NCBI GenBank assembly: GCA_051658085.1
Contig: JBOFLX010000030.1
Span: 32,952 to 96,951, forward strand
Reading direction: 5' to 3'
Length of the DNA stretch: 64,000 nucleotides
Source: Waterburya sp.
Lineage (GTDB): Bacteria; Cyanobacteriota; Cyanobacteriia; Cyanobacteriales; Xenococcaceae
The notes under the pieces: model-generated
Database searches by the model: none
Seen by the model: the letters and a program-made list of their open reading frames with translations, nothing else
Told to the model about the DNA's origin: nothing
In this document: piece by piece, positions 1-64,000 of the stretch
Layout of the letters: every line of letters begins with the position of its first letter
Position numbering within the stretch: the first letter of the stretch is position 1
Program-made: the position numbers and the translations under genes

Positions 1-365
1 GAATAAATCTCTTAAGATTTATTTTCTTACTTGGTAGAGCCGAACAATTTTAATTGCTCAAAATCATTGTTACCTTATATTTTTTGATTCATTCTTTACT
101 CATATTTGATCTAAACAGCAATCAAGGCTAAATTATTAGCTAATAAAATTTTAGTTAAAAATAGCTAAAATCTATTGGTTAATAACTAAAATTTAGTTTA
201 ATGAAATATATTAGTTTTGTGCTATGACCTCTTGTCAAACTAAGACATTGTTTCTGAGAGCGAGGCAGGAAAATACGCACTAAAATTTCATTTCAATATA
301 CTTGGTTTTGCTGTTGAACAGTACTGTACTCTTTTCTGTTGTAATTAATCATTCTTCTAAGCATT

Positions 366-638
366 ATGACTAGACCCAAAAAATCTCAGCGCCAAGAAAC
401 CAATTCCCCTTTTAAAAGATTAAGATTAAACGTTAAACTTTCTCAAGAACAATTAGCCAGAGAAATCGGCGTAGCAGTTTCAACCATTAGGCGTTGGGAA
501 AAAGGGCAAGCTGAACCAACTATGACAGTCGCCCAAATGAAAGAATTTTGTAAAGCAGTCAACAAAAATTTTGAAGATTTACCAAGTTCTCTTTTACCAC
601 CCAAAAACGGTAATGGAGCTAGTAATAGTGCCTCATAA
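366..638 (+). CDS. XRE-family helix-turn-helix DNA-binding protein (90 aa)
   Basis: ORF track; segment LSQEQLAREIGVAVSTIRRWEKGQAEP is a classic Cro/XRE-type HTH; isolated small gene at window edge. Confidence 0.5.
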   Translation: MTRPKKSQRQETNSPFKRLRLNVKLSQEQLAREIGVAVSTIRRWEKGQAEPTMTVAQMKEFCKAVNKNFEDLPSSLLPPKNGNGASNSAS

Positions 639-643
639 TTTCT

Positions 644-1450
644 CTATTGCAAAAGTGCTTGTTTGAGGGAGGAGCAAAAGTCGCCGATCGCTTGTAGTCT
701 AGTTTCAGGAGTCCCATCCGCCAAACGTTTGACTACTGCGCTACCCACAATTACGGCATCTGCCCCCCAATCCTTAACTTGTTTTGCCTGTTCGGGGCTA
801 GAAATACCAAAACCAACCCCGATCGGTTTATCAGTTATATTGTGCAAATCAGCAAGTAGATCTTGAACATTGGTTTTCATTTCTGAGCGTATTCCTGTGA
901 CACCAGTGACGGAAACCAAATAAACAAAGCCTTGAGATTTAGTAGCGATCGCTTTAATTCTGTCTGAAGAACTTGTAGGAGCAACTAATAAAGTTACTTC
1001 AATACCCATTGCTGCTGCTGGTTGGAGTAAAACTTCTGCTTCTTCGAGAGGTAAATCGGGGACAACTAAACCACTAACTCCAGCCTCTTTCACTTGTTGG
1101 AGAAAACTTTCGATCCCACGATAGTAAATGGGATTGTAATAAGTAAATAAAATAATTGGAACTTCTATTTTCTGGACTGCCTGTTTAACAACTGCTAAAA
1201 CATCTTCTAATTGGACTCCTTTTTGTAAAGCTCTAGTCGCTGCTGCTTGAATTGTTGGCCCATCAGCTAGAGGATCGGAATAGGGAACACCTAATTCAAT
1301 AATATCTGCGCCATTTTGAGCTAATATTTCTAAAGCTTTGGCTGTGGTGGCTAAATCAGGATCACCAGCAGTAATAAAAGGAATCAAAGCACATTCAGAA
1401 TTTTGTTTTAATTGTTGAAAACGATGGGCAACAGAGTTCATTAGGTACAA
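644..1450 (-). CDS. trpA: tryptophan synthase alpha subunit
   Basis: 268 aa; N-terminal [28 protein letters not shown] and GFGIS motifs are diagnostic of TrpA TIM barrel. Confidence 0.9.
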
Positions 1451-1504
1451 TTAATAATATAATATTTAAAATAAATTAAGTAAACTTTAAAAATTGTCGG
1501 GGCT

Positions 1505-1810
1505 TTAAGATTTTTCCTCTTGCTCAATTTCTTGTTGCAGTTGGGTTAACTCTTCAGGAGACATCTCTTCCAGACGTTTTTGCATCACTGCCTCTTCATA
1601 ATCTTTGAGTTGTTGATTATAAGTCATGTTTTTCGTACCAACTCGAAATAAATAAGTTAATGACCAACCAATTAAACCAATAACCAATAAAGCCTGAGTC
1701 CAGATGCCTGCTTGAATGCCATCTAGACCAACTAGCTGTAAAGCTAGGTAAACTAGACCTGCTGCGACAAATACACCCAGACCAATACCTAGAGCATCGA
1801 TTCTACGCAT
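1505..1810 (-). CDS. DUF3007-like small membrane protein (2 TM helices plus acidic coiled-coil tail)
   Basis: 101 aa, two hydrophobic helices then EE/Q-rich C-terminus; sits between ndhL and trpA, a conserved cyanobacterial neighbourhood. Confidence 0.5.
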   Translation of the reverse strand: MRRIDALGIGLGVFVAAGLVYLALQLVGLDGIQAGIWTQALLVIGLIGWSLTYLFRVGTKNMTYNQQLKDYEEAVMQKRLEEMSPEELTQLQQEIEQEEKS

Positions 1811-1819
1811 ATTTTGTTC

Positions 1820-2050
1820 CTAAGCTTTTAATTCGCGACGTTTGGGGCGAAAATTGAGAAACGGACTGAGCAAGATCATTCCTGGAAAACTTAAGAACAC
1901 AAAAAGATACATAATCAACCTTTCAATGGAACTTGCCACATACCAGCGATTTTTTAGGTAGAAATACACTAAGGCTGGCAACACTACAAGATATGTGCCA
2001 CTTAAAACTAGGTATAATAAGGCAACTAAATTAGTCTCGGTAAGTAGCAT
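1820..2050 (-). CDS. ndhL: NAD(P)H-quinone oxidoreductase subunit L
   Basis: 76 aa two-TM protein; motif NRWYVASSIERL...FVFLSFPGMILLSPFLNFRPKRR matches remembered NdhL signature (RWYV..S..ER...FPGMILL.PFLNFRP). Confidence 0.7.
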   Translation of the reverse strand: MLLTETNLVALLYLVLSGTYLVVLPALVYFYLKNRWYVASSIERLIMYLFVFLSFPGMILLSPFLNFRPKRRELKA

Positions 2051-2138
2051 AATCGTCTTTAATTATTAGCAAATTCTCCACATTAGTATTCTAACAGGGT
2101 AGGTACAACAAGCTGCACAGCAAGAGTAATACTCTTAA

Positions 2139-2426
2139 TTAACCAAACTTATAATGTTTCCTAACCGCACTGATAATGTTCCAGGTGCAAGACATACCCG
2201 CAGAAAAGGTAACTAAATCGCCTTTGCCCATAATTACTGGTTGTTCGCCATCGGGAGTCACAATCACATTTCCTTCGAAAAAATAGCAAGTTTCAGCTTC
2301 GTCATAAGTCCAGGGAAATTCTGATACTTCCTTTTGCCAAATTGACCAATTAAAAACATTTAGTTCATTTAGTTGCTCTAAACTAGGTTGAGATATGACG
2401 GTAATAGTAGTAGTAGTTTTACCCAT
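2139..2426 (-). CDS. cupin-fold protein (DUF861/cupin_3-like)
   Basis: 95 aa; beta-rich with G-x-V-x-V-T-P-D-G and FSAG motifs typical of small cupins. Confidence 0.5.
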   Translation of the reverse strand: MGKTTTTITVISQPSLEQLNELNVFNWSIWQKEVSEFPWTYDEAETCYFFEGNVIVTPDGEQPVIMGKGDLVTFSAGMSCTWNIISAVRKHYKFG

Positions 2427-2595
2427 AGTTAGGAATGATTAATGAGATTAAAGTATTGTTAAGACATATTATTATATGTAAGTCTCAAAAAAGATAACTT
2501 TTGACTTAGTAAGTAGTAATTTTAGCCTTGCTATACTAAGCAATATAGACATTATTAAGCTCAAAAAAACCTGTTTATCAAACATTTTCTAAAAT

Positions 2596-5358
2596 ATGCA
2601 GCCTACCGATCAAAGTAAGTTTACTGAACAAGCCTGGGATGCGATCGTAAAATCCCAAGATATTGCCAAATTATTTCAGAATCAAAACTTAGAGGTAGAG
2701 CATTTAATTTTGGCAGCGATAGAACAAGAAGGGCTAGCTAAGACGATTCTAGATAAAGCTAATATTGACTCGCTGCGTCTGAAACAACAACTAGAGATGT
2801 TTACTAAGCGTCAGCCTCGAATCGGCTCATCTCAACTGTATTTAGGGCCTGGGTTAGACCGGATGTTGGATCGCGCAGAAGACTGTCGTGCTAGTTGGGG
2901 TGACAATTTTATTTCGATTGAGCATTTCTTGATGGGTTTTGCTGAAGATGCTCGCATTGGTAAAAAAACTCTCCGTAGTTTTAATCTTGATCCCCAAGAT
3001 TTAGAACAGGTAATTAAAACAATTCGAGGTTCACAAAAAGTTACCAAACAAAACCAAGAAGAACAATATCAAGCATTAGAAAAGTATGGGCGAGATTTAA
3101 CTGAACAAGCAAAAGCAGGTAAACTCGACCCTGTAATTGGTCGGGATGAAGAGATTCGTCGAGTAATTCAAGTGCTTTCTCGTCGGTCTAAAAATAACCC
3201 TGTATTGATTGGTGAGCCTGGAGTTGGGAAAACAGCGATCGCCGAAGGTTTAGCCCAACGAATTGTCAACGGGGATGTGCCTGAATCGCTTAAAAATCGT
3301 CAGTTGATTTCTCTGGATATGGGTAGCTTGATTGCAGGAGCAAAATATCGTGGAGAATTTGAAGAGCGTTTACGGGCGGTTTTAAAAGAAGTAACTGAAT
3401 CTAGTGGACAGATAGTTTTATTTATTGATGAAGTCCATACCGTTGTAGGGGCAGGAGCGAGAGAAGGCTCAGGCTCAATGGATGCAGGTAATTTACTCAA
3501 ACCGATGTTAGCCAGAGGAGAATTGCGCTGTATTGGGGCGACTACTCTCGATGAATATCGTAAGCACATTGAAAAAGATCCAGCCCTAGAAAGACGTTTT
3601 CAACAGGTATACGTCAAACAACCTTCGGTAGAAGATACCATTTCCATCCTGCGAGGACTGAAAGAAAGATACGAAGTCCATCACGGGGTAACTATTACTG
3701 ATTCTGCTTTAGTAGCAGCAGCAACTTTATCCCAACGCTACATTACAGAACGTTTCTTACCCGATAAAGCGATTGATCTAATCGACGAAGCAGCAGCTAA
3801 ATTAAAAATGGAGATCACTTCTAAACCTAGTGAATTAGAAGATATTGATCGCCGTATTATGCAGCTAGAGATGGAAAAGGTTTCATTAACAGGTGAAAGC
3901 CAGCGTCCAGGAATGTTAGCGATAGATCGGGCTGCTAAACAAAGGCTAAGTAAAATTAAAGCCGAAATCGAAACTCTAAAAGGCAAACAAAGCGGACTGG
4001 CTGCTCAATGGCAATCTGAAAAACAATTGCTGGATGAAATTAATGCTCTTAAGGAAGAAGAAGAAAAAATTCGTCTGCAATTAGATCAAGCAGAAAGAGC
4101 TTACGACCATGAAAAAGCTGCTCAATTGAAATATGGCAGACTGGAAACTCTTCAACGAGAATTAGAAGCCAAAGAAACTAAACTATTTGACATTCAATCT
4201 CAAGGAACAACGCTGTTAAGAGAACAGGTGACAGAATCAGATATTGCTGAAATTGTGGCTAACTGGACAGGAGTACCAATTAATCGACTATTAGAGTCGG
4301 AAAGACAAAAACTACTGCAACTTGAAGGACATCTGCATCAACGAGTGATCGGACAACAAGAACCTGTGGCTGCCGTTGCTGCTGCTATACGTCGGGCTAG
4401 AGCAGGGATGAAAGATCCTGGTAGACCGATTGGTTCTTTCTTGTTTATGGGACCAACAGGAGTCGGTAAAACTGAATTAGCTAGAGCTTTAGCTGCCTTC
4501 CTCTTTGATAGTGAAGATGCGATGGTACGCATTGATATGTCTGAATACATGGAAAAACACGCCGTATCTCGTTTAGTAGGTGCGCCTCCAGGGTACGTAG
4601 GTTTTGAAGAAGGAGGACAGTTAACCGAAGCAGTGCGTCGTCGTCCGTATTGTGTAGTGTTACTAGACGAAGTAGAAAAGGCTCACAAGGATGTGTTTAA
4701 TATCTTGTTGCAAGTTTTGGATGATGGCAGAATTACCGACTCTCAAGGACGAGTGGTGGATTTCCGCAACGCCATTATTGTGATGACTAGTAATGTAGGC
4801 AGTGAACATATTCTCAATGTCCAAGGTGAAGATCGCGATTATGAAGAAATTTATAAACAAGTTAATCAAGCTCTCAGAAGTCATTTTCGCCCAGAGTTTC
4901 TCAACCGCATTGACGATTTAATTATCTTCCACGGTTTGAAAAAATCTGAACTCAAGCAAATTGTGACGATTCAGATTCAAGGTATACAACGTCTATTGAG
5001 CGAACAAAAAATTACAATAGAGCTATCTACCGCAGCCCAAGATCGGATTGTCAATATTGGTTACGATCCTGCTTACGGAGCGCGCCCACTAAAAAGAGCA
5101 ATTCAACGGGAACTACAAAACCCTATTGCGACGATGATTTTAGACAATACCTTCACCGCAGGCGATAAGATTTTAGTCGATTGCGTTGACAATAGTTTAA
5201 TCTTTGATAAAGAATCATCCCCGATAGAAGTAGAAACAGCTAAATTACCCCAAGATAAAGAATCAACTACTAAGGGTGCTAAAACTCCAGAAAAATCTGA
5301 CCAGCAAAAACCACAAGAGCCTGATGAAAAACCAGAAGTTGTCTCATCAGAAAAATAA
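2596..5358 (+). CDS. clpB: ATP-dependent chaperone ClpB (Hsp100)
   Basis: 920 aa; two AAA+ modules (Walker A GEPGVGKT and GPTGVGKT), long coiled-coil middle domain, Clp N domain; K/P/E-rich C-terminal tail. Confidence 0.9.
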
Positions 5359-5553
5359 TTACTTATTAGTAGCAATTGATACTTCTGTTGGGCAAAATTA
5401 TAGTTAGATTAAAGGATATATATGTATAAGGTTATGGTTTATGGCAAAAACATTAAGTTGAGCAAATAATCCTTACTTTTAAACATATATCATCCTGCTC
5501 AAACTATAAATTTGGGCGAATTAACCTGTAGTTAATAAAAGGTCTAACTATTC

Positions 5554-6546
5554 ATGGTAGCGATGGGTGTGTTTCCAGCTATCTACTCTACTCTCTCTCC
5601 TCAAGCTTTGATCGAGGGAGTTCTAACTAGATACGAGCTAGAAACAATTAATCAATGTTTGTTTTGGCATCGTGGTTTAGGTGATATCTATTTAATCAAC
5701 ACTGTCAGCCAGTCTTATATTCTGAAAGTATCTCATCATCACTGGCGATCGCAGTCAGATATCCAGTTTGAGCTAGAATTTTTAGATTTTTTGAATCAAC
5801 AAAACATTCCTGTTGCTAACCCTCTTAAAACTATAGATGGTGAGTTATTTGTAATTATTAATGCTGTAGAGGGCGATCGCTATGCTGCCCTGTTTCCCTA
5901 TGCTCCAGGAGAAATACCTCAAGGAGATTTGAATATTGAACAGAGTACGATTATGGGGCAAATTTTGGGACAACTCCACCAAATATCGCTCAATTTTAAC
6001 AATAAAACCCCTCGTAAACCCTTAGATCTTAAATATTTACTAGAAGATTCTTTAGCGATAATTACTCCTTATTTGCGTCATCGCCATAACGATTTAGTTT
6101 ATTTAACCGATACCGTTAACAAGATTGAACAACAGTTAAGCTGTTTGGAAAAGACAGCCCCTTACTGGAGTGTTTGCTGGGGCGATCCTCACAGTGGTAA
6201 TGTTCACTTTACGCCAGACAACCAAATTACTCTTTTTGATTTTGATCAGTGTGGTTATGGCTGGCGTGTTTTTGACCTGGCTAAGTTTTTACAGGTTTCT
6301 TTGAGTGCGGGTATCAATCGTCAAGTTAGAGATGCCTTTTTTGCAGGCTATCAAACAGTCACGGAGCTTACCGAGGTGGAAATGTCATCTTTGCAAGCTT
6401 TAACGCAAATGGCTCATATTTGGACGTGGGCAATTAGTATTAACGCCACAGCGATTCATAATTGGTCTAGGTTAGATGATTTTTATGTCAAAAAACGTTT
6501 GAATCAACTAAAAAGATTAGCTAGCAAGGAATGGCAATTGTTTTAA
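5554..6546 (+). CDS. phosphotransferase-family protein (APH / homoserine kinase type II-like kinase fold)
   Basis: 330 aa; Brenner-type motif HSGNVHF and DFDQCGYG (catalytic loop / DFD) typical of aminoglycoside phosphotransferase family. Confidence 0.5.
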   Translation: MVAMGVFPAIYSTLSPQALIEGVLTRYELETINQCLFWHRGLGDIYLINTVSQSYILKVSHHHWRSQSDIQFELEFLDFLNQQNIPVANPLKTIDGELFVIINAVEGDRYAALFPYAPGEIPQGDLNIEQSTIMGQILGQLHQISLNFNNKTPRKPLDLKYLLEDSLAIITPYLRHRHNDLVYLTDTVNKIEQQLSCLEKTAPYWSVCWGDPHSGNVHFTPDNQITLFDFDQCGYGWRVFDLAKFLQVSLSAGINRQVRDAFFAGYQTVTELTEVEMSSLQALTQMAHIWTWAISINATAIHNWSRLDDFYVKKRLNQLKRLASKEWQLF

Positions 6547-7301
6547 CAAAAGCTATAAGCCCTTCGGGTTCGGCATTCGCTCTTTGCTGGAAACCAACAA
6601 GACCGCGATGCCTCACTATAAGCTTTGTAATTTGTAGTTTTCTCAGCATAATTAAACTAAACTTGTATTTCGATTCCTTCGATTCCCTAGAACAAATTTT
6701 GACCCAACTTGAACAACAGTCAGGTTGGGAAAAGTTTCGTGAGTATCGTCAACTATTAAAGTGCTGGCAAAATACTGTTAGTCCAAGTACTGCCCAGCAC
6801 ACTCGTCCTCTCTACATTGAGCGACAGGTACTTTGGGTTGCTACTTCTAGTGCTGCTAGAGCGCAAGAGCTTTCTTTTCAACGCTATAGTCTACTAAAAA
6901 AGCTTAATCAACAATTATCTTTGGTCTTAAAAGATATTCGCTTTTCCTCTTCTAAATGGCATCAAGCAACTGAGCGAGATTATACCCAACAGACTTTGTT
7001 CAAAATTAGCAACCAGCAAAAATCTAAAATTAATCTTAGTAATTCTCCAGTAGGAACGAAAAAGCTGGTAAATAATCCTGAAAAATTACCAGAAGTAACA
7101 TCTCCTTCAAAGAAAGCTAAGGCAGCAGCCGAGCGTTTGTTACACACTATTCAACAGAACACAAATGCTTTTATAGCTTGTCCGAATTGTGATTCTCCAA
7201 CACCAATAGAAGAAATAGAGCGATGGAGTTTATGTTATCACTGTGTTGCTCAGAAATGGAATCTGGAATATCGTCCTGCCACTTTTCCAGAGTCAAAATA
7301 A
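6531..7301 (+). CDS. DUF721 (DciA-like) domain protein with C-terminal Cys4 zinc ribbon; start codon uncertain
   Basis: segment YRQLLKCWQNTVSPSTAQHTRPLYIERQVLWVATSSAARAQELSFQRYSLLKKLN resembles DUF721 core; C-terminal CPNCDS...CYHC zinc ribbon; the ORF-track start overlaps the upstream gene by 16 bp so true start is probably internal (possibly TTG near 6661). Confidence 0.4.
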   Translation: MAIVLTKAISPSGSAFALCWKPTRPRCLTISFVICSFLSIIKLNLYFDSFDSLEQILTQLEQQSGWEKFREYRQLLKCWQNTVSPSTAQHTRPLYIERQVLWVATSSAARAQELSFQRYSLLKKLNQQLSLVLKDIRFSSSKWHQATERDYTQQTLFKISNQQKSKINLSNSPVGTKKLVNNPEKLPEVTSPSKKAKAAAERLLHTIQQNTNAFIACPNCDSPTPIEEIERWSLCYHCVAQKWNLEYRPATFPESK

Positions 7302-7580
7302 ACAGCACCGAAAAATAGTATTGAAGTTTTTATCAATGATCCCTATAGCTTTTTTTAGCTTAATCTCCTTAAAAATACGCAGTATTAGATTATTTTGAGT
7401 ACCATTTTTTGGGTTCATTATGTCTATTCATTACTCAATTATAAAGAGAATGTGAAAAGTTAAGAGCTATTGGGGATCACTCAAAGCCTTGTCAGATAAT
7501 TATTTCAACTAGATCTATGAGTTTATGAAGAAAGCGCAAAATATATGAATAACGAAATGGAATAAAATCGAAATGACCTA

Positions 7581-7868
7581 ATGAAAGAAATCAATTTTTC
7601 AACTTCTGCCTGTCGCTACTGTCGCTTTTATAAGCCAGAAGGACGCAGGGGCGGTTCTTGCCAACAGTTAGGCGTACCAGTCCAGAGTAGTTGGAAAGCT
7701 TGCGCGTTTGCTTCTCATCCTTTTGAAACAACATTTAAAAAACTAGAAGATATTTTGCATTTAGAAAGTTCAATTGCCTTACAATCTCCAACTAAATTAA
7801 CTCCTAAAACATCTAAGGTTAATATAGAGAATAGTTATCAATCAAAGGCTGTTAATAAATTGGAGTGA
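7581..7868 (+). CDS. hypothetical Cys-rich small protein
   Basis: 95 aa ORF; CRYCRFYKPEGRRGGSC...C motif; no recognisable family. Confidence 0.35.
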   Translation: MKEINFSTSACRYCRFYKPEGRRGGSCQQLGVPVQSSWKACAFASHPFETTFKKLEDILHLESSIALQSPTKLTPKTSKVNIENSYQSKAVNKLE

Positions 7869-7872
7869 ATTT

Positions 7873-8706
7873 TTAGGGTAACCAAGGATATTGCTGGAAA
7901 TTAGGAGAACGTTTTTCCAGAAAAGCCTGTTTTCCTTCTGCGCCTTCTTCTGTCATGTAATAAAGCATGGTGGCGTTACCAGCTAACTCTTGTAGACCAG
8001 CCTGTCCGTCACAGTCGGCATTAAAAGCAGCTTTAAGACATCTAATAGCAATTGGGCTTTTTTCTAGAATTTCTTGCGACCACTTGATCCCTTCTGCTTC
8101 TAATTGCTCTACTGGTACAACATAATTAACTAGACCCATTTCCAGTGCTTCAACTGCATTATATTGCCGACAGAGAAACCAAATCTCTCTCGCTTTTTTT
8201 TGCCCAACAATACGAGCTAGATAGCTAGAACCAAATCCACCATCAAAACTACCTACTTTTGGGCCTGTTTGTCCAAAAATGGCATTATCGGCAGCTATAG
8301 TTAAATCACACAAAACATGAAGTACATGACCCCCACCAATGGCATAGCCAGCTACTAAGGCAATGGTAACTTTGGGTAGTGAACGAATCAAACGCTGTAA
8401 ATCTAAAACATTTAACCTGGGTGTTCCCCGATCATCTATATATCCTGCTTTGCCTCTAATACTCTGATCGCCACCAGCACAGAAAGCATATTTTCCGTCT
8501 GTATGAGGGCCTGCACCCGTTAACAAAACTACACCGATCGCCTGATCTTCACGGGCATCTACAAAAGCATCGTACATTTCAAATACGGTTTTTGGACGAA
8601 AGGCGTTGCGTTTATGGGGTCGGTTAATAGTAATTTTGGCGATCCCATTCCATTTTTGATACAGAATGTCTTCGTAAGTTTGAGTCGTTTGCCATTGAAC
8701 TTGCAT
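7873..8706 (-). CDS. menB: 1,4-dihydroxy-2-naphthoyl-CoA synthase (phylloquinone pathway)
   Basis: 277 aa crotonase fold; ITINRP...[10 protein letters not shown] and C-terminal [18 protein letters not shown] are MenB hallmarks. Confidence 0.9.
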
Positions 8707-8983
8707 AGGTTATTGCTACTAACAGCAGCATCATCGTTTTCTAAAATTAAATCATTTTTTAGCTGCTGATCATTGTCTATATTTTTTTGTCTTTTAACTT
8801 TTGACTTTAATTAGCGTTATCTATTTGGGGATCAATATAAAACTATGTAAAATATATCTAAAGAATAATTATATATACCTAAAGAGAAATTATACTTAAA
8901 GAGTATTTAGTTAACACTTAGTAAGCAAATTTAGATTTGATTAATGACTTGATAACTAATTTGTCAAAATTCTGTTAATAAAA

Positions 8984-9181
8984 ATGACTAAAATTCAAAC
9001 AATCCCCTGTCCCAATTGTGGCGAGCGCGCTACGAGACATATAATTGATAATTGTATTTGGCGTACTTCCTGTTATAGCTGTGATTATTTATTGGTACAA
9101 TGCGCTAAAACAGGCAAAGTAATTGAGGCTTATGCCCCTGGTATTAATAGTTATTGTGTGATTGATTCGATTTCTCGCTAA
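8984..9181 (+). CDS. hypothetical small zinc-ribbon protein
   Basis: 65 aa; CPNCG...CYSC Cys4 arrangement; weak coding evidence otherwise. Confidence 0.3.
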   Translation: MTKIQTIPCPNCGERATRHIIDNCIWRTSCYSCDYLLVQCAKTGKVIEAYAPGINSYCVIDSISR

Positions 9182-9186
9182 ACTTT

Positions 9187-10230
9187 CTAAACTTTGGAGG
9201 CTCTTAATTGTCCACAAGCTGCATCTGCTTCTAAGCCACGGGAATAACGCACGCTGACAGCTATTTTTGCCTCTTCTAAAATGTTAGTAAATTCCCTGAT
9301 TCTATTTTTGTTTGGTCTTTGATAATCCACCTCAGAAATAGGATTATAGGGAATTAAATTGACGTGGGTTTGAAACCCTTTTAGATGTTGCACTAACTCC
9401 CGTGCATTGGCAGGTAAATCATTAACTCCTGCCAATAAAATATATTCAAAAGTTACTCTTCTACCAGTCACTTGCACATAATCGCGACATTCAGCCAGCA
9501 AATCATCTATGGTGTATTGTTTAGCACTCGGAATTAACTGTTTCCGCAAAGCCTGATTAGAAGCATGAAGACTTACTGCTAAGACAATCTGTAGTTGATG
9601 CTGGGCTAATTGCTGAATTTTACCAGGAATACCCACTGTAGATACGGTAAGCGATCGCGCGCCTATGCCGACATCTTGATTGAGAGATTTAACCGCAGCC
9701 ACCACTTCATTTAGGTTTGCCATCGGCTCTCCCATACCCATAAACACTACATTACTGACTCTCTGCCCAAAATCTTCCTGGACTGTAAGTACTTGATCGA
9801 TGATTTCAGCAGCTTTGAGGTTACGAGTGAATCCTCCTTTACCTGTAGCACAAAAATCACAATCCATCGGACAACCAACCTGAGAAGAAACACAGACAGT
9901 TAGACGTTTAGCGGTAGGAATACCTACAGTCTCAATAATTAAGCCATCGGTCAAACGTAATAAATATTTACGAGTCTCATCAGGAGCAACACTTCGATAG
10001 TGGATAGTCGAGCGTCCCAGAGGATAATCAGCCATTTCTTCCCGCCATTTTTTAGGAAATACAGAAATATCCAAGAGCGATCGCACCTCTTTTTGGTATA
10101 ACCATTGATGTAGTTGTTTACCTCTATAGGCTGGTTGTCCTTGCTCTTGCACCCACTGGGTTAACTCTTCTAAAGATTTACCTAACAAAAATTCCGAATT
10201 AGTTGATTGTGTAATTGTTGGGAGGGTCAT
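9187..10230 (-). CDS. rlmN: 23S rRNA (adenine2503-C2)-methyltransferase, radical SAM
   Basis: 347 aa; radical SAM cluster motif [20 protein letters not shown]-terminal Cys for methyl transfer. Confidence 0.9.
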
Positions 10231-10235
10231 GATAA

Positions 10236-10300
10236 TTTTATTGATTACTAATTACTGATCATAGGTGATTAGTGATTGGTCATTGGTGACAAGTTAAGAT
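10236..10300. repeat. STRR-like heptamer array (ATTACTA/GGTGATT variants) abutting MITE copy A
   Basis: attactaattactgatcataggtgattagtgattggtcattggtgac seen directly. Confidence 0.6.
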
Positions 10301-10389
10301 TCTGACTCCTGACTTCTGTACGTCGCCAAACTTACGGCTCCCCTACCTGACTCCTCTCTCAACTATTGATTTAAGTGCGTAACAGCTTA
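10290..10389 (+). mobile_element. MITE-like element copy A (partial, lacks one terminal repeat)
   Basis: core ctgactcctgacttctgtacgtcgccaaacttacggctcccctacctgactcc plus terminal atttaagtgcgtaacagctta shared with copies at 26307-26455, 29436-29597, 39886-40022. Confidence 0.7.
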
Positions 10390-10396
10390 TTGAAAA

Positions 10397-11140
10397 TCAA
10401 ATAAATAATAAAGGTTTATCTTTTAAAGGTGTAAAAGCTTGAGAATTGAAACGATATAAACTAGCAGGACGACCAGCACCACGACATACTTTAATATTTG
10501 TATCAGATAAAATACCTAGTTTTAATAAACGAGAACGGAAATTAGAATAGTCGGAAAAGTTTTCACCTAAAATTGTACAGTAAAGTTGATAAACTTCATT
10601 TAAAGTAAATTCTGAGGGTAAAACCTCAAAAGCGATCGGACTGTATTGTAGTTTATTTTTTAGTCGATTCCAGCCATATTTTAAAATTTGATCGTGGTCA
10701 AAAGCTAACTTTGGTACTTGATTTACTTTATACCAAGCAATGTTATCAATAGACTTAGTAATAATTTTGGCATCCTCATATCTTACTAAAGCAAAATAAC
10801 TAACAGATAAATATCTCACTCCAAAACTATTAGGATTTTCTCTCGGATCTCTACCAGGATCTCCAAAAGAATATAGCTGTTCTAGATATAAATTATCTAC
10901 CTTGATTTTTTCGGCTAAAGTACGATATGCAGCATCAGTTAAGGATTCTCCTTGGCGGACTAATGTACCTGGTAAACTCCAATAGTTTTTAAAAGGTTCT
11001 TCTTTTCTTTTATCTAGTAAAACTAATACTCGATTATAAGTAGTATCGACAGAAAAAATAACATTGTCTACTTCTACTTTAAAATCAGCTAAACTTTTAA
11101 CTTTATTGCCATCTGGTTGGCTAGTAAAATTAATTTTCAT
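10397..11140 (-). CDS. nrtR: Nudix-related transcriptional regulator NrtR (Nudix-like domain + C-terminal winged HTH)
   Basis: 247 aa; degenerate Nudix box GESLTDAAYRTLAEKIKV; C-terminal LAFDHDQIL...NFRSRLLKLGIL...GRPASLYRF resembles NrtR wHTH; co-oriented downstream of nadD and pncB. Confidence 0.55.
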   Translation of the reverse strand: MKINFTSQPDGNKVKSLADFKVEVDNVIFSVDTTYNRVLVLLDKRKEEPFKNYWSLPGTLVRQGESLTDAAYRTLAEKIKVDNLYLEQLYSFGDPGRDPRENPNSFGVRYLSVSYFALVRYEDAKIITKSIDNIAWYKVNQVPKLAFDHDQILKYGWNRLKNKLQYSPIAFEVLPSEFTLNEVYQLYCTILGENFSDYSNFRSRLLKLGILSDTNIKVCRGAGRPASLYRFNSQAFTPLKDKPLLFI

Positions 11141-11199
11141 ACTTATTACTTAAAAAATAGTCTCATTTGTATTTGTAGCAATTATTTAAGTTACTGATA

Positions 11200-11784
11200 T
11201 TAGCTAACTTTAGTATTTTTGTTATATAAATTTTGTTGCCAAATATAATTTTGCACGGTAGGGGTAATTAAACTTTGATCTTTTTGTAAACGATAAGTGC
11301 TAGAAGCAGCTTTCGGCGCATTTAAAGTTGCGATCGCGCATCTACCGCCAAGTTGTTTTAATGCTGCTAAGTCTAATTGACTTATCGTATATCCCCGACG
11401 AGGAATAATTAATATCTTTACTTGTTTTAATAATTCTTCAATGCGATACCAACTATTTATTTGCTCTAAAATATCTGCACCTATGACTAAGTGAAACTCT
11501 ACTTCTTTTCCCCATTTTTCCCTGGCTTTATTGACTGTAATTAAAGTCCGACGATCGCTTAATTCTGGATGCAAACTAATATTATTATCAGCAAGATTAA
11601 GATCAGCGATCGTTAACTTCAGCATTTCTGTCCGATCTACTAAGGGAGTTTGATGTTCTTTAAAAGGATTATCCGATGCCCAAACTACCACGCGATCGTA
11701 ATGCTTAGATAACCATTGGAGTATCGTTTGATGTCCTATTGTTGGGGGATCAGCACTTGTACCAAATAGAGCAATTTTGTCCAT
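11200..11784 (-). CDS. nadD: nicotinate-nucleotide adenylyltransferase
   Basis: 194 aa; N-terminal FGTSADPPTIGH (HxGH nucleotidyltransferase motif). Confidence 0.8.
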   Translation of the reverse strand: MDKIALFGTSADPPTIGHQTILQWLSKHYDRVVVWASDNPFKEHQTPLVDRTEMLKLTIADLNLADNNISLHPELSDRRTLITVNKAREKWGKEVEFHLVIGADILEQINSWYRIEELLKQVKILIIPRRGYTISQLDLAALKQLGGRCAIATLNAPKAASSTYRLQKDQSLITPTVQNYIWQQNLYNKNTKVS

Positions 11785-11791
11785 TATCCAA

Positions 11792-13156
11792 TTAATTAGC
11801 TTTCTTAACTACAGACTGACGCAAAGCCTCTAGAGAATTAGAAATATTAACATTAAAAGCTTGAGGGTTGCTGATTTGTCGAATACTGTCAGGTAGACTA
11901 GCAACAGAATGAGCAGTGCGTTGCTGAATTATATCTAAACTCTCTGATGACTTTAGCCTTTTACCAGACTGCATGACAATTTCTAATAAACTTACCTCAT
12001 TAGCTTCGGGAATTTCAGTTTTTAAACCTAATCTATCTGACTGTACTTGACCATTGACTACAGTACGAAAAATTTGTTTGCAACCTGGATAAGTAAGTTT
12101 ATTAATAGACTGTTTCATTGTGGGAATATGAGCGATTTCTACTAATTTGTATACCCCGTTAACTGGCTCACCTGTAACTAATTTAGTACCAATGCCATAG
12201 CCATCTATCGACGCACCTTGTTCCTGTAATTCGGCAATTTTCCACTCATCTAAGTCCCCACTGACAAAAATGCTAGTTTCAGGTAAATGACAACGTACTT
12301 TGAGCGATAATTCTGCTAAATCTCCTGAATCAATTCGCACTCCTGTGACACTAATCATTCCAGTATCTACTTGGGCTTGTAAACGTTTTGCTGCTGCTAT
12401 GGTGTCGTAAGTATCTATTAATAAAGGTGCTTGGGGAAAATAGGTTTGAAAGGCTTTAAAAGCGTCATCTTCGCTGCCTACCAAGGTATTAATTGCCATT
12501 ACCAATGCATGAGCCATTGTGCCTCTCGGTTGTTCTCCCAGTTTTAAGGCTGCTAAAACATTAGATGTACCATCAAATCCTGCTGCTAAGGCTGCTCTAG
12601 CTGCCCAAATTGCTCCTTGAGGACTAAATGCTCTCCTCGTGCCAAATTCCAGAATATTCGCTGTTGTTCCCGCAATGTCTCTAATTCTTGCTGCTTTAGT
12701 GGCAATGAGAGTTTGATAGTTAATTGTATTTAGTAAATAGGTTTCTACAAGCTGTGCTTGCCATAAGGGAGCTTCGATTCTTAAAATTGGCTCTTTCGCA
12801 AAAACTGCACTGCCTTCTGGTACTGCCCAAACATCCCCTGTAAAGCCTCCTGACTTCAACAACTGCCAAAATTCTGGAGGTGCATGATTGAAAATCTCTG
12901 TAGCTTTTAAGGCTTGAATTTGTTCATCGCTAAAATTTAGCTGTTCTAAATATTCCAGTACTTGAGTTAACCCCATTGCAATTAAATAACCAAAATTTTG
13001 GGGTAAACGTCTTGTAGATAACTCAAAGCTAGCTTGGGTATTGGCAATTCCTTCTCCTGCATAACAGGCAGCCATTGTTAATTGATATAAGTCAGTCAAT
13101 AGAGAATAGTCTTGAGGATTTACATTTAACTCATTTTTTGGTATATTTTCTTTCAT
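11792..13156 (-). CDS. pncB: nicotinate phosphoribosyltransferase
   Basis: 454 aa; N-terminal YSLLTDLYQLTMA and internal FGTRRA motifs typical of NAPRTase family. Confidence 0.8.
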   Translation of the reverse strand: MKENIPKNELNVNPQDYSLLTDLYQLTMAACYAGEGIANTQASFELSTRRLPQNFGYLIAMGLTQVLEYLEQLNFSDEQIQALKATEIFNHAPPEFWQLLKSGGFTGDVWAVPEGSAVFAKEPILRIEAPLWQAQLVETYLLNTINYQTLIATKAARIRDIAGTTANILEFGTRRAFSPQGAIWAARAALAAGFDGTSNVLAALKLGEQPRGTMAHALVMAINTLVGSEDDAFKAFQTYFPQAPLLIDTYDTIAAAKRLQAQVDTGMISVTGVRIDSGDLAELSLKVRCHLPETSIFVSGDLDEWKIAELQEQGASIDGYGIGTKLVTGEPVNGVYKLVEIAHIPTMKQSINKLTYPGCKQIFRTVVNGQVQSDRLGLKTEIPEANEVSLLEIVMQSGKRLKSSESLDIIQQRTAHSVASLPDSIRQISNPQAFNVNISNSLEALRQSVVKKAN

Positions 13157-13168
13157 AATGGGTAATGT

Positions 13169-13194
13169 TTAGTATTTTTGGTAATTTTTACTAT
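13169..13194. promoter_or_regulatory. candidate NrtR operator: inverted repeat TTAGTA-N14-TACTA in pncB/bioB divergent intergenic region
   Basis: near-palindrome seen directly; 13-mer TTTAGTATTTTTG recurs exactly at 11209-11221 at the other edge of the NAD gene block. Confidence 0.25.
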
Positions 13195-13298
13195 AAATAA
13201 ATATATTTTATCGACCTAAAGATATTAATTATTAGATAAAGTACACTATCTTAAGTACAAAAGCGATCTATAAACAAAAAAAGAGTCGCCTAATCTTT

Positions 13299-14357
13299 AT
13301 GACTAAAACTCTCGACTATCAAGCCTTAGCTGAATGTTCCCTAGCAGGGGAGTTAATCGATCGCCCTACAGCCCAAAGCATTTTGTCAGCCCCTGATTTA
13401 GTATTACTGGAACAATTAGCAGCAGCTTATAAAATTCGACATCACTATTGGTCAAATCGGGTGAGATTACATTTCCTACTCAATGCCCAAAGTGGCTTAT
13501 GTCCTGAAGATTGTAACTATTGTTCTCAGTCCAAAATTTCTACTGCTGAGATTGAAAAATACCCCCTAATTGCCCAATCAAAGATTTTACAAGCAGCAGA
13601 GCGAGCAGCCAGCCTAAAAGCAGGCACGTTTTGTATGGCGATTTCAGGGCGATCGCCTTCCGAATCAGTATTTAATAGTGTGTTAGAAGCCTTTCAAACT
13701 GTTAAAGCCAAACACGATTTAAAAATCTGTGCATGTTTAGGGTTATTGAGCGAATCACAAACCGAGCGTCTAGCAGCAGTGGGAGTGGATCGAGTTAACC
13801 ATAATTTAAATACTTCCGAAAATCACCACGCTAATATCTGTAGCACTCACACCTTTCGCGATCGCGTTACCACTCTCAAAAACGTCCAAAAAGCAGGAAT
13901 TACTACCTGTTCAGGCGGTATTTTAGGGATGAATGAAACCGATGACGATATTATCGATCTAGCTTATTCTCTACGAGAGTTAGACGTTACCAGTGTGCCG
14001 ATTAATTTCTTAATTCCCATTGCTGGTACACCTTTAGCTGATATTAATCAACTTAATCCCCGTCGTTGTTTACGTATCTTATCCTTGTTTAGATTTATTC
14101 TCCCCAAACAAGAAATCAGAATTGCTGGAGGGAGAGAAGTTCATTTAAGATCTTTACAGGTTATGGGTTTATATCCTGCCAACTCAATTTTTGTCGGTGA
14201 TTACCTAACTACCGCAGGACAAGCAGCCCAAACCGATTTAGCAATGATTCGCGATGCTGGATTTGTTCTCGAAGCCCCCGATGGTTCAATTTTAGAAACA
14301 GAAACTCTACCAGAATTAAATGTGCAATTTAAACAGTCTGCATTATCTGGAGACTAA
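13299..14357 (+). CDS. bioB: biotin synthase (radical SAM)
   Basis: 352 aa; [11 protein letters not shown] CxxxCxxC motif, downstream Cys ligands for 2Fe-2S cluster. Confidence 0.8.
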
Positions 14358-14384
14358 GCTGTTACGCACTTAAATCAATAATAG
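14356..14384. repeat. solo terminal-inverted-repeat fragment of the MITE family (aagctgttacgcacttaaatcaataat)
   Basis: 29 bp identical to the terminus of copies B/A; overlaps the TAA stop codon of bioB. Confidence 0.6.
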
Positions 14385-14488
14385 AGTGTAATCTATCTAA
14401 AAAATACCTGAATTTTACCTCTTTTCCTTGCTTGGCAACCGTACAATACTGGTTAATAAAATTGAAGCTGTGACGGTGCAAAAGGAAG

Positions 14489-14938
14489 ATGAACGAACAT
14501 TGCATGATTCCTATAATGAAAACACCTAGAGATTATCAAGCTTATCGGATTAGTCCTAAAGATAGTAATCGTCTAGCAATCATTTTTGATCCCAATATTG
14601 CCAATGACTCCTTAACTGTCTGCGTAGAAATTTATGATGTTGGTGGTGCAACTCCTCACAATCGTCATGATTTTGCTGTCGAGATGTTTTTTATTCTTAA
14701 AGGGGAAGGTATAGCAGTCTGTGATGGTAAAGAAATTCCTTTTCATAGTGGAGATAGCATTTTAATCCCCAAAACAGGCACTCATTATCTAAAAAATACA
14801 GGTTCCGAACGTTTATATACTTTATGTATGATGGTTCCTAATGAAAACTTTTCGGAGTTGATCCGTAGCGGTACACCTGTAACTTTAGATGAACAAGATT
14901 TACAAGTTTTATCTCGTGTCAGTAACAATTTAGATTAA
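14489..14938 (+). CDS. cupin domain protein
   Basis: 149 aa; HxH...E...H-like metal site (HNRHDFAVEMFF, GTHY) in beta-barrel context. Confidence 0.55.
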   Translation: MNEHCMIPIMKTPRDYQAYRISPKDSNRLAIIFDPNIANDSLTVCVEIYDVGGATPHNRHDFAVEMFFILKGEGIAVCDGKEIPFHSGDSILIPKTGTHYLKNTGSERLYTLCMMVPNENFSELIRSGTPVTLDEQDLQVLSRVSNNLD

Positions 14939-17808
14939 TAACTAATACCTGTGTTACACACATTATTACCTTTTGGCTGTGATGGAGAACTATTAGATTT
15001 ATGAGCAACTAATTCTACAATACCGCGATCGTTAACTATCCATCCCTGAGCCTCGACAATTTCTGCCTTTTTTTCTATGGAGGCGTTTTGCACACTACTA
15101 CTACTACCTTCATCTGCCCCTAAACTTGTGGGTTCGACCAAATCAACCTCACTCATTTCTCCCTCTCGCGCTTGATTAGGACTCGGTGCAATTCCCCCTT
15201 TACCCGTCACAATAAATTCACTTCCCTGTCCTTGTTGACAGAAATTTTGCTCTACTAATCCTGCTACATCGATTATTTCTACGGGTAATTCTTCTAATCC
15301 TTCTGTAGGGTTAACATCAAGTTCGTTAATATTGACTGTTCCATCTAAACCAAAGTTGGAAGAAGCATCCAGATCATTAGTATTGTTTATGGGTGTAGAA
15401 CCTCTTTCTTCAATACCAAAGATGGCATTAGTGAAAAGCTCGATATTACCTCCATTTCCTTGGGCAGCAGAAGCAACAATATCGTTATTTTGGTTAGGAA
15501 AAGCAATAACAAAATTAGCGTCTATATTTATATTGCCACCATCAGCATTTTTCAGTGCTTGAGCAGAAATTGTACTGCTATTTCGTAAGCTCAAATTATC
15601 AGCAATTTGTAGAGTAATATTGCCACCTGTATTGCCTGCTATTCCATTTCCTTGATTGGTGGCATTGATTAAAGCATTGTCGCTAATAGACAAGTTTCGT
15701 GTCGAGATCTTGATATTACCGCCAGAACCTGTAGAATTAGCATCTGTATTAGCGAATATACCACTAGCAGCACCTTCATTGCGCACAATTGGTCTACCTA
15801 TTCGCGCTAATCTTTCAGGGAAAGTAGGATCGCTGCCAGTGATTGTAGTGTTTTCAGTTGTATTGATTGAAATATTACCTGCATCACCGCTACCACGACT
15901 GGTTGTGAGAATTTGTCCGCCACCCTGAACTTGCAAGGTGTTAACGTCTAGGTTGATGTCCCCACCCCTTCCTTGCCCACTAGTGCTAGCACCTATAACA
16001 GCCCCATTTTCAACCGTTAAAGAATTGGCTGTAATTTTTATCTCTCTGCCGTTGCCATTAGAGCCTGCTTCCACCGTGCTAAAAGCACTACTAGAATAAC
16101 CATTTGTACCAGTGCCATTAAAGGAAACTGCACCAGTAGCATTAATTGTCACGCTGCCTGCGTCTTTTGCTACAAAATTACTAACCAAGAGTGTTGCACC
16201 ATTGGTAACATTGAGCGAGTCAGTATTGATCACAATCGCTCCACCATTTCCACTCGCTAACTCAAAAGCTGCACTACCTATACCACTTGAGCCATTGCTT
16301 CCTGCTCCGTCCAAGAAAACTTCCTTGGCATTAACTGTTATATCGCCAGCATTTCCTTGAGCATTGGTATGAGCAACTATCGTAGCACCATTTAATAAAG
16401 ACAGTTTGGGTGCATTAATAGCAATTGTGCCACCGTTACCAACAGCATCAGCAAACACTTGGCTACCAATACCACTGTTTGTATCGCTTATTAAAACATT
16501 ATCACTGGCACTAATTGCTATACTGCCTGCATTTCCGCGCCCAACACTATGAGAAACTATGGTAGCACCGTCTAGTAAAGATACCTTTGGTGCATTAATA
16601 GCAATTTGACCACCGCTACCAGTCCCAAATAGACTGGCTGAGATAACGGTTTCTTCACTATTACCTGCACCATCATAAGAAAACGTATCGCTAGCATTAA
16701 TTATGATGTTACCTGTATTTCCCTGTCCAAAGCTGTTGCCAGAAATTATGGCACCGTTATTTAAAAAAAGCGATCGCCCTGTCATCTCAACATTGCCACC
16801 ATTACCAATTCCTTGTTCGTATACTTCATTAGCAATTGTGCTGTTATCTAGGGTAATATTCCCACTAGCATTTAAGGTGATATCTTCAGCTTGTATCCCT
16901 GAGAATTGGAAATTTGCATCGATACCCGCCTGAATATTACTACCAGAGAGAATATCAATATTATTGGCGTTTATGGCAATACTGCCTTGTCCATTACCAT
17001 TGACTGCCAGGTTAGTAGTATCTGTGAGACTAATATTCTGAAAATTTGTAACGTCTTGATAATCCAATAACCAGCCAGTATTTGCCGACGTGAGATTAAC
17101 TAAACTATTCTCGGCAACGCTACCCAATTCTATCCGTCCACTAGTAGTTTTTAGGGTTGCGCCTTTTAAATTAATATCTCCACCCACTAAGGCTAAGGTT
17201 TGATCTGGTTGCACCTGTAAATTAGCTTCTGTATCAGTAATACTAGACTCGCTCGCTTGTTGACCATTTCCTTGTACTTGAATCGAACTAGAATTTGCTC
17301 CAAATTGTAAACCGATAGGGATATTAATAGATAACAAGGGTGTATTTTGAGGATTTTTTGCACTAAATTCACTACCATCGGCAAATTGTAAACTCTCAGC
17401 AGATGTACCAAGAAAAGAACCACCTATATTTAATTGGGCATTTTCACCAAATACAATTCCATTGGGATTCATTAAAAATAGATTGGCTGCACCATTAGCC
17501 TTAATTAAACCATCAATATTAGAAATTGCACCACCTGTAACTCGGCTGATAATGTTTTGAATATCTACGCTGTTGTTAAAAAATGCTTCTGAGCCTGTAG
17601 GGACTGAAAAATCTTGAAAACTGTGAAATAAATTGCTACCTGCTTGAGTTCCACCCGTAATAATTCTAGTATTCTCCTCTAATCTAACATTGGAATTATT
17701 TGGCAGAGTTGCATCTGGGGTAATTTGGGCTACTGAATTATTAGCGTAAAAAGCGATCGCGCCTGTGATGGCAATGTTTAAAGTCTTTAACCAGTTCAAA
17801 TGCATCAT
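14935..17808 (-). CDS. filamentous-haemagglutinin N-terminal (TPS/haemagg_act) domain exoprotein, beta-helical repeat protein
   Basis: 957 aa; signal peptide, then NTRIITGGTQAGSNLFHSFQDFSV...ANLFLMNPNGIVFG (TPS secretion domain NPNG motif), long G/N/S-rich beta-helix repeats, conserved C-terminal FIVTGKGGIAPSP motif. Confidence 0.8.
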   Translation of the reverse strand: MMHLNWLKTLNIAITGAIAFYANNSVAQITPDATLPNNSNVRLEENTRIITGGTQAGSNLFHSFQDFSVPTGSEAFFNNSVDIQNIISRVTGGAISNIDGLIKANGAANLFLMNPNGIVFGENAQLNIGGSFLGTSAESLQFADGSEFSAKNPQNTPLLSINIPIGLQFGANSSSIQVQGNGQQASESSITDTEANLQVQPDQTLALVGGDINLKGATLKTTSGRIELGSVAENSLVNLTSANTGWLLDYQDVTNFQNISLTDTTNLAVNGNGQGSIAINANNIDILSGSNIQAGIDANFQFSGIQAEDITLNASGNITLDNSTIANEVYEQGIGNGGNVEMTGRSLFLNNGAIISGNSFGQGNTGNIIINASDTFSYDGAGNSEETVISASLFGTGSGGQIAINAPKVSLLDGATIVSHSVGRGNAGSIAISASDNVLISDTNSGIGSQVFADAVGNGGTIAINAPKLSLLNGATIVAHTNAQGNAGDITVNAKEVFLDGAGSNGSSGIGSAAFELASGNGGAIVINTDSLNVTNGATLLVSNFVAKDAGSVTINATGAVSFNGTGTNGYSSSAFSTVEAGSNGNGREIKITANSLTVENGAVIGASTSGQGRGGDINLDVNTLQVQGGGQILTTSRGSGDAGNISINTTENTTITGSDPTFPERLARIGRPIVRNEGAASGIFANTDANSTGSGGNIKISTRNLSISDNALINATNQGNGIAGNTGGNITLQIADNLSLRNSSTISAQALKNADGGNINIDANFVIAFPNQNNDIVASAAQGNGGNIELFTNAIFGIEERGSTPINNTNDLDASSNFGLDGTVNINELDVNPTEGLEELPVEIIDVAGLVEQNFCQQGQGSEFIVTGKGGIAPSPNQAREGEMSEVDLVEPTSLGADEGSSSSVQNASIEKKAEIVEAQGWIVNDRGIVELVAHKSNSSPSQPKGNNVCNTGISY

Positions 17809-17840
17809 CCTGAACCCATGTTTACTTAAATATTAAAAGC

Positions 17841-17900
17841 GAAAAGTGAATCATTTAGATCGCACCTGAACAAATACCCGAATTTTTCCCCTGTAAATCT
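17841..17900. promoter_or_regulatory. conserved ~60-bp motif (copy 1) in divergent intergenic region between the two TPS-exoprotein genes
   Basis: gaaaagtgaatcatttagatcgcacctgaacaaatacccgaatttttcccctgtaaat; ~88 percent identical second copy at 20563-20626. Confidence 0.4.
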
Positions 17901-17934
17901 TATTTAGTAAATTACAGAATGTTAACAAACCCTA

Positions 17935-20541
17935 TTGAGGAGTATAGATTTGAAACGACGCTTTTCTCTATCCTGGTTTTTTGCTATTTGTCTGGCTACA
18001 AGTTTACTTCCAAGCAATTCTGCTTCAGCCCAGGTTACTTCAGATGGCACGACTGGAACTGTAGTTGATGCTAATGGCAATAGTTTTGAAATTAATGCAG
18101 GTACTAGAAGCGGAGACAATCTGTTTCATAGTTTTGAAGAATTTTCAGTCCCTAACGGTGGAGAAGCAGTTTTCAATAACGCTGTAGATATCAGTAATAT
18201 CTTGTCTAGGGTTACAGGGGGAGAGATTTCTAATATCGATGGTTTAATTGAGGCACAGGGCGGTGCTAATCTATTTTTGATCAACCCTGCTGGGATTATT
18301 TTTGGTCAAGGTGCAAGTTTATCTATTGGTGGTTCGTTTTATGGTAGTACTGCGGATAGTATTGTGTTTGAAGATGGGGAATTTAGCGCAGTCAATAATT
18401 TAAATCAACCAATACTGACTATTAACGCTCCCATTGGTTTGAATTTGAGAGATAATCCTAATGGTATTGCTGTCAATGGTAATAACAATGGTACAGAACC
18501 TGCTGATTTTTCTGCACTATCTGTACTCGAAGATCAAAGTCTCTATTTGATTGGTGGCAACATCGAGCTGAACAATGCAACATTATCAGCACTTGAGGGC
18601 AATATAACATTGGGAGGCTTACAGACTTCGGGAACTGTTGATATTAATGAAAATGGCAACTTAAATTTTCCTGAAAACTTGGCTAGAGGAAATATCTCTT
18701 TAGATAATTCTAGTGTTTCTCTTGGTTTTGGCAGCAATAATGGTGAAGGTGGGACTATTAATCTTAATGGCAATAATATAGAGTTGCTGAATAATAGTAT
18801 GCTAATGAACAGTATAGATGCTAATTCTGGTTCTACCGAAGCTCAAGCAGGAAATATTAACCTTAATGCGACTGAAACAATAAATTTAAGTGGAAGAAGC
18901 GTTATACGAAATCTAGTCGAGAGTGGCTCAGAGGGGAATAGTGGTAATTTAGAACCAGGAGCAATAAGCAATGGTGGTAATGTAGATATTACAACAGCTA
19001 ATCTTTCTATTGACAATGGCGCATCTATTAGTGCTGGTACTTTGGGCGAGGGAGATGGCGGAGATGTCACAATTAATGCGACTGAATCAATCACTCTTGA
19101 TGGTACAACTCCTGATGGTCAATTTCGCAGTGTAATTACCAGTCAAGTAGAATCAGGAGCAACAGGCAATGGTGGTAATGTAGATATTACAACAGCTAAT
19201 CTTTCTATTGACAATGGCGCATTTATTAGTGCTGGTACTTTGGGAGAGGGAGATGGCGGAAATGTTTTAATTAATGCGACTGACTCAATCACTCTTGATG
19301 GTACAACTCCTGATGGTCAATTTCGTAGTGTAATTGCTAGTCAAGTAGAATCAGGAGCAATAGCCAATGGTGGTAATATAGATGTTACAACAGCTAATCT
19401 TTCTATTGACAATGGCGCATTTATTAGTGCTGGTACTTTGGGAGAGGGAGATGGCGGAGATGTCACAATTAATGCGACTGAATTAATCACTCTTGATGGT
19501 ACAACTCCTGATGGTCAATTTCGCAGTGTAATTGCCAGTCAAGTAGAATCAGGAGCAATAGGCAATGGTGGTAATGTAGATATTACAACAGCTAATCTCT
19601 CTCTTGACAATGGCGCATTTATTAGTGCTAGTACTTTGGGAGAGGGAGATGGCGGAAATGTTTTAATTAATGCTGAAAAATTAATCACTCTTAATGGTAG
19701 AACTCCTGATGGTCAATTTCCCAGTGTAATTGCTAGTGAGGTAAACCAGGAAGCAATAGGCAATGGTGGTAGTGTTGAGATTACAACAGCTAATCTCTCT
19801 CTTGACAATGGCGCAGCAATTAGTACTAGTACTGTCGGAGAGGGAAATGGTGGAGATTTAACTTTCAATATAGGCGATCGCTTGACTCTAGAAGAAAACA
19901 GTGATATTTCAGCAGAAGTTATTGGAACTAATGCCAATGGAGGCGACATAACTATCAATGCTGAAAATGGTTTTGTAGTTGCTTTTCCCAATCAAAATGA
20001 AGGTAATGGCAGCGATTTTATTACTAGATCTCCAGAAGGTAAAGGTGGAAATATTGAGATGAATGCTCAAGGGGTTTTGGGTTTAGAAGAAGGGAATGCT
20101 AATCTTGCTAACAATATCAACAATATTGATGCTAGTGGAACTGTTGATGGTGTGGTAAAGATTAATACTCCTAATTCAGATGCAATTGAAGGAACAACTC
20201 AACTACCTAATAATCCTGTAGAAGCTGGAGAAACTGTTACTCAAGCTTGTGTTTCTGGTCAGGGTGTTGATGGTAATAATCTGATAGTTAGTGGTAAAGG
20301 TGGCATACCTCGTCAACCTATTGAACCGTTAGTTGCCGATTCAATTTATGTTAACGGTCAGACAATACAATCAACATCTCCTCAGCCAGAAGCTATTAAA
20401 CCAATAAAAACTAGTAAAGGTGATATTATTCCTGCCCAGGGAGTCGATATTACAAAAGATGGAAGGGTTATTCTAACAGCCTATCCCACTAGTAATAATT
20501 CTAGAACTCCAAAAACATCCACTAATTGCGGTAAATCATGA
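17935..20541 (+). CDS. filamentous-haemagglutinin N-terminal (TPS/haemagg_act) domain exoprotein with internal 66-aa tandem repeats
   Basis: 868 aa; signal peptide, GDNLFHSFEEFSV...ANLFLINPAGIIFG TPS domain, five 66-aa repeats, C-terminal LIVSGKGGIPRQP motif shared with the upstream paralogue. Confidence 0.8.
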   Translation: MRSIDLKRRFSLSWFFAICLATSLLPSNSASAQVTSDGTTGTVVDANGNSFEINAGTRSGDNLFHSFEEFSVPNGGEAVFNNAVDISNILSRVTGGEISNIDGLIEAQGGANLFLINPAGIIFGQGASLSIGGSFYGSTADSIVFEDGEFSAVNNLNQPILTINAPIGLNLRDNPNGIAVNGNNNGTEPADFSALSVLEDQSLYLIGGNIELNNATLSALEGNITLGGLQTSGTVDINENGNLNFPENLARGNISLDNSSVSLGFGSNNGEGGTINLNGNNIELLNNSMLMNSIDANSGSTEAQAGNINLNATETINLSGRSVIRNLVESGSEGNSGNLEPGAISNGGNVDITTANLSIDNGASISAGTLGEGDGGDVTINATESITLDGTTPDGQFRSVITSQVESGATGNGGNVDITTANLSIDNGAFISAGTLGEGDGGNVLINATDSITLDGTTPDGQFRSVIASQVESGAIANGGNIDVTTANLSIDNGAFISAGTLGEGDGGDVTINATELITLDGTTPDGQFRSVIASQVESGAIGNGGNVDITTANLSLDNGAFISASTLGEGDGGNVLINAEKLITLNGRTPDGQFPSVIASEVNQEAIGNGGSVEITTANLSLDNGAAISTSTVGEGNGGDLTFNIGDRLTLEENSDISAEVIGTNANGGDITINAENGFVVAFPNQNEGNGSDFITRSPEGKGGNIEMNAQGVLGLEEGNANLANNINNIDASGTVDGVVKINTPNSDAIEGTTQLPNNPVEAGETVTQACVSGQGVDGNNLIVSGKGGIPRQPIEPLVADSIYVNGQTIQSTSPQPEAIKPIKTSKGDIIPAQGVDITKDGRVILTAYPTSNNSRTPKTSTNCGKS
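18970..19960 (+). repeat. intragenic tandem repeat, 5 units of 198 bp (66 aa), central units nearly identical
   Basis: unit starts at 18970, 19168, 19366, 19564, 19762 (aatggtggtaatgtagatattacaacagctaatct...). Confidence 0.8.
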
Positions 20542-20562
20542 TAATCGCTGTGTTATTAAGGA

Positions 20563-20626
20563 TGAAAATTGCAGCATTTGGATCGCACCTGAATAAATAC
20601 CCAAATTTTTCCCCTTTAAATTCTTT
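20563..20626. promoter_or_regulatory. conserved ~60-bp motif (copy 2) downstream of TPS gene / upstream of DUF4278 ORF
   Basis: gaaaattgcagcatttggatcgcacctgaataaatacccaaatttttcccctttaaat. Confidence 0.4.
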
Positions 20627-20669
20627 TTGCTGAGTCACACAATAATGACAAATATACTTTTAAAACAAA

Positions 20670-20849
20670 ATGAGATTACATTTTTTAGGACAAACATACC
20701 ATACTACTGATCAACTAGTAGAAACTATTCCGTCAGATCTTACTGCTCATTTTCGAGGACAAAGTTATCAACTCCGCCGTCCAATTCAAACTTATCAACC
20801 TCATTTCTGTATCCGAAAGTATCGTGGTATTCTTTATTTGAAAAGCTAA
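20670..20849 (+). CDS. DUF4278-like small protein (59 aa), absent from the supplied ORF track
   Basis: hand-translated: MRLHFLGQTYHTTDQLVETIPSDLTAHFRGQSYQLRRPIQTYQPHFCIRKYRGILYLKS; duplicated (F/Y)RGxxY motif typical of cyanobacterial DUF4278 peptides. Confidence 0.5.
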   Translation: MRLHFLGQTYHTTDQLVETIPSDLTAHFRGQSYQLRRPIQTYQPHFCIRKYRGILYLKS

Positions 20850-20915
20850 AAAAATATAAATAATGCATTCAATAAAGTTACTTGGCATTTATATTTTGGA
20901 TAGCTAAATAAAAAA

Positions 20916-21371
20916 TTGAGGGAGGTATTTACGAGCATGAAAAATAATAAATCTAATTCCTTTACCGAACGTGAATTTGCAGAATATCATCAAGTAAATA
21001 GTATTCCCCGAAATATATTGCTTATGGAAGCAGAATGTTTCAATACGGTAAAAAATACAACAAATAATACTGAAGCATCAGAAAAGGGAATTCTTTTCAG
21101 TTTAGGATTTCTCGCTACATTGTTATTTTTCAGTGGGCTTCAATTACATTACTCTTTAAATATAGCTCCAGCTAAATTGGAAATTAATAAAACCCAAAAA
21201 GTGTCTGCTTCTAATACAAAAATATTGGCTACAGGAATTACCTTAAAAGAATTTAATAAAGTACAAAATTACCAAAAAATCAATTATTCAACTAATGAAA
21301 TTAGTAATTTAGTAAGTAACAATATAAGGCTTCAAGCTGCGCAGAATACTATTGCTCAAGGTAAATTTTAG
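20916..21371 (+). CDS. hypothetical N/K-rich low-complexity protein with one hydrophobic segment
   Basis: 151 aa ORF, AT-rich, weak. Confidence 0.3.
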   Translation: MREVFTSMKNNKSNSFTEREFAEYHQVNSIPRNILLMEAECFNTVKNTTNNTEASEKGILFSLGFLATLLFFSGLQLHYSLNIAPAKLEINKTQKVSASNTKILATGITLKEFNKVQNYQKINYSTNEISNLVSNNIRLQAAQNTIAQGKF

Positions 21372-21619
21372 TTGAATGCGTAATTACTGATTAACCAAGC
21401 TGCTATCATGGCTGAGTATGAGGGTCAAAAGTAAAAAATTTGAATTCTAAATTTAGAATTCAGAAAAAAAGTAGGTATACAAATTTATTACCTATTACTT
21501 ATTACTTTTATCGGTGTTGCATAGCTACGGGATGATTTAAAACAATTAGGTTTAATAAAAGCTATAAGCTATAAGCGATCTTGTTATAAGCTAATCGCTT
21601 TAAAACAGGTTGAATTCTC

Positions 21620-21674
21620 CCAGTCTCTTAGTCTCCTAATCCCCCAGTCCCCTAGTCTCTCAGTCCCCCAGTCG
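21620..21674. repeat. STRR-like heptamer array (CCCCAGT/CTCTTAG variants)
   Basis: cagtctcttagtctcctaatcccccagtcccctagtctctcagtcccccagtc. Confidence 0.6.
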
Positions 21675-21762
21675 ACCTAAGCCACCCTATAATGATGCAA
21701 CGCCCTTTTATCCCTCAGATTATTCCGCATAACTAGCAACTTACGCTATTAAGTGTTCGAGA

Positions 21763-22581
21763 GTGATGAAAGTATCAAAAGTATCAAAAAAAAATAAACA
21801 TCAAAAAATTAATCATAATTTTGATTGGATTGCTTTTATAAACAGCTTGGTTTTGTTATTAATCCCAATCACAATCGTCTTTGTTGATGGGCAGACTGCA
21901 ATTGCGAATGAAAAGACAAAAAGCAATACTTTTGTTCTATTTCAACCACCGCCAGAAGAAGAACAGCCAGAAGAGACGGAGGGAGCAGCTTCACGGCAAA
22001 ATGGCAAGTGTTCTGGGGATTTATTTGCTGCTCAACAAGATAGTGCTGATGTTAGTCATAAATTGACTGCTATTGTACCCGATCGCAACTATGGATTAAC
22101 AACTGCGGAGCGTCCTAATCTTTGGGTTTATTTACCTCAAACTTCGGCACAGCAAGCAATTTTAAGTATCAAAGAAGCAGGTACTAGACCTCATTGGCAA
22201 CAGTCAATTGATTTAACAGGCGAGGCTGGGATTATGAAAATTAAACTAGCTCAAGATGCCCCTGCTTTAAAAATTGGTCAAAACTATCAATGGGCGCTAA
22301 TCTTAGTGTGCGGTAATCAACCAACTCCCAATGATCCTGTTGTTGCTGCTTGGATTGAGCGTATTAGTAAATCGCAAATTACGACTATGAATAAACAGCA
22401 GTTTGATTCTACTAAATTAGACAAGGCTGCTTGGTATGCACGACAAGGTATTTGGTATGATGCGCTGAATATCTTAGCTTCAGAAAAATCGTCTTTAAAT
22501 AATGGGAACGATCTATGGGCTAAATATCTGCAATCTGGTGGTTTAGCTGAATTTGCTAATCAAGCAATTATTAATTACTGA
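21763..22581 (+). CDS. DUF928 domain protein (signal-anchored, secreted)
   Basis: 272 aa; N-terminal TM/signal, then conserved core PNLWVYLPQTSA...QNYQWALILVCG...WYARQGIWYDAL consistent with cyanobacterial DUF928 family. Confidence 0.6.
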   Translation: MMKVSKVSKKNKHQKINHNFDWIAFINSLVLLLIPITIVFVDGQTAIANEKTKSNTFVLFQPPPEEEQPEETEGAASRQNGKCSGDLFAAQQDSADVSHKLTAIVPDRNYGLTTAERPNLWVYLPQTSAQQAILSIKEAGTRPHWQQSIDLTGEAGIMKIKLAQDAPALKIGQNYQWALILVCGNQPTPNDPVVAAWIERISKSQITTMNKQQFDSTKLDKAAWYARQGIWYDALNILASEKSSLNNGNDLWAKYLQSGGLAEFANQAIINY

Positions 22582-22585
22582 TAGT

Positions 22586-22702
22586 TGGTGACTGGAGATT
22601 GGTGACTGGGGATTGGGATGGGAGCTATCTACTTATTACTTACTACCTACTATTTACTACCTACTACCTAATTACCCAATCGCTAATCACTAATTACTGA
22701 TT
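22586..22702. repeat. composite STRR-like heptamer array (GGTGACT units, then TACTACC units, then inverted TAATCAC units)
   Basis: seen directly; outer parts are imperfect inverted repeats of each other. Confidence 0.6.
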
Positions 22703-22807
22703 AATTATAAAAAGCGATCGCAACTAACAGGCGATCGCCATATTTGTTTTACACTAGTGCTTATTGCTTATTACTTTCTTTCCATAATTAACTCTAGAAA
22801 GTAAGCC

Positions 22808-23377
22808 CTAACTAGCCACGCTACCTATTACACCCTTCATAGCTGCAATTCCTTGTTCGATGCTAGCCCAAAGTCCCATATCTGGTTCTATACCAGCTAT
22901 TTCTCGTGTTCCTACAAAATAGAGAACTCCTTTGAGAACTTCTTGATGGGCGCGATTTTCAAAGTTAACTTTATTGAGAGGTTCGACTGCATCTTGAAGT
23001 TTGTCATCAAGAGACTGAGCAACTTTATGAATCACTAAGCCAGTCATAGTCTGCTGATGTTTTAGTAACTCAAACTGAAAGAATTTATCATAAGATGTAA
23101 GTTCCGAACCATTCATCATTTTGTTGATTGCCTCGGCGTGTTTTTGAGTTATGTCGCGAGGTTGAGCGGTACTTCCAACTTCAGAAATGGCTTTGTCAAT
23201 AGAGTTAAGGTTTTCGCGATCGCTTGTAATCATTTTTTCTAGTCGCTCGCGGATTGTATCGTCATTTGTTTCGCTCATTAGTTTTTGACCGCTTTCAAGC
23301 AAAACTTCTTGAATAAGTTTTAAATCCGCTAGTTTTGTTTCTAGGTTTGTCATATCAGCCATCGCTGTTATCTCCAA
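22808..23377 (-). CDS. hypothetical all-helical protein
   Basis: 189 aa ORF; no recognised motif. Confidence 0.35.
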   Translation of the reverse strand: MEITAMADMTNLETKLADLKLIQEVLLESGQKLMSETNDDTIRERLEKMITSDRENLNSIDKAISEVGSTAQPRDITQKHAEAINKMMNGSELTSYDKFFQFELLKHQQTMTGLVIHKVAQSLDDKLQDAVEPLNKVNFENRAHQEVLKGVLYFVGTREIAGIEPDMGLWASIEQGIAAMKGVIGSVAS

Positions 23378-23609
23378 ATTTGAATTTTAATAACACGATA
23401 GCTATTAGGTTCATTAAGCCTCCTCCTCCTTCGGAAAGATTTATAGCCCTACTAAGTTAAGTTAGGACATTCATAGTCATCGGCTCGTCAGTAGGAAATA
23501 GGAAATCATTTACCATTTATCAAAAATGTTTAATATTCAATGTTCGCGAGTTCAATGAAGTGACTTTTGACTTTACCTAACTAGAGTTTTGGATACTTAT
23601 ACAAGAGAT

Positions 23610-26273
23610 CTATTGATAACTGGTTAGTTTTTTAGTTATTAAGGATGAATTGTCTTTGTTTTCCGACTGTTTTAAATATTCTAAAGCAATTCTGCCAACA
23701 ACAGGATGATTATGATATTCAATTAATAGTAATTCTAATGTATGTTGAAATTTAACGTGATCGCGTTGTTTATTTCTAATAATTATTGCCGTAATTATTG
23801 TTAGAATTAGTGTTAGTAATGCAGGTACAACAGGTAGCCAGTAACCCGCTAAAAACGCTTGATAACAAACAATAATTAAAATTATACTAGTTAAGCAAAT
23901 ACTGGAAATAATCAGGATTGTCTTTAATATTTGCCAAGCAATAATTACACCAGTAATTCCCCACAAAAATATCCAAAGAGATTCTAAAAGTTGGTTATGA
24001 GTGTGAAGTAAAGGACGATTATTAATCGCTGCATTAATTATTTGACTGCTAACATTAGCATGAATAAAAACTCCAGGCATTTTTTGAGGAGAACGAAACC
24101 AACCTTGACTATAAGGTGTATAAAAAAAATCTCTCAAACTTTCAGCAGTAGAACCAATAAAAATTAAGCGATCGCGTATGTCTTCGGTAGCAATCTCATT
24201 CTTTAGTACCTTGGTTAAAGAATACTGCTTAAAATTAGCTTTTGTCCCCCAAAAATTGAGTAATATCTGATATCCTTTAGCATCTGCACCGATATATCCG
24301 CCACTGTGAGGGGTAAATCGCTCAAAAACAGCTTTTCCTAAACGATAGCGATGATTATTAATTGGTTCAAGCTTGATTTTTTGCTCTTGGAGATAATGTA
24401 GAGCTAATTGAGTACCTAAACTAAAGCGTGTTTGTTGATCACTTCCCACTGTTGATAATAAAGCACGACGTATTTTACCATCACTATCTAATACTTGATC
24501 GCTAAACCCGACTTGTTTTTCACTAACATTAACTGAGGGAGGAATAGCATCACCAATTACTTTTTCTACTACATATAAATTGGGAGTAGAGTTATAAATT
24601 GCGTTTAAATCTTGGTTTCCTGGTTGTACAGGTAAATCGCGATAAAGATCTAGAGCGATCGCGCTTGGTTGATGTGTTTTGATATTTTTAATTGCTGTAG
24701 CTAAAATGCGATCGGAAATTGGTAATTGTCCTATTGTATTAATATCTTGTTCATTAATAGTAACTACCACAATTCGAGGTTCAATATTATTAGTAAGTCG
24801 CCAAACAAAAAAGCGATCAAGTAAATTCCATTCCCAAGTTTGTAAAATTCCTGTACAGCGTATTAATAAAATCAATCCCGTTACTCCCAAGGCTATCTTT
24901 ACAAGCCACTGCTTACTTAACCGTTGTTTATTGGCTTTTTGTCGTGCTTGTTTTCTGACATTTGCTAATAGTTTGCTTGCTGCTTCTACTGCTGCTAAAG
25001 CTTCTTGAGCTTCTTGTTTAGCCAAGTTTTGACTAGCCACTAAAAACTGATAATCTATATCTGTCAGACTTTTTCCTAATGACCAAGTTAAGGCAGTTTG
25101 TAAATCTTTACCTTTTAGTAAATAATCAGAATTATTAGTAGCAATCCAATCAGCGATCGCCTGACTATAAGGACGTAATTGAGTTAATTGTGCGTCTATC
25201 CAGGCTAGATTAAATACCTTGGCATAAATCGGGTTGGTAACTGATAAATTCCCCTTGCTTTCTATAACTAAACCTGATAAACGCAACTCTATTTGTTCGG
25301 TACTATTACTAACAGGAATTACTTGATTTTGTAAATCTCGATATAATCCTAATAATCGAATAGTCTTGGTAGAATTACGATAACATAGACGATTGCGGAT
25401 AGTTCTTAAATGTTCTGGTTCGTCTTGAGCTTCCCAATCTGTAAGGAAATATTTTTCAACAATTTTATCTATAGTTAATTCATTTTTTTTATTTGTCTCT
25501 TTAACAACCAACTGACATAATTTTTGAGTTAAAAACGGTTGTCCCCCAGTCCAAAATAAAATTTCGCTTAATATTTCTGATGGCTGATCAACTTTATCAA
25601 TCATACCTAACATTAAAGGAGAAGCTTCTACTAAAGTAAATCCTTGTAAGTTTATCCCTTTACCTAGTTCAAAAGGTGATTGATTTTTATCTCTAATTAA
25701 ATCTCTTGGTGCTGCAACTCCTAATAAAGTAAAAGTCAGTCGTTGATAATCACTATTAACCTGACGCTTTTGATAGCAACTATGAATCAGAGCAAAAAAA
25801 TTATCCAATGAAAAAGCTTGACTGAGAACTCGATCTATCTCATCAATAAAAATAACAATATTTTCTTTAACTTCTACTAATAAAACCTCTTCAATAAATA
25901 AATTCAATCGTTGTACAGGTGAAAACAAATCTCTTTTTTCTCGCCACCAATCACGCCAATTAAATTTAAGTTGACAACTACTAACAATCGAACGAACAAT
26001 TCCTGCATACCATTTCTCAATAGTTAAATCTTGCGTCCCCATTCCAGTTAAGTCTACAAATACACAAACATTTCCCTCTGCTTGTAATTTCGACATAGCT
26101 CGAACTCGCAAACTAGACTTTCCCATTTGACGAGAATTTAAAACATAACAAAACTGACCTTGTTTTAAAGCTTTTTCTAACTCGCGATCGGCTTTTCGCT
26201 CTACGTAGCTAGGAGAATTACTAGCTAAACTTCCTCCTACTTGATAAGTAAATATTTGATTATCTTTATTCAT
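23610..26273 (-). CDS. AAA_35-family NTPase fused to transmembrane CHASE2 sensor domain
   Basis: 887 aa; N-terminal YVERKADRELEKAL...LNSRQMGKSSL (AAA-like/AAA_35 P-loop), central TM helix, CHASE2-like LDRFFVWRL...RIVVVTINEQDI...AIALDLYRD, three C-terminal TM helices. Confidence 0.65.
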   Translation of the reverse strand: MNKDNQIFTYQVGGSLASNSPSYVERKADRELEKALKQGQFCYVLNSRQMGKSSLRVRAMSKLQAEGNVCVFVDLTGMGTQDLTIEKWYAGIVRSIVSSCQLKFNWRDWWREKRDLFSPVQRLNLFIEEVLLVEVKENIVIFIDEIDRVLSQAFSLDNFFALIHSCYQKRQVNSDYQRLTFTLLGVAAPRDLIRDKNQSPFELGKGINLQGFTLVEASPLMLGMIDKVDQPSEILSEILFWTGGQPFLTQKLCQLVVKETNKKNELTIDKIVEKYFLTDWEAQDEPEHLRTIRNRLCYRNSTKTIRLLGLYRDLQNQVIPVSNSTEQIELRLSGLVIESKGNLSVTNPIYAKVFNLAWIDAQLTQLRPYSQAIADWIATNNSDYLLKGKDLQTALTWSLGKSLTDIDYQFLVASQNLAKQEAQEALAAVEAASKLLANVRKQARQKANKQRLSKQWLVKIALGVTGLILLIRCTGILQTWEWNLLDRFFVWRLTNNIEPRIVVVTINEQDINTIGQLPISDRILATAIKNIKTHQPSAIALDLYRDLPVQPGNQDLNAIYNSTPNLYVVEKVIGDAIPPSVNVSEKQVGFSDQVLDSDGKIRRALLSTVGSDQQTRFSLGTQLALHYLQEQKIKLEPINNHRYRLGKAVFERFTPHSGGYIGADAKGYQILLNFWGTKANFKQYSLTKVLKNEIATEDIRDRLIFIGSTAESLRDFFYTPYSQGWFRSPQKMPGVFIHANVSSQIINAAINNRPLLHTHNQLLESLWIFLWGITGVIIAWQILKTILIISSICLTSIILIIVCYQAFLAGYWLPVVPALLTLILTIITAIIIRNKQRDHVKFQHTLELLLIEYHNHPVVGRIALEYLKQSENKDNSSLITKKLTSYQ

Positions 26274-26306
26274 GAAATAGATAGGAAAATGTCTTGTTAA
26301 CTTATT

Positions 26307-26455
26307 AAGCTGTTACGCACTTAAATCAATAATTGAGAGAGTAGACAGGAGTCAGGTAGGGGAGCCGTAAGTTTGGCGACGTACAGGAGTCATAACCAGG
26401 GTTTATAGCCTAATTTACTAACAAAACAATACACAATTTAAATGCGCTTTAGCTT
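26307..26455 (-). mobile_element. MITE-like element copy B (~149 bp, imperfect ~20-bp terminal inverted repeats)
   Basis: taagctgttacgcacttaaat ... core gagtcaggtaggggagccgtaagtttggcgacgtacaggagtca ... atttaaatgcgctttagctta; sits between two genes of the island. Confidence 0.7.
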
Positions 26456-26573
26456 ATTCGATCTAAGATTAATTTATATAGTAATTACTATAGGAAAAAT
26501 TCAGGTATTTTTTCAGGTATTTATAAAATAAGCGAATAAAGTTTTATTGTAGTCAAGCTTTATTTCTGCGGAT

Positions 26574-27314
26574 TTATTTTTTTTGATATCGTTGATATTG
26601 TTTCTCAAATTGTTCTAACATTTCATTGGTTAGAATATCATTTGTATTATTATAATAAACACTTAAATAGTCAAAAATTTCTTTGATGTTAGTGATTCTT
26701 TGCTTTTCATCAGATTCTGGAAATGTATTACTTGACTCAAAAAGAATACGATTTTTTAAATATATACTAAACTCCAATAATATATCTTCGTTAAATTTTT
26801 TTACTTCTTGTAGCGATTGATACAATTGATTACAAGAACGAATACCAGTACTAAGAGCTATGCGCGTATGTTTTGGTGTTTTTGCTTCTGCTGCTGTAAA
26901 ATTTCCGTTTGATTTATGCTGTTCTTGTTTGATATAAGTTATGTTTCGATACCCGTTAATGCAATTATTAACAAATTTTGGAAAAGTATCATAATCAAGA
27001 TAATCGGATAGCATCCAATTTTTGGAACATAGTTGATGCTCGTTTTTGTAACTATTAGACGGACATCCTAACAGAGTGCATGAAGCAGAGGTAACTGCAT
27101 AAAATAAACCAAAATTGTCAATGTTAAAATTACACTTATTACAACCTTGAGGGCAATAATACGAGTCAGGAATTATTGATTGCAAAATTCCTTTATGCCA
27201 AAAACTATTATTAATTTGCAGCCCAATGGAATAAGCTCCAAATAACATAATAAAAAAAAATATAATATATATAGTCACTAAAAAAATAACTGTTTTTTGT
27301 AAATACTTAACCAT
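26574..27314 (-). CDS. hypothetical Cys-rich, N-terminally anchored protein; extremely AT-rich gene
   Basis: 246 aa; one N-terminal TM; about 10 Cys in the ectodomain (CPQGCNKCN, CTLLGCPSN); GC visibly lower than flanks. Confidence 0.4.
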   Translation of the reverse strand: MVKYLQKTVIFLVTIYIIFFFIMLFGAYSIGLQINNSFWHKGILQSIIPDSYYCPQGCNKCNFNIDNFGLFYAVTSASCTLLGCPSNSYKNEHQLCSKNWMLSDYLDYDTFPKFVNNCINGYRNITYIKQEQHKSNGNFTAAEAKTPKHTRIALSTGIRSCNQLYQSLQEVKKFNEDILLEFSIYLKNRILFESSNTFPESDEKQRITNIKEIFDYLSVYYNNTNDILTNEMLEQFEKQYQRYQKK

Positions 27315-27443
27315 ATTTCAGTAAGTTTTTGAGATAATGTAAGTTAGTATAGCCTATTAATTTTAAAATATTATTATTGTTTAGACTTCTATTCATACAT
27401 TAAATTGAAATATTCATAATTAAATAATTATCAAGTACATAAA

Positions 27444-28802
27444 TTATTCATTAATAAAATAATCACGATATAACTTACAGCGAGGAGATACTAAATTATT
27501 TTGCTGTTTAACTAAACCAAGACTATGTAACTTATAAATTTGTAAAGAATTAAGAGCTACGGGGACATCAGATTTGACCACTGTAGAAAAAACCGAACTA
27601 AGTTCTGGAGATTCATTTAAAATATTAGCTAAACGACGCAAAGGATTACTATAAATTCCCGTCTCTGAAATAGCTGTTTGTAAAAATTGCTCTAAAGTAA
27701 GATTTTGGGTTTTTATCTGATACATTGCCAATCTTACCAAATAAGGATGACCGCCCACCAAATCCATCAATTGCTCGATTTCAGATTGATCCCAATCCAA
27801 CTGATATAAAGATGCTAAGGTGGCTACTTGTGTATAATCAAATTCTTCTAATAAAATTGGTACTCCTGCATTAAAAGGAGATTGATTAATATCTAAAGGA
27901 ATATACACTTCTGTTGAATGAGCTAGGAGTAGTTTTAATCTTGACCAACAATGATAAATTTTGCCCTTTTCGTGCCAACTACGTAACATTCCAAAAAAAT
28001 CTTCAATTACTTCTTCGTAAACAAATAAGCGATCAATATTATCAAAAGCTAAAACAATTTCACTAGTTATTTCCGCCAAAATATAATCTTCAAAATAAAA
28101 CGTACAGTTATCGTTGCTACCGAGAATATCTGTATCCCAATAATGTTGTACCTTATTTTCCAATTTCAACTGACGAGAAACCACTGCGCATAACCAACGT
28201 AGAAGTTTATCCAAATCATTTAGAATTGCTCTTTCGACACTACCAAAATCCAAATATACTGTTGTTTGTGACTGCAAAATTCCTTGTTCAAGAATACGAT
28301 TAACCAAAGAAGTTTTACCCATCCATTTTGCCCCTTTGATCCGAATTAAAGAGCCTGGTTTAATAATTGTTTCATAACAAATCGATTCTATAGGCGTTTG
28401 CGAAGCTAGCGGTACGCATCGCCTAATATAAAAATGAGAGCCTAAAGCAACTGAACCTTCAGGAAAAGTAAGGGTTTCTGTTGATAATTGATGTTGATAA
28501 TTGTTAATATTTGCTTGAATATTTTGCTGCCATTCCCGTTTTAATGCTTCTTTAAAATTTTTCTTTGATACTTTTTCTTGCAAAGCTGTTGACAAAGTTC
28601 CCCATAACTTACTTCCCACATCTTTACTTAAATAGTTACTGGTATAACCTTCAGCTTCGGCAATTTCTTCATAAGTTCGATTATCCCAAGCACCGCGTAA
28701 AATAGTAATCTCTAAATCACTTAAATGCTTTCCTGTATGCCGAAATACCAAATTTTCGGCGGTTTGTTGTGCTTTTTTCCAACTGAATGTATTTAGATTC
28801 AT
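27444..28802 (-). CDS. AAA_35-family NTPase with N-terminal HTH-like (LuxR/sigma-70 region-4-like) domain
   Basis: 452 aa; N-terminal LSDLEITILRGAWDNRTYEEIAEAEGYTSNYLSKDVGSKLW; P-loop IRIKGAKWMGKTSL then Walker B-like VLAFDNIDRL; overall collinear with N-terminal ATPase part of 23610-26273. Confidence 0.6.
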   Translation of the reverse strand: MNLNTFSWKKAQQTAENLVFRHTGKHLSDLEITILRGAWDNRTYEEIAEAEGYTSNYLSKDVGSKLWGTLSTALQEKVSKKNFKEALKREWQQNIQANINNYQHQLSTETLTFPEGSVALGSHFYIRRCVPLASQTPIESICYETIIKPGSLIRIKGAKWMGKTSLVNRILEQGILQSQTTVYLDFGSVERAILNDLDKLLRWLCAVVSRQLKLENKVQHYWDTDILGSNDNCTFYFEDYILAEITSEIVLAFDNIDRLFVYEEVIEDFFGMLRSWHEKGKIYHCWSRLKLLLAHSTEVYIPLDINQSPFNAGVPILLEEFDYTQVATLASLYQLDWDQSEIEQLMDLVGGHPYLVRLAMYQIKTQNLTLEQFLQTAISETGIYSNPLRRLANILNESPELSSVFSTVVKSDVPVALNSLQIYKLHSLGLVKQQNNLVSPRCKLYRDYFINE

Positions 28803-29048
28803 CTTTCTCTTCCCGCCAATCCTTTATCTCCGCCTTTATTTAACCTGGTTTCATGATAAAAGTTAACTAGATTACAAACATCTAAAAAACGTCCTAAATC
28901 ATTTTCCAACCAAAGTAATAAGCCTTTTCAAACTTTCGTCACTCATTAAGTATATTTTCTTACAACTAAAGTCTCTTCATTGAACATTAAACATTGACCA
29001 TTCGATATCGTTGATAAATGGTAAATGAAATGACTTCGTTGTCAAGCG

Positions 29049-29074
29049 GTTATAGGTTATAGGTTATAGGTTAT
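29049..29074. repeat. tandem heptamer (GTTATAG) x3.5
   Basis: ttataggttataggttataggttat. Confidence 0.7.
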
Positions 29075-29138
29075 TTTCTAATGCTCTTAAGCACCTTAAT
29101 CAGTTAATATTACAGAACAAAAATCAAATACAGAAAAT

Positions 29139-29429
29139 ATGAAAACCCAAGATCAACCTATTGCGATTTCTGGACAATGGTGCTTAGTAACAGTAAGCCA
29201 GTGGAAACGTGAATCTTTTTTAAAATATCTAAATAATGACATTGAAAAAAAACAATTACAAAATGTAATTTTAGAGATTATTGCTCTAGAAGAATCTGTT
29301 TACGAAAATATGGTTTTGCTTCGTATCAGTAATTATTCTGAAGCTAGAACTCATTTGCAACAAATAGACCATTTTCAAAATATTCAAAGATTAAAACCTA
29401 ATGAAGTAAGTCGGATGTTGAATAAATAA
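29139..29429 (+). CDS. hypothetical small protein
   Basis: 96 aa ORF; MITE copy C starts 6 bp after its stop codon. Confidence 0.3.
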   Translation: MKTQDQPIAISGQWCLVTVSQWKRESFLKYLNNDIEKKQLQNVILEIIALEESVYENMVLLRISNYSEARTHLQQIDHFQNIQRLKPNEVSRMLNK

Positions 29430-29435
29430 GTAATT

Positions 29436-29597
29436 AAGCTGTTACGCATTTAAGTTACTGGTTAAGAAAGGAGTCAGAAGTCAGGAGTCAGGTAGGGGAG
29501 CCGTAAGTTTGGCGACGTACAGGAGTCAGGAGTCAAGATAAGGGTTTCAACCTAATTTTTTAAGAGAATAGTATGCAATTTAAATGCGCTTTAGCTT
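29436..29597 (-). mobile_element. MITE-like element copy C (~162 bp, both terminal inverted repeats present)
   Basis: aagctgttacgcatttaag...gagtcaggtaggggagccgtaagtttggcgacgtacag...caatttaaatgcgctttagctt; full reverse-complement match to copy D. Confidence 0.75.
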
Positions 29598-29694
29598 AAT
29601 AAACAAAGTATGTATTTTAAGCAAATAATTTAACACGATTATTGTTTAAGGGCGATCGCGCTTATTTACCTTTAGTACATCAAGTTAAAGTCAA

Positions 29695-31119
29695 TTACTC
29701 TGACTGCCAAGTACCATGAAAACTATGGGGAATAACTCCAGGTAAGGCTAGACGACAGATAGGAGAATCAAATAGACGATCGCTCTGATAAATTCTGACT
29801 TCGCTATTATTAGTATTGCCATCGTAGACGACAGTTAATAACCAACCTTTTTCATGATTATCTTGGCTGGGGACTAAAATTGGTTCAGAAGGATAGCAGT
29901 TTGCACCCATATCGGCGATCGCCATATTATTAGTTTGTCGATCAAAACAAGCGATCGCATTAAATAATTCTTGACCTACTTTTACACCGTAGCGATGCAC
30001 ATTTAAATAGGTATAACGCCAATCTTGTCCGATTTTGTAGGACGAAACGATGGGAAATTCTCCTGGAATATCAGATAATTGTTTATTATTAATTACCTTA
30101 GCGGTTTGAGGGTCAATAGTAAGCGACCATAAAGTTCCTTTAGCAGGGGTGTGAGTATAGCCAGAAGCGACTTCTTTAAGATATTGGTTGGTAGCAAAAT
30201 CAGCATAACGGATAAATTCGGTGACAATCTTACCCTCTTCGTTGACACAACCGTTAGCAAAATGCCATTGAAACCAAGGATCGGTTTGACCACGACTAAC
30301 TAAAGAAAGATTCTCTCGCTCAAAAATCAAAATTTCTGTACCAAGACTTGGTTTCCATTCCATCGCCTCACTATAGCTTTTCTTTCCTAACATGATTGGC
30401 GTAAGATTAATTTTCACTGGCGAAACTAAAAAAACTAAATACTGTCCTGCTAAACAAAAATCATGAATTAACGGTAATCCAGATAACGAATAAGTATTTT
30501 GCTGCTGGAGTTTACCTTTTGAGTCACAACGATAAAGACTGAGTGTAGAATTCAACCCAGGACTGACTCCAAAATTAAATATTTCTCCTGTTACAGGATC
30601 AACTTTAGGATGTGCTGAAAAAGGCTGCTTATTGCTCAAACCAGATAAATGATCTAAACCTAAAGTAGCTAAAGTCTCTAAATCCAAACTATGGGGCAAA
30701 CCTCCTTCCCAAAGAGCCAATAGACGGTCTTGTAAAGCCAAAACTGAAGTATTAGCAGCATTTTTTACAGGTTTAAACCAATTTTGCCAAAAAGCCCCCG
30801 CAGCAGTCATACCATAGTTAGGATAAATATAAGCATTAGCAGCTTGTTCAGCTAAATAGCCTTCGGTTTGTACATAGTGATACACTCCTGTAGCTCCAGA
30901 ATCGCTAAAGTTAACTCTTAAAATCGCCCCATCGCCATCAAACCAATGTCCTACTTTTTGCTCTCCTCTAGATAGCCTAGCAGGGCCATTTCGGTATAGT
31001 GTGCCTTTTAAATCTGAAGGAATCGCTCCTGTAATCACAGATAGAGGCGTAGAATCAAATTCCAGGGCAGGTTGAGCGATCGCGCCTACCCAAGCTTTAA
31101 GTTTAGATGCGGTTATCAT
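29695..31119 (-). CDS. carotenoid cleavage oxygenase (RPE65/apocarotenoid oxygenase family)
   Basis: 474 aa; N-terminal LYRNGPAR...GHWFDGDGAI; four conserved His (HPK, IHDF, HF, HSFHGTW) typical of the Fe-His4 site. Confidence 0.8.
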   Translation of the reverse strand: MITASKLKAWVGAIAQPALEFDSTPLSVITGAIPSDLKGTLYRNGPARLSRGEQKVGHWFDGDGAILRVNFSDSGATGVYHYVQTEGYLAEQAANAYIYPNYGMTAAGAFWQNWFKPVKNAANTSVLALQDRLLALWEGGLPHSLDLETLATLGLDHLSGLSNKQPFSAHPKVDPVTGEIFNFGVSPGLNSTLSLYRCDSKGKLQQQNTYSLSGLPLIHDFCLAGQYLVFLVSPVKINLTPIMLGKKSYSEAMEWKPSLGTEILIFERENLSLVSRGQTDPWFQWHFANGCVNEEGKIVTEFIRYADFATNQYLKEVASGYTHTPAKGTLWSLTIDPQTAKVINNKQLSDIPGEFPIVSSYKIGQDWRYTYLNVHRYGVKVGQELFNAIACFDRQTNNMAIADMGANCYPSEPILVPSQDNHEKGWLLTVVYDGNTNNSEVRIYQSDRLFDSPICRLALPGVIPHSFHGTWQSE

Positions 31120-31216
31120 TAGGCTTTTTTTTGGTTATTATTACTATTTACTAGGATAGTTTGTTTGATTTCAGGCGATCGCAAAATCAGAAAATTAATT
31201 TTGAGTAATTAGTTAC

Positions 31217-32785
31217 TTATGTTGGTCGATTAATCCGAATTAATTCGGTCAAAATACTATCCAAACTACCATTAACTTGAAGATGTTCAATCTTTTCAGC
31301 AATTCGCTCTAATACCTCTAATTCTTTCATTCGCAAGGCGATCGGATTATCCTCCATGACTTTGGCAGTATTCAACATACTACGGGTAGCTGCGGTTTCT
31401 TCTCTGCGTCTGACGACGTTTGCTTGAGCAGTTTTTTCTGCTTCTACTACCTTGCTTAAGATGGCTTTAATCTCACCTGGTAAAATAATATCCTTTACCC
31501 CCACAGAATCTACTTCCATACCATAATCTGCGGTTTTGGTGCGAATGTATTCAGCTACAGAGCGATCAATCGCCCCTTTATTTTCTAATAAAGCATCTAA
31601 AGTTTGTTCGCCCACGGCTGCGCGTAAAGCAAACTGTAACTCTTTGTATAAATAACCAGAAACATCTGACAAACTGTTTTTAGCTCTTAGTGGCTCTAGA
31701 ATACGAAAACCAGCTGTCAAATTTAAGCGTAGAGGAACTTTATCTTTTGAGAGAATATCTTGACCCGATATTTCAATATTTTGCAAACGCAAGTCAAAGA
31801 CCTCTGTACTAAAAGAACGTCCAAACAACCACCAAGCGTGTCGTCCTGGCTGAAGTTGAGATTGAAACTCTTGATTTATGTATAATAAGCCCACGTGCTG
31901 TGCAGGTACTTCACAAATATGTAAACTATTGTGACTCAGTAAAAGAACTTCTTGAGAACCTGAAAGCAATTCGGAAACTAAATTAGGAGATAATTTAGCC
32001 TCACTAGCGATCGCGATAACTTCCACTTCAACATCTCGCCAAAACAATTTACGGCTGGTAGGTGGCAAAATAGCAATAACTTTTCCCAAATAGCGGATAA
32101 CTGCTACTTGTTGGCTATTTAATTGTACAATTTCGCAGTACTGGGCTACAAAGTCAGGATGTTTTTCAATTAATATATCTTCGAGGGGAAAATCAGGGTT
32201 AGGTATAATACGGCTAAGAGTTCGCACCGCCACATTGCGATTTACATCCCAAAAGGCATATTCTCCTGATTCAAGAGGGCGAACAAAATTATTTTGAATA
32301 TATAGTAGACCGATTTCGGATTCTGAGATTTGGAATTTTTTTAGTCCATTTAAGTTAATTCCACGTAATTGCTGAACAAACTCAACTGGTAATTCTAAAC
32401 TTGATTCTAAGTTAAAAAGATAAGATTCTACCTCAATAAAACCACGCCAAAAAGCACGCAATTGATTTGGTTCAACGCTTACCCAATTTTGACCACAACG
32501 TACTAAAGAAACTTGATCAAAACCTGTTCGGACAATTAATAAATATTCCTCTAATTCCGTTGCATGGATTCTTAACAACAATTCTAAATTGTCAATTTGA
32601 GCTTCTGGATAGTTGCGATCGCAAGTTACAACTTGCCAATGGCAACCAAAATAAGTGTAAGTTCCTGGTTGTAAAATCTTTTTAAAATCACTGCGATGAT
32701 ATAAAATTCCAATCTCGTTTGGCTTGATATAAAAATTTTTCCACATAGAAATTTTAGAAATTTGTAGAGATAACTTGGGCAACAT
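31217..32785 (-). CDS. SPFH/band-7 domain protein with triplicated N-terminal beta-sandwich repeats
   Basis: 522 aa; three repeats (IGILYHRS..LQPGTYTYF / IGLLYIQNNF..LESGEYAFW / VGLLYINQEF..LQPGRHAWW) then SPFH helical region. Confidence 0.6.
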   Translation of the reverse strand: MLPKLSLQISKISMWKNFYIKPNEIGILYHRSDFKKILQPGTYTYFGCHWQVVTCDRNYPEAQIDNLELLLRIHATELEEYLLIVRTGFDQVSLVRCGQNWVSVEPNQLRAFWRGFIEVESYLFNLESSLELPVEFVQQLRGINLNGLKKFQISESEIGLLYIQNNFVRPLESGEYAFWDVNRNVAVRTLSRIIPNPDFPLEDILIEKHPDFVAQYCEIVQLNSQQVAVIRYLGKVIAILPPTSRKLFWRDVEVEVIAIASEAKLSPNLVSELLSGSQEVLLLSHNSLHICEVPAQHVGLLYINQEFQSQLQPGRHAWWLFGRSFSTEVFDLRLQNIEISGQDILSKDKVPLRLNLTAGFRILEPLRAKNSLSDVSGYLYKELQFALRAAVGEQTLDALLENKGAIDRSVAEYIRTKTADYGMEVDSVGVKDIILPGEIKAILSKVVEAEKTAQANVVRRREETAATRSMLNTAKVMEDNPIALRMKELEVLERIAEKIEHLQVNGSLDSILTELIRINRPT

Positions 32786-32789
32786 TTGA

Positions 32790-32820
32790 ATTAAGTAATA
32801 GGTAATAAGTAATAAGTAAT
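32790..32820. repeat. heptamer array (GTAATAA/GTAATAG)
   Basis: taagtaataggtaataagtaataagtaat. Confidence 0.6.
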
Positions 32821-33239
32821 TTTAAATATTTTTTTACTCTGTCAATACAGGGTTTACAATTCCAATGCGGGCAGAAGCTTCTCCAAAACTGGATTAAGAA
32901 TAGATGTAATTTACTTAAAACTACACCCAAGAATTTAATTTAGGAGTTTCCTCCGTTCATTGCCTTCTTGAGCGATCATTTAAAAGCAATAAAACAGCCT
33001 TCAAATATGGCGTTCAGTTTACTGTCTCCAGAATCTCAGTAGAGAAAAGGATCTGGCAAACGAAGGACATACTCAAGTTAGGGAGAGATACAGTTGCTCT
33101 AGCTTCGTAACTGCTAAAAACACCCGTATGACAGAGTAACTACAAAACCAAATTAAATTTTGACAATCAAACCTTTCGATTCTACTATCAAGTTGCTTTG
33201 TCCCTAACAAAGTGCCTTTTACCCCAGGCTAGGGTTTTG

Positions 33240-33312
33240 TGAAAAGTACAGGAATCGAACCTATTACCAATCGATTATGAGTCGTTCGCTCTACCAATTG
33301 AGCTAACTTTTG
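33240..33312 (-). tRNA. tRNA-like gene with CAT anticodon (Met/Ile2-type) carrying C1xC72 and A28xA42 mismatches; possible pseudogene
   Basis: hand-folded reverse complement: CAAAAGT-TA-GCTC-AATTGGTA-GAGC-G-AACGA-CTCATAA-TCGAT-TGGTA-ATAGG-TTCGATT-CCTGT-ACTTTTC-A. Confidence 0.5.
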
Positions 33313-33314
33313 GG

Positions 33315-33387
33315 AGTTTGATACAGGATTTGAACCTATGACAGATCGACGATACACCGATCCGCTCTACCACTGAGCTAATCAAAC
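33315..33387 (-). tRNA. tRNA-like gene with atypical 9-nt anticodon loop (GTGTATCGT); isotype undetermined, possible pseudogene
   Basis: hand-folded: GTTTGAT-TA-GCTC-AGTGGTA-GAGC-G-GATCG-GTGTATCGT-CGATC-TGTC-ATAGG-TTCAAAT-CCTGT-ATCAAAC-T; perfect acceptor, D and T arms; lies 2 nt from the other tRNA-like gene. Confidence 0.45.
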
Positions 33388-33539
33388 GATGAAATAGTAT
33401 TCAAGTACTCGGTGGTATACACTCATACTAGAAGCAGGCGCACCAGTTAGGTATACAGAACCTAAACTATAACTTTGTAATCTCAATTACTAAATCTTAT
33501 CTAGAGTAACATAGAGGAATCTAAATTGTATTTTTGTTT

Positions 33540-34117
33540 AATTCGTTCTACCGATTTTAGGAATTCTCGACCTTTTTCGGGATTAATCATGGCTACGTAA
33601 TTAGCAAAACCAGCGATCGCAGCCATTAAATTCGGTGAATTTCCCCATTTTTTGCCAGATAATCCTTTTTAATAGTACAAATTAACCCAAGAAGTGTCGC
33701 TACTGCTTCTGAATATCCCAAACTAAGAAATAATTCTTGAACGTGTTTGTAGGAGATTGATTGGAAAAAATTTTGTAAATCAAGTTTAATGATTATATCT
33801 GCGCCGACATGGGGTTGAGCATTAGTGATGATCGAGCGATCGCGACGAAACCCGTGTGCTGCCTCGTGTACTTCTAGCTTATGCAAAATATTCTTGAGAA
33901 TATATATTTGAGCAGCCTTAAGATATGGCATTGGTGCATAAATTGTTCTTTGTTCGCCCGTCTTTTTGGAAATTTGAAAGCGAAAATAATGAATAAGAGG
34001 AAAGGTAAGCGGTTTAAAAGCTAACCAACGTAGTTGTTCGACACTGATATTCATTAATAAGGCTAATTCTGCTTCAGTGTTATATATTGGTAGTCTTTTG
34101 GAGGACAATGTTGTCAC
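33540..34117 (-). pseudogene. retron-type reverse transcriptase remnant (truncated after RT motif 2, similarity continues out of frame)
   Basis: 163-aa ORF YFRFQISKKTGEQRTIYAPMPYLKAAQIYILKNIL...AHGF...LDLQNFFQSI matches retron/Abi-type RT N-terminal motifs; catalytic YxDD region absent in frame; hand translation of reverse complement 33540-33625 gives an RT-like continuation in another frame. Confidence 0.55.
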
Positions 34118-34162
34118 TTCTCGTAAAATTTTAAATTAAGTAAATTAACTGAAATATACATA

Positions 34163-34193
34163 AGTTGATCGATGTAAATATACTAATTTTGCT
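34163..34193. repeat. direct repeat copy 1 (agttgatcgatgtaaatatactaattttgct)
   Basis: near-identical copy at 35154-35187; the pair brackets the Rpn remnant and about 1 kb of non-coding debris. Confidence 0.6.
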
Positions 34194-34458
34194 AATTAGC
34201 AGTATTGAGCCAAGTTTGAAGATCTTCAAGAGTTTGAAAATCAAGTAAATCTTCAGTTAAAGAGTCTAATTGAGAAGATTCTAAAGATTTAATTTGAAAA
34301 GCAAGATCTTCAGGGAGATTACCAAGCTTACGGTTGAGTTGACGTAGGATAGTAGCCACTTGACCCTCTTTTTGTCCTTCTTCTCGTCCTTTAACGATCC
34401 CTTTTTGTTCCCAGCTAGTAGTAATTTCCATAATTTGCTCTTGTTCCTGTAATTCCAT
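34192..34458 (-). pseudogene. remnant of Rpn-family (PD-(D/E)XK) recombination-promoting nuclease/transposase; only the C-terminal DUF4351 part survives
   Basis: 88 aa: WEQKGIVKGREEGQKEGQVATILRQLNRKLGNLPEDLAFQIKSLESSQLDSLTEDLLDF matches the conserved C-terminal tail of cyanobacterial Rpn/transposase_31 proteins; no nuclease domain upstream. Confidence 0.55.
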
Positions 34459-34760
34459 TGTACTTAATTGATTCTGGAAAATTTGCTCTTCATCTGAACT
34501 GAGATTGAGATAAGGGAGAGAAAGAATAAGTCGAGAAACTCAATAAAAAAGGTGGTCAGTAATTCTTTAAATAATCGATCATGGTTAATCTTAGTCATAT
34601 ATCAAGTTTTCTCAACCACAACCCATTCTACATAGAAGAGCTTTTAAATACTCATTTTTGATTTAATCATTGGCGATCGCACTACCAGATCGCTCTTTTA
34701 CGAACTTAATTCACTGCAATCAGCAATAGATTTATTGATGTTGGGTTTCACTCCGTTCTA

Positions 34761-34812
34761 CTCAACCTACAGATCGGCGATCGCACTCAACCTACAGATC
34801 GGCGATCGCACT
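34761..34812. repeat. tandem direct repeat 2 x ~26 bp containing HIP1 (ctcaacctacagatcggcgatcgcact)
   Basis: seen directly. Confidence 0.7.
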
Positions 34813-35153
34813 TTATTTCAAGAATTGTGAGCCATCAATTATTTATAACTATGCAGCTAACATCAACTGATTTAATTCATTTTGAAAACTTTCCAAGCCA
34901 ATTGAATTCATAGAAGAAGTGCTATCACCATTAGTAAGTTTTTCAATTTTTGAAATTGTTTTTTCAAAAGGACTTAACCATTTCAAAGGATCTCCATCAG
35001 GAGACTTTCTTACACCAGTAGCTATTTCATAAGCAAATTCATTTTATTTTATGAGAAGTGCGATCGCGCTTTCGTAGGGTGGGCAAACTGCTAAGATCAT
35101 CAAAAAGCGTTTCAGGAAAAATAATTTGCCCACCAAAAAGACAATCAGAAATG

Positions 35154-35187
35154 AGTTGATCGATGTAAATATACAACTAATTTTGCT
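35154..35187. repeat. direct repeat copy 2 (agttgatcgatgtaaatatacaactaattttgct)
   Basis: matches 34163-34193 apart from a 3-nt insertion. Confidence 0.6.
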
Positions 35188-35451
35188 TACTCATTTAATG
35201 TAGTAATAGAGACGATAAATAGGGCGATCGCCCTTAATAGTATTGTAGTTGGTATGAGCATTTTTTAGTACTAATGTACGATAATTAAGCCATTCAGATA
35301 CCTTTATCATTAACTTCTTTTTGCTTTTTGATAACTAATTCAAGATGAATAGACCAACAGACAACGATATACTAGGCAATGATAGGCGATAAAAATCGTA
35401 TAAGCTCGAAAGATTGTTTGAGATTAGCTTAATCCCATACCATATATAAAT

Positions 35452-36570
35452 ATGAACTCAGGAATCGATTTACAAGGAACTTTTATCCAAACTCTACAAG
35501 ACTTTGGGCTTTCCGCTGGTTTGGCTAAAGCCATTTGGCTACCATTACCGATGATATTAATGATTATTGGTGCAACTGTCGGGGTTTTGGTAGTTGTGTG
35601 GCTTGAGCGTAAAATTTCCGCTGCTGCCCAACAGCGTATTGGCCCAGAATATGCAGGGCCGTTAGGTGTTTTACAACCCGTAGCCGACGGGATTAAATTA
35701 GTTTTCAAGGAAGATATCATCCCTGCTAAAGCTGATCCGTGGCTCTTTACTTTGGGCCCTGTTTTGGTAGTTATCCCCGTCTTTTTATCTTTTCTAATTG
35801 TTCCTTTTGGACAAAATTTAGTGATTACCGATCTTAATGTCGGTATTTTTATTTGGATTTCTTTATCTAGTATTGCTCCCATTGGTTTGTTGATGGCTGG
35901 TTATGCCTCTAATAATAAATATGCTCTCTTGGGTGGATTAAGAGCAGCAGCCCAGTCCATTAGTTATGAAATTCCTTTAGCTTTGTCAGTACTGGCGATC
36001 GCCATGATGTCGAATAGTCTCAGCACAGTCGATATTGTGAATCAACAGTCTGGATACGGAATCTTAGGCTGGAATATCTGGAGACAACCCGTAGGCTTTA
36101 TTATCTTTTGGATTGCAGCCTTAGCTGAGTGTGAACGTTTACCCTTCGATTTACCCGAAGCAGAAGAAGAACTTGTAGCAGGTTATCAAACTGAATATTC
36201 AGGGATGAAATTTGCCCTATTTTATCTTGGCTCTTATGTCAATTTGGTACTATCCGCCTTAGTTTTTGCCGTCCTGTATCTAGGAGGTTGGGAATTCTTT
36301 GTACCTTTAGATCGTTTAGCAGATTGGCTGGGTGTCGCTGAAACTACTCCTTGGCTACAAATATTAACTGCTTCTTTGGGTATTATCATGACCCTAGTTA
36401 AAGCCTACTTTTTAGTCTTTATCGCTATTTTGTTGCGCTGGACTGTACCCCGTGTACGCATTGACCAATTGTTAGATTTAGGTTGGAAATTTCTCTTACC
36501 CGTTTCCCTAGCAAATCTTTTGATTACTGCTGCTTTAAAATTGTCATTCCCGATGGCATTTGGTGGCTAA
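35452..36570 (+). CDS. ndhA: NAD(P)H-quinone oxidoreductase subunit 1 (NuoH homologue)
   Basis: 372 aa polytopic membrane protein; [23 protein letters not shown] signature. Confidence 0.9.
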
Positions 36571-36609
36571 TAGCTAATAACATAAAAATAATTAAGCAGA
36601 GCAAAGATT

Positions 36610-37224
36610 ATGTTTAGTATTCTCAAACAAGTACAGGACTATGCCAAAGAAAGTTGGCAAGCAGCAAAGTATATCGGTCAAGGTCTATCCGTCACCTTCG
36701 ATCATATGCAGCGTCGTCCCATTACTGTTCAATACCCCTATGAAAAATTAGTTCCTTCTGAACGTTATCGCGGTAGAATCCACTTTGAATTTGATAAGTG
36801 TATCGCCTGTGAAGTTTGTGTTCGTGTCTGCCCGATTAACTTACCTGTAGTTGATTGGGAATTTGACAAACAAGCGAAAAAGAAAAAACTTAATCACTAT
36901 AGCATCGACTTTGGAGTCTGTATCTTCTGTGGCAATTGTGTAGAATATTGTCCTACAAACTGTCTTTCAATGACTGAAGAGTATGAAATGGCTTCCTATG
37001 ATCGCCACGAGCTTAATTACGATAACGTCGCTTTAGGTCGTCTGCCCTACAAGGTAACTCAAGATCCAATGGTAACTCCTCTCAAGGAATTTGCTTATTT
37101 GCCCAAGGGAGAAGTTGAACCTCATGGTTTACCACCAGGAGCGCAACGCGCTGGTAAACGACCTGAAGAGATTGTACAGGAACTTGAAGCAGCTAAACCT
37201 AAAGAAGAAGTAGCAAGCGAATAA
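36610..37224 (+). CDS. ndhI: NAD(P)H-quinone oxidoreductase subunit I (2x[4Fe-4S] ferredoxin-type)
   Basis: [12 protein letters not shown] and [12 protein letters not shown] motifs; acidic C-terminal extension. Confidence 0.9.
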
Positions 37225-37263
37225 TCAAGCAAATAATCAATAATTTGAGAGAGGAAAAAAACA

Positions 37264-37881
37264 GTGAATTTAGCTGAAGGAGTACAGATAGTTTCTTTTG
37301 GCATCTTAGCAGTAATGATGCTTGGGACAGCTTTGGGAGTTGTTCTATTACCAAACATTGTTCATTCTGCTTTTTTGTTGGCAGGGGTATTTATTAGTAT
37401 TGCTGGTTTATATATTCTGCTGAATGCAGATTTTGTCGCTGCTGCCCAAATCTTAGTCTATGTGGGTGCGGTTAATGTGCTAATTTTATTTGCTATTATG
37501 CTGGTGAATAAGCAAGAAAATTATGCTGAACTACCTGGTCGTTTAGTGCGTAAAGTAGCCACAGCAGTAGTTTGTTTCGGTCTGTTTGCCCTTTTGGGAA
37601 CAATGGTTTTGATCACACCTTGGTCATTAGATACTATTCCCACAGTAATTGACAACACTATAGTCACTTTAGGCGAACATTTCTTTAGCGATTATTTGCT
37701 ACCTTTTGAATTAGCTTCAGTGTTACTTCTCATGGCAATGGTAGGTGCAATTATCCTAGCTCGTCGCGATTTTATTCCTGAATCTTTAGCTAGTCGAGAA
37801 ACCGTCAGCACTAGTCTAACTCTACCCGAACGTCCAAGAGAATTAGCTACTCTAACTACTAAAAACCCTGAGCAGGATTAA
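37264..37881 (+). CDS. ndhG: NAD(P)H-quinone oxidoreductase subunit 6 (NuoJ homologue), GTG start
   Basis: 205 aa membrane protein; conserved YVGAVNVLILFAIM. Confidence 0.85.
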   Translation: MNLAEGVQIVSFGILAVMMLGTALGVVLLPNIVHSAFLLAGVFISIAGLYILLNADFVAAAQILVYVGAVNVLILFAIMLVNKQENYAELPGRLVRKVATAVVCFGLFALLGTMVLITPWSLDTIPTVIDNTIVTLGEHFFSDYLLPFELASVLLLMAMVGAIILARRDFIPESLASRETVSTSLTLPERPRELATLTTKNPEQD

Positions 37882-37909
37882 CACATACAATTAATAACAG
37901 GAGTGACAA

Positions 37910-38215
37910 GTGCAATTAGAATATTTTTTGCTGTTAGCAGCAGCTTTATTTTGCATCGGTATTTATGGTCTAATTACCAGTCGTAATGCCGTCAGAGTTT
38001 TAATGTCTATTGAATTAATGCTCAATGCTGTAAATCTTAATTTAGTCGGATTTTCTAATTTTCTAGATTCCAGCAATATTAAAGGGCAAGTGTTTACAGT
38101 CTTTGTAATTACAGTGGCAGCAGCCGAAGCAGCCGTGGGTTTAGCAATTGTCTTGGCTATTTATCGTAACCGCCAGACTATCGATATGGAACAGTTCAAT
38201 TTACTTAAGTGGTAA
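37910..38215 (+). CDS. ndhE: NAD(P)H-quinone oxidoreductase subunit 4L (NuoK homologue), GTG start
   Basis: 101 aa, three TM helices; [13 protein letters not shown] signature. Confidence 0.85.
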
Positions 38216-38391
38216 GAGAACAACAAATTAGTATACTTGACCTAACTTATTTGTCATTAGTCGTTAGTCTTATCTTTTTATTAGTGATTAGTCATTGGTA
38301 TAATTTTTCGGCAATGACAAATAATTCCTGATCAAAGAAGACGAAACGACATTTTTGAGCTTTAATCGTATCCATACTGCACTCAATTAGT

Positions 38392-39645
38392 ATGGATAAT
38401 ATGAAGTTATCAAAAAAAATCAAATTAGCAGTAATTTTTATCACTGCGATCGCTTTAAGCACCATTACATCTCCAATTTTTGCTCAAGTCACCGAAGAAC
38501 CTATTCCCGAAACTCAGTTAGTAGCAGTGACAGTTCCCGCAGGGGCAATTGGCTATAATCTGGCAGTAGTTGAACAAATTCCTGGTCAAAAACAATGTTG
38601 GAGTGAAAGTGGCTCACAACCAACTGTTATCGAGCCTCTCTGGACAACTTTTGACTTTACAGGTAGTTGCCGTCGTTCTACTGATAGTAATGGCTATTCT
38701 GTACGTCTTGATGGGCAAGATACCAGCTTAGATTATTTACTAACTATTATTCCCAAGGGCAATGGACTTCAGCTAGTTGGTCAAAACCGCAACGATAATT
38801 CTAAAGTAGTTATTGGTCAAACTTTTGGTCAGGCAGAAGGCAAATATCTCAAAATTTATCTCAATCCAGGTTGGAAATTCACCAGAAAAACTATTGGTGG
38901 TCAAGCCCAAGGTCATTACTACTTTAGCGGAAATTCCCAGGCGATCGCTGCTGGGGGAAATGCTGCTCCTCCTGCTCCTCCCAAAGCTGCTGCTAGCTTT
39001 TCTGATATAGGCACAGATATCTATAAAAACGAAATTGAAGAAGCTGTTGCTCTAGGTTTTATTGCAGGTTATAAAGATAAAACTTTTCGTCCGACTGAAC
39101 CTTTAACCAGAGAACAGTTAGTTTCGATGGTTTATGGAGCTTTAGACATCATTGACACTTTACCAGTCCAAGTTCCTTCTGTGCCAACTCAACCTTATCC
39201 TGATGTTCAATCTTCCCGTTGGAGTGCTAATAAAATTCAATGGGCAAAAGAAAATCAAATTGTGAAGGGCTATCCTGATGGTTCGTTTAAACCAGATAAA
39301 CCTGTCACCAGAGCAGAGTTAACTGCCGTATTAGAGAATGCAGCCAAATTTGCCAATACTAAACAAGGTAAACAAGCACAATTAGTAACTAACAAACAAC
39401 CAGTTGCTTTTGCTGATACTGCTAAACACTGGGGAGCAGAAACAATTAAAACTATGTCAGCATATTGTAGCGTGGCTTCTCCATACCAAGAAACAGGCAA
39501 TGCTTTTAACCCTGATAAACCTGCCGAAAGGGATTATGCAGCAGCAGCAACCCTTAGAACTCATGATTGTCTAACAGGAGACAAAAAAACAGAACCGCAA
39601 GCAGGAGCGCAAACAGAGATGCCAGCAGAGATGCCGAAAAAATAA
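38392..39645 (+). CDS. DUF3747-like N-terminal domain protein with two S-layer-homology (SLH) domains
   Basis: 417 aa; signal peptide; SLH motifs FSDIGTDIY...GFIAGYKDKTFRPTEPLTREQLVSMV and KGYPDGSFKPDKPVTRAELTAVL. Confidence 0.6.
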   Translation: MDNMKLSKKIKLAVIFITAIALSTITSPIFAQVTEEPIPETQLVAVTVPAGAIGYNLAVVEQIPGQKQCWSESGSQPTVIEPLWTTFDFTGSCRRSTDSNGYSVRLDGQDTSLDYLLTIIPKGNGLQLVGQNRNDNSKVVIGQTFGQAEGKYLKIYLNPGWKFTRKTIGGQAQGHYYFSGNSQAIAAGGNAAPPAPPKAAASFSDIGTDIYKNEIEEAVALGFIAGYKDKTFRPTEPLTREQLVSMVYGALDIIDTLPVQVPSVPTQPYPDVQSSRWSANKIQWAKENQIVKGYPDGSFKPDKPVTRAELTAVLENAAKFANTKQGKQAQLVTNKQPVAFADTAKHWGAETIKTMSAYCSVASPYQETGNAFNPDKPAERDYAAAATLRTHDCLTGDKKTEPQAGAQTEMPAEMPKK

Positions 39646-39669
39646 TTAATAAATAATTGATTAATTTAA

Positions 39670-39699
39670 AAGTCCTCTACAATTGAGGGCTTTTTTTTT
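39670..39699 (+). terminator. rho-independent terminator after the SLH gene
   Basis: aGTCCTCtacaattGAGGGCt hairpin (7-bp stem with one G-U) followed by T9. Confidence 0.55.
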
Positions 39700-39885
39700 C
39701 CGTAAACAGTATTTACCTGAGTTTGATATTTTTTGGTTGTCATAAAGATGAACTTGTTGCAGTTTACACTTTATATTTAACAAAAACCAAGTAAGGTAGA
39801 CAAACGTTAAAAATCAGAAACTATCCAATAGACCTAGCTTGAAAATAAACAAGAAAAGAAAATGAAACTAACTCTAAGCTAAAGC

Positions 39886-40022
39886 ACATTTAAATTGCAT
39901 ACTATTCTCTTAAAAAATCAGGTTAAAACCCTTATCTTGACTCCTGACTTCTGTACGTCGCCAAACTTACGGCTCCCCTACCTGACTCCTGACTCAACCA
40001 GTAACTTAAATGCGTAACAGCT
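39886..40022 (+). mobile_element. MITE-like element copy D (~137 bp, both termini)
   Basis: aagctaaagcacatttaaattgcat...ctgactcctgacttctgtacgtcgccaaacttacggctcccctacctgactcc...cttaaatgcgtaacagctta. Confidence 0.75.
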
Positions 40023-40196
40023 TACTATAATTTCCAGCAAGATATAAAGTTTTGCTGAATTAGTTAGTTAATTATTTGCCAGCATGATAAAAGAATAGAT
40101 GTTATTGGCAATTTCTTAACTTAAGACTATTTGTAAATTAACTTTGTATGGGCAAGTTAGTTTGATGAATAATCACTACGTAATTGAGAACTAATT

Positions 40197-41192
40197 ATGG
40201 ATTCTAGTTTAATTCTTTCTAATATTTTAAATCCACCAGTCTTATTTTTTTTCATTGGCATGATAGCAGTTTTTCTCAAATCAGATTTAGAAATTCCTCA
40301 GCCTTTGCCTAAATTATTTTCACTTTATTTATTATTTGCGATCGGTTTTAAAGGTGGACATGAAATTCATGAAAGTGGTATTAACAGTGAAATTGCTATA
40401 ACTTTAGTGGCTGCAATTATGGCTGCTATTATTGTGCCGATTTATTCCTTTTTTATCCTCAAAATAAAATTAGATGCTTATAATGCAGCAGCGATCGCAG
40501 CAACTTATGGTTCAATTAGTGCGGTAACTTTTGTCACGGCTACTTCATTTTTAGAACAACAAACTCCACCTATTGATTATGGAGGTCATATGGTGGCAGC
40601 TTTAGCCTTGATGGAGTCTCCTGCTATTATTATTGGTTTAATTTTAGTAAGAGTGTTTACTAAGTCTAAAAAGATAGATTCAGATTCTCAGGGAGATGAG
40701 TTTTCTTGGTCGGAGGTTTTGCGAGAAGCATTTTTAAACGGTTCAGTTTTTCTCCTCTTAGGAAGCTTGTTAGTCGGTACAGTCACTAGCGAAAATGGCT
40801 GGGAAAGATTAGAGGTATTTACAGGCGAAATATTTTATGGGATGTTGACTTTTTTCCTATTAGATATGGGACTAGTAGCTGCTAGAAGAATTGATGACTT
40901 AAAAAAAAGCGGTTCTTTTGTGATTGGCTTTTCAATTTTGATGCCAGTATTCAATGCCATAATTAGTATTTTTCTGGCCAAGTTTATTGGCATGTCCCCA
41001 GGTAATGCTCTATTATTCTCGGTACTCTGTGCTAGTGCTTCATATATCGCTGTACCAGCAGCAATGCGGATGACTGTCCCCGAAGCTAACCCTAGTTTAT
41101 ATATTTCTATGGCTTTAGCTTTAACCTTTCCTTTCAATATTATTATTGGCATTCCTGTCTATATGGCGATTATTAATCGTTTCTGGGGATAG
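40197..41192 (+). CDS. SbtA-like (Sbt_1/DUF897 family) putative Na+-dependent bicarbonate-type permease
   Basis: 331 aa, ~10 TM; C-terminal AVPAAMRMTVPEANPSLYISMALALTFPFNIIIGIPVY parallels the SbtA signature SANPS.YIG...IGTP; shorter than canonical SbtA and no PII-like SbtB follows. Confidence 0.45.
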   Translation: MDSSLILSNILNPPVLFFFIGMIAVFLKSDLEIPQPLPKLFSLYLLFAIGFKGGHEIHESGINSEIAITLVAAIMAAIIVPIYSFFILKIKLDAYNAAAIAATYGSISAVTFVTATSFLEQQTPPIDYGGHMVAALALMESPAIIIGLILVRVFTKSKKIDSDSQGDEFSWSEVLREAFLNGSVFLLLGSLLVGTVTSENGWERLEVFTGEIFYGMLTFFLLDMGLVAARRIDDLKKSGSFVIGFSILMPVFNAIISIFLAKFIGMSPGNALLFSVLCASASYIAVPAAMRMTVPEANPSLYISMALALTFPFNIIIGIPVYMAIINRFWG

Positions 41193-41230
41193 ATAAGCTA
41201 AGTAAACTGTTAATAATTTAATTTACTTGT

Positions 41231-41280
41231 TATGAATGACTGGGAGACTGAGCGACTTGGAGACTGGGAGAGAGTTTAAG
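41231..41280. repeat. heptamer-like array (GACTGGG/GAGACTG)
   Basis: atgaatgactgggagactgagcgacttggagactgggagagag. Confidence 0.5.
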
Positions 41281-41413
41281 TGACCATACCAAGCAAAACT
41301 CATGAAAATATTGGAAATAATTAATAGCACAATGGGTTTTAGCATTATTAAAGAGCAAAAACATGAATAAAACTATAAAATTACCAAGTGAAATCTTATA
41401 AAATAACATAATT

Positions 41414-41695
41414 ATGTCTGAATCTATTACTCCTGCAATTAGCGATCGCATTTGTAAACACATGAATAAAGATCACCGTGACGAGATCGCTCTATATGCC
41501 AAAGTTTTTGGTAACGCTCCCCAAACGGAAACTGCGACTATGGATTCGATTGATTCTCAAGGTATGAATATTTCTGCTCAAATCGCTGGGAAAATAGTAC
41601 CAGTAAGAGTAGAGTTTGACCATACTCTTAAAGATGCCAAAGATGCTAAAGAAACCTTGGTAGCAATGATCCAACAAGCTCAAACATCTCATTGA
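41414..41695 (+). CDS. DUF2470-like small protein
   Basis: 93 aa; CKHMNKDHRDE motif near N-terminus as in DUF2470; 4-bp ATGA overlap with the mazG ORF. Confidence 0.4.
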   Translation: MSESITPAISDRICKHMNKDHRDEIALYAKVFGNAPQTETATMDSIDSQGMNISAQIAGKIVPVRVEFDHTLKDAKDAKETLVAMIQQAQTSH

Positions 41696-42576
41696 ACATT
41701 AAATATCATTTTTTCTACATGAGTTCTAACTTGACGACGAATCAATCTATCTTGGCTGCCTTAGAACGTTTAATTGAAGTAGTTGCTCAACTGCGATCGC
41801 CCGATGGTGGTTGCCCTTGGGATTTGGCACAAACTCCAGAAACTTTAATCCCTTATGTAATTGAAGAAGCTTACGAAGTAGTAGATGCTATTAAAAACGG
41901 CGAGCAACAAGCGATCGCCGAAGAATTAGGGGATTTATTATTACAGGTAGTATTGCAAACTCAGATCGCCAGTGAACAGCAAAATTTTACTCTTCAGGAA
42001 GTTGCCGAAGGGATTACAGCCAAACTGATTCGTCGTCATCCTCATGTTTTTGGGGATGTAGAAGTTAACAGTGCAGCCGAAGTTAATCAAAACTGGGAGC
42101 AAATTAAAGCAGCAGAAAAGGGTGAAACCCCTGAACAAGCGCAATTACTGAGTCGGAAACTTAAACGCTATGCTCGTAGTTTACCTCCGTTAATGGCAGG
42201 AATGAAAATATCTCAAAAAGCAGCAGCAGCAGGGTTTGAATGGGAAAATGCTGACGGAGTATGGTCAAAGTTTCAAGAGGAGTTAGAAGAGTTTCAGGCA
42301 GCTTTGCAGACAGCAGACAAAGTTCACCAGCAAGAGGAATTGGGAGATTTATTATTTACTATTATTAATATTGCTCGTTGGTATGATTTAGATCCCTTTG
42401 ATGGTTTACAGGGAACAAATCAACGTTTTATTCAACGTTTGGCAACGATGGAAAGCTTTGCTACCCGTCCTTTAACAGATTACGACATTGACGAATTAGA
42501 ATCTCTTTGGCAAAAGGCAAAAGCAAAATTGAAACTAAATAGTCAAGACGTTGATAAATCAGGGTATGATTCTTAA
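41692..42576 (+). CDS. mazG: nucleoside triphosphate pyrophosphohydrolase MazG (tandem MazG domains)
   Basis: 294 aa; CPWDLAQTPETL...EEAYEV...EELGDLLLQV (first EExxE/D motif) and second domain ELGDLLFTIINIARW; true start may be the internal Met (MSSNLTT). Confidence 0.8.
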   Translation: MNIKYHFFYMSSNLTTNQSILAALERLIEVVAQLRSPDGGCPWDLAQTPETLIPYVIEEAYEVVDAIKNGEQQAIAEELGDLLLQVVLQTQIASEQQNFTLQEVAEGITAKLIRRHPHVFGDVEVNSAAEVNQNWEQIKAAEKGETPEQAQLLSRKLKRYARSLPPLMAGMKISQKAAAAGFEWENADGVWSKFQEELEEFQAALQTADKVHQQEELGDLLFTIINIARWYDLDPFDGLQGTNQRFIQRLATMESFATRPLTDYDIDELESLWQKAKAKLKLNSQDVDKSGYDS

Positions 42577-42655
42577 GTACTTATGTAGAATGAATTTAAG
42601 ATTTGGGGAAATAGTAGGTTTCTTTTAAGTAGAAAGTATAAACTAGCAATATAAA

Positions 42656-42681
42656 AGCTTATAGCTTATAGCTTATAGCTA
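42656..42681. repeat. tandem heptamer (AGCTTAT) x3.5
   Basis: aagcttatagcttatagcttatagct. Confidence 0.7.
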
Positions 42682-42732
42682 CGAACAGTAATGCTATCGG
42701 TTTTAGACATTAAATTCTCAACGTCAAAATAA

Positions 42733-43941
42733 ATGGCGACATATGACTGGATTGTAATTGGAGCTGGGATAACGGGGGCTTGTCTTGCCTATGAGCTTAG
42801 TAAACAGGGTTTTCAGGTTTTATTATTAGAAAAAGATGCTACTCCTAATAATGCCACTGTTTATAGTTATGGTGGTTTGGCTTATTGGTCGGGGACAGAT
42901 GAATTAACTCGAACTTTGGGACAGGAAGGGATTGAGCTACATCGGCAACTTTCAGAAGAATTGGGAACAGATACGGAGTTTCGAGAGCTTGATTTGGTTT
43001 TAACCATCGATCGCCAAGATGATCCTGAAACGATCGCTCAAAATTATGCTCACTTTGCGATTACTCCTGAATTGTTAAATGTTCAAGATGCCTGTATACT
43101 CGAACCCTTACTCAATCCGAATGCGATCGCTGGAGTCTTAAAATTACCTCACGGTCATATTCACCCACAAAAAACTACTAATGCCTATCTTCAAGCTTTT
43201 GAACGCAACGCTGGCAAAATTGTTTATGAGCAGGTAATAGAGTTATTACGTCGAGGTGATGATGTGGTTGGGGTTAAAACTCCAGATAATCTTTATTATG
43301 CAGCTAATACCATTGTCTGTGCAGGGGGATTATCGCGATCGCTCCTTCAACAAGCAGGTATTCAGGTCGATAATTATTTCACCCATGCCCAATTAATTAT
43401 GACTCCCTCTGTAGATTTGGAATTGGCAACTATTGTTATGCCAGCCATACAGCAGCGATTTCTGCTTGAAGCTAAAGCCCAAGAGTTAGAAGCATCTGAC
43501 TGGAATCCTCCCTATGAACAACCAGCCAAGTTAATTCTTGACCCTGGAGCAGTACAGTTTATGGATGGAAGTCTTTGCATAGGTCAAATTAGCGCGATCT
43601 CTCCTAATCCTCAAGCCAAACTTAACCCTTTTACTGCCGAAGCTCAAATCCGCGAACAAGTTAGCAATATCTTACCAATATTAGAAGATATTCCTGGTAC
43701 TTGTCACAGTTGCTTAGTTGCTTTTAATCGTCAAGCGATTGGCGGTTGCGAAGCTGCCGTAGGCATAGCCAGCGCGAAGCGCATCGCTCTTGTCGGTAAT
43801 ATAGCACCTCTTAAAGGGATTTATTTGTTTTCTGGTTTTACTAGTACTCTAGTATTTGCACCTATATTAGCCAGACGTTTTGCTAACTGGCTCTCAGGCA
43901 AAGAAGATAAGATTATTGAACAGTTAGTGATTAGGCACTAG
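42733..43941 (+). CDS. FAD-dependent oxidoreductase (DAO/glycine-oxidase-like)
   Basis: 402 aa; N-terminal dinucleotide fold YDWIVIGAGITGACLAYEL..LLLEK. Confidence 0.7.
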   Translation: MATYDWIVIGAGITGACLAYELSKQGFQVLLLEKDATPNNATVYSYGGLAYWSGTDELTRTLGQEGIELHRQLSEELGTDTEFRELDLVLTIDRQDDPETIAQNYAHFAITPELLNVQDACILEPLLNPNAIAGVLKLPHGHIHPQKTTNAYLQAFERNAGKIVYEQVIELLRRGDDVVGVKTPDNLYYAANTIVCAGGLSRSLLQQAGIQVDNYFTHAQLIMTPSVDLELATIVMPAIQQRFLLEAKAQELEASDWNPPYEQPAKLILDPGAVQFMDGSLCIGQISAISPNPQAKLNPFTAEAQIREQVSNILPILEDIPGTCHSCLVAFNRQAIGGCEAAVGIASAKRIALVGNIAPLKGIYLFSGFTSTLVFAPILARRFANWLSGKEDKIIEQLVIRH

Positions 43942-44008
43942 GCACTAGGTTTTACTTGCTACTTAAAAGAAACTTACTACCTACTACCTAAAAAAACTTA
44001 CTACCTAT
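43933..44008. repeat. STRR-like heptamer array (GGCACTA then TACTACC units)
   Basis: seen directly. Confidence 0.6.
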
Positions 44009-44011
44009 TTT

Positions 44012-44959
44012 CTAAAAAATATTTGGATCTATTTCAAAATAGTATTCCGCATCTTTATTTACAGCTAATTTAACTGGTTCACCCTGGTCATCAATTAAAA
44101 ATGAACCTTCCATCATTGATCGCGATCTGAGTGCGTCTTTTCTGGTGTTACTGCGATTATCTGTAGCAACGAGTTTAAGATAATTGTTTTGATTGAGTTT
44201 AGTTATTTGTTCAGGGGTGAGTTGAATAGTTTGATCGACCCGTAAGATTTGGTCAAAGTCACCATCGGGTGCGCCACTAATTCTGTGTGCTATGTATTGT
44301 TCTGAAGCATCACCAAAAAGTACATACTCTAGTTTAGAGAGCGCATTTTGAGGCATACAATTGGAATCGGCAAAATCACAAACGAAAACTTGTTTCTTAA
44401 TTTTTATTTCTACTTCGGGATTGCCAGGAATTAGAGTGATCGGACACATTTTAGTGCCTCGTGATTTTTTCCGCAAACACTCTTCAATATCCCCCCGATA
44501 AATTTGACCTTTAAAAGATTTAATTGAACCATCCAAAAGTTCTGCCTTAGTAAAAGCTTGAGTAGGCATTATAGTGTATTCATTCAAAGAGTTTTGACTC
44601 TGATCACTTAAATAAGCTTCTTGGGGATTGGCAGAATTTTCATTTGTTAACCCTGCTAAATCAACTTCATAAATTGCTTGGAAATTATGAGCTTCGCTGG
44701 GAGTATTGAGAAAAGGTTTATGGGTAATATAAACAGAATTATCACCCACAATTCTCATACTATGAACTAAATCAGGGTTGAGTTCGGAACTAGGACATCC
44801 TTGAGTACAAGCAGAGTTGGAGATCGCTGGTTTAGATAATAAACTGATAACCGTTAAAGTTGCTGCGATCGCTATTAAGATGAATTTAGTAATTCTTGAC
44901 ATGTGAAGTATGAACAATGCTTTATTCAGCACCATTTTTAAATAAATAAAAATATTCAA
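44012..44959 (-). CDS. hypothetical secreted protein (signal peptide likely from internal Met MSRITKF)
   Basis: 315 aa ORF; hydrophobic N-terminal region, several Cys pairs; no family recognised. Confidence 0.4.
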   Translation of the reverse strand: MNIFIYLKMVLNKALFILHMSRITKFILIAIAATLTVISLLSKPAISNSACTQGCPSSELNPDLVHSMRIVGDNSVYITHKPFLNTPSEAHNFQAIYEVDLAGLTNENSANPQEAYLSDQSQNSLNEYTIMPTQAFTKAELLDGSIKSFKGQIYRGDIEECLRKKSRGTKMCPITLIPGNPEVEIKIKKQVFVCDFADSNCMPQNALSKLEYVLFGDASEQYIAHRISGAPDGDFDQILRVDQTIQLTPEQITKLNQNNYLKLVATDNRSNTRKDALRSRSMMEGSFLIDDQGEPVKLAVNKDAEYYFEIDPNIF

Positions 44960-45048
44960 AATATTACCACTTTTATTTATTTTTTTTACTTATCAATTTT
45001 CAACTTCACATAATCTTTAGTGACTTCTAACTTTTGACTTTTATTTCG

Positions 45049-45351
45049 CTAGTCCGCAGACCATTGCTCCGCTTCTGGTATTTCATAGTAATCTGGACAG
45101 CCAATAGCTTGCTCAGTATTAGCTATATGGGGATTTGTAGTACATTTGAGACGATAATCTCCAGTAAAAAAACGGCATTTGGTACAGGGGATTTGATGCA
45201 TTTCTTTCGCTCTAGCTACGGCATCCATAATAAAACTAGCCAGACTCCAGGTACAAAGGCTTAAAACGGAACACGCGCCCAAAAAACGAATTGGGAGCAT
45301 TACTGGTTGAAACAGACTGGCAAAATGAGTAGCAAAGTGTAACACAGCCAA
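45049..45351 (-). CDS. conserved cyanobacterial small membrane protein with Cys-rich tail (DUF6464-like)
   Basis: 100 aa; two hydrophobic helices then IPCTKCRFFTGDYRLKCT...CPDY. Confidence 0.35.
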   Translation of the reverse strand: MAVLHFATHFASLFQPVMLPIRFLGACSVLSLCTWSLASFIMDAVARAKEMHQIPCTKCRFFTGDYRLKCTTNPHIANTEQAIGCPDYYEIPEAEQWSAD

Positions 45352-45440
45352 AATTAATATTAGATTTGCTTTATAAGTATTAATTATGACATATATTAAC
45401 TATCTAAATCTAATTTAGTCAGAAGAATTGGAAATGTTCC

Positions 45441-46352
45441 TCAAATACGACTGGAGATGATTTGAAATATTTGCTTAATTTGCTGCTTATTAAAGGTTTG
45501 AATAAGAGCTAAGGCTGCTCCTTGAGGATCTGTAGGAATAGTAACTGTACCACCCACAGCAGCACCACTAGTCACACCACTAGTCATACCAGAAGTAGCT
45601 CCAGCCGTCACCGCTAACTGTTGGAGATTTCTGCTAGGAACTAGCTGATTTATTTGACCAGAGTGTAAATAATCACCAGCCTGTTTAACTTCTTTAATTA
45701 CTACTTGAGCAATAGTGTTATAAGGATATTTTTTGTTAGTAATTGCTTTTTGAGTAGTAGCAATCAATTTCTGCCAATTAGCTTCATCAGGAGCAATTTC
45801 ACCGAGCTTATTACAGGCAATATGGAGCTTTTGTCTACTTTCAGGAGTATCTGGCTGTTTAAACAGTTGTAGCATCTGTTTAAGAATTGTTGTTACTCGT
45901 TGATTAATGTCAGTATCACCTGTCGAGCCACCTGATAATAGCTGTTGAAGATACTGATCTAGCATCGCAAAGTTAGATTCTGCCTGTGCCAAAATTTCTA
46001 CGGCATCACTGTCTTTAAAATCGGCAGAATTCTCTAAACGCTCTATTAAATCTTGTAAATGATCGTAGCCATTAAGGAAAAGTGTCTCTAATTTTTGATC
46101 GACATTTACAGGATTATCCTTGAGAATTTTAAAAGAATCTTCTAAACGGTGAGCCGTTTTTTGGATACTGGTATAGCCCAACATAGCTGCACCACCTTTT
46201 ACGGAATGAGCAGCCCGAAACATCTCATTGACGGTTTCTGCATCACGAACAGATACAGATAGTTGTAAAATACCTTGTTCTAGAGTTTGAAGATGTTCTT
46301 TTGCTTCTTCTATAAAATAGCCCAAAATTCTTTGCTGATTAGCGGTGTCCAA
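45441..46352 (-). CDS. Hpt (histidine phosphotransfer) domain protein
   Basis: 303 aa; N-terminal FRAAHSVKGGAAMLG is the CheA-type Hpt phosphorylatable-His motif; no kinase domain follows. Confidence 0.6.
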   Translation of the reverse strand: MDTANQQRILGYFIEEAKEHLQTLEQGILQLSVSVRDAETVNEMFRAAHSVKGGAAMLGYTSIQKTAHRLEDSFKILKDNPVNVDQKLETLFLNGYDHLQDLIERLENSADFKDSDAVEILAQAESNFAMLDQYLQQLLSGGSTGDTDINQRVTTILKQMLQLFKQPDTPESRQKLHIACNKLGEIAPDEANWQKLIATTQKAITNKKYPYNTIAQVVIKEVKQAGDYLHSGQINQLVPSRNLQQLAVTAGATSGMTSGVTSGAAVGGTVTIPTDPQGAALALIQTFNKQQIKQIFQIISSRI

Positions 46353-46418
46353 AGCCTAAATCCCCCATTGTTTTAACTTTGTAAAAGTGCATATATAAAA
46401 CAATATATAAACACAAGT

Positions 46419-47135
46419 TTATCCCAGACTACTTAAATTGGGTAGCTGATTTTCAATATTCAATAAAGATGCGGTACGGTTTAGCCAAAAAGAATGAATT
46501 TTGGCATTTTTTGCACCTTGATAATCTTCTATTAGACTGTCTCCAATATGCCATGCTTCTTGAGCAATTAAGTTATGTTTTTTTAAAGCAATCTCAAAAA
46601 TATTTGGTTCTGGTTTAGCAGTTCCTACAACCGAAGATATGGTGATACTTGTAAAAAAATGCTCTAAATCAAGATTTTTTAACACTTGATTTAAACGCGT
46701 GTCAAAATTAGAAATAACTCCTAGTTGAATTCCTTGATTATGCCATCTTTGTAGACTGGAAACTACATCAGGAAAGATATACCAAGGTTCTTTAGTCGCA
46801 AAATAAAGGTAAATTTCTTGAAAAAAATCAGTAAAATTACTGAATTCTCCTAGTAGCCCAACCTGAGCAAAAGTTTTTTGAACTACATTTTTCCACCAGC
46901 TAAACTCTTGTTCTTTGATCGCTTTTAATTCAGTTCCCGAAAATGCTAATGGAGAAGCAGATTTAAAACTTTCAATAAAAGAAAGATTAAGATTTTTAGC
47001 TTCTGCTTGAACACCGTATTTGAGCGCGTATTTTTGATATATTTCGCCAACACTGCTTTTAAGGTCAAATAAAGTCCCCATCGCATCTAAAAAAATAACT
47101 TTGGGTACGGTATTAGTAAATGCTTGAATTGTCAT
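46419..47135 (-). CDS. HAD-superfamily hydrolase
   Basis: 238 aa; motif I VIFLDAMGTLFD, motif III/IV ...HIGDSLIEDYQGA. Confidence 0.65.
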   Translation of the reverse strand: MTIQAFTNTVPKVIFLDAMGTLFDLKSSVGEIYQKYALKYGVQAEAKNLNLSFIESFKSASPLAFSGTELKAIKEQEFSWWKNVVQKTFAQVGLLGEFSNFTDFFQEIYLYFATKEPWYIFPDVVSSLQRWHNQGIQLGVISNFDTRLNQVLKNLDLEHFFTSITISSVVGTAKPEPNIFEIALKKHNLIAQEAWHIGDSLIEDYQGAKNAKIHSFWLNRTASLLNIENQLPNLSSLG

Positions 47136-47201
47136 TTTGAGTTTGTTAAATATAACTGATAATGTTAATAAGTTTTTTTAGCTTGATTGTCAAAAAAATG
47201 A

Positions 47202-48419
47202 TTAGTTGAGATTGGTTTGAACTGTTTGTTGTATGGTTTGAGTTAAATTATTGATTGTGGCTTGACGTGAAGTTTGGTTGTTGGATTCAGGCATTTGGCT
47301 ATTGCTTTGATACATTACCCAATATTCTTTGAGGTTAATTGGTGTCCCAATTTTTACCTCCACCTGTCGTCGTCCTTTAAATTTAGGTCGATCAATGTTA
47401 AATACTTCTCGCTCTAAGCGATCTAAAGTCGCAAAAAATCTTTCTGGTGTGGGTTTAGCTGCTACATAACCATCGTAAATGGCATCAAAGTTGAGTAAGC
47501 GCACAGTGGTTAAATAAAGATGTTCGTAGTTAAGGGTAGTTAGTTTAGCTGATTCTGGGAGGGAGTTTAAAATATACTGGACTTTATAAACTCGTTCACG
47601 ATCAGGAACTTGAGGTGCAAGAGTGATATTTAATTTCTCTTCGCAGTAATTTAATAGATGCTTTTTGAGATTTTGAATGCGCTCATTCCAATTTGTTTCA
47701 TTTGTAGTGGTAAGATGATACTCGGTTTCTAAATTAGTTAATATTTGAGCAGCTATAGCTCTTAGCCGTAAATAAATATCATCTGTTTGGGGTTGGATTG
47801 ATAAAGCGGTTTCTAAACGAGAGAGGGAATTTATTAATTGAGCATCTGAATTATCAGGGTAAGAGTATTTTAGACTCAGGGGAACTAGATAAAAATCAGG
47901 CACAGTAGCTTCCTGTTCAACCAATTTCGCGATCGCTTTAAAAGCCAATTCAATTGCTCCCGAACGAAAGGGCATTACAGTATCATTTTGATAAGAACAT
48001 CCACCTTCAGGAAAAATGACCAACTTAGACTGGGGTTGCTGGAGAATTTGTAAAGTTTGCTTAATACTTTGGCGATCGCCAACTCCGCGTTTGATAGAAT
48101 AACACCCTACTATTTGTAGCAGCTTGCCAATAATTCCCTGAAAAGCCTCATAAGCGACGATATAATGAAATAATTGCCTCAAACGCGCTGACAAGAGAAA
48201 AACCACTATTCCATCATCCAAATTAGAATGATTAGGGAGATATACAACCCGCTCTTTAGCGATCGCTTTTAACTGCGCAAGATCGCGATCGTTTATTACC
48301 AATCTAATTTTGTAAACCCAATCAACGACAAAATGACAAATGCTTTGAATTAGACGAGTTATTAAAGGATTTAGCCGTGGTGGCAAAAATTGAGCATCAG
48401 ATTTATGAGCGTGGGACAT
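47202..48419 (-). CDS. lysophospholipid acyltransferase-family protein (PlsC-like core with long C-terminal extension)
   Basis: 405 aa; HSNLDD (HxxxxD) and VIFPEGG motifs. Confidence 0.6.
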   Translation of the reverse strand: MSHAHKSDAQFLPPRLNPLITRLIQSICHFVVDWVYKIRLVINDRDLAQLKAIAKERVVYLPNHSNLDDGIVVFLLSARLRQLFHYIVAYEAFQGIIGKLLQIVGCYSIKRGVGDRQSIKQTLQILQQPQSKLVIFPEGGCSYQNDTVMPFRSGAIELAFKAIAKLVEQEATVPDFYLVPLSLKYSYPDNSDAQLINSLSRLETALSIQPQTDDIYLRLRAIAAQILTNLETEYHLTTTNETNWNERIQNLKKHLLNYCEEKLNITLAPQVPDRERVYKVQYILNSLPESAKLTTLNYEHLYLTTVRLLNFDAIYDGYVAAKPTPERFFATLDRLEREVFNIDRPKFKGRRQVEVKIGTPINLKEYWVMYQSNSQMPESNNQTSRQATINNLTQTIQQTVQTNLN

Positions 48420-48497
48420 AGAAAGCTATCTGAGCAAAATTAGCTTATTTTAAGTGATTTTAGGCTGAGAATTATTAATCCCAGTTAACATAAAATA

Positions 48498-49688
48498 CTA
48501 CTTAGATGACAATAATTCAACTAGAGGTTGAGTAATCCAATTAAGTCCAACTGTTAACTGATGCTTCAACGTTGGTAAACGATAGAGATAAATCAATCGA
48601 CGGGCAATATAAGCTAGTGAGCCGTCTAATTTCAGACCCAAACCGTTAATTGTGGCACTATCAACCCCTAAAGTCATCATTTCCCCTAAAGGCTGATAAC
48701 GGAAAGATAAAAGAGGACGATTAGTAGCAGCAGCCCATAAATTCCAGGCACAATAGTCAGATTGCTGAAAAGCTACTTGAGCAGTCGCAGGTAAAGGTTT
48801 AGCATCGGTATCATAACAGTCAGCAACATCTCCCAAAGCATAGATATCATCTCTACCTTTTACTTGTAGAGTTGGTTCAATTTTGAGTAATCCTTGCTCG
48901 TTTTTTTCTAGGGGCAATTTTTCAATTAACTCTAAAACTTGATTTCCAACTGTCCAGACAACTAAATCCACAGGAATTACGTCAGTTTGTCCTTTATAAA
49001 TTAGAGAAATACTATCAGATTCAACTTTTGCAACTTCCGTAGTTAAATCCTGCCAAATATAACGTTTTTCCAAAGCTTTGAGCGCGGTTTCACGGTTAAA
49101 ATCAGTACTATCTTTAAGAATTTGTTCTCCACGGTCAATAATTCTAATTCTGCCCTCCTCACCCAAACGATCTGCTAATTTACAGGCTAGCTCTACGCCA
49201 CTGTAGCCACCGCCAACTACGGCAACTCTAATCTTGTCAGGATTAGCTGCTTCTAATAATCTTAATTTCTCTTGTAGACGATAGGCATCATTGAGAGTTT
49301 TGAAGGGAATGGCATATTCTTTTGCCCCTGGAGTCATCTCCACAGGCGTTTTCCCACCAGTAGCCAAAACTAATTGATCGTAGTTAATAGTTTGTCCATT
49401 ATCGAGAGTGACTTGCTTATCCGTGATATCAATGTCCGTCACCCCAGCCTGTTGAAAAATAATTCCTGTATTTGCCAAAAGTTCAGCAAAGGGAGGCGCA
49501 ATTTCCCAACTTTGCATTTCTTCCGTAATCAGTTCATACAATAGAGGCGAAAACAAAAAGCGATCGCTTTTATCAATAAGAGTTATCTCTGGTCTTTGTT
49601 CATTCTGCCAAGGAAACTCATTCAGACGCAAAGCAGTATATAAACCACCAAATCCTCCACCTACAATGCAAATACGCGTTCCGCTCAT
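48498..49688 (-). CDS. type II NADH dehydrogenase (NDH-2, FAD/NAD(P)-binding)
   Basis: 396 aa; two Rossmann dinucleotide motifs ICIVGGGFGGLYTA and VAVVGGGYSGVELA. Confidence 0.75.
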   Translation of the reverse strand: MSGTRICIVGGGFGGLYTALRLNEFPWQNEQRPEITLIDKSDRFLFSPLLYELITEEMQSWEIAPPFAELLANTGIIFQQAGVTDIDITDKQVTLDNGQTINYDQLVLATGGKTPVEMTPGAKEYAIPFKTLNDAYRLQEKLRLLEAANPDKIRVAVVGGGYSGVELACKLADRLGEEGRIRIIDRGEQILKDSTDFNRETALKALEKRYIWQDLTTEVAKVESDSISLIYKGQTDVIPVDLVVWTVGNQVLELIEKLPLEKNEQGLLKIEPTLQVKGRDDIYALGDVADCYDTDAKPLPATAQVAFQQSDYCAWNLWAAATNRPLLSFRYQPLGEMMTLGVDSATINGLGLKLDGSLAYIARRLIYLYRLPTLKHQLTVGLNWITQPLVELLSSK

Positions 49689-49770
49689 AAGATTATCTAG
49701 CTCAAGCCAACCTAGTCAATGATCTCGCAAAGTTTATTTAATGTTCATTCTAGCGACTTTACTTAGTTTG

Positions 49771-49886
49771 TGACTGGTGATTGGTGACTAGGGACTGGTG
49801 ACTAGGGACTGGTGATTGGGAATAAACTATTTACTCATTACCTACTATTTCCTACTTCCTACTTCCTATTTCCTATTTCTTACTTA
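49771..49886. repeat. composite STRR-like array (TGGTGAC/TAGGGAC units followed by TTCCTAC/TACTATT units)
   Basis: seen directly. Confidence 0.6.
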
Positions 49887-49918
49887 ACCCAAATGTTAAA
49901 TTAATTTCGCCTAGGTAC

Positions 49919-50563
49919 TTATCTACCCAAATTATGTAAAGAATTAATTACACTAGCACATTGATTAGTTATAGCCTGTAAGTCAGCTTTATTAGTAGAA
50001 ACAGGAGGTGGAATTACTTCCCCAATCCGAACAGTTACAGGTACTGAATTAGGAAAGGATGAACCCTTAGTTAAGATTTTTTCTGTTCCCCAGAGACTGA
50101 TTGGTAACAAGGGGACTTGAGTCTGAGCAGCAATCCAGGCTGCCCCTAGTTTTGGATCGGTGATTTTGCCATCAGCAGCACGAGTACCCTGCAAAAAAAC
50201 TGCTGCTACCCAACCAGATTTGATCGCTTTCATAGCTGTTTTGAGAGCAGTGCGATCGCCTGTACTGCGTTTGACGGGATATGCTCCATAAAGTCTAATC
50301 GCCTGGTTAAAGACGGGAATTTGAAATAATTCTTCTTTTGCCATAAAAGCGACAGGACGACCAACACAGTTGGAAAGAATTGGGGGATCAAAATAGCTAG
50401 CATGATTACTAACAGCAATTAAGCCACCTGTTTGAGGTACGTTTTCTGCTTCCAAGATTTTGACCCGAAAATAAGTATGTAGTGCAGGGCTAACCACTGA
50501 CCATTTCAACAGATGATATGATGCCCAACTAGCAAACGGTTCGCGATTTTTGCCTACCACCAA
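49919..50563 (-). CDS. plsC: 1-acyl-sn-glycerol-3-phosphate acyltransferase
   Basis: 214 aa; HASYFDPP (HxxxxD) and FLQGTR motifs. Confidence 0.7.
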   Translation of the reverse strand: MVVGKNREPFASWASYHLLKWSVVSPALHTYFRVKILEAENVPQTGGLIAVSNHASYFDPPILSNCVGRPVAFMAKEELFQIPVFNQAIRLYGAYPVKRSTGDRTALKTAMKAIKSGWVAAVFLQGTRAADGKITDPKLGAAWIAAQTQVPLLPISLWGTEKILTKGSSFPNSVPVTVRIGEVIPPPVSTNKADLQAITNQCASVINSLHNLGR

Positions 50564-50648
50564 CTTATCTCTACTAATAGCTCGTCAACTTTCTAATATA
50601 GCCTGTTAAGTATCGCAGAATGTTAACTTTCTACTTTCTACTTTTTTC

Positions 50649-51491
50649 TTATCCTGCATCTTTTGTCGCCTCAGTCTCTTTAATTCCCTTCATAAGTCGT
50701 TCCATAGTATCGCCAATTTGATCTTTATAAGTTGCTGGTGCAGCGATATAAGCTTTTTCTAGTAAAGGTTTGGCTGCTACCAAATCTCCTTGTTTTTCTA
50801 AGACGAGAGCTTTGGCTAAAATTGGACGAAAATCATCTTGATTGGTTTTAGCTAGTTGATCATAAAGAGAGATAGCTTCACTATAACGTTCTTGATTGGT
50901 ATACAGTTCTCCCAGTAATAGTTCTACAGATTCTTGATCTATAGAGTTGGTATTAGAATTGTCTGCTTGAGTTGCTAACTTAATCGTTCTTTTCAACAAA
51001 GCGATCGCTCGCTCTGGTAAATCTTGAATTAAATATAAATTAGTGATTCCTCCGAGAGCATAAATATCTCCAGGGTTAACAGCTAAAACTTGATTATAGG
51101 CTGCTGCTGCCCCTTCATAATCTGTTACCTGCTGTTTTGCTTGGGCAAGAAGGATAGTGTATTCTGTCTGTTCTGGGTGAAGTTTTGCTAATTTTTCTAA
51201 AGGAGCGATCGCTCCCTTGATGTCTTTCTGCTGTAGTCTTATTTTTAATAAACCATTTAAAGCAGTATCGTTGTTTGGCTCTCGTTCCAAAACTGTTTGA
51301 TAACCAGAGGCTTCCGCTTCTAGCTTAGTTAATTCTTGTTGCGATATTACCATCACTTCACTACCCGCGTTTTTAGCAAACTGTTGCCCTTCAACTACAC
51401 TTCCCACTAAAGGCAGAGCAGAAACAGTTATTAAGGAAAATAACATGATGCCCAAAACTAGATAAACCCAACTACTACGCTTATTGTTCAT
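50649..51491 (-). CDS. TPR-repeat protein with N-terminal membrane anchor
   Basis: 280 aa; repeated AxxxYxxAL/GxxxxA TPR-like helices. Confidence 0.6.
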   Translation of the reverse strand: MNNKRSSWVYLVLGIMLFSLITVSALPLVGSVVEGQQFAKNAGSEVMVISQQELTKLEAEASGYQTVLEREPNNDTALNGLLKIRLQQKDIKGAIAPLEKLAKLHPEQTEYTILLAQAKQQVTDYEGAAAAYNQVLAVNPGDIYALGGITNLYLIQDLPERAIALLKRTIKLATQADNSNTNSIDQESVELLLGELYTNQERYSEAISLYDQLAKTNQDDFRPILAKALVLEKQGDLVAAKPLLEKAYIAAPATYKDQIGDTMERLMKGIKETEATKDAG

Positions 51492-51728
51492 GCTTTTGTC
51501 ACCAAATATTATGATCAGCAGACTATACTTAACTTATTTTGTTTACTTGTGGTTATTGTGCCGATTCTAGTATCGTTTATCCTAGAGATGAAAGCCAATA
51601 GCTTGATGCTTATTTAAGCTAATTAAAAGCTGCGGTTTAACTGAAACTTTTATGAGAGTATAAAATATGATCTCTTGTAGAATTGAAACTCTCTTACATT
51701 TAGTAACGTGTTCGTTATCTAATGCCCT

Positions 51729-52547
51729 ATGAATTTGGCTAAAAATAACTCTCTAAAAAAACCAAATCAAGCTACTGCTGCCAACCAAACGACCGAGTCT
51801 ACCATGTCTAAACAATCTCCAGATTCTGTCTCATCTAATTTGGAAAGTCAATCTGTCCCCCCTAGACAACAACCAATTCCGCCTCCTTCCCATCCTCGAC
51901 AATATCGCGCTATTGGCTTAATTCGAGCTAAGTATCAAAAAAGTGACGAACAGATGACTCAAGGAACTTTAATAACTGCTGACGGAGCAGAAATTGAAGC
52001 CGTTTTACTTGGTCGGATCATTAGTTTAATTAAAAATCATCTCGATCTTGAAAAAGAGCATCTTTGGGTAGTTTATCCTCGCACTAAGATGAATAGCGAT
52101 CGCCTGCACGTTCAAATCGTTGGGGTTTGGGAACCAGAGACTTTAAGTCAAGACTCTGATGGAGAAGAAATGTCTGGCGACGAAGCCGAACACGGTTATT
52201 TTTCTATTAGAGGTGAAGTAATTTTTTACTCTACAGAAGAAAAACACGTCATTGTCAAAATTAAGCAGTTTCCCCGTAAAACTGGCGATAAACCCAAATT
52301 TTTTAAGCTTAAGTTACAGGGGCTTCCAGGAGAAAAACCTCTCAAACGTTTTTGGGATTTAAAAGTTCGTTTAACAGGAGAAAATTTAATCATTGAAGAG
52401 TCAACAGATTTGGGATTTGCTCAAAAACGTAAACCAAAATTTAAACCAGATCGCAAAAAGATTCAGCTAAAATCTTCGCGAACTACTAATAAACCCAGCC
52501 CGACTAAACGCCCAGTTATAACAAAAAAGCCAAAAACTGAAAGTTAA
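51729..52547 (+). CDS. hypothetical protein with K/P-rich basic tail
   Basis: 272 aa ORF; start may be internal Met (MSKQSPD). Confidence 0.35.
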   Translation: MNLAKNNSLKKPNQATAANQTTESTMSKQSPDSVSSNLESQSVPPRQQPIPPPSHPRQYRAIGLIRAKYQKSDEQMTQGTLITADGAEIEAVLLGRIISLIKNHLDLEKEHLWVVYPRTKMNSDRLHVQIVGVWEPETLSQDSDGEEMSGDEAEHGYFSIRGEVIFYSTEEKHVIVKIKQFPRKTGDKPKFFKLKLQGLPGEKPLKRFWDLKVRLTGENLIIEESTDLGFAQKRKPKFKPDRKKIQLKSSRTTNKPSPTKRPVITKKPKTES

Positions 52548-52567
52548 AAATTGATAATAACTGTTAT

Positions 52568-53773
52568 TTATTCTAGGGAGATAATCGATCTATTATTATC
52601 TTGAGGAATAAAAGTGCGATCGCTTGGTAAGGAAGCTACAGGTTCAGTGAGAGTAAATTTACCCTCCGTTATCCATTGCTTTAATTCTTGAGCTATCAAA
52701 CGTGAGCGATATTTACTGGCGAGGGGGGCAACTTTCACTGACTGACCATCAATAGTCATGCTGCCTTTTTGTAGCTGTTCGTAGCTAACCAAGCCAAAGG
52801 TAGGGCGTACTCGTCGTGGAATGGAAAAATCAATTACGGGAGCAACAATATTTTGCTCTCCCACAGAACATTTGGCAATAACTTTTTCTGTTAAAACTGG
52901 TAATGCGACTCCTACCCCTAGCATCAGAGAAGGGCCATAGTTTTTGAAATAACAACCTCTCACCCAGGTAGAATTCATTTGTTTAGCATCGCCAATTAAT
53001 GCCACTGTCGCAGCAGGGCCTATAGGAGTACGATTAGGGAGACGTTTTTGTAAGGGAAAATGCTGTGTACCTTCCCAAGCAATATAGCCAATTCCACCAC
53101 CTAAAAAGATTTTGCTACCAATACCCACTAAGTTGAGATCAGGATCATTGAGTAGAGGCGAAATTGCTCCAGGATTAGAATAGACTGCATTACCTAGTCG
53201 CGGTTGTAAAGGGCCTAGATATGTATATAAAGTGCGATCGCCACCGTTAACGCCAACAATAAAATTTTGATAAAGATTACGAGGATTAAATAGATAAAAT
53301 TGATTGATATTATCTTTAGTAATCGTATTTTCCCACGCTGCTCTAGGATAACAATCTGTTTTCTGTCCAGTCGCCTTTAAATGAATAGATTTACCTGCAA
53401 TTAAATCGGCAATAACATGACCACCACCTCTTTCCCAGCCGACTCCTTCTCTTAGATTAGGATCGGTTTCATTGGGATTGTAATCCGCCATCGCTGTTGC
53501 CCCTAAATAAAGGTCTACCGCTCCAAAGCCTGCATAAGCGGATATACCATCGAGCCAACACTGACGTATTTTGATTGGGGGATCGGTATGTCCCAGATTA
53601 ATAATTGCCCCAGAAGATTCCATCGGCTCAAATGTCCCTGTCGTAACGACATCTACCTGCTCAAAAACTTTAGACACTCCAAGTTTAGCTACCTTGGCTT
53701 TGACTTCCTCCACTGTCCAAGCAACTACTTGACCACGATTAATTTTGTCGTTAATTTCCGCAATTGTTCGCAT
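52568..53773 (-). CDS. DUF39-family protein (annotated elsewhere as homocysteine biosynthesis/sulfur-incorporation enzyme)
   Basis: 401 aa; recollection of DUF39 (COG1900) core; uncertain. Confidence 0.35.
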   Translation of the reverse strand: MRTIAEINDKINRGQVVAWTVEEVKAKVAKLGVSKVFEQVDVVTTGTFEPMESSGAIINLGHTDPPIKIRQCWLDGISAYAGFGAVDLYLGATAMADYNPNETDPNLREGVGWERGGGHVIADLIAGKSIHLKATGQKTDCYPRAAWENTITKDNINQFYLFNPRNLYQNFIVGVNGGDRTLYTYLGPLQPRLGNAVYSNPGAISPLLNDPDLNLVGIGSKIFLGGGIGYIAWEGTQHFPLQKRLPNRTPIGPAATVALIGDAKQMNSTWVRGCYFKNYGPSLMLGVGVALPVLTEKVIAKCSVGEQNIVAPVIDFSIPRRVRPTFGLVSYEQLQKGSMTIDGQSVKVAPLASKYRSRLIAQELKQWITEGKFTLTEPVASLPSDRTFIPQDNNRSIISLE

Positions 53774-53782
53774 GAGCCATTA

Positions 53783-53848
53783 AATAGGAAGTAGAAAGTA
53801 GAAAGTAGGAAGTAGCAAAAAAGGTAGTGGGTAGTAGGTAGTAGGTAA
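53783..53848. repeat. STRR-like array (GAAGTAG units followed by GGTAGTA units)
   Basis: seen directly; same unit families as arrays at 22586, 43933 and 49771. Confidence 0.6.
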
Positions 53849-53913
53849 GAAATAGAAAATATGGAACAATTACTAAATATCATATAGTCTTCATTCTGAC
53901 TTTTGACTTTTGA

Positions 53914-55005
53914 CTATTCTTCCTCTAATTTTCCTACTTCTCTAATTTTTTTAGACTTGTGATGTTGTTGATGTCCGATAAAAGCATAATTCCAATTATC
54001 CAAAACATCTTTAACAATTACTTCTTTAAACCAAATTTGACCAACGACGGTTAGAGGTAAGGAAAGTAGCAAGCCTAAAAAACCAAAGAAAGTAGCAAAA
54101 AACAATTGAGATAATAAAGTGATGGCAGGTAATAAAGATACCTGTTGTGCCATGACGATAGGAGTTAAAACATTGCTTTCAAGTTGTTGAATAATTATAT
54201 ATAAGATTAAGACAAATATAGATTTCCAAGGAGCTTCAATTAAAGCGATCGCCATAGGTGACAATACACTTAAAGTTGGGCCAATATTGGGAATAAAAGT
54301 TAAGACTCCTGCTAACATTGCCTGAGACAAAGCTAAAGGAATACCCAAAATTAATAACCCAACAAAACTGAAGACGGCAATCACCACCATGTTGAATAAA
54401 ATTCCGACTAACCAGCCTTCTAAACCTTCAGTACACAAATTTAGGATTTCATTGACTCTGCGTCGATAAAAGGCAGGAAACAAACGGATAAAGCCCTGAC
54501 GATAGGTAATTGGATCAGCCAACAACATCAGAGTAATCGCCAGCAATAAGAAAACACTAAGTAATACTCCCAAAGAGTTATAAAAAACCGTTAAACCTCC
54601 CCCTAAAAACTGCCGAATTAAGGGTTGTATTTGTCTATTTAATTCTTCAGCGTTAGGTAAAAAATCGATAATTCTAGGATCAAGACGCTCTGATAATAGC
54701 TCTAACCATGTATCTAATTTTTCTATTCCTTGAGGAACTAATTTACCCAAAGCTTGAAACTGGTCGATAAATGGAGGCACAACAATCCAGATACATCCTA
54801 TCGCTACGAGAATGAGAGATAACATTGATAAAAGGACAGCGTAACCTCTCTTCATCCCTCGCTTTTGAAAGCTTTTAACCAGAATATTGAGGGAAGTGGC
54901 TATAACAATAGCAGTGAAAACTAATAATAGTATCTGTTTAATCTGCCATAAAACATACAGAGAAATAAAAAAAGCAATTAGACCAATCCAAGTACCAAAA
55001 TTCAC
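53914..55005 (-). CDS. AI-2E family transporter (PerM/UPF0118)
   Basis: 363 aa, 8 TM; typical AI-2E topology with long loop after TM2. Confidence 0.7.
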   Translation of the reverse strand: MNFGTWIGLIAFFISLYVLWQIKQILLLVFTAIVIATSLNILVKSFQKRGMKRGYAVLLSMLSLILVAIGCIWIVVPPFIDQFQALGKLVPQGIEKLDTWLELLSERLDPRIIDFLPNAEELNRQIQPLIRQFLGGGLTVFYNSLGVLLSVFLLLAITLMLLADPITYRQGFIRLFPAFYRRRVNEILNLCTEGLEGWLVGILFNMVVIAVFSFVGLLILGIPLALSQAMLAGVLTFIPNIGPTLSVLSPMAIALIEAPWKSIFVLILYIIIQQLESNVLTPIVMAQQVSLLPAITLLSQLFFATFFGFLGLLLSLPLTVVGQIWFKEVIVKDVLDNWNYAFIGHQQHHKSKKIREVGKLEEE

Positions 55006-55162
55006 CTTAAAAACCTCCTGGAAAGGGAGATGATAGATACACAGTTGGTCTATAGGTTAACCTGCTTTATTGGTTTTGTGGCTTGATTTTATTGATTGTT
55101 AATCGAAGAGAATTCGGCGGAGTGTCAAAAGACTGGTTGTTCACCATTGTTTTCTCTAGTTT

Positions 55163-57517
55163 CTACTTTCTACTTTTTACTTTAATTGCAAATGCTTGAA
55201 AATCTCGCTCAATCCCTTTCAGCCTAAAAGTTTCTCCTTCTCCCCAGTTAGTATTGCCCAAGCAATTAGCCACGGTGTCGGAAATTAGAATACTATTAGG
55301 TTCAGCAACGCTTTGTAACCGGGAGGCAATATTTACCACTGTACCCACTGCTGTATAGTCTTTTCTTTGTCCACCCCCAAACATTCCCACTACCGCTTTA
55401 CCCTGATGGATACCACAACGCATTTCTAAAGGGGGAATCTGCTGTTCGGTTTTTGAGGCTTTAGCCTGCCAGCGTTCATTGAGTTTTTGTAAATAATAAT
55501 GCATAGTTCTAGCAGTAGCGATCGCTCTTCTTGCCTGTTCGGGACAAGATAAGGATTCTGGTGCGCCAAACATCGCCATAACTCCATCCCCCATAAATTT
55601 GTCTACTGTTCCCCCCAGATCGAATACTGCTTTAGTCATCGCCTCTAGATATTCATTGAGTATTTCTGCTAGGAGTAGCACTTCTAACTGACTAGATAAA
55701 TTAGTAAAGCCAACTAAATCACAGAATAAAACTGTCACCCGACGTGGTTCAGGGGTTAAATCTAAGGAGAGTTTACCTTTAGCAGCTTTATTGACAATTG
55801 ATTCGGGTAAAAACCGTTTTAAAATTGACTCAGTTAAATAATTATTGAGTTCTCTAACTTTTTGCTCTTTATTCTGAAGTAATTCTGCTTGTTTTTTGGT
55901 GGTTTCGTAGAGTTTTGCCTGTTGAACGGCGATCGCAGCTTGGGCAGCTACAGCTTCAGCTAATTCGATTTCTGATTGATTCCAATCACGAGCAGCATCG
56001 GATTGTCTGAGGGTAATACTGCCAATGATTTCCGCCTCGACAATTAGAGGCACAATCAATAAAGCTCTAGCTTTGGAATGCCAAGGAAGCTCATAACGAG
56101 CCAGATTTTGTTGTTTTTCTAAATCGCTAGAACGGACTGTTTTTTTAGTATATAAAAGTGCTTGTAAAATTGGATTAGCAGCAATGGGAACAGTCGATCT
56201 AGTAGCCTGTTGCCAGTCAGAAGAATCAAGAATAATTTTTTGGGGTTCATGGGGGTTATATAAACCGACACATTTAACCAAGCGATCGCTTTTTGTCCAT
56301 AGAGACAGCGTACAACCATCTACCCCTAATGCTTCTCCTAGTTCTTTGGCAATGGCAGCAAACATCACTGGCGGTTCTAAACTAGAGCGAATTGTGGCAG
56401 TAATACGGTTAATGGTAGTTTCTCTCTGGGCTAATTCTTTAACCTGTTGATAAATCAAAACCTGAGAAATTGCGATCGCAGCTTGAGCGGCGACAGCTTC
56501 AGCTAATTCAATTTCTGACTGACTCCAATTACGAGCAGCATCGGATTGTCTAAGGGTAATACTACCAATGATTTCCGCCTCGACAATTAGGGGAACAATT
56601 AATAAAGCTCTGGCTTTGGAATGCCAAGGAAGCTCATAACGAGCCAGATTTTGTTGTTTTTCTAAATCATTAGAACAAACGGTTTTTTTTGTATATAAAA
56701 GTGCCTGTAAAATTGGATTTTTGGCAATGGGTACAGCCGAACTAGTAGCCTGTTGCCAGTCAGGAAAATCGGGAATAATCTTTTGGGGTTCATGGGGGTT
56801 ATATAAACCAACACATTTAACAAAGCGATCGCTTTTTGTCCATAGAGACAGCGTACAGCCATCTACTTTTAACGCTTCTCCTAATTCCTTGGCAATGGCA
56901 GCAAACATCACTGGTGGTTCTAAACTAGAGCGAATTGTGGCAGTAATGCGGTTAATGGTAGTTTCCCTTTGGGCTAACTCTCGTAACTTTTCTCCTGCTA
57001 ACATTTGCGAGATGAACAAACTTGCCTGAGTTGCCATCATTTTGATTGCTGCTATTTCTTGTTCCTGCCAACAATCAAATTCTTGGAGTCGATGTAAAGT
57101 TAAGGAAGCTAATAAATTAGGCTGAGAAAACAAGAGAATTGCAATAGTCGAGTCAATATTAACTGACAAACAAGCTTGATAGCCTAAACATTGTCTGGTT
57201 AATGCTTCTGCCTCGTACTGATGAACAATTACTATTTCCTCCAATAATAGTTCTGAATGGGATATAACTGTTGACTTCAATAATTCCTGACTCAGTGGTG
57301 TAATCTTAGGATTAATTTCTTGATAGAAAAAAAACTGTTCGCTGTTAGTCGCTAATTGACTAAAATGTAATATGGCAATGTCGATATTGGGCAATTGACC
57401 AACTGTGTTGACAATGGCTTGAGCTACTTGCTTCCAAGATAAATTATTTAATAATTGAATACATTCATAATTCATATGGGAGCAGAAATCCAACTGAAAT
57501 TTACAAGGGAAAACCAA
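55163..57517 (-). CDS. class III adenylate/guanylate cyclase with tandem GAF domains
   Basis: 784 aa; C-terminal VTVLFCDLVGFTNL...FMGDGVMAMFGAP cyclase homology domain; two ~181-aa GAF units nearly identical. Confidence 0.75.
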   Translation of the reverse strand: MVFPCKFQLDFCSHMNYECIQLLNNLSWKQVAQAIVNTVGQLPNIDIAILHFSQLATNSEQFFFYQEINPKITPLSQELLKSTVISHSELLLEEIVIVHQYEAEALTRQCLGYQACLSVNIDSTIAILLFSQPNLLASLTLHRLQEFDCWQEQEIAAIKMMATQASLFISQMLAGEKLRELAQRETTINRITATIRSSLEPPVMFAAIAKELGEALKVDGCTLSLWTKSDRFVKCVGLYNPHEPQKIIPDFPDWQQATSSAVPIAKNPILQALLYTKKTVCSNDLEKQQNLARYELPWHSKARALLIVPLIVEAEIIGSITLRQSDAARNWSQSEIELAEAVAAQAAIAISQVLIYQQVKELAQRETTINRITATIRSSLEPPVMFAAIAKELGEALGVDGCTLSLWTKSDRLVKCVGLYNPHEPQKIILDSSDWQQATRSTVPIAANPILQALLYTKKTVRSSDLEKQQNLARYELPWHSKARALLIVPLIVEAEIIGSITLRQSDAARDWNQSEIELAEAVAAQAAIAVQQAKLYETTKKQAELLQNKEQKVRELNNYLTESILKRFLPESIVNKAAKGKLSLDLTPEPRRVTVLFCDLVGFTNLSSQLEVLLLAEILNEYLEAMTKAVFDLGGTVDKFMGDGVMAMFGAPESLSCPEQARRAIATARTMHYYLQKLNERWQAKASKTEQQIPPLEMRCGIHQGKAVVGMFGGGQRKDYTAVGTVVNIASRLQSVAEPNSILISDTVANCLGNTNWGEGETFRLKGIERDFQAFAIKVKSRK
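55929..57014 (-). repeat. intragenic tandem duplication, 2 x 543 bp (~95 percent identical), encoding GAF domains
   Basis: unit boundaries at 55929 and 56472 (gcgatcgcagcttg...). Confidence 0.8.
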
Positions 57518-57630
57518 CCAACATCATCAATATTGAGGTTAAAACCTCAAAAAAGTTATCGGCATATTAATTATTGTTCCCTAATCCCACAGCAAAAAAT
57601 GCACTACTTGGAATCCGTAATTACAATTAA

Positions 57631-58272
57631 GTGAGAAAAGCTGAGTTTATTTCTTGTTTAATGACTCTCAAATCTTTTGATAATAATGTCGATCATAATT
57701 TACAGGTAATCATCCATCCTGCTGGGATCGAAGATACACGAGCAATTAGCTCAGTTTTAGCTAAAAGTTTTTATAACTTTCCAGAATTTGCCAGTTGGAT
57801 TTATCCCTTTTTACAATTTACTATTAATGAAGATTTACGTTATCGTTTACGCTCTCATTCACCAGTTTACTGTTGTCTTGTAGCCAAATTAGCTCAGACA
57901 AATAATCAAAATTCAATCATAAAAACTGAGCAGAGTTCCAATTTTATTGTTGTAGGGACAGTTGAAGTAACTTTACGTTCTCCTTCTTTATGGTCTACTC
58001 ATCTACAATATCCTTACATCTCCAATCTAGCAGTTAAAAAAGATTATCGTCGTCTAGGGATTGGGAGTCAACTTTTAGCTAGATGTGAACAAATTGCTTT
58101 AGATTGGGGTTATCAAGAAACTCGTCTGCACGTATTAGATGACAATAACTCTGCTAAACAACTATATAAAAATAATGGCTATCAAATTTCACGTACAGAA
58201 GCAAACTGGGGAAATGTATGGTTTGATTATTCACCTCGTTTACTATTAAAAAAACGGATTTCAGAAAATTAA
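57631..58272 (+). CDS. GNAT-family N-acetyltransferase
   Basis: 213 aa; acetyl-CoA motif A RRLGIGSQLL. Confidence 0.7.
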   Translation: MRKAEFISCLMTLKSFDNNVDHNLQVIIHPAGIEDTRAISSVLAKSFYNFPEFASWIYPFLQFTINEDLRYRLRSHSPVYCCLVAKLAQTNNQNSIIKTEQSSNFIVVGTVEVTLRSPSLWSTHLQYPYISNLAVKKDYRRLGIGSQLLARCEQIALDWGYQETRLHVLDDNNSAKQLYKNNGYQISRTEANWGNVWFDYSPRLLLKKRISEN

Positions 58273-58296
58273 AATTTTAGTGTTCGTTTTAAAATT

Positions 58297-58812
58297 ATGA
58301 TGCTAAGTTTAAGATTATCTGCTAAGGTTTTAGGCTTGGGTAATGGTATTCAAAGAGTGAACGAGCAAAATACTGACCATACATTTTCAATTCATGAGCT
58401 TCTATCCAGGTTAAAAGCACAGGAATTATTAATAGTTAATCCGCGTCGTAAAAATGGTTTGATAGTCTATAAAAAATATCATGCTGAGTTTGTTGGACCT
58501 GGGGCAATTGTCGGCGGTCATTTTGATACCGATGCGGTAAATTTAATCTCCGTTGGCAATATATCTCTAGTCACACCTCAAAACTCTGAAGAAAGAAAAC
58601 AAGCTTACAAAATGCGGAGACAATGGGTAAGACTAACTAAACAAATTATTGATAATCCTGAACCAACTGCAAGAGCGCAGGTTATTTTAAATCAATTTGA
58701 ACACTGGTTTGACGTAGAGACTGTGGCAAATATGCCTGACGAAGCTTTTGCTCTTTTAGTGGGAGTTTTACCACAAACAATTCGTAAAGTACGCAATATT
58801 GAATTGCTTTAA
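58297..58812 (+). CDS. hypothetical protein
   Basis: 171 aa ORF. Confidence 0.3.
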   Translation: MMLSLRLSAKVLGLGNGIQRVNEQNTDHTFSIHELLSRLKAQELLIVNPRRKNGLIVYKKYHAEFVGPGAIVGGHFDTDAVNLISVGNISLVTPQNSEERKQAYKMRRQWVRLTKQIIDNPEPTARAQVILNQFEHWFDVETVANMPDEAFALLVGVLPQTIRKVRNIELL

Positions 58813-58957
58813 ACATTAGTTAATAGTTAATATCAGTATGATGAAATAATTACGAAATTCATAAAAAGATAAGATTTTGTAATCTAAATTACAAATGCGA
58901 TCGCGTTTTTCTTGCAAACTTAGCCTAAGTTTCGAGGTAAATAAGCTTAGACTATAG

Positions 58958-60091
58958 ATGAGAAACTCAAAATTATCTTTTATTTTTCATTTGCTACCCA
59001 TAGTTATTCTGTCTGGTTTGATCTTTTCAACCATACCAAATGTTTATTCTCAAACTTCTGAAAGTGAAACAATCAGACAGTATTTAATTCGATCTACACC
59101 CGAAAATGTAATTTGGGGTAAATTGTTTACCGCCGATAGCCAACCAATCTTAACTGTTAAATCTGGAGAGATTGTCACCATTGAAACTATATCTCACGAA
59201 GGTATTTTAGATGATCAAGGAGATACGGTAGAGTTCTTTACCCAGGCAGGAATTGACAAAGCGGATATCTTACGAGATCAACTAGTAGTCAAAGAACAAA
59301 TTAAAAGAACTGCACCAGGCCCTCACGTAATTACAGGCCCAGTTTATATTGAGGATGCTCAACCAGGAGATGTTTTAGAAATTCAGACGGTTAGCATCGA
59401 TTATCGAGTTCCTTATGGGGTAATTTCTAATCGTCATAGTAAAGGCGCATTACCTGGAGAATATCCTCTGAACAATGCTGAAATATATACCAAAGTTATT
59501 CCTCTCGACACCAAGCAAAATATTGGCATTTTTCGTCCTGCTAATGGTAGACCAAATATCGCTCTTCCTCTCAAGCCGTTTATGGGTATTATGGGAGTAG
59601 CTCCTGTTAATCCAGAAGAAGCTGTTAATTCGGTTCCTCCAGGTAATTATGGCGGTAATATAGATATCAAACATTTAACTGCTGGTTCGAGTTTATATCT
59701 CCCAGTGCAAGTTCCTGGGGCATTATTTTATACAGGCGATCCTCATTGCGCTCAGGGTAATGGCGAAGTAGCTTTGACAGCGATTGAATGTTCTTTAACT
59801 CCGACCTTTAAATTAATCGTCCACAAAAACCAACAATTAGAATCGCCAATGGCAGAAAACTCCGAAGCTTGGCTAGCAATTGGACTCGATAAAGATTTAG
59901 ATGAGGCAATGAAAAAAGCGGTGCGTGAATCTTTACGAATTGTGGAAGAGGAATATGGTTTGACCAAACAAGATGCTTTATTATTTGGTAGTGCTGCTAT
60001 TGATTATGAAGTTTCTCAGGTTGTGGATATAGTCAAAGGCATTCACGGAGTCATACCAAAAGATATCTTGCAACCGTTAGAATTACAATAA
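58958..60091 (+). CDS. acetamidase/formamidase (FmdA_AmdA) family protein, secreted
   Basis: 377 aa; signal peptide; TGPVYIEDAQPGDVL and FYTGDPHCAQGNGEV motifs. Confidence 0.7.
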   Translation: MRNSKLSFIFHLLPIVILSGLIFSTIPNVYSQTSESETIRQYLIRSTPENVIWGKLFTADSQPILTVKSGEIVTIETISHEGILDDQGDTVEFFTQAGIDKADILRDQLVVKEQIKRTAPGPHVITGPVYIEDAQPGDVLEIQTVSIDYRVPYGVISNRHSKGALPGEYPLNNAEIYTKVIPLDTKQNIGIFRPANGRPNIALPLKPFMGIMGVAPVNPEEAVNSVPPGNYGGNIDIKHLTAGSSLYLPVQVPGALFYTGDPHCAQGNGEVALTAIECSLTPTFKLIVHKNQQLESPMAENSEAWLAIGLDKDLDEAMKKAVRESLRIVEEEYGLTKQDALLFGSAAIDYEVSQVVDIVKGIHGVIPKDILQPLELQ

Positions 60092-60114
60092 GCATTATTT
60101 TAAACCATAGTTAA

Positions 60115-60960
60115 TTGTCAATTCTCTTGCATTTACAAAAAATAGCTCAGTTAACATTACCAGTAAGATTATTGATTTTTATTGGTGTTTTGTTAGTTTG
60201 TTGGTTACCATTAGCAATTCCTCTCTATTTATTATTACGGCACGATAGTAACCTAAGCAACATTGTAACTATGGCTTTGTTGTTTGCAGAATTACTATTA
60301 TTGTGGCGATTTTGGGGCAAATTTGTTTATGGTAAATCAAATATTTTTACTCACTATGGTTTAGTTCGCAGTAAGAAAAATAACAGAGAATTGCTTAAAG
60401 GTTTAGCAATTGGATTTTGGTTTTGTTTAAGTTTATTTATTGTTGAAGCTTTACTAGGTTGGGTTGAGGTTATTTCTCCTACGATTAGCTTACTTAGGAT
60501 TTTGACAGAAGGCTTACTTAGTGCTTTGGGAATTGCACTTGCTGAAGAATTAATATTTCGTGGTTGGTTACTAGAAGAGTTACAGCAAGATTATAGTAGA
60601 AAAACGAGTCTTGGGATTGGGGCAATTATTTTTGCTTTAGCTCATTTTCTCAAACCTATTGAAGAAATAATTCGGACGGCAGTAACCTTTCCAGCCTTAA
60701 TTTTACTAGGGATAATATTAATTTTAGCCAAATATCAACATGGCGATCGCCTGGGTATCTGTATTGGGATTCACGCAGGTTTAGTCTGGGGCTACTATAT
60801 TGTTAATGTTGGTGAATTAATTCAATATACTAAGCAAGTTCCCGTTTGGGTTACAGGGATTGATAATAATCCCATCGCTGGCGTAATGGGATTAATCTTT
60901 TTAACTGGCTTAATGAGTTTTAATTGCTTTAATTCTGACAAAAGAAATTATTTTAGCTAG
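60115..60960 (+). CDS. CPBP (CAAX-protease/Abi) family intramembrane metalloprotease
   Basis: 281 aa; EELIFRGWL (motif 1) and FALAHF (motif 2). Confidence 0.75.
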   Translation: MSILLHLQKIAQLTLPVRLLIFIGVLLVCWLPLAIPLYLLLRHDSNLSNIVTMALLFAELLLLWRFWGKFVYGKSNIFTHYGLVRSKKNNRELLKGLAIGFWFCLSLFIVEALLGWVEVISPTISLLRILTEGLLSALGIALAEELIFRGWLLEELQQDYSRKTSLGIGAIIFALAHFLKPIEEIIRTAVTFPALILLGIILILAKYQHGDRLGICIGIHAGLVWGYYIVNVGELIQYTKQVPVWVTGIDNNPIAGVMGLIFLTGLMSFNCFNSDKRNYFS

Positions 60961-62329
60961 TAAACATTTTTTTAAACTGTTCTAGCTTCTCTTTATAAGG
61001 TGCATATCGCCAATTGAGGTCAAATAAAAAAGATTTGCTTAAAACGCTTTTGTGATGGGAGAAAGTATTAAAACTAGCGACTCCATGATAACTACCAATT
61101 CCACTATCGCCTACACCTCCAAAAGGTAATTCGTTAACCCCAACGTGCATAACCGTATCATTAATACAGACACCGCCAGAAGAAGTAGAATGCAAAAGTT
61201 GTTGTTGTATGTCTCGATTCCGAGAGAAAATATAAAGGGCTAAAGGTTTGGGACGGCTATTAATTATGGAAATTGCTTCTTCTAAATTTTCATAGGCGAT
61301 AACTGGTAGGATAGGGCCAAATATTTCTGATTGCATAATTGGTGCATCTAAAGAAACACCATCAATGATGGTAGGAGCAATATACCGATCGCTACTATTA
61401 GTTTCACCACCAAGTACAATATTTTCGTTTGGCAATAACTTGGTTAGGCGATCAAATTGATTTTGATTGATAATTCTAGCGTAATCTGGACTATCGGCTG
61501 GATTATCTCCATAAAAATGGTGTATGCATTTTTTAATTTCCGCGAGCAAATCCGATTTAATTTTTGTATTTACCAACAAGTAGTCTGGTGCAATGCAAAT
61601 CTGTCCAGCATTGATAAATTTCCCCCAGGTAATCCTTTTAGCTGCTTCGGTGAGATTAAGATCGACATCAACAAGACAAGGACTTTTACCGCCTAGTTCT
61701 AAAGTAACGGGCGTCAAGTGTTTAGCAGCAGCTTCCATAATAATTTTGCCAACTCTTGTTCCACCTGTAAAGAAAATATGGTCAAATTTTTCTGCCAGTA
61801 GCTGTTGAGAAGTTTCTATTCCTCCCTCTACTACGGCAATGTATTCAGGTTCAAAAGTTGCTTCAATTATTTCTGCTAATACTTTAGACGTATGAGGGGC
61901 TATTTCTGAAGGTTTCAAGACAGCACAATTTCCCGCAGCGATCGCTCCAATTAAAGGAGAAATCATCAAAGAAAAAGGATAATTCCAAGGCCCAATAATT
62001 AATACTATCCCCAAAGGTTCGGGATAAATACGAGCAAAGGCTGGAAACTGAGTTAAAGGGGTTTTAACTTTTTTGGGTTTGACCCAAGATGTCAGATTCT
62101 TAAGAGCGTAATCAATATCTTGAGTAACTGCTAATTCAAAATAACCTTCAAATTCTGGTTTATGAAGGTCGGCATAAAGAGCATCGAGAATATCACTACT
62201 ACGTTGCTTAATCGACGTTTTAAGTTTCTGTAATTGTTCGTAACGAAAATTTATTTCTTTGGTTTTACCAGTAGCAAAAAACTTTCTTTGACTAGAGATA
62301 ACTTGTTGAACGAGTGTAGTGGTTAACAT
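60953..62329 (-). CDS. NAD(P)-dependent aldehyde dehydrogenase (ALDH3-like)
   Basis: 458 aa; catalytic LELGGKSP and CIAPDY (Cys nucleophile) motifs. Confidence 0.8.
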   Translation of the reverse strand: MLTTTLVQQVISSQRKFFATGKTKEINFRYEQLQKLKTSIKQRSSDILDALYADLHKPEFEGYFELAVTQDIDYALKNLTSWVKPKKVKTPLTQFPAFARIYPEPLGIVLIIGPWNYPFSLMISPLIGAIAAGNCAVLKPSEIAPHTSKVLAEIIEATFEPEYIAVVEGGIETSQQLLAEKFDHIFFTGGTRVGKIIMEAAAKHLTPVTLELGGKSPCLVDVDLNLTEAAKRITWGKFINAGQICIAPDYLLVNTKIKSDLLAEIKKCIHHFYGDNPADSPDYARIINQNQFDRLTKLLPNENIVLGGETNSSDRYIAPTIIDGVSLDAPIMQSEIFGPILPVIAYENLEEAISIINSRPKPLALYIFSRNRDIQQQLLHSTSSGGVCINDTVMHVGVNELPFGGVGDSGIGSYHGVASFNTFSHHKSVLSKSFLFDLNWRYAPYKEKLEQFKKMFTS

Positions 62330-62555
62330 AATATTGATTTTTTTAGTAGCTTTACTTATGTTTTAAGATAAAACAAACGCCAAAGAATTGAAAATTTAAA
62401 GGCTTGCTATTGAAGCGTTATCTCCACTCGATGTCACTGCTGGAAGATTGTCTTGGCTACGGTTTATTACTATTTAATAGCTACTCCTTACAATAGAATT
62501 AACATTTTGTTGTGTTGAGGGAGCACAAAAAAAACGAACTCAACTATGAGAAAAG

Positions 62556-62939
62556 CTATTGATTTCGTTCGATTAAAGTGTCTACTTTGTTCTCGATTGC
62601 GAAGCTAGCCGAAGGCATCGCCATTAATCTTCGTAAAATCGTAGGTCGATCTTCATCTAAAGCAATAAGCAGTCTCGCTAAACCTGCACTTGTTTGTGCT
62701 AAATCCCTTTGTGTTTCTTCAAGTAGCCTGATTCTCTCTTCATGGTCGTTGGCGATCGCCTGTGCTGAACGTGCTAGAGATTCTACGACAGCATCAGAAG
62801 TAGAGAAATAATTAACTATGGAGACTGTGCGGTACATCCGTCTGGCATATATAGCGATCGCTTTTGAGATCAACTTCAAAACAAATCTGCATAAAAAAAT
62901 AGACCAGTCGTAATTAGTAAATGTAAGCAAAACACACAC
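62556..62939 (-). CDS. hypothetical protein
   Basis: 127 aa ORF; likely shorter (internal Met MYRTVS). Confidence 0.3.
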   Translation of the reverse strand: MCVLLTFTNYDWSIFLCRFVLKLISKAIAIYARRMYRTVSIVNYFSTSDAVVESLARSAQAIANDHEERIRLLEETQRDLAQTSAGLARLLIALDEDRPTILRRLMAMPSASFAIENKVDTLIERNQ

Positions 62940-62971
62940 TAAATCTTATTTTTACCAGATCGAGGTCTAAA

Positions 62972-63316
62972 ATGAAAAAATCTACATTAGCTATTCTAAC
63001 TACAGTTATCGCTTTCTCTCCTTTAACTGCTTTCGCTCAAGACGCACAAACCAGCATTCAATCCAACACTAACTCGGCTGCTGCTGTTGGTACTGGTAAC
63101 TTTATTAACCAAAGTACTCATCAAAATAGCGTTCAAAACCAACTAGACTTGGGTGCTTATGGAGTTCCTTCTACTCCCGATGCTCAAACAAGTGTTCAAG
63201 TAAATGCTAACGAAGCTGCTGCAATTGGTACTGGTAACTACATTGATCAAAATGCAGTTCAAAATAGCACTCAAGGTCAAGTTGATATAAATCAGTATCT
63301 TCCTCACGGTTACTAA
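62972..63316 (+). CDS. secreted protein with two ~45-aa internal repeats
   Basis: 114 aa; signal peptide; duplicated DAQTS(I/V)Q.N.N.AAA(V/I)GTGN(F/Y)I(N/D)Q. Confidence 0.5.
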   Translation: MKKSTLAILTTVIAFSPLTAFAQDAQTSIQSNTNSAAAVGTGNFINQSTHQNSVQNQLDLGAYGVPSTPDAQTSVQVNANEAAAIGTGNYIDQNAVQNSTQGQVDINQYLPHGY

Positions 63317-63351
63317 TACCAAAACAATCATTGTTTTCTAGCCAATTCAAT

Positions 63352-63390
63352 AAAGCCCTGGTTGATGTCAGCCAGGGCTTTATCTTTTTT
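63352..63390 (+). terminator. rho-independent terminator
   Basis: aaagccctgg-ttgatgtcag-ccagggcttt perfect 10-bp stem followed by atcTTTTTT. Confidence 0.65.
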
Positions 63391-63722
63391 GTCAGCTTTT
63401 ATATCAGAAGTAATAAATTAGCTAGATAAAAGAAAGTGATGAAGTAAAAGTTTCAACTGTCGAACTTTCAGATGAGAAGCCTATATAGTAAGTTCCTGCT
63501 GTTAGATTTTTCTCTAAAACACTACTTTCTGAATCATTTGAATTAATTACTACTGAACCTTGATAATTAATTATTTGGGCGATCGCGTAAGCATACGCAA
63601 CTGGGTAATCGCTCCCGTTGTATTCAAACGAATGTTGTGATTTGATATCAGTAATTCAAGAAGATATTGTAAAGTAAAATTCATTGTCTTTTATTTTTAA
63701 AAGATTTTTATTAATTAATAAA

Positions 63723-64000
63723 ATGTCGTCTAAAAAAATCACTAAAATTCTGGAATTAAGTCTGATTATATTGCTGATAGCTGGTACTATCTGGTTTGTC
63801 AATTGGGTTGGCGTTGATCAGATTCGCAATAATATTGCTCGATTTGGGATCTGGGCACCACTGATAATTTTGTTGCTAAGATTGTCTAGTATTATCATAC
63901 CTGTTTTGCCTGGAACTGCTTATGCGATACTAGCAGGTGCATTGTTTGGCTTTGGTAAAGGTTTGCTCGTAATTGCGATCGCAGATATTCTTGCTTGTAC
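63723..64000 (+). CDS. TVP38/TMEM64 (DedA-related) family membrane protein, truncated by window end
   Basis: partial ORF; PVLPGTAYAILAGALFGFGKG signature. Confidence 0.55.
   Translation, partial: MSSKKITKILELSLIILLIAGTIWFVNWVGVDQIRNNIARFGIWAPLIILLLRLSSIIIPVLPGTAYAILAGALFGFGKGLLVIAIADILAC

Follow-up and report, generated by a model that had tools for sequence, protein, structure and literature searches.

The 64-kb stretch of Waterburya sp. DNA analysed here (the window) contains two divergently transcribed exoprotein genes, tpsA1 and tpsA2, flanked by a convergent cupin gene and by a run of DUF4278, DUF928, CHASE2 and AAA_35 genes (Table 1). The N-terminal domains of both proteins match PF05860 strongly (Pfam; TpsA1 residues 27-278, E=4.6e-70; TpsA2, E=4.8e-54), TpsA1 also matches TIGR01901 (E=1.8e-26), and the TPS-domain motifs are NPNG at residue 114 of TpsA1 and NPAG at residue 117 of TpsA2. 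The best sequence relatives of the TPS-domain profile in the PDB are HxuA (E=8e-10), EtpA and HMW1. BLASTP aligned TpsA1 with TpsA2 at E=9e-108 (40% identity in the N-terminal part, 31% through the C-terminus), and the two starts lie 126-141 bp apart. A first-pass annotation of the pair as head-to-head paralogous TpsA proteins is thereby confirmed. The likelier start of TpsA2 is a TTG at 17950 rather than 17935; GGAG lies 7 nt 5' of this TTG, and the equivalent TTG was picked by the gene caller in a near-identical metagenome-assembled genome (MAG). A promoter scan of the intergenic region gave weak matches only, no more than shuffled sequence.

Table 1 Features of the tpsA locus and their positions in the window
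Feature	Position	Strand	Description
Cupin gene	14489..14938	+	PF07883; convergent with TpsA1, 4-nt overlap of its 3' end
TpsA1	14935..17808	-	957 aa; signal peptide, TPS domain, beta-helical repeats, conserved C-terminal tail
TpsA1 tail	14938..15312	-	Last 125 aa; C857 ... FIVTGKGGIAP ... EAQGWIVNDRGIVELVA ... C951
Divergent intergenic region	17809..17949	.	Short, AT-rich, between both tpsA starts
TpsA2	17935..20541	+	868 aa from 17935; signal peptide, TPS domain, beta-helix, same type of tail
TpsA2 tandem repeat	18950..19854	+	198 bp, 4.6 copies, 91% matches (TRF)
TpsA2 tail	20164..20541	+	C772 ... LIVSGKGGIP ... AQGVDITKDGRVILTA ... C865
DUF4278 small protein	20670..20849	+	59 aa; PF14105, E=1.6e-9
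ORF151	20916..21371	+	Small membrane protein, one TM segment, no family; likely start 20937
DUF928 protein	21763..22581	+	E=4.3e-46 (Pfam); exported, signal peptide or anchor
ORF189	22808..23377	-	Helical, no family; lineage-specific insert between DUF928 and CHASE2 gene
AAA_35-CHASE2 sensor	23610..26273	-	PF05226, E=3.6e-65; PF14516, E=1.2e-29
ORF246	26574..27314	-	Cys-rich, hydrophobic N-terminal membrane anchor, no family; lineage-specific insert
HTH-AAA_35 protein	27444..28802	-	Cytoplasmic; PF14516, E=6.4e-134; Walker A MGKTS

Orthologues of TpsA1 share 94%, 74%, 71% and 66% identity with it. The near-identical Waterburya MAG (GCA_051660945.1) carries the same divergent tpsA pair, at 93-95% nucleotide identity over 14897-21435. 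Relative to this strain, at a dS of 0.08-0.13, dN/dS was 0.20 for TpsA1, 0.40 for TpsA2 (93% identical) and 0.41 for ORF151 (83% identical). Both tpsA genes are under purifying selection, and their ratios indicate that both are in all likelihood functional. The MAG TpsA2 is 81 aa shorter in the alignment, 5 aa of that from its later start. The 198-bp repeat of TpsA2 encodes near-identical 66-aa beta-helix units; this region gave staggered blastn matches to the MAG contig at 198-bp offsets, and repeat copy number differs among strains.

Both proteins end in a tail bracketed by two cysteines, which are the only cysteines of TpsA1 and of mature TpsA2, with GKGGI starting at residues 869 and 787, respectively. 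The TpsA2 tail matches a locally built TpsA_C profile over its full length. Searches with the tail at E<=1e-3 matched 2,316 representative protein clusters, at the C-terminal end in every case; a TPS domain was present in 91 of 102 long matches, and the cysteine pair was conserved in 113/120 and 139/150 homologues. The C-terminal motif previously remarked upon is thus shared by the two proteins (VTGKGGIAP, VSGKGGIP) but is not special to the pair. The motif sits within this Cys-bracketed tail of about 125 aa, and its reading as a short recognition tag is less favoured. The basic residue of TG(R/K)GG varies, with TGTGG, TGAGG and TGRSG among the variants, which makes cleavage at the motif less plausible. 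An AF2 model of the tail was of low confidence beyond the last beta-helix coils, one hairpin excepted (pLDDT <55 after about residue 115), and a fold search with this low-confidence model returned no match.

By analogy, the tail looks more like a periplasmic anchor or processing domain of the HMW1/HxuA type. The C-terminal domain of HMW1 and HxuA, closed by a disulfide, is retained in the periplasm, where it tethers the passenger to its TpsB (PMC5422565). The window proteins likewise have a cysteine pair at the extreme C-terminus, and we infer from its conservation and this comparison that the two cysteines may form a disulfide in a periplasmic tail. The loop between the C-terminal cysteines is short in HMW1, whereas in the family of the window it spans about 93-97 residues; conserved motifs within it, TG(R/K)GGLP and the beta-hairpin, further set the tail apart from both anchors. 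The resemblance would be one of functional analogy only.

The DUF4278 and DUF928 neighbours named in the first-pass annotation both hold up. DUF4278 is the first gene of a conserved unit, DUF4278 - small membrane protein - DUF928, and keeps its position in loci L007, L010, L011, L013-L016, L018, L089 and L090; homologues of ORF151 (33-39% identity) lie directly 5' of DUF928 in L007, L011, L013, L016 and L018. The DUF928 protein consists of a signal peptide or anchor, a motif F-x-PP...P..T-x-G-A-A-S-R...C, and a beta-sandwich plus helical domain. The first-pass annotation had ended at 22581 and overlooked the AAA_35-CHASE2 and HTH-AAA_35 genes, with which the module runs to 28802. The former encodes a protein with a cytoplasmic AAA_35 NTPase (Walker A MGKSS, Walker B FIDEID), a TM segment at 458-476, a periplasmic CHASE2 domain and three TMs at 762-832 (predicted topology), and its orthologues (59-72% identity) adjoin DUF928 in L002-L018. 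The latter combines an N-terminal helix-turn-helix-like region with an AAA_35 NTPase; its orthologues (59-78% identity) bear precomputed PF26355 HTH_VMAP-M9 annotations. ORF189 and ORF246 gave no match in Pfam, NCBIfam or PADLOC and have no counterpart in the related loci inspected, and their membership of the module is doubtful. The cupin gene occupies the site where relatives have TpsB and/or TPR-CHAT: a TPR-CHAT gene starts 5-12 bp past the stop of the TpsA1 orthologue in L002, L004 and L005, and in L011 and L013 the cupin gene (78-79% identity) is directly next to the DUF4278-DUF928 unit.

A total of 80 DUF928-anchored cyanobacterial loci were surveyed to a reach of about 10 kb per side of DUF928, using simple ORF calls and home-made profiles, and counts were taken from the 37 loci in which both flanks reached 8 kb or more. 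CHASE2 was found in 35/37, TPS in 25/37, TPR-CHAT in 22/37 (the home-made CHAT profile missed one divergent N-terminal CHAT that Pfam detected) and TpsB in 6/37. DUF928 is almost invariably accompanied by a CHASE2 sensor. Twenty of the 25 TPS-containing loci had no TpsB within about 10 kb, so that a tpsA lacking an adjacent tpsB is the rule; this contradicts the earlier expectation that such genes usually travel with TpsB, and a missing TpsB is no hint of an alternative mechanism. The gene order of the window is shared with L002, L004, L005/L006 and L007 (TpsA1 orthologues of 66-74% identity). A complete module is present in one 5.6-Mb genome (L088 plus L090), in the order <CHAT <TpsB <TPS <TPS, >DUF4278 x2 ... 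>DUF928, <AAA_35-CHASE2 <HTH-AAA_35. Two Xenococcaceae loci, L014 and L018, have neither TpsB nor CHAT within about 10 kb, and the module may therefore work without CHAT.

As first annotated, the window itself lacks both genes. Pfam matched no ShlB, POTRA_2 or CHAT among the scanned ORFs of at least 238 aa, and when the entire 64 kb was searched in six frames (hmmsearch, profiles built locally), TpsB gave nothing at E<1 and CHAT a single 8.6-bit match within ORF151 that is most likely due to chance. Relatives do have ShlB/POTRA_2 transporters of the matching family. GCA_051660945.1 has two tandem TpsB genes, one of which shares 70% identity with the TpsB embedded in the L088 module; both lie on a short 5.7 kb contig, without similarity to the window, of a binned MAG that is another genome than that of the window. 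The suggestion that the partners are encoded elsewhere thus stands for TpsB, to the extent of this MAG; no CHAT partner was located for the window's lineage. Complete relatives carry both TpsB and CHAT, from which the copy in the window is reduced, as had also been proposed.

The pair shares the signal peptide, TPS domain, NPNG/NPAG motif and beta-helical passenger with the type Vb systems FhaB/FhaC, ShlA/ShlB, HxuA/HxuB, EtpA/EtpB and HMW1/HMW1B. It differs from classical two-partner secretion in that tpsB is mostly not beside tpsA, several tpsA paralogues occur per locus and the tail is of its own kind, and from the TPS operons described in review (PMC5422565) in its linkage to DUF928, CHASE2 and exported TPR-CHAT. 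The window sensor resembles CHASE2 receptors (cyclases, kinases, GGDEF proteins) in having periplasmic CHASE2 between one TM and three TMs. Classical outputs occur on DUF928-linked CHASE2 proteins of other cyanobacteria, which bear GGDEF, SpoIIE, cyclase, PAS-cyclase, hybrid His-kinase, CHAT or AAA_35 domains, whereas the window protein has an N-terminal AAA_35 NTPase, no classical output and a separate HTH-AAA_35 partner. Like HetF and the type III-E CRISPR TPR-CHAT, TPR-CHAT proteins of the module keep the catalytic His and Cys (HLATHG and SACQTA, both invariant). HetF and the CRISPR-associated proteins are cytoplasmic; module CHAT proteins differ in their N-terminal signal peptides or anchors (a hydrophobic segment in 34/37 versus 0/14 controls), which places their action outside the cytoplasm, and they are predicted to be extracytoplasmic and active. 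Unlike these CHAT-bearing systems, the window has no CHAT gene. HetF of Anabaena is reported as a demonstrated protease in PMC9457339, and caspase-CHASE2 fusions were noted by Kaur et al. 2021 (PMC8195603). Our literature search found no paper describing the module and no experiment on any of its members; the constant DUF928-CHASE2 partnership and its TPS/CHAT link were not found described, apart from one paper that mentions in passing that CHASE2 and DUF928 are adjacent in Nostoc punctiforme (PMC5587647).

We consider it probable that the divergent TPS pair is an arm of a conserved cyanobacterial cell-envelope module whose TpsB and TPR-CHAT genes have here been lost or relocated. At the core of the module is an exported DUF928 protein beside a CHASE2 membrane sensor. 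This core is usually joined by between one and three TpsA-like beta-helical exoproteins, whose tail is Cys-bracketed, and by an exported caspase-like protease, TPR-CHAT; a TpsB transporter is added less frequently. The window, where CHASE2 is fused to the cytoplasmic AAA_35 NTPase and the soluble HTH-AAA_35 protein lies alongside, holds all parts but TpsB and TPR-CHAT, and our preferred reading is that of a reduced copy served in trans.

It is rather unlikely that the filaments serve simply as adhesins or matrix proteins and that the CHASE2 arm, with DUF928 as an accessory, senses a cue and controls tpsA transcription via HTH-AAA_35, no information passing from the filaments into the sensor. 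This would fit the observation that in Pleurocapsales an HTH-bearing AAA_35 gene invariably neighbours the AAA_35-CHASE2 gene, the description of CHASE2 as a small-molecule receptor domain (PMC8195603), the interpretation of FHA-family genes in Waterburya as adhesion genes (PMC8580901), and a phage-resistant Nostoc substrain whose mutation affects a protein with an FHA N-terminal domain, assigned to the cell-surface class (PMC10811720). However, it leaves unexplained the exported, catalytically intact TPR-CHAT and the DUF928 that travel with TPS genes as well as the conserved filament tail, and in most other lineages CHASE2 has c-di-GMP, cAMP, a kinase or a phosphatase as its output instead of a DNA-binding protein.

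A self-sufficient reduced or alternative module, with TpsA proteins that lack a dedicated TpsB and CHAT and either are periplasmic or use a general Omp85 machine, is improbable. The absence of both genes from the 64 kb, and from the surroundings of L014 and L018, accords with it, but the TPS domains are intact, far above threshold and under purifying selection, most neighbourhoods have no TpsB even when the gene is present elsewhere, and the near-identical MAG encodes two TpsB genes. We know of no precedent for TpsB-independent export of a TPS-domain protein. A decaying remnant, in which the TPS genes drift toward pseudogenes after loss of TpsB and CHAT, might be suspected from the two missing components, the inserts ORF189 and ORF246 and the variable TpsA2 repeat, but is very improbable given that neither ORF is truncated, each having its signal peptide, TPS domain and tail, that the dN/dS ratios are low and the MAG keeps the same arrangement. 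A contact-dependent inhibition toxin pair with downstream immunity genes is scarcely credible: CdiA/CdiB/CdiI systems also have a TPS domain, a long beta-helical passenger and multiple paralogues, and each large protein here is followed by a small ORF (DUF4278 after TpsA2), but there is no polymorphic toxin tip or immunity gene (no such family was matched), the C-terminus ranks among the best conserved regions of the protein, DUF4278 forms a conserved family belonging to the DUF928 unit even where TPS genes point the opposite way, and the gene after TpsA1 is the convergent cupin.

The module is widespread in cyanobacteria and uncharacterised. For the reduced copy served in trans, Sec would export TpsA1 and TpsA2, and a TpsB encoded elsewhere in the genome would carry both across the outer membrane; there are TpsB transporters with more than one TpsA substrate (PMC5422565), Waterburya agarophytonicola has 23 FHA-family genes (PMC8580901), and a single TpsB may serve several here. 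As in HMW1 and HxuA, the disulfide-closed tail would remain in the periplasm and keep the filament attached to the cell. It could there meet DUF928 and the CHASE2 domain, and also the CHAT protease in loci that have one. What happens at the surface filament would then be relayed inward via the tail, DUF928 and CHASE2 (and CHAT), ending at the AAA_35 NTPases and HTH regulator in the window and at c-di-GMP, cAMP, His-kinase, PP2C or caspase-like outputs in other species. In this form the module would look like an envelope signalling system.

The two divergent exoprotein genes of the window, TpsA1 and TpsA2, had been described as carrying a TPS domain, and both N-termini match the corresponding families far above the curated cutoffs, PF05860 at 236.8 and 184.4 bits, respectively (cutoff 33.5), and TIGR01901 at 91.8 and 86.8 bits (cutoff 29.1). 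NPNG-type motifs are present within the domain, LMNPNGIVFG at residue 114 of TpsA1 and LINPAGIIFG (NPAG) at residue 117 of TpsA2, and each domain is preceded by a Sec signal peptide, recognised by eye (...AITGAIAFYANNSVA/QI in TpsA1, KRRFSLSWFFAICLATSLLPSNSASA/QV in TpsA2). A phmmer search of PDB sequences with full-length TpsA1 returned zero matches; relatives were reached only with a TPS-domain profile, which matched the solved structures of that domain from HxuA, EtpA and HMW1. A repeat-unit profile matches 6-7 times in each protein, and in the AF2 model the last coils of the beta-helix are all-beta with a pLDDT of about 90. The most likely start of TpsA2 is a TTG at 17950 with GGAG upstream, the same start as called for its counterpart in the MAG, a near-identical Waterburya sp. 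genome (GCA_051660945.1). Judged from sequence, both proteins have every TpsA feature examined bar one, an operon-encoded TpsB, the outer-membrane transporter partner.

The head-to-head paralogy proposed in the first-pass annotation also held. The two proteins are 40% identical N-terminally and 31% over the remainder, TpsA1 is nearer to its orthologues in other genomes (94, 74, 71 and 66%) than to TpsA2, and the pair are old paralogues. Comparison with the MAG orthologues gave dN/dS values of 0.20 for TpsA1 and 0.40 for TpsA2, indicating purifying selection on both and hence genes that are not decaying. Within TpsA2, 4.6 copies of a 198-bp unit (91% matches) lie in tandem and encode near-identical 66-aa beta-helix units. 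In alignment the MAG orthologue falls 81 aa short of TpsA2, of which 5 aa reflect the later start; this is consistent with approximately one repeat fewer. Filament length appears to vary between strains. A promoter and terminator scan found sites no more numerous than in shuffled sequence.

The DUF4278 and DUF928 neighbours were both recovered by family scan, and directly beyond DUF928 lie two genes that the sequence-only annotation had overlooked, encoding an AAA_35-CHASE2 protein and a second AAA_35 protein. In the window DUF928 adjoins a CHASE2 membrane-protein gene, with two tail-bearing TPS genes in the same neighbourhood. The CHASE2 domain (PF05226, E=3.6e-65) spans residues 465-777, and hydropathy places it in the periplasm between one transmembrane segment (458-476) and three others (762-832), with the AAA_35 part in the cytoplasm. 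The protein shows the layout that defines CHASE2 sensor proteins, a membrane-flanked CHASE2 domain joined to a cytoplasmic module, the N-terminal AAA_35 being an unusual partner. Orthologues of the 452-aa AAA_35 protein carry HTH_VMAP-M9 in precomputed annotation; a Pfam scan of the protein itself detected no HTH, and the label rests on those orthologues.

Features of the window and TpsB genes of the MAG
Feature	Position	Strand	Description
NAD-salvage cluster	10397-13156	-	just upstream of bioB; NAPRTase, NadD-type cytidylyltransferase-like gene, Nudix-NrtR regulator
Cupin	14489-14938	+	overlaps TpsA1 3' end by 4 nt
TpsA1	14935-17808	-	957 aa; full-length PF05860 TPS domain (E=4.6e-70), plus TIGR01901
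TpsA2	17935-20541	+	868 aa; full-length PF05860 TPS domain (E=4.8e-54), plus TIGR01901
TpsA2 tandem repeat	18950-19854		198-bp unit
DUF4278	20670-20849		family scan
CT-rich short repeat	21616-21673		ORF151-DUF928 gap; TCTCCCAG-like octamers, about 7 copies
DUF928	21763-22581		family scan
ORF189	22808-23377	-	helical; inserted inside module
AAA_35-CHASE2	23610-26273	-	887 aa; N-terminal AAA_35 NTPase, C-terminal CHASE2
ORF246	26574-27314	-	Cys-rich, N-terminal membrane anchor; inserted inside module
AAA_35 protein	27444-28802	-	452 aa; AAA_35 family match
DUF3747-SLH protein	38392-39645	+	outer-envelope protein
Hpt-domain protein	45441-46352	-	
GAF-GAF-cyclase	55163-57517	-	adenylate/guanylate cyclase
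MAG TpsB genes	L087:2197-3912 and 4026-5681		beside PALP and ThiS genes

DUF4278, ORF151 (a single-pass membrane protein) and DUF928 form a conserved unit, in that order, in Pleurocapsales. ORF151 was considered as a CHAT remnant, as it occupies the position of TPR-CHAT in Nostoc clusters, and was rejected: its sole match scored 8.6 bits across 60 residues, nothing in it matched the TPR profile, and its own homologues lie upstream of DUF928 in five relatives. ORF246 and ORF189 had no family matches and no counterparts in the related loci inspected, and a PADLOC search for anti-phage defence gave no match for any of nine proteins. In several Oscillatoriales (L046, L055, L057, L058, L060-L063, L066, L067, L071) 3-6 tandem copies of the DUF928 N-terminal motif F..PG..AP.NT.GGG.RG precede the folded domain, arrayed like the beads of a linear motif for recognition or cleavage.

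Comparison with related loci places these genes in a recurrent cyanobacterial neighbourhood, hereafter the module. Contigs bearing TpsA1 orthologues (L002, L004, L005/L006) share the arrangement HTH-AAA_35 > AAA_35-CHASE2 > < DUF928 ... TPS (one to three copies) > TPR-CHAT >, and in L002, L004 and L005 the TPR-CHAT gene begins 5-12 bp past the stop of the TpsA1 orthologue. A single 5.6-Mb genome (L088 and L090) holds the whole set in one place: <TPR-CHAT <TpsB <TPS <TPS, >DUF4278 >DUF4278 >80 aa >260 aa >DUF928, <442 aa <AAA_35-CHASE2 <HTH-AAA_35. Order and orientations in the window are equal to these with three differences, namely that TpsA2 runs in the opposite direction, that the lineage-specific ORF189 and ORF246 are inserted, and that the TpsB/CHAT site past TpsA1 is occupied by a convergent cupin gene followed by bioB. 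We rate the locus as a reduced variant of the module, built from known families. The cupin is 78-79% identical to cupins on Hyella/Pleurocapsa contigs (L011:2272-2703, L013:692-1129), which directly adjoin the DUF4278-ORF151-DUF928 unit with no TPS gene between, so that the TPS pair appears to have been either inserted in the window or deleted from those contigs.

The absence of TpsB and CHAT genes from the window, as first reported, was upheld by Pfam scans of ORFs and by a six-frame profile search of all 64 kb, in which TpsB had no match at E<1 and CHAT one negligible match only. The scanned ORFs of at least 238 aa included ClpB, NAD-salvage, bioB, RPE65, Band 7, NdhA-like, SbtA-like and other genes, none of them TpsB or CHAT. 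How unusual this is was gauged from a survey anchored on DUF928 and capped at 80 loci, drawn from as many genome records with about 10 kb per side, all cyanobacterial except one dubious bin and annotated with simple ORF calls and locally built profiles spot-checked against Pfam. Among the 37 loci with both flanks of 8 kb or more, CHASE2 was adjacent to DUF928 in 35, TPS genes were found in 25, CHAT in 22 (by a profile less sensitive than Pfam's) and TpsB in six. The expectation that such TPS genes usually travel with TpsB, and often with CHAT and DUF928, was correct in that the five-gene cluster TpsB > TPS > TPR-CHAT > DUF928 > < AAA_35-CHASE2 exists, mainly in Nostoc (L027, L031, L034-L036). 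This is a minority arrangement, however, with 20 of the 25 TPS-containing loci having no TpsB within reach, so absence of TpsB is ordinary. Lack of a CHAT domain is less common (9/25, three of them merely cut by the locus edge), yet recurs in the nearest Xenococcaceae loci (L014, L018); its absence from the window is a lineage-level reduction.

A candidate source of the transporter was found in the MAG. One of its contigs (L089) is 93-95% identical in DNA to window positions 14897-21435 and carries the same divergent TPS pair, DUF4278 and an ORF151 orthologue, while another (L087), without similarity to the window, carries two tandem ShlB/POTRA_2 (TpsB) genes. One of these shares 70% identity with the TpsB of the complete L088 module and the other is its paralogue, the two being only 38% identical to each other. 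A PALP gene, as found beside the L087 pair, also lies inside the module in L005/L006. TpsB genes of the same family are abundant across Pleurocapsales, some TpsB transporters serve several TpsA proteins (PMC5422565), and W. agarophytonicola has 23 FHA-family genes (PMC8580901). Taken together, the most economical reading, drawn from a short MAG contig rather than from the window's own genome, is that TpsB acts in trans.

The TPR-CHAT proteins of the module have an N-terminal hydrophobic segment in 34 of 37 cases, compared with 0 of 14 cytoplasmic controls, and their catalytic His and Cys motifs are invariant; they are predicted to be active proteases outside the cytoplasm. The cytoplasmic module of the DUF928-adjoining CHASE2 protein differs between lineages, and may be GGDEF, SpoIIE/PP2C, adenylate/guanylate cyclase, PAS-cyclase, hybrid histidine kinase, kinase-receiver-cyclase, an N-terminal CHAT or, as in the window, AAA_35. 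Such a constant periplasmic pair (DUF928 and CHASE2) with exchangeable outputs is the hallmark of a signalling receptor, and is the most telling result of the analysis. An N-terminal cytoplasmic region of ~330-430 aa precedes CHASE2 in L077:6935-9361 and in L073, L078, L079, L081 and L086; that of L077, the one scanned, contains a CHAT domain (Pfam E=1e-13), so a caspase-like module can occur on the periplasmic or the cytoplasmic side. Caspase-CHASE2 fusions have been noted previously (PMC8195603). Real TpsA/CHAT fusions would bear on mechanism; two single ORFs of this kind were left out, one joining the TpsA tail to TPR-CHAT (L041:3-3791), which is cut by the contig end and unreliable, and one joining the TPS domain to CHAT (L073:216-5159), which is probably an ORF-calling artefact running across genes.

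The C-terminal motif singled out in the first-pass annotation is present in both proteins, as (T/S)GKGGI about 85 residues before each C-terminus, but alignment of the C-termini shows far more than VTGKGG. Over the last 230 residues of 120 homologues, the final beta-helix coils (...SDITASS..G..G.V.INTPDVDP) are followed by a tail of ~125 aa with the consensus GL.ELP...VD...LIA...C.....S.F..TG(R/K)GGLP.P - variable linker - IVEA.GW..N..G.V.L.A .... C. An exhaustive search with the last 125 residues of TpsA1 matched 2,316 representative clusters, 426 of them at E<=1e-10, and every match lay at the extreme C-terminal end of the protein; 91 of 102 long matches have a TPS domain and the remainder look N-terminally truncated. 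The tail is bracketed by the sole cysteines of the mature proteins (C857/C951 in TpsA1, C772/C865 in TpsA2), a pair kept about 97 residues apart in 113/120 and 139/150 relatives. Among the 120 homologues the basic position of TG(R/K)GG varies, which argues against a universal Arg/Lys-specific cleavage site. AlphaFold models are confident to the end of the beta-helix, with the tail poorly modelled except for a hairpin at EAQGW...VELVA, and Foldseek against PDB found no match to the tail fold at E<=0.001 and returned nothing beyond generic beta-solenoids. The nearest described parallel is the anchor of HMW1 and HxuA, in which a disulfide-closed C-terminal domain is kept in the periplasm and locks the passenger to TpsB (PMC5422565). 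The likeness, by analogy and not by demonstrated homology, is a C-terminal cysteine pair that could close a domain by a disulfide; the window's TPS domain, too, has HxuA and HMW1 among its best PDB relatives.

Component identities, sequence-predicted locations, conserved linkage and purifying selection are the established steps from which a route can be sketched. TpsA1 and TpsA2 would cross the inner membrane via Sec and be passed through the outer membrane by a TpsB whose gene lies elsewhere, and the Cys-closed tail would stay periplasmic and keep the filament on the surface. The companions of the tail in that compartment would be DUF928 and the CHASE2 domain, joined by the CHAT protease where the module is complete. 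A change in the filament might then lead, through binding and/or proteolysis, to a CHASE2 signal, which in the window would act through AAA_35 oligomerisation with the HTH-AAA_35 protein. We tentatively suggest, as a possibility of somewhat less than even standing, that tail-bearing TpsA filaments, exported TPR-CHAT, DUF928 and CHASE2 constitute a pathway, not described before, by which the cyanobacterial envelope signals from outside to inside. In such a pathway, a tail-locked filament would report contact or damage (by a surface, neighbour, grazer or phage) to the periplasm, where proteolysis and/or DUF928 binding would switch the CHASE2 receptor. The outputs would be interchangeable (c-di-GMP, cAMP, His-kinase, PP2C, caspase-like CHAT, or AAA_35 with its HTH partner), and the window would hold a CHAT-less version with TpsB in trans.

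In the main rival, which we consider rather unlikely, the parts are unchanged and the CHASE2 arm does no more than regulate the adhesin genes. A CdiA contact-dependent inhibition toxin was rejected, as the C-terminal 125 aa are conserved across those 2,316 clusters and are not a variable toxin domain, no toxin or immunity families were matched, and the downstream genes are the convergent cupin and the conserved DUF4278.

The literature searched contained no description of the TPS-CHAT-DUF928-CHASE2 linkage, its sole mention being that CHASE2 and DUF928 adjoin each other in Nostoc punctiforme (PMC5587647). Taken alone, the window carries a modest message, its lack of TpsB being commonplace, and the interest lies in the module itself. 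Many cyanobacteria carry TPS-domain "filamentous haemagglutinin" genes in numbers that few other large genes reach, and these are routinely annotated as adhesins, without further insight. The thousands with a Cys-bracketed tail beside the DUF928-CHASE2 pair provide a testable context for DUF928, for AAA_35 and for the orphan sensor domain CHASE2, and suggest that type Vb secretion can be coupled to signal transduction.

Follow-up and report, generated by a model that had tools for sequence, protein, structure and literature searches.

STAND NTPases (NB-ARC/AP-ATPase, NACHT, MalT and Avs proteins) and the archaeal ATPase_2 family (PF01637) carry effector and sensor on one polypeptide. Plant paired sensor/helper NLRs are side-by-side paralogous STAND genes, one detecting and the other executing; they encode NB-ARC-LRR proteins, are usually arranged head-to-head, and both partners have N- and C-terminal domains. 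Classical CHASE2 receptors reportedly have their output domain (cyclase, GGDEF, kinase or His-kinase) C-terminal to the last transmembrane segment (TM). Kaur, Burroughs, Iyer and Aravind (2020, PMC7159879; 2021, PMC8195603) described NTP-dependent conflict systems of multicellular bacteria, among them the vWA-MoxR-VMAP/iSTAND ternary, GAP1 GTPase, EACC and TRADD-N systems, and mention that a caspase component can have CHASE2 as its variable C-terminal sensor. The main texts of these two papers do not mention AAA_35, DUF928 or a paired-NTPase module.

The locus described here lies in a window of 64,000 nt (the whole stretch of Waterburya sp. DNA that was analysed), and its effector and sensor are divided between two paralogous chains encoded by adjacent genes, A and B. 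By sequence these belong to Pfam AAA_35, unlike the NB-ARC or NACHT proteins. The plant pairs likewise have adjacent paralogous STAND genes with divided roles, hetero-oligomerisation of A with B being only presumed, and the STAND fold is all that links the two in evolution. Similarities to the Kaur et al. systems include TIR, caspase/CHAT, trypsin, EAD1 and VMAP-named HTH heads, an NTPase core that stays constant while the end domains vary rapidly, and enrichment in filamentous/colonial cyanobacteria; however, vWA and MoxR genes are absent at the A-B locus. B matches the CHASE2 receptors of Zhulin et al. (2003), as cited in PMC8195603 and PMC5587647, in having a periplasmic CHASE2 with one TM on its N-terminal side and three on its C-terminal side, but in B the cytoplasmic partner domain, a STAND-like NTPase, sits at the N-terminus, and the chain ends just 55 aa beyond the last TM. 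We lean towards the view that this is a conserved cyanobacterial two-gene module, in which two paralogous STAND-like AAA_35 NTPases divide labour and govern an exoprotein/two-partner-secretion cassette.

The paralogous NTPases A and B

27444..28802, minus strand: gene A, 452 aa; HTH_VMAP-M9-type helical domain, disordered linker, AAA_35 NTPase (helical lid and winged helix)
28503..28802, minus strand: HTH_VMAP-M9-like N-terminal domain of A, about aa 1-100 (helices at high pLDDT; PF26355 on homologues)
27453..28466, minus strand: AAA_35 module of A, aa 113-450 (Pfam, E=6e-134)
23610..26273, minus strand: gene B, 887 aa; AAA_35 NTPase, helical linker, TM, CHASE2, three TM, 55-aa tail
25212..26234, minus strand: AAA_35 module of B, aa 14-354 (Pfam, E=1e-29)
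23943..24881, minus strand: CHASE2 of B, aa 465-777 (Pfam, E=4e-65; hydropathy)

The preliminary description had recognised three co-oriented minus-strand genes (A, B and the intervening X), all of which are open reading frames with exactly the coordinates listed. The Pfam matches and hydropathy bear out its reading of both ATPases as AAA_35 proteins and of B as AAA_35 joined to TM and CHASE2. It had also called the NTPases paralogous from their P-loops, which are present as quoted; the two cores share 23% identity over 245 aa (E=2e-15), and their status as STAND-like AAA_35 paralogues is supported. Predicted structures and fold relatives show a STAND/ATPase_2-like fold with P-loop core, helical lid and winged helix. 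The closest structures include TIR-NLR, CED-4 and Avs3/4/5, and MalT-like single-chain STAND regulators are structurally related; by sequence, phmmer found no solved relative significant at E < 0.001.

The HTH-like head proposed for A is predicted to form helices at residues 8-23, 29-39, 44-51, 55-74 and 83-100, all at high pLDDT. PF26355 (HTH_VMAP-M9) is annotated in precomputed form on a 98%-identical homologue and on other homologues, whereas the local Pfam copy gives no match to the N-terminal 110 aa; DNA binding by this head is predicted by annotation. A has the Walker A sequence GAKWMGKT and the Walker B sequence AFDNID, with Asn in place of the usual Glu, and this DN is kept in at least 90% of A proteins (n=50). 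Whether A is hydrolysis-deficient is uncertain because the acidic D257 could replace the missing Glu. The corresponding motifs of B are SRQMGKS and FIDEID, and D144-E145-I146-D147 (the Walker B DE) is invariant in nine diverse B proteins. Hydropathy gives B a 1+3 TM topology with CHASE2 in between (TM1 at aa 458-478, TM2-4 at aa 765-834) and a conserved, cytoplasmic tail. It is reasonably probable, as part of the favoured reading as a whole, that the AAA_35 domain is cytoplasmic and CHASE2 periplasmic, B being an inner-membrane receptor. Full-length homologues of B fall in more than 100 clusters at 54-73% identity.

We surveyed 80 cyanobacterial loci with relatives of B; an A-type gene precedes the B relative in the same orientation at 52 of them, and seven have it on the other strand. 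Same-strand spacing is within 100 nt in 13 of the 52, 101-1000 nt in 26 and greater in 13, and gaps of 23-46 nt are common over many subtypes and taxa. That A and B form a genuine conserved unit, found across cyanobacterial orders, is supported. B can also exist without a linked A, since none was found within the flanks covered at 18 of the 80 loci, including 15 of the 27 of CHASE2 type, and Pleurocapsa PCC 7319 has no adjacent A. The sampled A proteins have variable N-terminal output or effector domains (HTH_VMAP-M9, TIR, Trypsin_2+TIR, CHAT+TIR, Peptidase_C14+TIR, Pkinase, Guanylate_cyc+TIR, Sigma70_r4+TIR, HTH_26+TIR, EAD1) and lack C-terminal repeat arrays. The sampled B proteins have the NTPase at the very start and variable C-terminal domains (CHASE2, WD40, TPR, Trypsin_2, CHAT, HisKA+HATPase_c, PG_binding_1). 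Judged from domain layout, the arrangement would amount to a STAND protein divided over two paralogous chains. The 52 same-strand loci, and the TIR, caspase, trypsin and EAD1 domains on paralogous pairs, agree with the earlier proposal of a STAND-like sensor/regulator pair of the conflict or signalling type. The possibility had been raised that this is a widespread, already characterised locus; widespread it is, but we found no evidence of characterisation, nor any publication that describes the paired module.

Insertions in the A-B spacer

26528..27417, no strand: 890-nt strain-specific insertion bearing gene X (absent from L092 and L093)
26574..27314, minus strand: gene X, 246 aa, Cys-rich and N-terminally anchored (ORF, hydropathy, Cys count)
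26454..26527, minus strand: 74-nt conserved remnant of the ancestral A-B spacer, containing the B promoter element (92-93% identical to L092 and L093)
26308..26453, no strand: MITE, 146 nt, between A and B (repeat families D7-D9, inverted repeats I2-I10, four-copy alignment)
29435..29598, no strand: second full-length MITE copy, upstream of A past orf96 and outside the system (repeats and alignment)
39875-40027: further MITE copy (repeat analysis)
about 10303-10389: truncated MITE copy (repeat analysis)

In two close Waterburya strains (L092, L093) A and B are directly adjacent, with a spacer of 148-149 nt and no X, and both sides of the 890-nt insertion align to these strains at 92-95% identity. 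A target-site duplication of 3 bp (TAA/TTA; 26305-26307 and 26454-26456) borders the MITE inserted between A and B, and the same two strains contain the empty site CGAA-TAA-TAAG. The comparison shows directly that X and the MITE are two independent, recent, strain-specific insertions and not system components. The NTPase pair had been taken for accessory DNA; its conservation across cyanobacterial orders contradicts this, and recent insertion is limited to the 890-nt piece and the MITE.

X is AT-rich, Cys-rich and N-terminally anchored, as described earlier, with eight Cys and a single hydrophobic segment at residues 4-35. It has no match in Pfam, NCBIfam or PADLOC, and a search for fold relatives found none. 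A search of 5.8 billion clusters gave 14 homologues, and a second gave 39 matches (two spurious) among 1.84 billion representatives; X itself is a singleton cluster of a very rare family whose members are mostly exported. A low-GC island had been proposed, and X indeed has the lowest GC of the window genes (0.275, z=-2.7; window gene mean 0.375), but A and B fall just slightly below the mean (0.332, z about -1.15), so the strong dip belongs to the inserted piece and intergenic DNA and not to a whole island.

The two MITE copies reported around A and B are real, and the element is not specific to this locus, since two further copies lie elsewhere in the window. Its size of about 146-165 nt, terminal inverted repeats, 3-bp TAA duplication, dispersed copies and empty site in a sister strain resemble IS5/Harbinger-type MITEs, to which we tentatively take it to belong from the 3-bp TNA duplications; no autonomous partner element was identified. 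The copy between A and B sits immediately 3' of what may be the -10 box of the B promoter.

The exoprotein cassette and its shared motif

21763..22581, plus strand: DUF928 gene, exported protein, convergent with B (Pfam, E=4e-46; signal/anchor segment at residues 20-48)
17935..20541, plus strand: TPS_B, TPS-domain exoprotein gene, TpsA-like (Pfam TPS, E=5e-54)
14935..17808, minus strand: TPS_A, second TPS-domain exoprotein gene, paralogous to and divergent from TPS_B (Pfam TPS, E=5e-70)
17863..17889, plus strand: motif site 1, TPS_A/TPS_B divergent intergenic region (-10-like CAGAAT 25-26 nt downstream)
20586..20612, plus strand: motif site 2, between TPS_B and orf151/DUF928 (motif scan)
26493..26519, minus strand: motif site 3, TACCTGAAAAAATACCTGAATTTTTCC, upstream of B (-10-like TTAGAT 26 nt further downstream)

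The CHASE2 subtype also belongs to a recurrent cassette of DUF928, TPS exoprotein, TPR-CHAT and ShlB genes. At the 27 CHASE2-type loci the neighbours are DUF928 (17), TPR-CHAT (13), A (12), TPS (11) and ShlB (4); DUF928 is thus the most frequent, and it adjoins B in three further relatives (L089-L091) too. The window copy has two TPS genes, DUF928 and CHASE2 in the usual order and orientation, but the CHAT and ShlB genes of fuller cassettes were not found in the window. This neighbourhood appears to be essentially unstudied; the sole mention of DUF928 that we found in the literature is a passing remark on a CHASE2-DUF928-WD40 cluster in Nostoc punctiforme.

A 27-nt motif with the tandem repeat ACCTGAA-N5-ACCTGAA-TTTTTCC occurs three times in the 64 kb (none expected), each time inside the cassette and oriented with the downstream gene. 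Its three sites are 5' of B, of the DUF928 unit and of the TPS unit; X has none. Among related genomes it is kept 5' of B in five (L089-L093), of the DUF928 unit in three of these and of the TPS unit in one, with a -10-like hexamer at a fixed distance of 26 nt, and it was detected in Pleurocapsales loci only. From the spacer sequence B probably has its own regulated promoter, so A and B need not share one transcript; promoter and terminator consensus scans were at chance level and uninformative on co-transcription. Pleurocapsa PCC 7319 retains the motif upstream of B, and another regulator, not A, could bind it.

Possible roles of the pair

A plausible scenario is that CHASE2 of B provides the periplasmic input and its AAA_35 domain, whose Walker B has the canonical DE, the switch, while the soluble A, with its DN Walker B AAA_35 domain, would provide the output through its HTH_VMAP-M9 head. 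An extracytoplasmic cue, possibly involving the exported DUF928 protein from the adjacent gene, would be sensed by CHASE2 and lead to nucleotide-dependent opening and oligomerisation of the B NTPase, which may co-assemble with A such that the HTH heads are clustered or released. These heads could then act on the tandem-repeat operator 26 nt 5' of the -10 box before the B, DUF928 and TPS units, and the module would thus control the exoprotein/two-partner-secretion cassette.

The preliminary description had instead read A, X and B as one operon with the exported Cys-rich protein as cargo or effector under the NTPase pair. All three genes share a strand, X is anchored or exported, and exported-protein genes fill the A-B space at other loci with HTH-type A and B-WD40 genes (beta-lactamase-fold/BTRD1 hydrolases, RTX, CARDB and unknown signal-peptide proteins), so a variable exoprotein slot is not absurd and X could be a recent capture. 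Those interposed genes, however, sit on the opposite strand. X is lower in GC than any other gene of the window, is not preceded by the cassette motif, and has no counterpart in the two closest strains, in the 80 related loci (tblastn) or in L089-L091; five other neighbourhoods of the X family all lack AAA_35 genes. The operon is largely refuted as a conserved design, and we hold it very unlikely.

It is also unlikely, to a lesser degree, that the pair provides Avs or bacterial NLR-type anti-phage or programmed-cell-death immunity, with B detecting an invader or envelope damage and A setting off a response harmful to the cell. The TIR, caspase, CHAT, trypsin and EAD1 effectors of paralogous A proteins match PADLOC effector models, B paralogues have WD40/TPR sensors as in Avs and NLR proteins, and the TIR-NLR, CED-4 and Avs3/4/5 structures named above point the same way. 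The present pair, though, has an HTH head where a killing domain would be expected, and a cytoplasmic phage protein could not get to its periplasmic CHASE2; PADLOC models match neither A nor B, nor the AAA_35 core even in effector-bearing pairs, and the CHASE2 subtype, at 54-73% identity across orders and with a stable neighbourhood, resembles housekeeping signalling and not a fast-turnover defence island. Improbable too is that A and B are independent, merely co-located paralogues, B signalling alone and A being a MalT-type ATP-dependent transcription factor. The CHASE2-type loci without A in the covered flanks, PCC 7319, the apparent B promoter and the MalT-like single-chain regulators fit this reading, whereas the same-strand upstream A, often at short gaps, in so many subtypes and taxa argues against it, as does the complementary domain logic of variable N-termini in A versus variable C-termini in B. 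On such a reading B would signal via its NTPase together with its C-terminal tail, the DUF928/TPS/CHAT machinery being one possible target.

Within the cassette that the two-gene module would govern, TPS_B contains a 198-nt tandem repeat (D1) and probably has its true start at a TTG at about 17950, and inverted repeats I1 and I3 lie in TPS_A.

Insertions in the spacer between A and B

The window is part of a metagenome-assembled genome of Waterburya sp. (Pleurocapsales). Three leftwards-transcribed open reading frames occupy exactly the positions assigned to them in a preliminary description of the sequence, in which they were taken to form an operon.

Genes of the A-B locus.
27444-28802 (-): gene A, 452 aa, putative HTH head followed by an AAA_35 NTPase
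26574-27314 (-): gene X, 246 aa, Cys-rich protein
23610-26273 (-): gene B, 887 aa, AAA_35 NTPase followed by CHASE2

Comparison with other Waterburya genomes does not bear out the operon. In GCA_051657825.1 (A 98% identical) and GCA_051660945.1 (B 92% identical) the A-B spacer is only 148-149 nt long. These close Waterburya strains (L092 and L093) both lack X at this position, and a tblastn search of 80 related loci found no X homologue; there is no conserved co-occurrence of the three genes. Synteny with L092 stops at 28989, just upstream of A, and the region downstream of this point is an alternation of shared and inserted segments.

Segments of the A-B region compared with the sister strains.
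28989-27418: A and its flanks, homologous in the sister strains (approximately 95% identity)
27417-26528: 890 nt containing X, absent from the sister strains
26527-26454: 74 nt containing the 27-nt cassette motif, conserved in the sister strains
26453-26308: MITE, absent from the sister strains
26307 onward: start of B, where homology with the sister strains resumes

The apparent three-gene operon is thus a two-gene unit split by recent insertions, a possibility that matters for annotation in general and that was settled here by the sister-strain comparison. The suggestion that the Cys-rich protein is the cargo of the locus fares no better, since the sister-strain spacer is without X and an AAA_35 gene is present in none of five other X-family neighbourhoods. 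A 'cargo slot' for X was considered and dropped here, the sister-strain spacer being empty (148 nt) and the cassette motif being absent upstream of X. A has no site upstream of it either. The low GC content reported for the whole region holds for X, whose value is the lowest among the genes of the window (0.275, z=-2.7); in A and B the reduction is slight (0.332, z about -1.15). Nor is the A-B pair part of an accessory island, as had been proposed; the pair is conserved among cyanobacteria, and X and the MITE alone are insertions.

The MITE copies noted earlier are real. The elements are short (about 146-165 nt) and non-coding, with imperfect terminal inverted repeats (GCTGTTACGCAYTTAAAT ... 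ATTTAAATGCGCTTTAGC) and a 3-bp TAA target-site duplication, and an internal GGAGTCAGGAGTCAGG run differs in length among the multiple copies. At the A-B spacer the TAA is duplicated at the ends of the element, and the sister strains contain the corresponding empty site, CGAA-TAA-TAAG. The insertion point is approximately 4 nt past the putative -10 of the B promoter, so that the element now probably lies within the B 5' UTR.

MITE copies in the 64-kb window.
26308-26453: full copy
29435-29598: full copy
39875-40027: full copy
about 10303-10389: truncated copy

The spacers of more distant relatives have other contents, with two tiny ORFs in L089 and both a phage-type integrase gene (6707-7543) and a 227-aa ORF in L091, a member of the Xenococcaceae. 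These differing contents, including the integrase, make the A-B spacer look like an insertion hot spot. The 227-aa ORF was considered as a possible X homologue and is unrelated to X.

Domains, fold and topology of the two NTPases

STAND NTPases such as NLRs, Apaf-1, Avs and MalT act as central switches in innate immunity and in many defence and regulatory systems of bacteria, and are normally single chains that unite effector, switch and sensor. The assignment of both A and B to AAA_35 (PF14516) is confirmed in Pfam, with scores of 446 bits for A (E=6e-134) and 104 bits for B (E=1e-29) against a family gathering score of 27 bits. They are paralogues, as had been noted, sharing 23% identity across 245 aa (E=2e-15), and both are P-loop NTPases with the Walker A Lys and the Walker B Asp in motifs that are conserved in alignments (GAKWMGKT and FDNID in A, SRQMGKS and FIDEID in B). 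The Walker B D-E is invariant in the B-type proteins aligned, and the corresponding D-N of A retains its Asn in at least 90% of 50 homologues; A may therefore be a binding-only subunit.

The AlphaFold2 model of A (pLDDT 82.7) can be divided into five parts. A compact helical domain at the N-terminus (residues 8-100) is joined by a disordered linker (residues 98-135) to the P-loop alpha/beta core, after which come a helical lid and a winged-helix-like end. This order of NTPase core, lid and winged helix is that of STAND proteins, and its close folds include STAND proteins, namely the TIR-NLR WRR4A (16.2), CED-4 (15.5) and a wheat NB-ARC resistosome protein (15.3), followed by MalT (13.8), and Avs3/4/5 and ZAR1 (about 12-13); Orc/Cdc6 scores about 13.5. 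The term 'STAND-like' is thus supported by structure. Precomputed annotation places HTH_VMAP-M9 (PF26355) in P0135, a 98% identical homologue of A, and in nearly all listed homologues; the N-terminal domain of A itself has no match in local Pfam, even at E<=10.

The CHASE2 domain of B is matched in Pfam (residues 465-777, 220 bits, E=4e-65) and lies between membrane segments.

Membrane topology of B.
458-478: TM1, on the N-terminal side of CHASE2
765-834: three TM segments, on the C-terminal side of CHASE2
after the last TM: conserved tail of 55 aa

This layout puts the NTPase in the cytoplasm and CHASE2 in the periplasm, as in CHASE2 receptors. However, classical receptors of this kind carry a recognised cytoplasmic output (cyclase, GGDEF or kinase) after the last TM, whereas the 55-aa tail of B has no Pfam match and its NTPase is placed N-terminally. 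We know of no output logic for a CHASE2-NTPase receptor.

A phmmer search of PDB sequences left A unmatched, and its matches for B were P-loop noise (RecA) alone. NCBIfam and PADLOC gave none for A, X, B or orf96 (a 96-aa ORF near the MITE copy at 29435), with A, X and B all unmatched in the PADLOC v2 defence models, and an Rfam scan of the stretch from 14 to 33 kb in the window was without a match. Scans for promoter and terminator consensus sequences did no better than chance and were uninformative.

Distribution of the pairs, the exoprotein cassette and its motif

Relatives of B were surveyed with one genome per species, yielding 593 confirmed relatives, and the best-scoring 80 loci were analysed.

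Position of the nearest A-type gene relative to B in the best-scoring 80 loci, from 593 confirmed relatives.
A upstream, same strand, within 100 nt: 13 loci
A upstream, same strand, 101-1000 nt: 26 loci
A upstream, same strand, further away: 13 loci
A on the opposite strand: 7 loci
No A within the sequence examined: 18 loci
Locus truncated upstream of B: 3 loci

The adjacency of A and B is conserved, and the two types are built as complements. B-type proteins begin with the NTPase and end with CHASE2, WD40 propellers, TPR, a trypsin-like peptidase, CHAT, HisKA-HATPase_c or PG_binding_1, and in A-type proteins the NTPase comes last, preceded by one of several output domains (HTH_VMAP-M9, TIR, trypsin+TIR, CHAT+TIR, caspase+TIR, protein kinase, cyclase+TIR, sigma70-r4 HTH+TIR, Cro/C1 HTH+TIR or EAD1). 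Unlike the usual single STAND chain, output domains are thus N-terminal on A-type and sensors C-terminal on B-type proteins. Read from the sequences, the domain logic is the effector-switch-sensor scheme spread across two paralogous chains, and the sensor/regulator NTPase pair of STAND-like type put forward earlier is borne out. In effector-bearing pairs PADLOC matches only the TIR, trypsin, caspase and CHAT parts and never the AAA_35 core.

The searchable literature yielded no description of a paired AAA_35 module and no publication under the identifier PF14516; AAA_35 is mentioned only in lists of accessory domains of sigma-like proteins. The main text of two conflict-system papers of the Aravind group (PMC7159879, PMC8195603) mentions neither AAA_35 nor DUF928. 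The A-B module is apparently an undescribed STAND-like system that is split into sensor and output paralogues and has an unusual CHASE2 input, and the interest of AAA_35 pairs lies in the family being large, conserved and apparently undescribed.

Full-length AAA_35-CHASE2 proteins (54-73% identity) are present in Pleurocapsales, Nostocales, Gloeothece, Scytonema and one Gloeobacterales MAG. Their genes have a recurrent neighbourhood, which we refer to as the cassette; the counts are bounded by the flanking sequence of each locus.

Neighbours of 27 full-length AAA_35-CHASE2 genes.
DUF928: 17/27, usually convergent, sometimes overlapping the B 3' end
TPR-CHAT: 13/27
A gene: 12/27
TPS-domain exoprotein: 11/27
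ShlB/FhaC transporter: 4/27

The window itself contains DUF928, B, A and two divergent TPS-domain genes, TPS_A (14935-17808, -) and TPS_B (17935-20541, +), which are candidate exoprotein components of a two-partner secretion system; its transporter ShlB is found in fuller cassettes elsewhere, and neither CHAT nor ShlB is among the window ORFs scanned. No publication was found on the combination of CHASE2, CHAT and hemagglutinin in cyanobacteria, and the ShlB/TPS/CHAT/DUF928 cassette, common in these organisms, is almost unstudied. The one paper found to mention DUF928 reports a CHASE2-DUF928-WD40 cluster in Nostoc punctiforme (PMC5587647).

A 27-nt element, CACCTGAAnAAATACCnGAATTTTTCC, repeats ACCTGAA in tandem with a period of 12 nt. 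The 64-kb window contains it exactly three times, each time in the orientation of the downstream gene, and in none of 100 shuffles.

Sites of the cassette motif in the window.
17863-17889 (+): upstream of TPS_B
20586-20612 (+): between TPS_B and orf151/DUF928
26493-26519 (-): in the A-B spacer, upstream of B

The site upstream of B is kept in L092 and L093 and in the more distant relatives L089, L090 and L091, that upstream of the small-ORF/DUF928 unit in L089, L090 and L091, and L091 has one upstream of the unit leading to TPS; other related loci (1.64 Mb) and shuffled controls contain none. A -10-like hexamer (CATAAT, TATAAT, CAGAAT or TTAGAT) lies approximately 26 nt downstream of every site, a spacing that, on sequence grounds, is the layout of an activator-dependent promoter. 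We infer as a lead only that a single regulon may comprise B together with the DUF928 and TPS units, with the HTH head of A the obvious candidate for its regulator, likewise only a lead. Pleurocapsa PCC 7319 keeps the motif with no neighbouring A, and a regulator other than A could use it. The operator-like element provides a handle for immediate testing of cassette control.

The mechanism that we infer for A and B is that CHASE2 of B would sense a periplasmic cue, perhaps with DUF928, that the B NTPase would switch and co-assemble with A, and that the HTH head of A would act on the tandem-repeat operator, giving control of the exoprotein cassette and autoregulation of B. A caveat for such dependence on A is that many CHASE2-type loci are without an adjacent A. 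In its most general form, which we consider possible but somewhat doubtful, AAA_35 pairs would be widespread, undescribed cyanobacterial 'split STAND' hetero-oligomers of a sensor B and an executor A, the CHASE2 subtype being the first STAND-type machine to turn a periplasmic signal into TPS/CHAT/DUF928 exoprotein control by way of an HTH head and a tandem-repeat operator. A sensor B (WD40, TPR or CHASE2) with an executor A (TIR, caspase, trypsin, kinase, cyclase or HTH) would then correspond, in bacteria, to the sensor/helper NLR pairs of plants. A large, conserved cyanobacterial family with these roles divided between adjacent paralogues would make it genetically simple to ask how a STAND sensor and a STAND executor communicate, the same question that arises for plant paired NLRs.

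Among other features of the cassette, TPS_B contains at least four tandem copies of a 198-nt (66-aa) repeat (18950-19843, 86-96% identity), and the 5' coding parts of the paralogous TPS_A and TPS_B are 72-79% inverted repeats (17375-17635 and 18117-18377). TPS_B is also flanked by a 99-nt direct repeat, D5 (17831-17929 and 20554-20652, 77% identity), which contains the motif; because its homology reaches past the 27-nt core, whole promoter regions may have been duplicated. Three small ORFs lie in or around the cassette (22808-23377, -, 189 aa; 20916-21371, +, 151 aa; 29139-29429, +, 96 aa) and have a counterpart in 0/80 related loci. The latter two, orf151 and orf96, have very low GC (0.29), and the GenBank label of orf96, 'chromosome segregation ATPase', is unsupported by its 96-aa sequence.

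Where an HTH-type A accompanies a WD40-type B, gaps of 1.7-8 kb between them contain opposite-strand genes for exported proteins (L041, L042, L044, L045 and L048; further loci listed for such genes are L046, L049, L050 and L054-L056). These include beta-lactamase-fold hydrolases with BTRD1 (polyglycine-hydrolase-like) repeats, which are conserved in Nostocaceae, Rivularia, Alkalinema and one unclassified cyanobacterial MAG, RTX calcium-binding proteins in Microcoleus, and CARDB and unknown signal-peptide proteins. The gap genes suggest that HTH-type AAA_35 pairs generally accompany exoprotein genes, and lent some renewed weight to the 'cargo slot' idea that was rejected for the present locus.

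Protein X, its family and split inteins

X is 100% identical to NCBI protein MGL5940098.1, has no Pfam match and belongs to a very rare family, with 14 homologues among 5.8 billion clusters. An X profile gave 39 matches among 1.84 billion representatives, of which two (P0278 and P0291), FN3-like repeat proteins with an N-rich motif, were discarded as spurious. Members conserve four to six Cys and the motifs NGYRNITY, KHT and KEIFDY, and most stand-alone members start with a signal peptide or membrane anchor. In the AlphaFold2 model of X (pLDDT 72) a helical domain comes after a small beta-hairpin region, and a search for fold relatives gave nothing convincing. X was also considered as a homing endonuclease and lacks a recognisable nuclease fold or motif and the cytoplasmic location of one. 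We conclude that X is probably an exported accessory protein that was placed between A and B by chance insertion.

In some other cyanobacteria the X domain is fused straight after the N-fragment of the DnaE split intein (IntN). In L004 (7399-10855) the dnaE-N extein, IntN and X form one gene with a single frameshift, and in L005 (3750-11119) a normal dnaE-N is followed by two extra genes, each with a leader of about 14 aa, an intact IntN (with Cys1 and TxxH kept) and X, which is truncated in one of them. The dnaE-N of L003 (3169-6357) has a pentapeptide-repeat tail of approximately 185 aa behind the split-intein N-fragment; L003 also has an IntN 3' remnant (9823-9990) followed by one leader-IntN-X gene (10001-10993). 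The arrangement resembles that of CDI/Rhs toxin genes with their downstream orphan C-terminal cassettes, IntN being the segment shared for recombination. As X, pentapeptide repeats or nothing may follow IntN in different genomes, the C-terminus of DnaE IntN seems to accept various domains.

Elsewhere in the window, a 163-aa ORF (33626-34117, -) has a weak RVT_1 match just under the Pfam threshold and may be what is left of a group II intron or retron-type reverse transcriptase.

Follow-up and report, generated by a model that had tools for sequence, protein, structure and literature searches.

Which kind of element occupies the intergenic DNA of this Waterburya locus, and how it came to lie there, is the question raised by a set of short, closely similar sequences in a 64,000-nucleotide stretch of DNA, referred to here as the window. 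A sequence-only reading of the window had taken these repeats for a novel MITE-like family with imperfect terminal inverted repeats (TIRs) and a conserved GC-rich core, which might fold into a hairpin and serve as a terminator or small RNA. We evaluated this proposal by comparison of the copies among themselves, with sister genomes, with metagenome, plasmid and viral sequences, and with the systems described in the literature.

The window has a G+C content of 36.9% and contains HIP1 sites. Its contig, from a Waterburya sp. MAG, carries the proteins MGL5940085 to MGL5940111; the Band_7 protein of the window is 100% identical to MGL5940102.1, and nine more window proteins are on record from this contig. 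Because its next relatives, ranked by DNA identity, are other Waterburya MAGs (about 96%), a sister species (88-89%) and Chondrocystis NIES-4102 (85%), the host is a Pleurocapsales cyanobacterium. A Pfam scan of all 45 open reading frames (ORFs) of at least 150 aa, and of several smaller ones, returned housekeeping or signalling genes. As a separate observation, a truncated reverse-transcriptase gene is found at 33239-34117 (minus strand), in the form of a 163-aa ORF that matches RVT_1 weakly and a 41-aa ORF. It lies immediately upstream of the Band_7 gene and of two tRNA genes in tandem, tRNA-Met(CAT) and tRNA-Ile(TAT). At the equivalent position in Chondrocystis NIES-4102 (locus L130, 8342-9295), the RVT_1 gene is intact and encodes 317 aa. 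A tRNA-Ile with the anticodon TAT is unusual in bacteria.

Repeat copies in the window and their anatomy

Five copies, A to E, were delimited in the window. Their coordinates, which count the terminal TA in, are as follows.

Copy B, 26306-26456, plus strand: complete 151-bp element (TA + AGCT…AGCT + TA), subfamily 1.
Copy C, 29435-29598, plus strand: complete 164-bp element, subfamily 2.
Copy D, 39875-40024, minus strand: complete 150-bp element, subfamily 2.
Copy A, 10303-10389, minus strand: 87 bp, truncated, right arm missing.
Copy E, 14355-14386, plus strand: solo left end of 32 nt, 31/32 identical to copy B.

All five copies start with TAAGCTGTTACGCAYTTAA, which occurs five times in the 64-kb window without a mismatch, against 0.09 occurrences expected from shuffles. 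The right end, TAAGCTAAAGCGCATTTAAAT (reverse complement), occurs three times against 0.01 expected, and a 31-nt core, GTAGGGGAGCCGTAAGTTTGGCGACGTACAG, four times without a mismatch against 0 expected. A relaxed scan of the same 64 kb returned no further copies. Thus, the four copies and the solo end that had been listed from the sequence alone all exist, as three complete copies, one truncated copy and one solo end, and the common termini and the conserved core claimed for them recur far above the shuffles. Their coordinates had been given to within 1-2 nt, with the exception of the left boundary of copy D, which at 39886 was 11 nt short. The boundaries, whose consistency had been named beforehand as a point on which the family would stand or fall, are uniform, each end reading TA|AGCT.

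The complete copies are 150-164 bp long, and no listed ORF overlaps any of them. Their layout comprises a TIR, a tandem GGAGTCA heptamer array split by the 31-nt GC-rich core, an AT-rich right arm and the second TIR. The TIRs form an imperfect pair of about 20 bp (AGCTGTTACGCAYTTAA… / …TTTAAATGCGCTTTAGCT), such that a complete copy closes with an imperfect inverted copy of TAAGCTGTTACGCAYTTAA; inside one copy the two ends agree at 16-17 of 22 positions (16/22 in copy B and 17/22 in copy C). The direct sub-repeat previously said to frame the core does flank it, but is really the tandem GGAGTCA array, interrupted by the core. A size below 600 bp, multiple copies, noncoding sequence and TIRs, by which MITEs are recognized, are all found in the window copies.

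The interior of copy B had been seen to differ from that of C and D, and an oriented alignment does resolve two subfamilies, namely, (A, B, E) and (C, D). Copies C and D have no substitutions in their aligned left arms, agree at 72 of 76 positions (95%) in the right arm, and share an ungapped 120-nt stretch of 97% identity, whereas between B and C the arms are mismatched at 16% of the positions that align and have indels as well. Copy A retains the left TIR, the subterminal region, the heptamers and the core, and its right arm has been swapped for an unrelated heptamer array of the TGACCAA/TCACTAA type. Copies A and E would be decayed remnants.

All copies are intergenic, and their distances to start and stop codons agree with the earlier remark that they lie near gene ends. 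The first three bases of copy E are the TAA stop codon of bioB; copy C starts 5 nt past the stop codon of an ORF at 29139-29429; and copy A, whose neighbours are an nrtR-like gene and rlmN, ends 7 nt past a stop codon. Copy B has two minus-strand neighbours and lies upstream of one of them, a CHASE2/AAA_35 gene whose start is 33 nt away, while copy D is flanked by a DUF3747/SLH gene and an sbtA-like gene. The orientation to neighbouring genes is mixed, with A, C and E in sense and B and D in antisense.

Filled and empty sites in sister genomes

The site of copy C is empty, with a single TA (GTTTAT-TA-ATTACTT), in the Waterburya MAG GCA_051657825.1. The contig compared, JBOFLK010001212 of the sister Waterburya MAG (L139), covers the Band_7 gene, the RPE65 gene and the ORF beside copy C, and its DNA identity with the window is 95.6-96% on either side of the copy. 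At this position L139 reads …ACTTTGTTTAT-TA-ATTACTTATT…, and the window reads …ACTTTGTTTAT-TA-AGCTAAAGC…(160 nt)…AACAGCT-TA-ATTACTTATT…, so that the gap between them is exactly 162 nt, which equals the element plus one extra TA. Both a target-site duplication, with TA on either side, and a filled/empty polymorphism are therefore found at copy C. In this comparison of two genomes, copy C either was inserted recently and precisely, with duplication of the TA, or was lost precisely from L139. It is the one copy with a clean empty site.

A further 82 nt adjoining copy C (window 29610-29691) are absent from L139 as well, with a 5-nt alignment ambiguity. A 5-nt direct repeat, AAAGT (plus strand), borders it on both sides, and within it are a HIP1 site and, at 29650-29663, a terminator-like hairpin. 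Either a second small insertion in the window or a deletion by microhomology in L139 could account for the difference.

A sibling element, which begins TAAGCTGTCAGGTATTTAATTTG… and continues with GACGGGGT heptamers, was found in a third Waterburya genome (GCA_051660945.1, contig L008, 1625-1717). It is inserted at a TA located 4 nt past the stop codon of the Band_7 gene, and the corresponding site is empty in both the window (31205-31220) and L139. The L008 contig, 1.7 kb long, stops inside this sibling element, which illustrates the fragmentation of short-read MAGs by repeats; MITE repeats of this kind would explain why the short-read MAGs of the Waterburya group break into contigs of 1-8 kb. 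Copy E is also present in GCA_051660945.1 and is therefore old.

For the other copies the comparison is less tidy. The region of copy A (window 10248-10397) is replaced by 12 nt (ATAACAGCAGTT) in the sister contig L142, and that of copy D (window 39805-40037) by 23 nt in the sister contig L141. Copies A and D are thus absent from those sister genomes, and the indels involved are larger and untidy, rather than clean empty sites. The TAACAGC kept in the 12-nt stretch of L142 is possibly a TIR remnant. In about 60 kb of the sister species at 88-89% identity there is no copy, and the orthologous regions differ in synteny.

A degenerate relative of the sibling element (TAAGCTAAGTAAACTGTTAATAATTTAATTTAC…, followed by GACTGGGA heptamers) was also noticed in the window at 41193-41290, directly past the stop codon of the sbtA-like gene. 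Since synteny with L141 ends at 41204, a rearrangement breakpoint coincides with the end of this degenerate element.

Terminal repeats across cyanobacteria and the search for a transposase

The 19-nt left end was found in at least 120 metagenome stretches among the matches listed. Three of the matches (L026, L055 and L117) are 23S rRNA-like and were set aside as unrelated, and almost all the others are elements of 82-245 bp that end in …AGCTTA with a matching inverted repeat. At least 65 distinct complete elements could be recognized among the matches listed (82-245 bp, median 127), and their right ends have the consensus TAAGCTgaTncGCattTAAA. First, these 65 elements have no direct repeat beyond the TA, as 5 of 65 agree at k=2 against 4.1 expected, and their flanks have a weak, palindromic preference, T(G/A)A|TA|T(C/T)A. 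Second, clustering of their interiors gives at least 26 unrelated groups among the matches listed, with types that include heptamer arrays (CTGATGA, TTCCCTG and GGAGCTG) and long hairpins (GTAGGGTGCGTCAGC…GCTGACGCACCCTAC). Third, the density of HIP1 in these metagenome loci is 0.64 per kb, or 42 times random, which indicates that the loci are cyanobacterial. An all-against-all search among them returned no filled/empty pairs.

The same 19-nt end is present on plasmids of Microchaete/Tolypothrix PCC 7601, Allocoleopsis PCC 7113, several Nostoc, Anabaena, Stanieria, Planktothrix, Gloeothece PCC 7822 and PCC 7424, Oscillatoria PCC 7112, Crinalium and Calothrix, where it is always unannotated. Neither the whole window element nor its core had a match in plasmids, and the TIR and the core had 0 matches in 2.9 million viral contigs. 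Nostocales, Oscillatoriales, Chroococcales and Pleurocapsales thus share an end of about 20 bp that is the same down to the nucleotide and encloses dozens of unrelated interiors. The breadth of this TIR superfamily and the TA duplication are well-supported additions to what had been read from the window.

The window interior occurs in none of the sampled superfamily elements and, since the sister species has no copy either, the window family appears to be a lineage-specific interior variant. The description of the family as novel therefore holds for its interior, but not for its terminal 19-20 nt, which are common to a large and diverse cyanobacterial set. The TIR and core strings had no match in the literature searched, and accordingly no published name is attached to the superfamily.

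The TIRs, the TA duplication, the presence/absence polymorphism and a strict conservation limited to the terminal 20 bp or so are direct observations. Based on these results, we consider it highly probable that the window repeats are copies of a TA-inserting MITE, whose ends are mobilized in trans and whose interior is a lineage-specific one within the TIR superfamily. The initial MITE interpretation is borne out in this respect, by the TIRs and by the empty site with TA duplication at copy C. The element would be a non-autonomous DNA transposon of about 150-165 bp that encodes nothing, and that inserts at a TA dinucleotide and duplicates it, as seen at copy C. Its transposase would be supplied in trans and would recognize the terminal 20 bp or so only. 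Such recognition of the ends may explain why the same ends surround unrelated interiors across cyanobacterial orders. The enzyme would most probably be a DDE transposase of the IS630/Tc1-mariner type, an assignment made from the TA duplication alone. Duplication of TA is known for this class.

Indeed, MITEs of the IS630/Tc1-mariner type are likewise short, TIR-bounded and non-coding elements that insert at TA and duplicate it. ISY100 of Synechocystis PCC 6803, a member of the IS630 family, inserts almost exclusively at TA, which it duplicates, and its requirement in cis is limited to some 24-30 bp at either end (PMC2170065). Such a requirement fits identical ends around unrelated interiors. 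By this analogy, the window element would work like an IS630-type MITE. It differs in that no IS630-family element with the window ends was found, and in that the ends of ISY100 (TAGTAGTTTCAAATAAAGCTGAGA), the sole IS630 ends compared, are unrelated in sequence to the window TIRs. A comparison by description can also be made with the type II MITEs of Anabaena sp. 90, of which there are 147 copies of 77-541 bp and for which there is no IS with matching inverted repeats (PMC3542288). They share with the window family a cyanobacterial host, an intergenic location, a similar size, a fold by inverted repeats and the lack of a cognate IS, and differ in their Nostocales host and in the TA duplication seen in the window family.

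A cognate transposase with matching TIRs, for which a search had been proposed, was found neither in the window nor in about 1.1 Mb of loci. In the window, no autonomous element is present and no ORF of at least 150 aa has a transposase domain. In the 1.1 Mb of loci, no TIR pair 0.6-4 kb apart encloses a transposase, and phmmer with an Oscillatoria IS630 fragment detected no IS630-like ORFs. Likewise, there is no transposase in 40 kb of a copy-rich Gloeothece plasmid, and no partner transposase was seen beside the at least 120 sampled ends. Three kinds of candidates for a parent IS were rejected: TIR pairs 3.5-3.9 kb apart (L098, L106 and L126), which enclose ordinary genes; ORFs next to solo ends, which encode kinases, porins, Uma2 and similar proteins; and a TIR-like match on an Oscillatoria plasmid, which has 4 mismatches, falls within the reading frame that encodes an IS630 transposase fragment and was judged a coincidence. 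Identification of the partner transposase would reveal a major driver of genome plasticity in cyanobacteria.

The 31-nt core and alternative readings

Apart from its oddly invariant 31-base core, the window family is mostly an ordinary kind of element. As a lineage-specific MITE subfamily it is worth masking and annotating in Waterburya genomes, which by itself would be a routine annotation result. The core is located as follows.

Core, 29492-29522, plus strand: in copy C.
Core, 26356-26386, plus strand: in copy B.
Core, 10316-10346, minus strand: in copy A.
Core, 39951-39981, minus strand: in copy D.

In every case the core is flanked on both sides by heptamers of the GGAGTCA type. One alternative to a core that is simply part of the MITE is that these 27-31 nt are a separate tiny mobile or copy-pasted element, SDR-like, which entered pre-existing MITE subfamilies secondarily. 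We judge this unlikely, although it deserves to be weighed in some detail. All 31 positions are identical in the four copies while 16% of the positions in the B and C arms differ, and the probability of 31 identical positions is about 0.005. Moreover, the core sits within the GGAGTCA array, whose heptamer is found to its left and to its right. Among 185,579 species genomes, the exact core 21-mer had one match, in a Microcoleaceae MAG (L001), where the central 27 nt are identical and stand beside GAGGCAA heptamers in otherwise unrelated DNA devoid of TIRs. This core copy belongs to a GC-rich non-coding stretch (L001 3380-3720, minus strand) upstream of a 151-aa ORF. Short repeats of the sequences GAGGCAA and GAGTCTT occur in this stretch, as does a TCCCACGCC…GGCGTTGGGA hairpin, and it has no Rfam match. 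About 2 kb from the core, the locus also holds a TIR-superfamily element of the ordinary sort, 89 bp long.

A further point in favour is that nested changes of comparable size are found in other superfamily lineages. In one of them (L072, L064, L097 and L034), the elements measure 103, 128, 152 and 171 bp, each step of the series corresponding to a nested indel in the central hairpin (25, 24 and 19 nt). A Gloeothece copy has a hairpin of about 40 nt that interrupts a GGGTGTA array, though its automated alignment is not clean. Against secondary entry, no core-less copy of the window subfamily was found, the core has neither a target duplication nor defined ends, and its known contexts are two. 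An equally simple origin of the same mosaic would be that subfamilies recombined with each other, or that the core is under selection.

The comparison that suggests itself is with the small dispersed repeats, SDR1-8, which Elhai et al. in 2008 (Genome Res 18:1484) reportedly described from Nostoc punctiforme and its relatives, and which are said to be 21-27 nt long and nested in heptamer arrays and minitransposons. Outside Nostocaceae, SDR-like repeats are stated not to have been found (PMC5861425). As described, SDRs share with the window family a short GC-rich unit (27-31 nt in our core) with a small hairpin, placed in a heptamer array inside a minitransposon, and the stepwise nested insertions seen in elements related to the window family. 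They differ, by description, in a length of 21-27 nt and in being reported from Nostocaceae only; for the core, moreover, no empty site was found. By analogy, then, the core appears to resemble the nested small dispersed repeats of Nostocaceae.

It is tempting to go further and to regard the core, TAGGGGAGCCGTAAGTTTGGCGACGTA, as a micro-element of the SDR type that spreads independently, targets heptamer arrays, and has reached two MITE subfamilies as well as Microcoleaceae; we hold this to be rather doubtful. If true, the poorly understood 'smallest mobile elements' of the SDR type would extend beyond Nostocaceae, and the TAAGCTGTTACGCATTTAAA-ended MITE superfamily would be the common carrier that accumulates nested insertions across cyanobacteria. 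In any case, the heptamer arrays and the stepwise nested inserts of 19-31 nt offer concrete cases on which ideas about the spread of very small repeats can be tested; this spread has, to our knowledge, been an open question since 2008. A different identity for the core, as domain V of a group II intron (GAGCCGTA…ACGTAC), was discarded, as the core lacks the 3' partner GGTTC for pairing and Rfam gives no match.

A second alternative is that the elements, or the core, are selected cis-regulatory or RNA elements, such as a terminator, an attenuator or a small RNA, whose transposon-like ends are incidental. This we consider very improbable. The RNA-fold check that had been proposed was run, and it gave for the core a weak hairpin with G·U pairs, of -9.7 kcal/mol (z -2.3), on one strand only. 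The G-rich strand of the 71-nt core region does fold better than its shuffles (z -4.95), but the C-rich strand is unfolded (z -0.7). The whole element folds through its TIRs at -42.7 kcal/mol (z -3.0), and this hairpin, together with the invariance of the core and the position of the copies near gene ends, would be in keeping with a functional RNA. However, Rfam returned nothing at the copies, at the gathering score or even at E<=10, and its matches at gathering score in the window were two tRNAs only; as for the known structured RNA family that might have explained the similarity, no Rfam family accounts for the repeats. Neither a terminator-like nor a promoter-like site occurs inside B or C, with regional totals at the shuffle level. 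The mixed orientation to genes also speaks against such a function, as does the fact that a genome of 96% identity, in which the genes are the same, lacks copy C. Co-option of a stable GC-rich hairpin as terminator or small RNA, as put forward from sequence inspection, is therefore an unsupported suggestion.

The family Nezha was reportedly described by Zhou et al. in 2008. That the window element is a member of it, mobilized by ISNpu3-like elements, is scarcely credible: Nezha, a MITE of Anabaena variabilis and Nostoc PCC 7120 with filled/empty site evidence, is alike in size (about 130-170 bp), cyanobacterial host, TIRs and stable fold (PMC3184786), but its reference copy has a 10-bp direct repeat, CATTATCTAC (PMC6042816), whereas the window elements and the 65 others have TA only, it is linked to ISNpu3 and to Nostocales whereas the window host belongs to Pleurocapsales, and no copy of the window element was seen in the Nostoc PCC 7120-type and Trichormus variabilis loci, of which about 21 kb apiece were covered. 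Set apart by description, and by the single criterion of a 10-bp direct repeat versus TA, the element is not Nezha.

The MITE reading leaves the heptamers of the window to be described in their own right. Besides the GGAGTCA arrays within the copies, several tandem heptamer arrays are located in its intergenic DNA.

Heptamer array, 10230-10300, intergenic: TGACCAA/TCACTAA type.
Heptamer array, 21610-21680, intergenic: CCCCAGT/CTCCCAG type, STRR1-like.
Heptamer array, 41238-41271, intergenic: GACTGGGA type.

Short tandemly repeated heptamers, STRR, were reportedly described by Mazel et al. in 1990 from heterocystous cyanobacteria. The arrays of the window, including the CCCCAGT-like and TGACCAA-like ones, are similarly made of tandem 7-nt units in intergenic DNA. 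They occur in a non-heterocystous host of the Pleurocapsales, and the GGAGTCA array differs further from STRR in being part of a TIR-bounded mobile element.

Repeats of another kind are associated with two large divergent genes with TPS (two-partner secretion) domains at 14935-20541. The second of these genes contains four tandem repeats of 198 nt (18950-19843), which share 86-96% identity. The divergent starts of the two genes (17375-18377) are straddled by inverted repeats 167 and 75 nt long.
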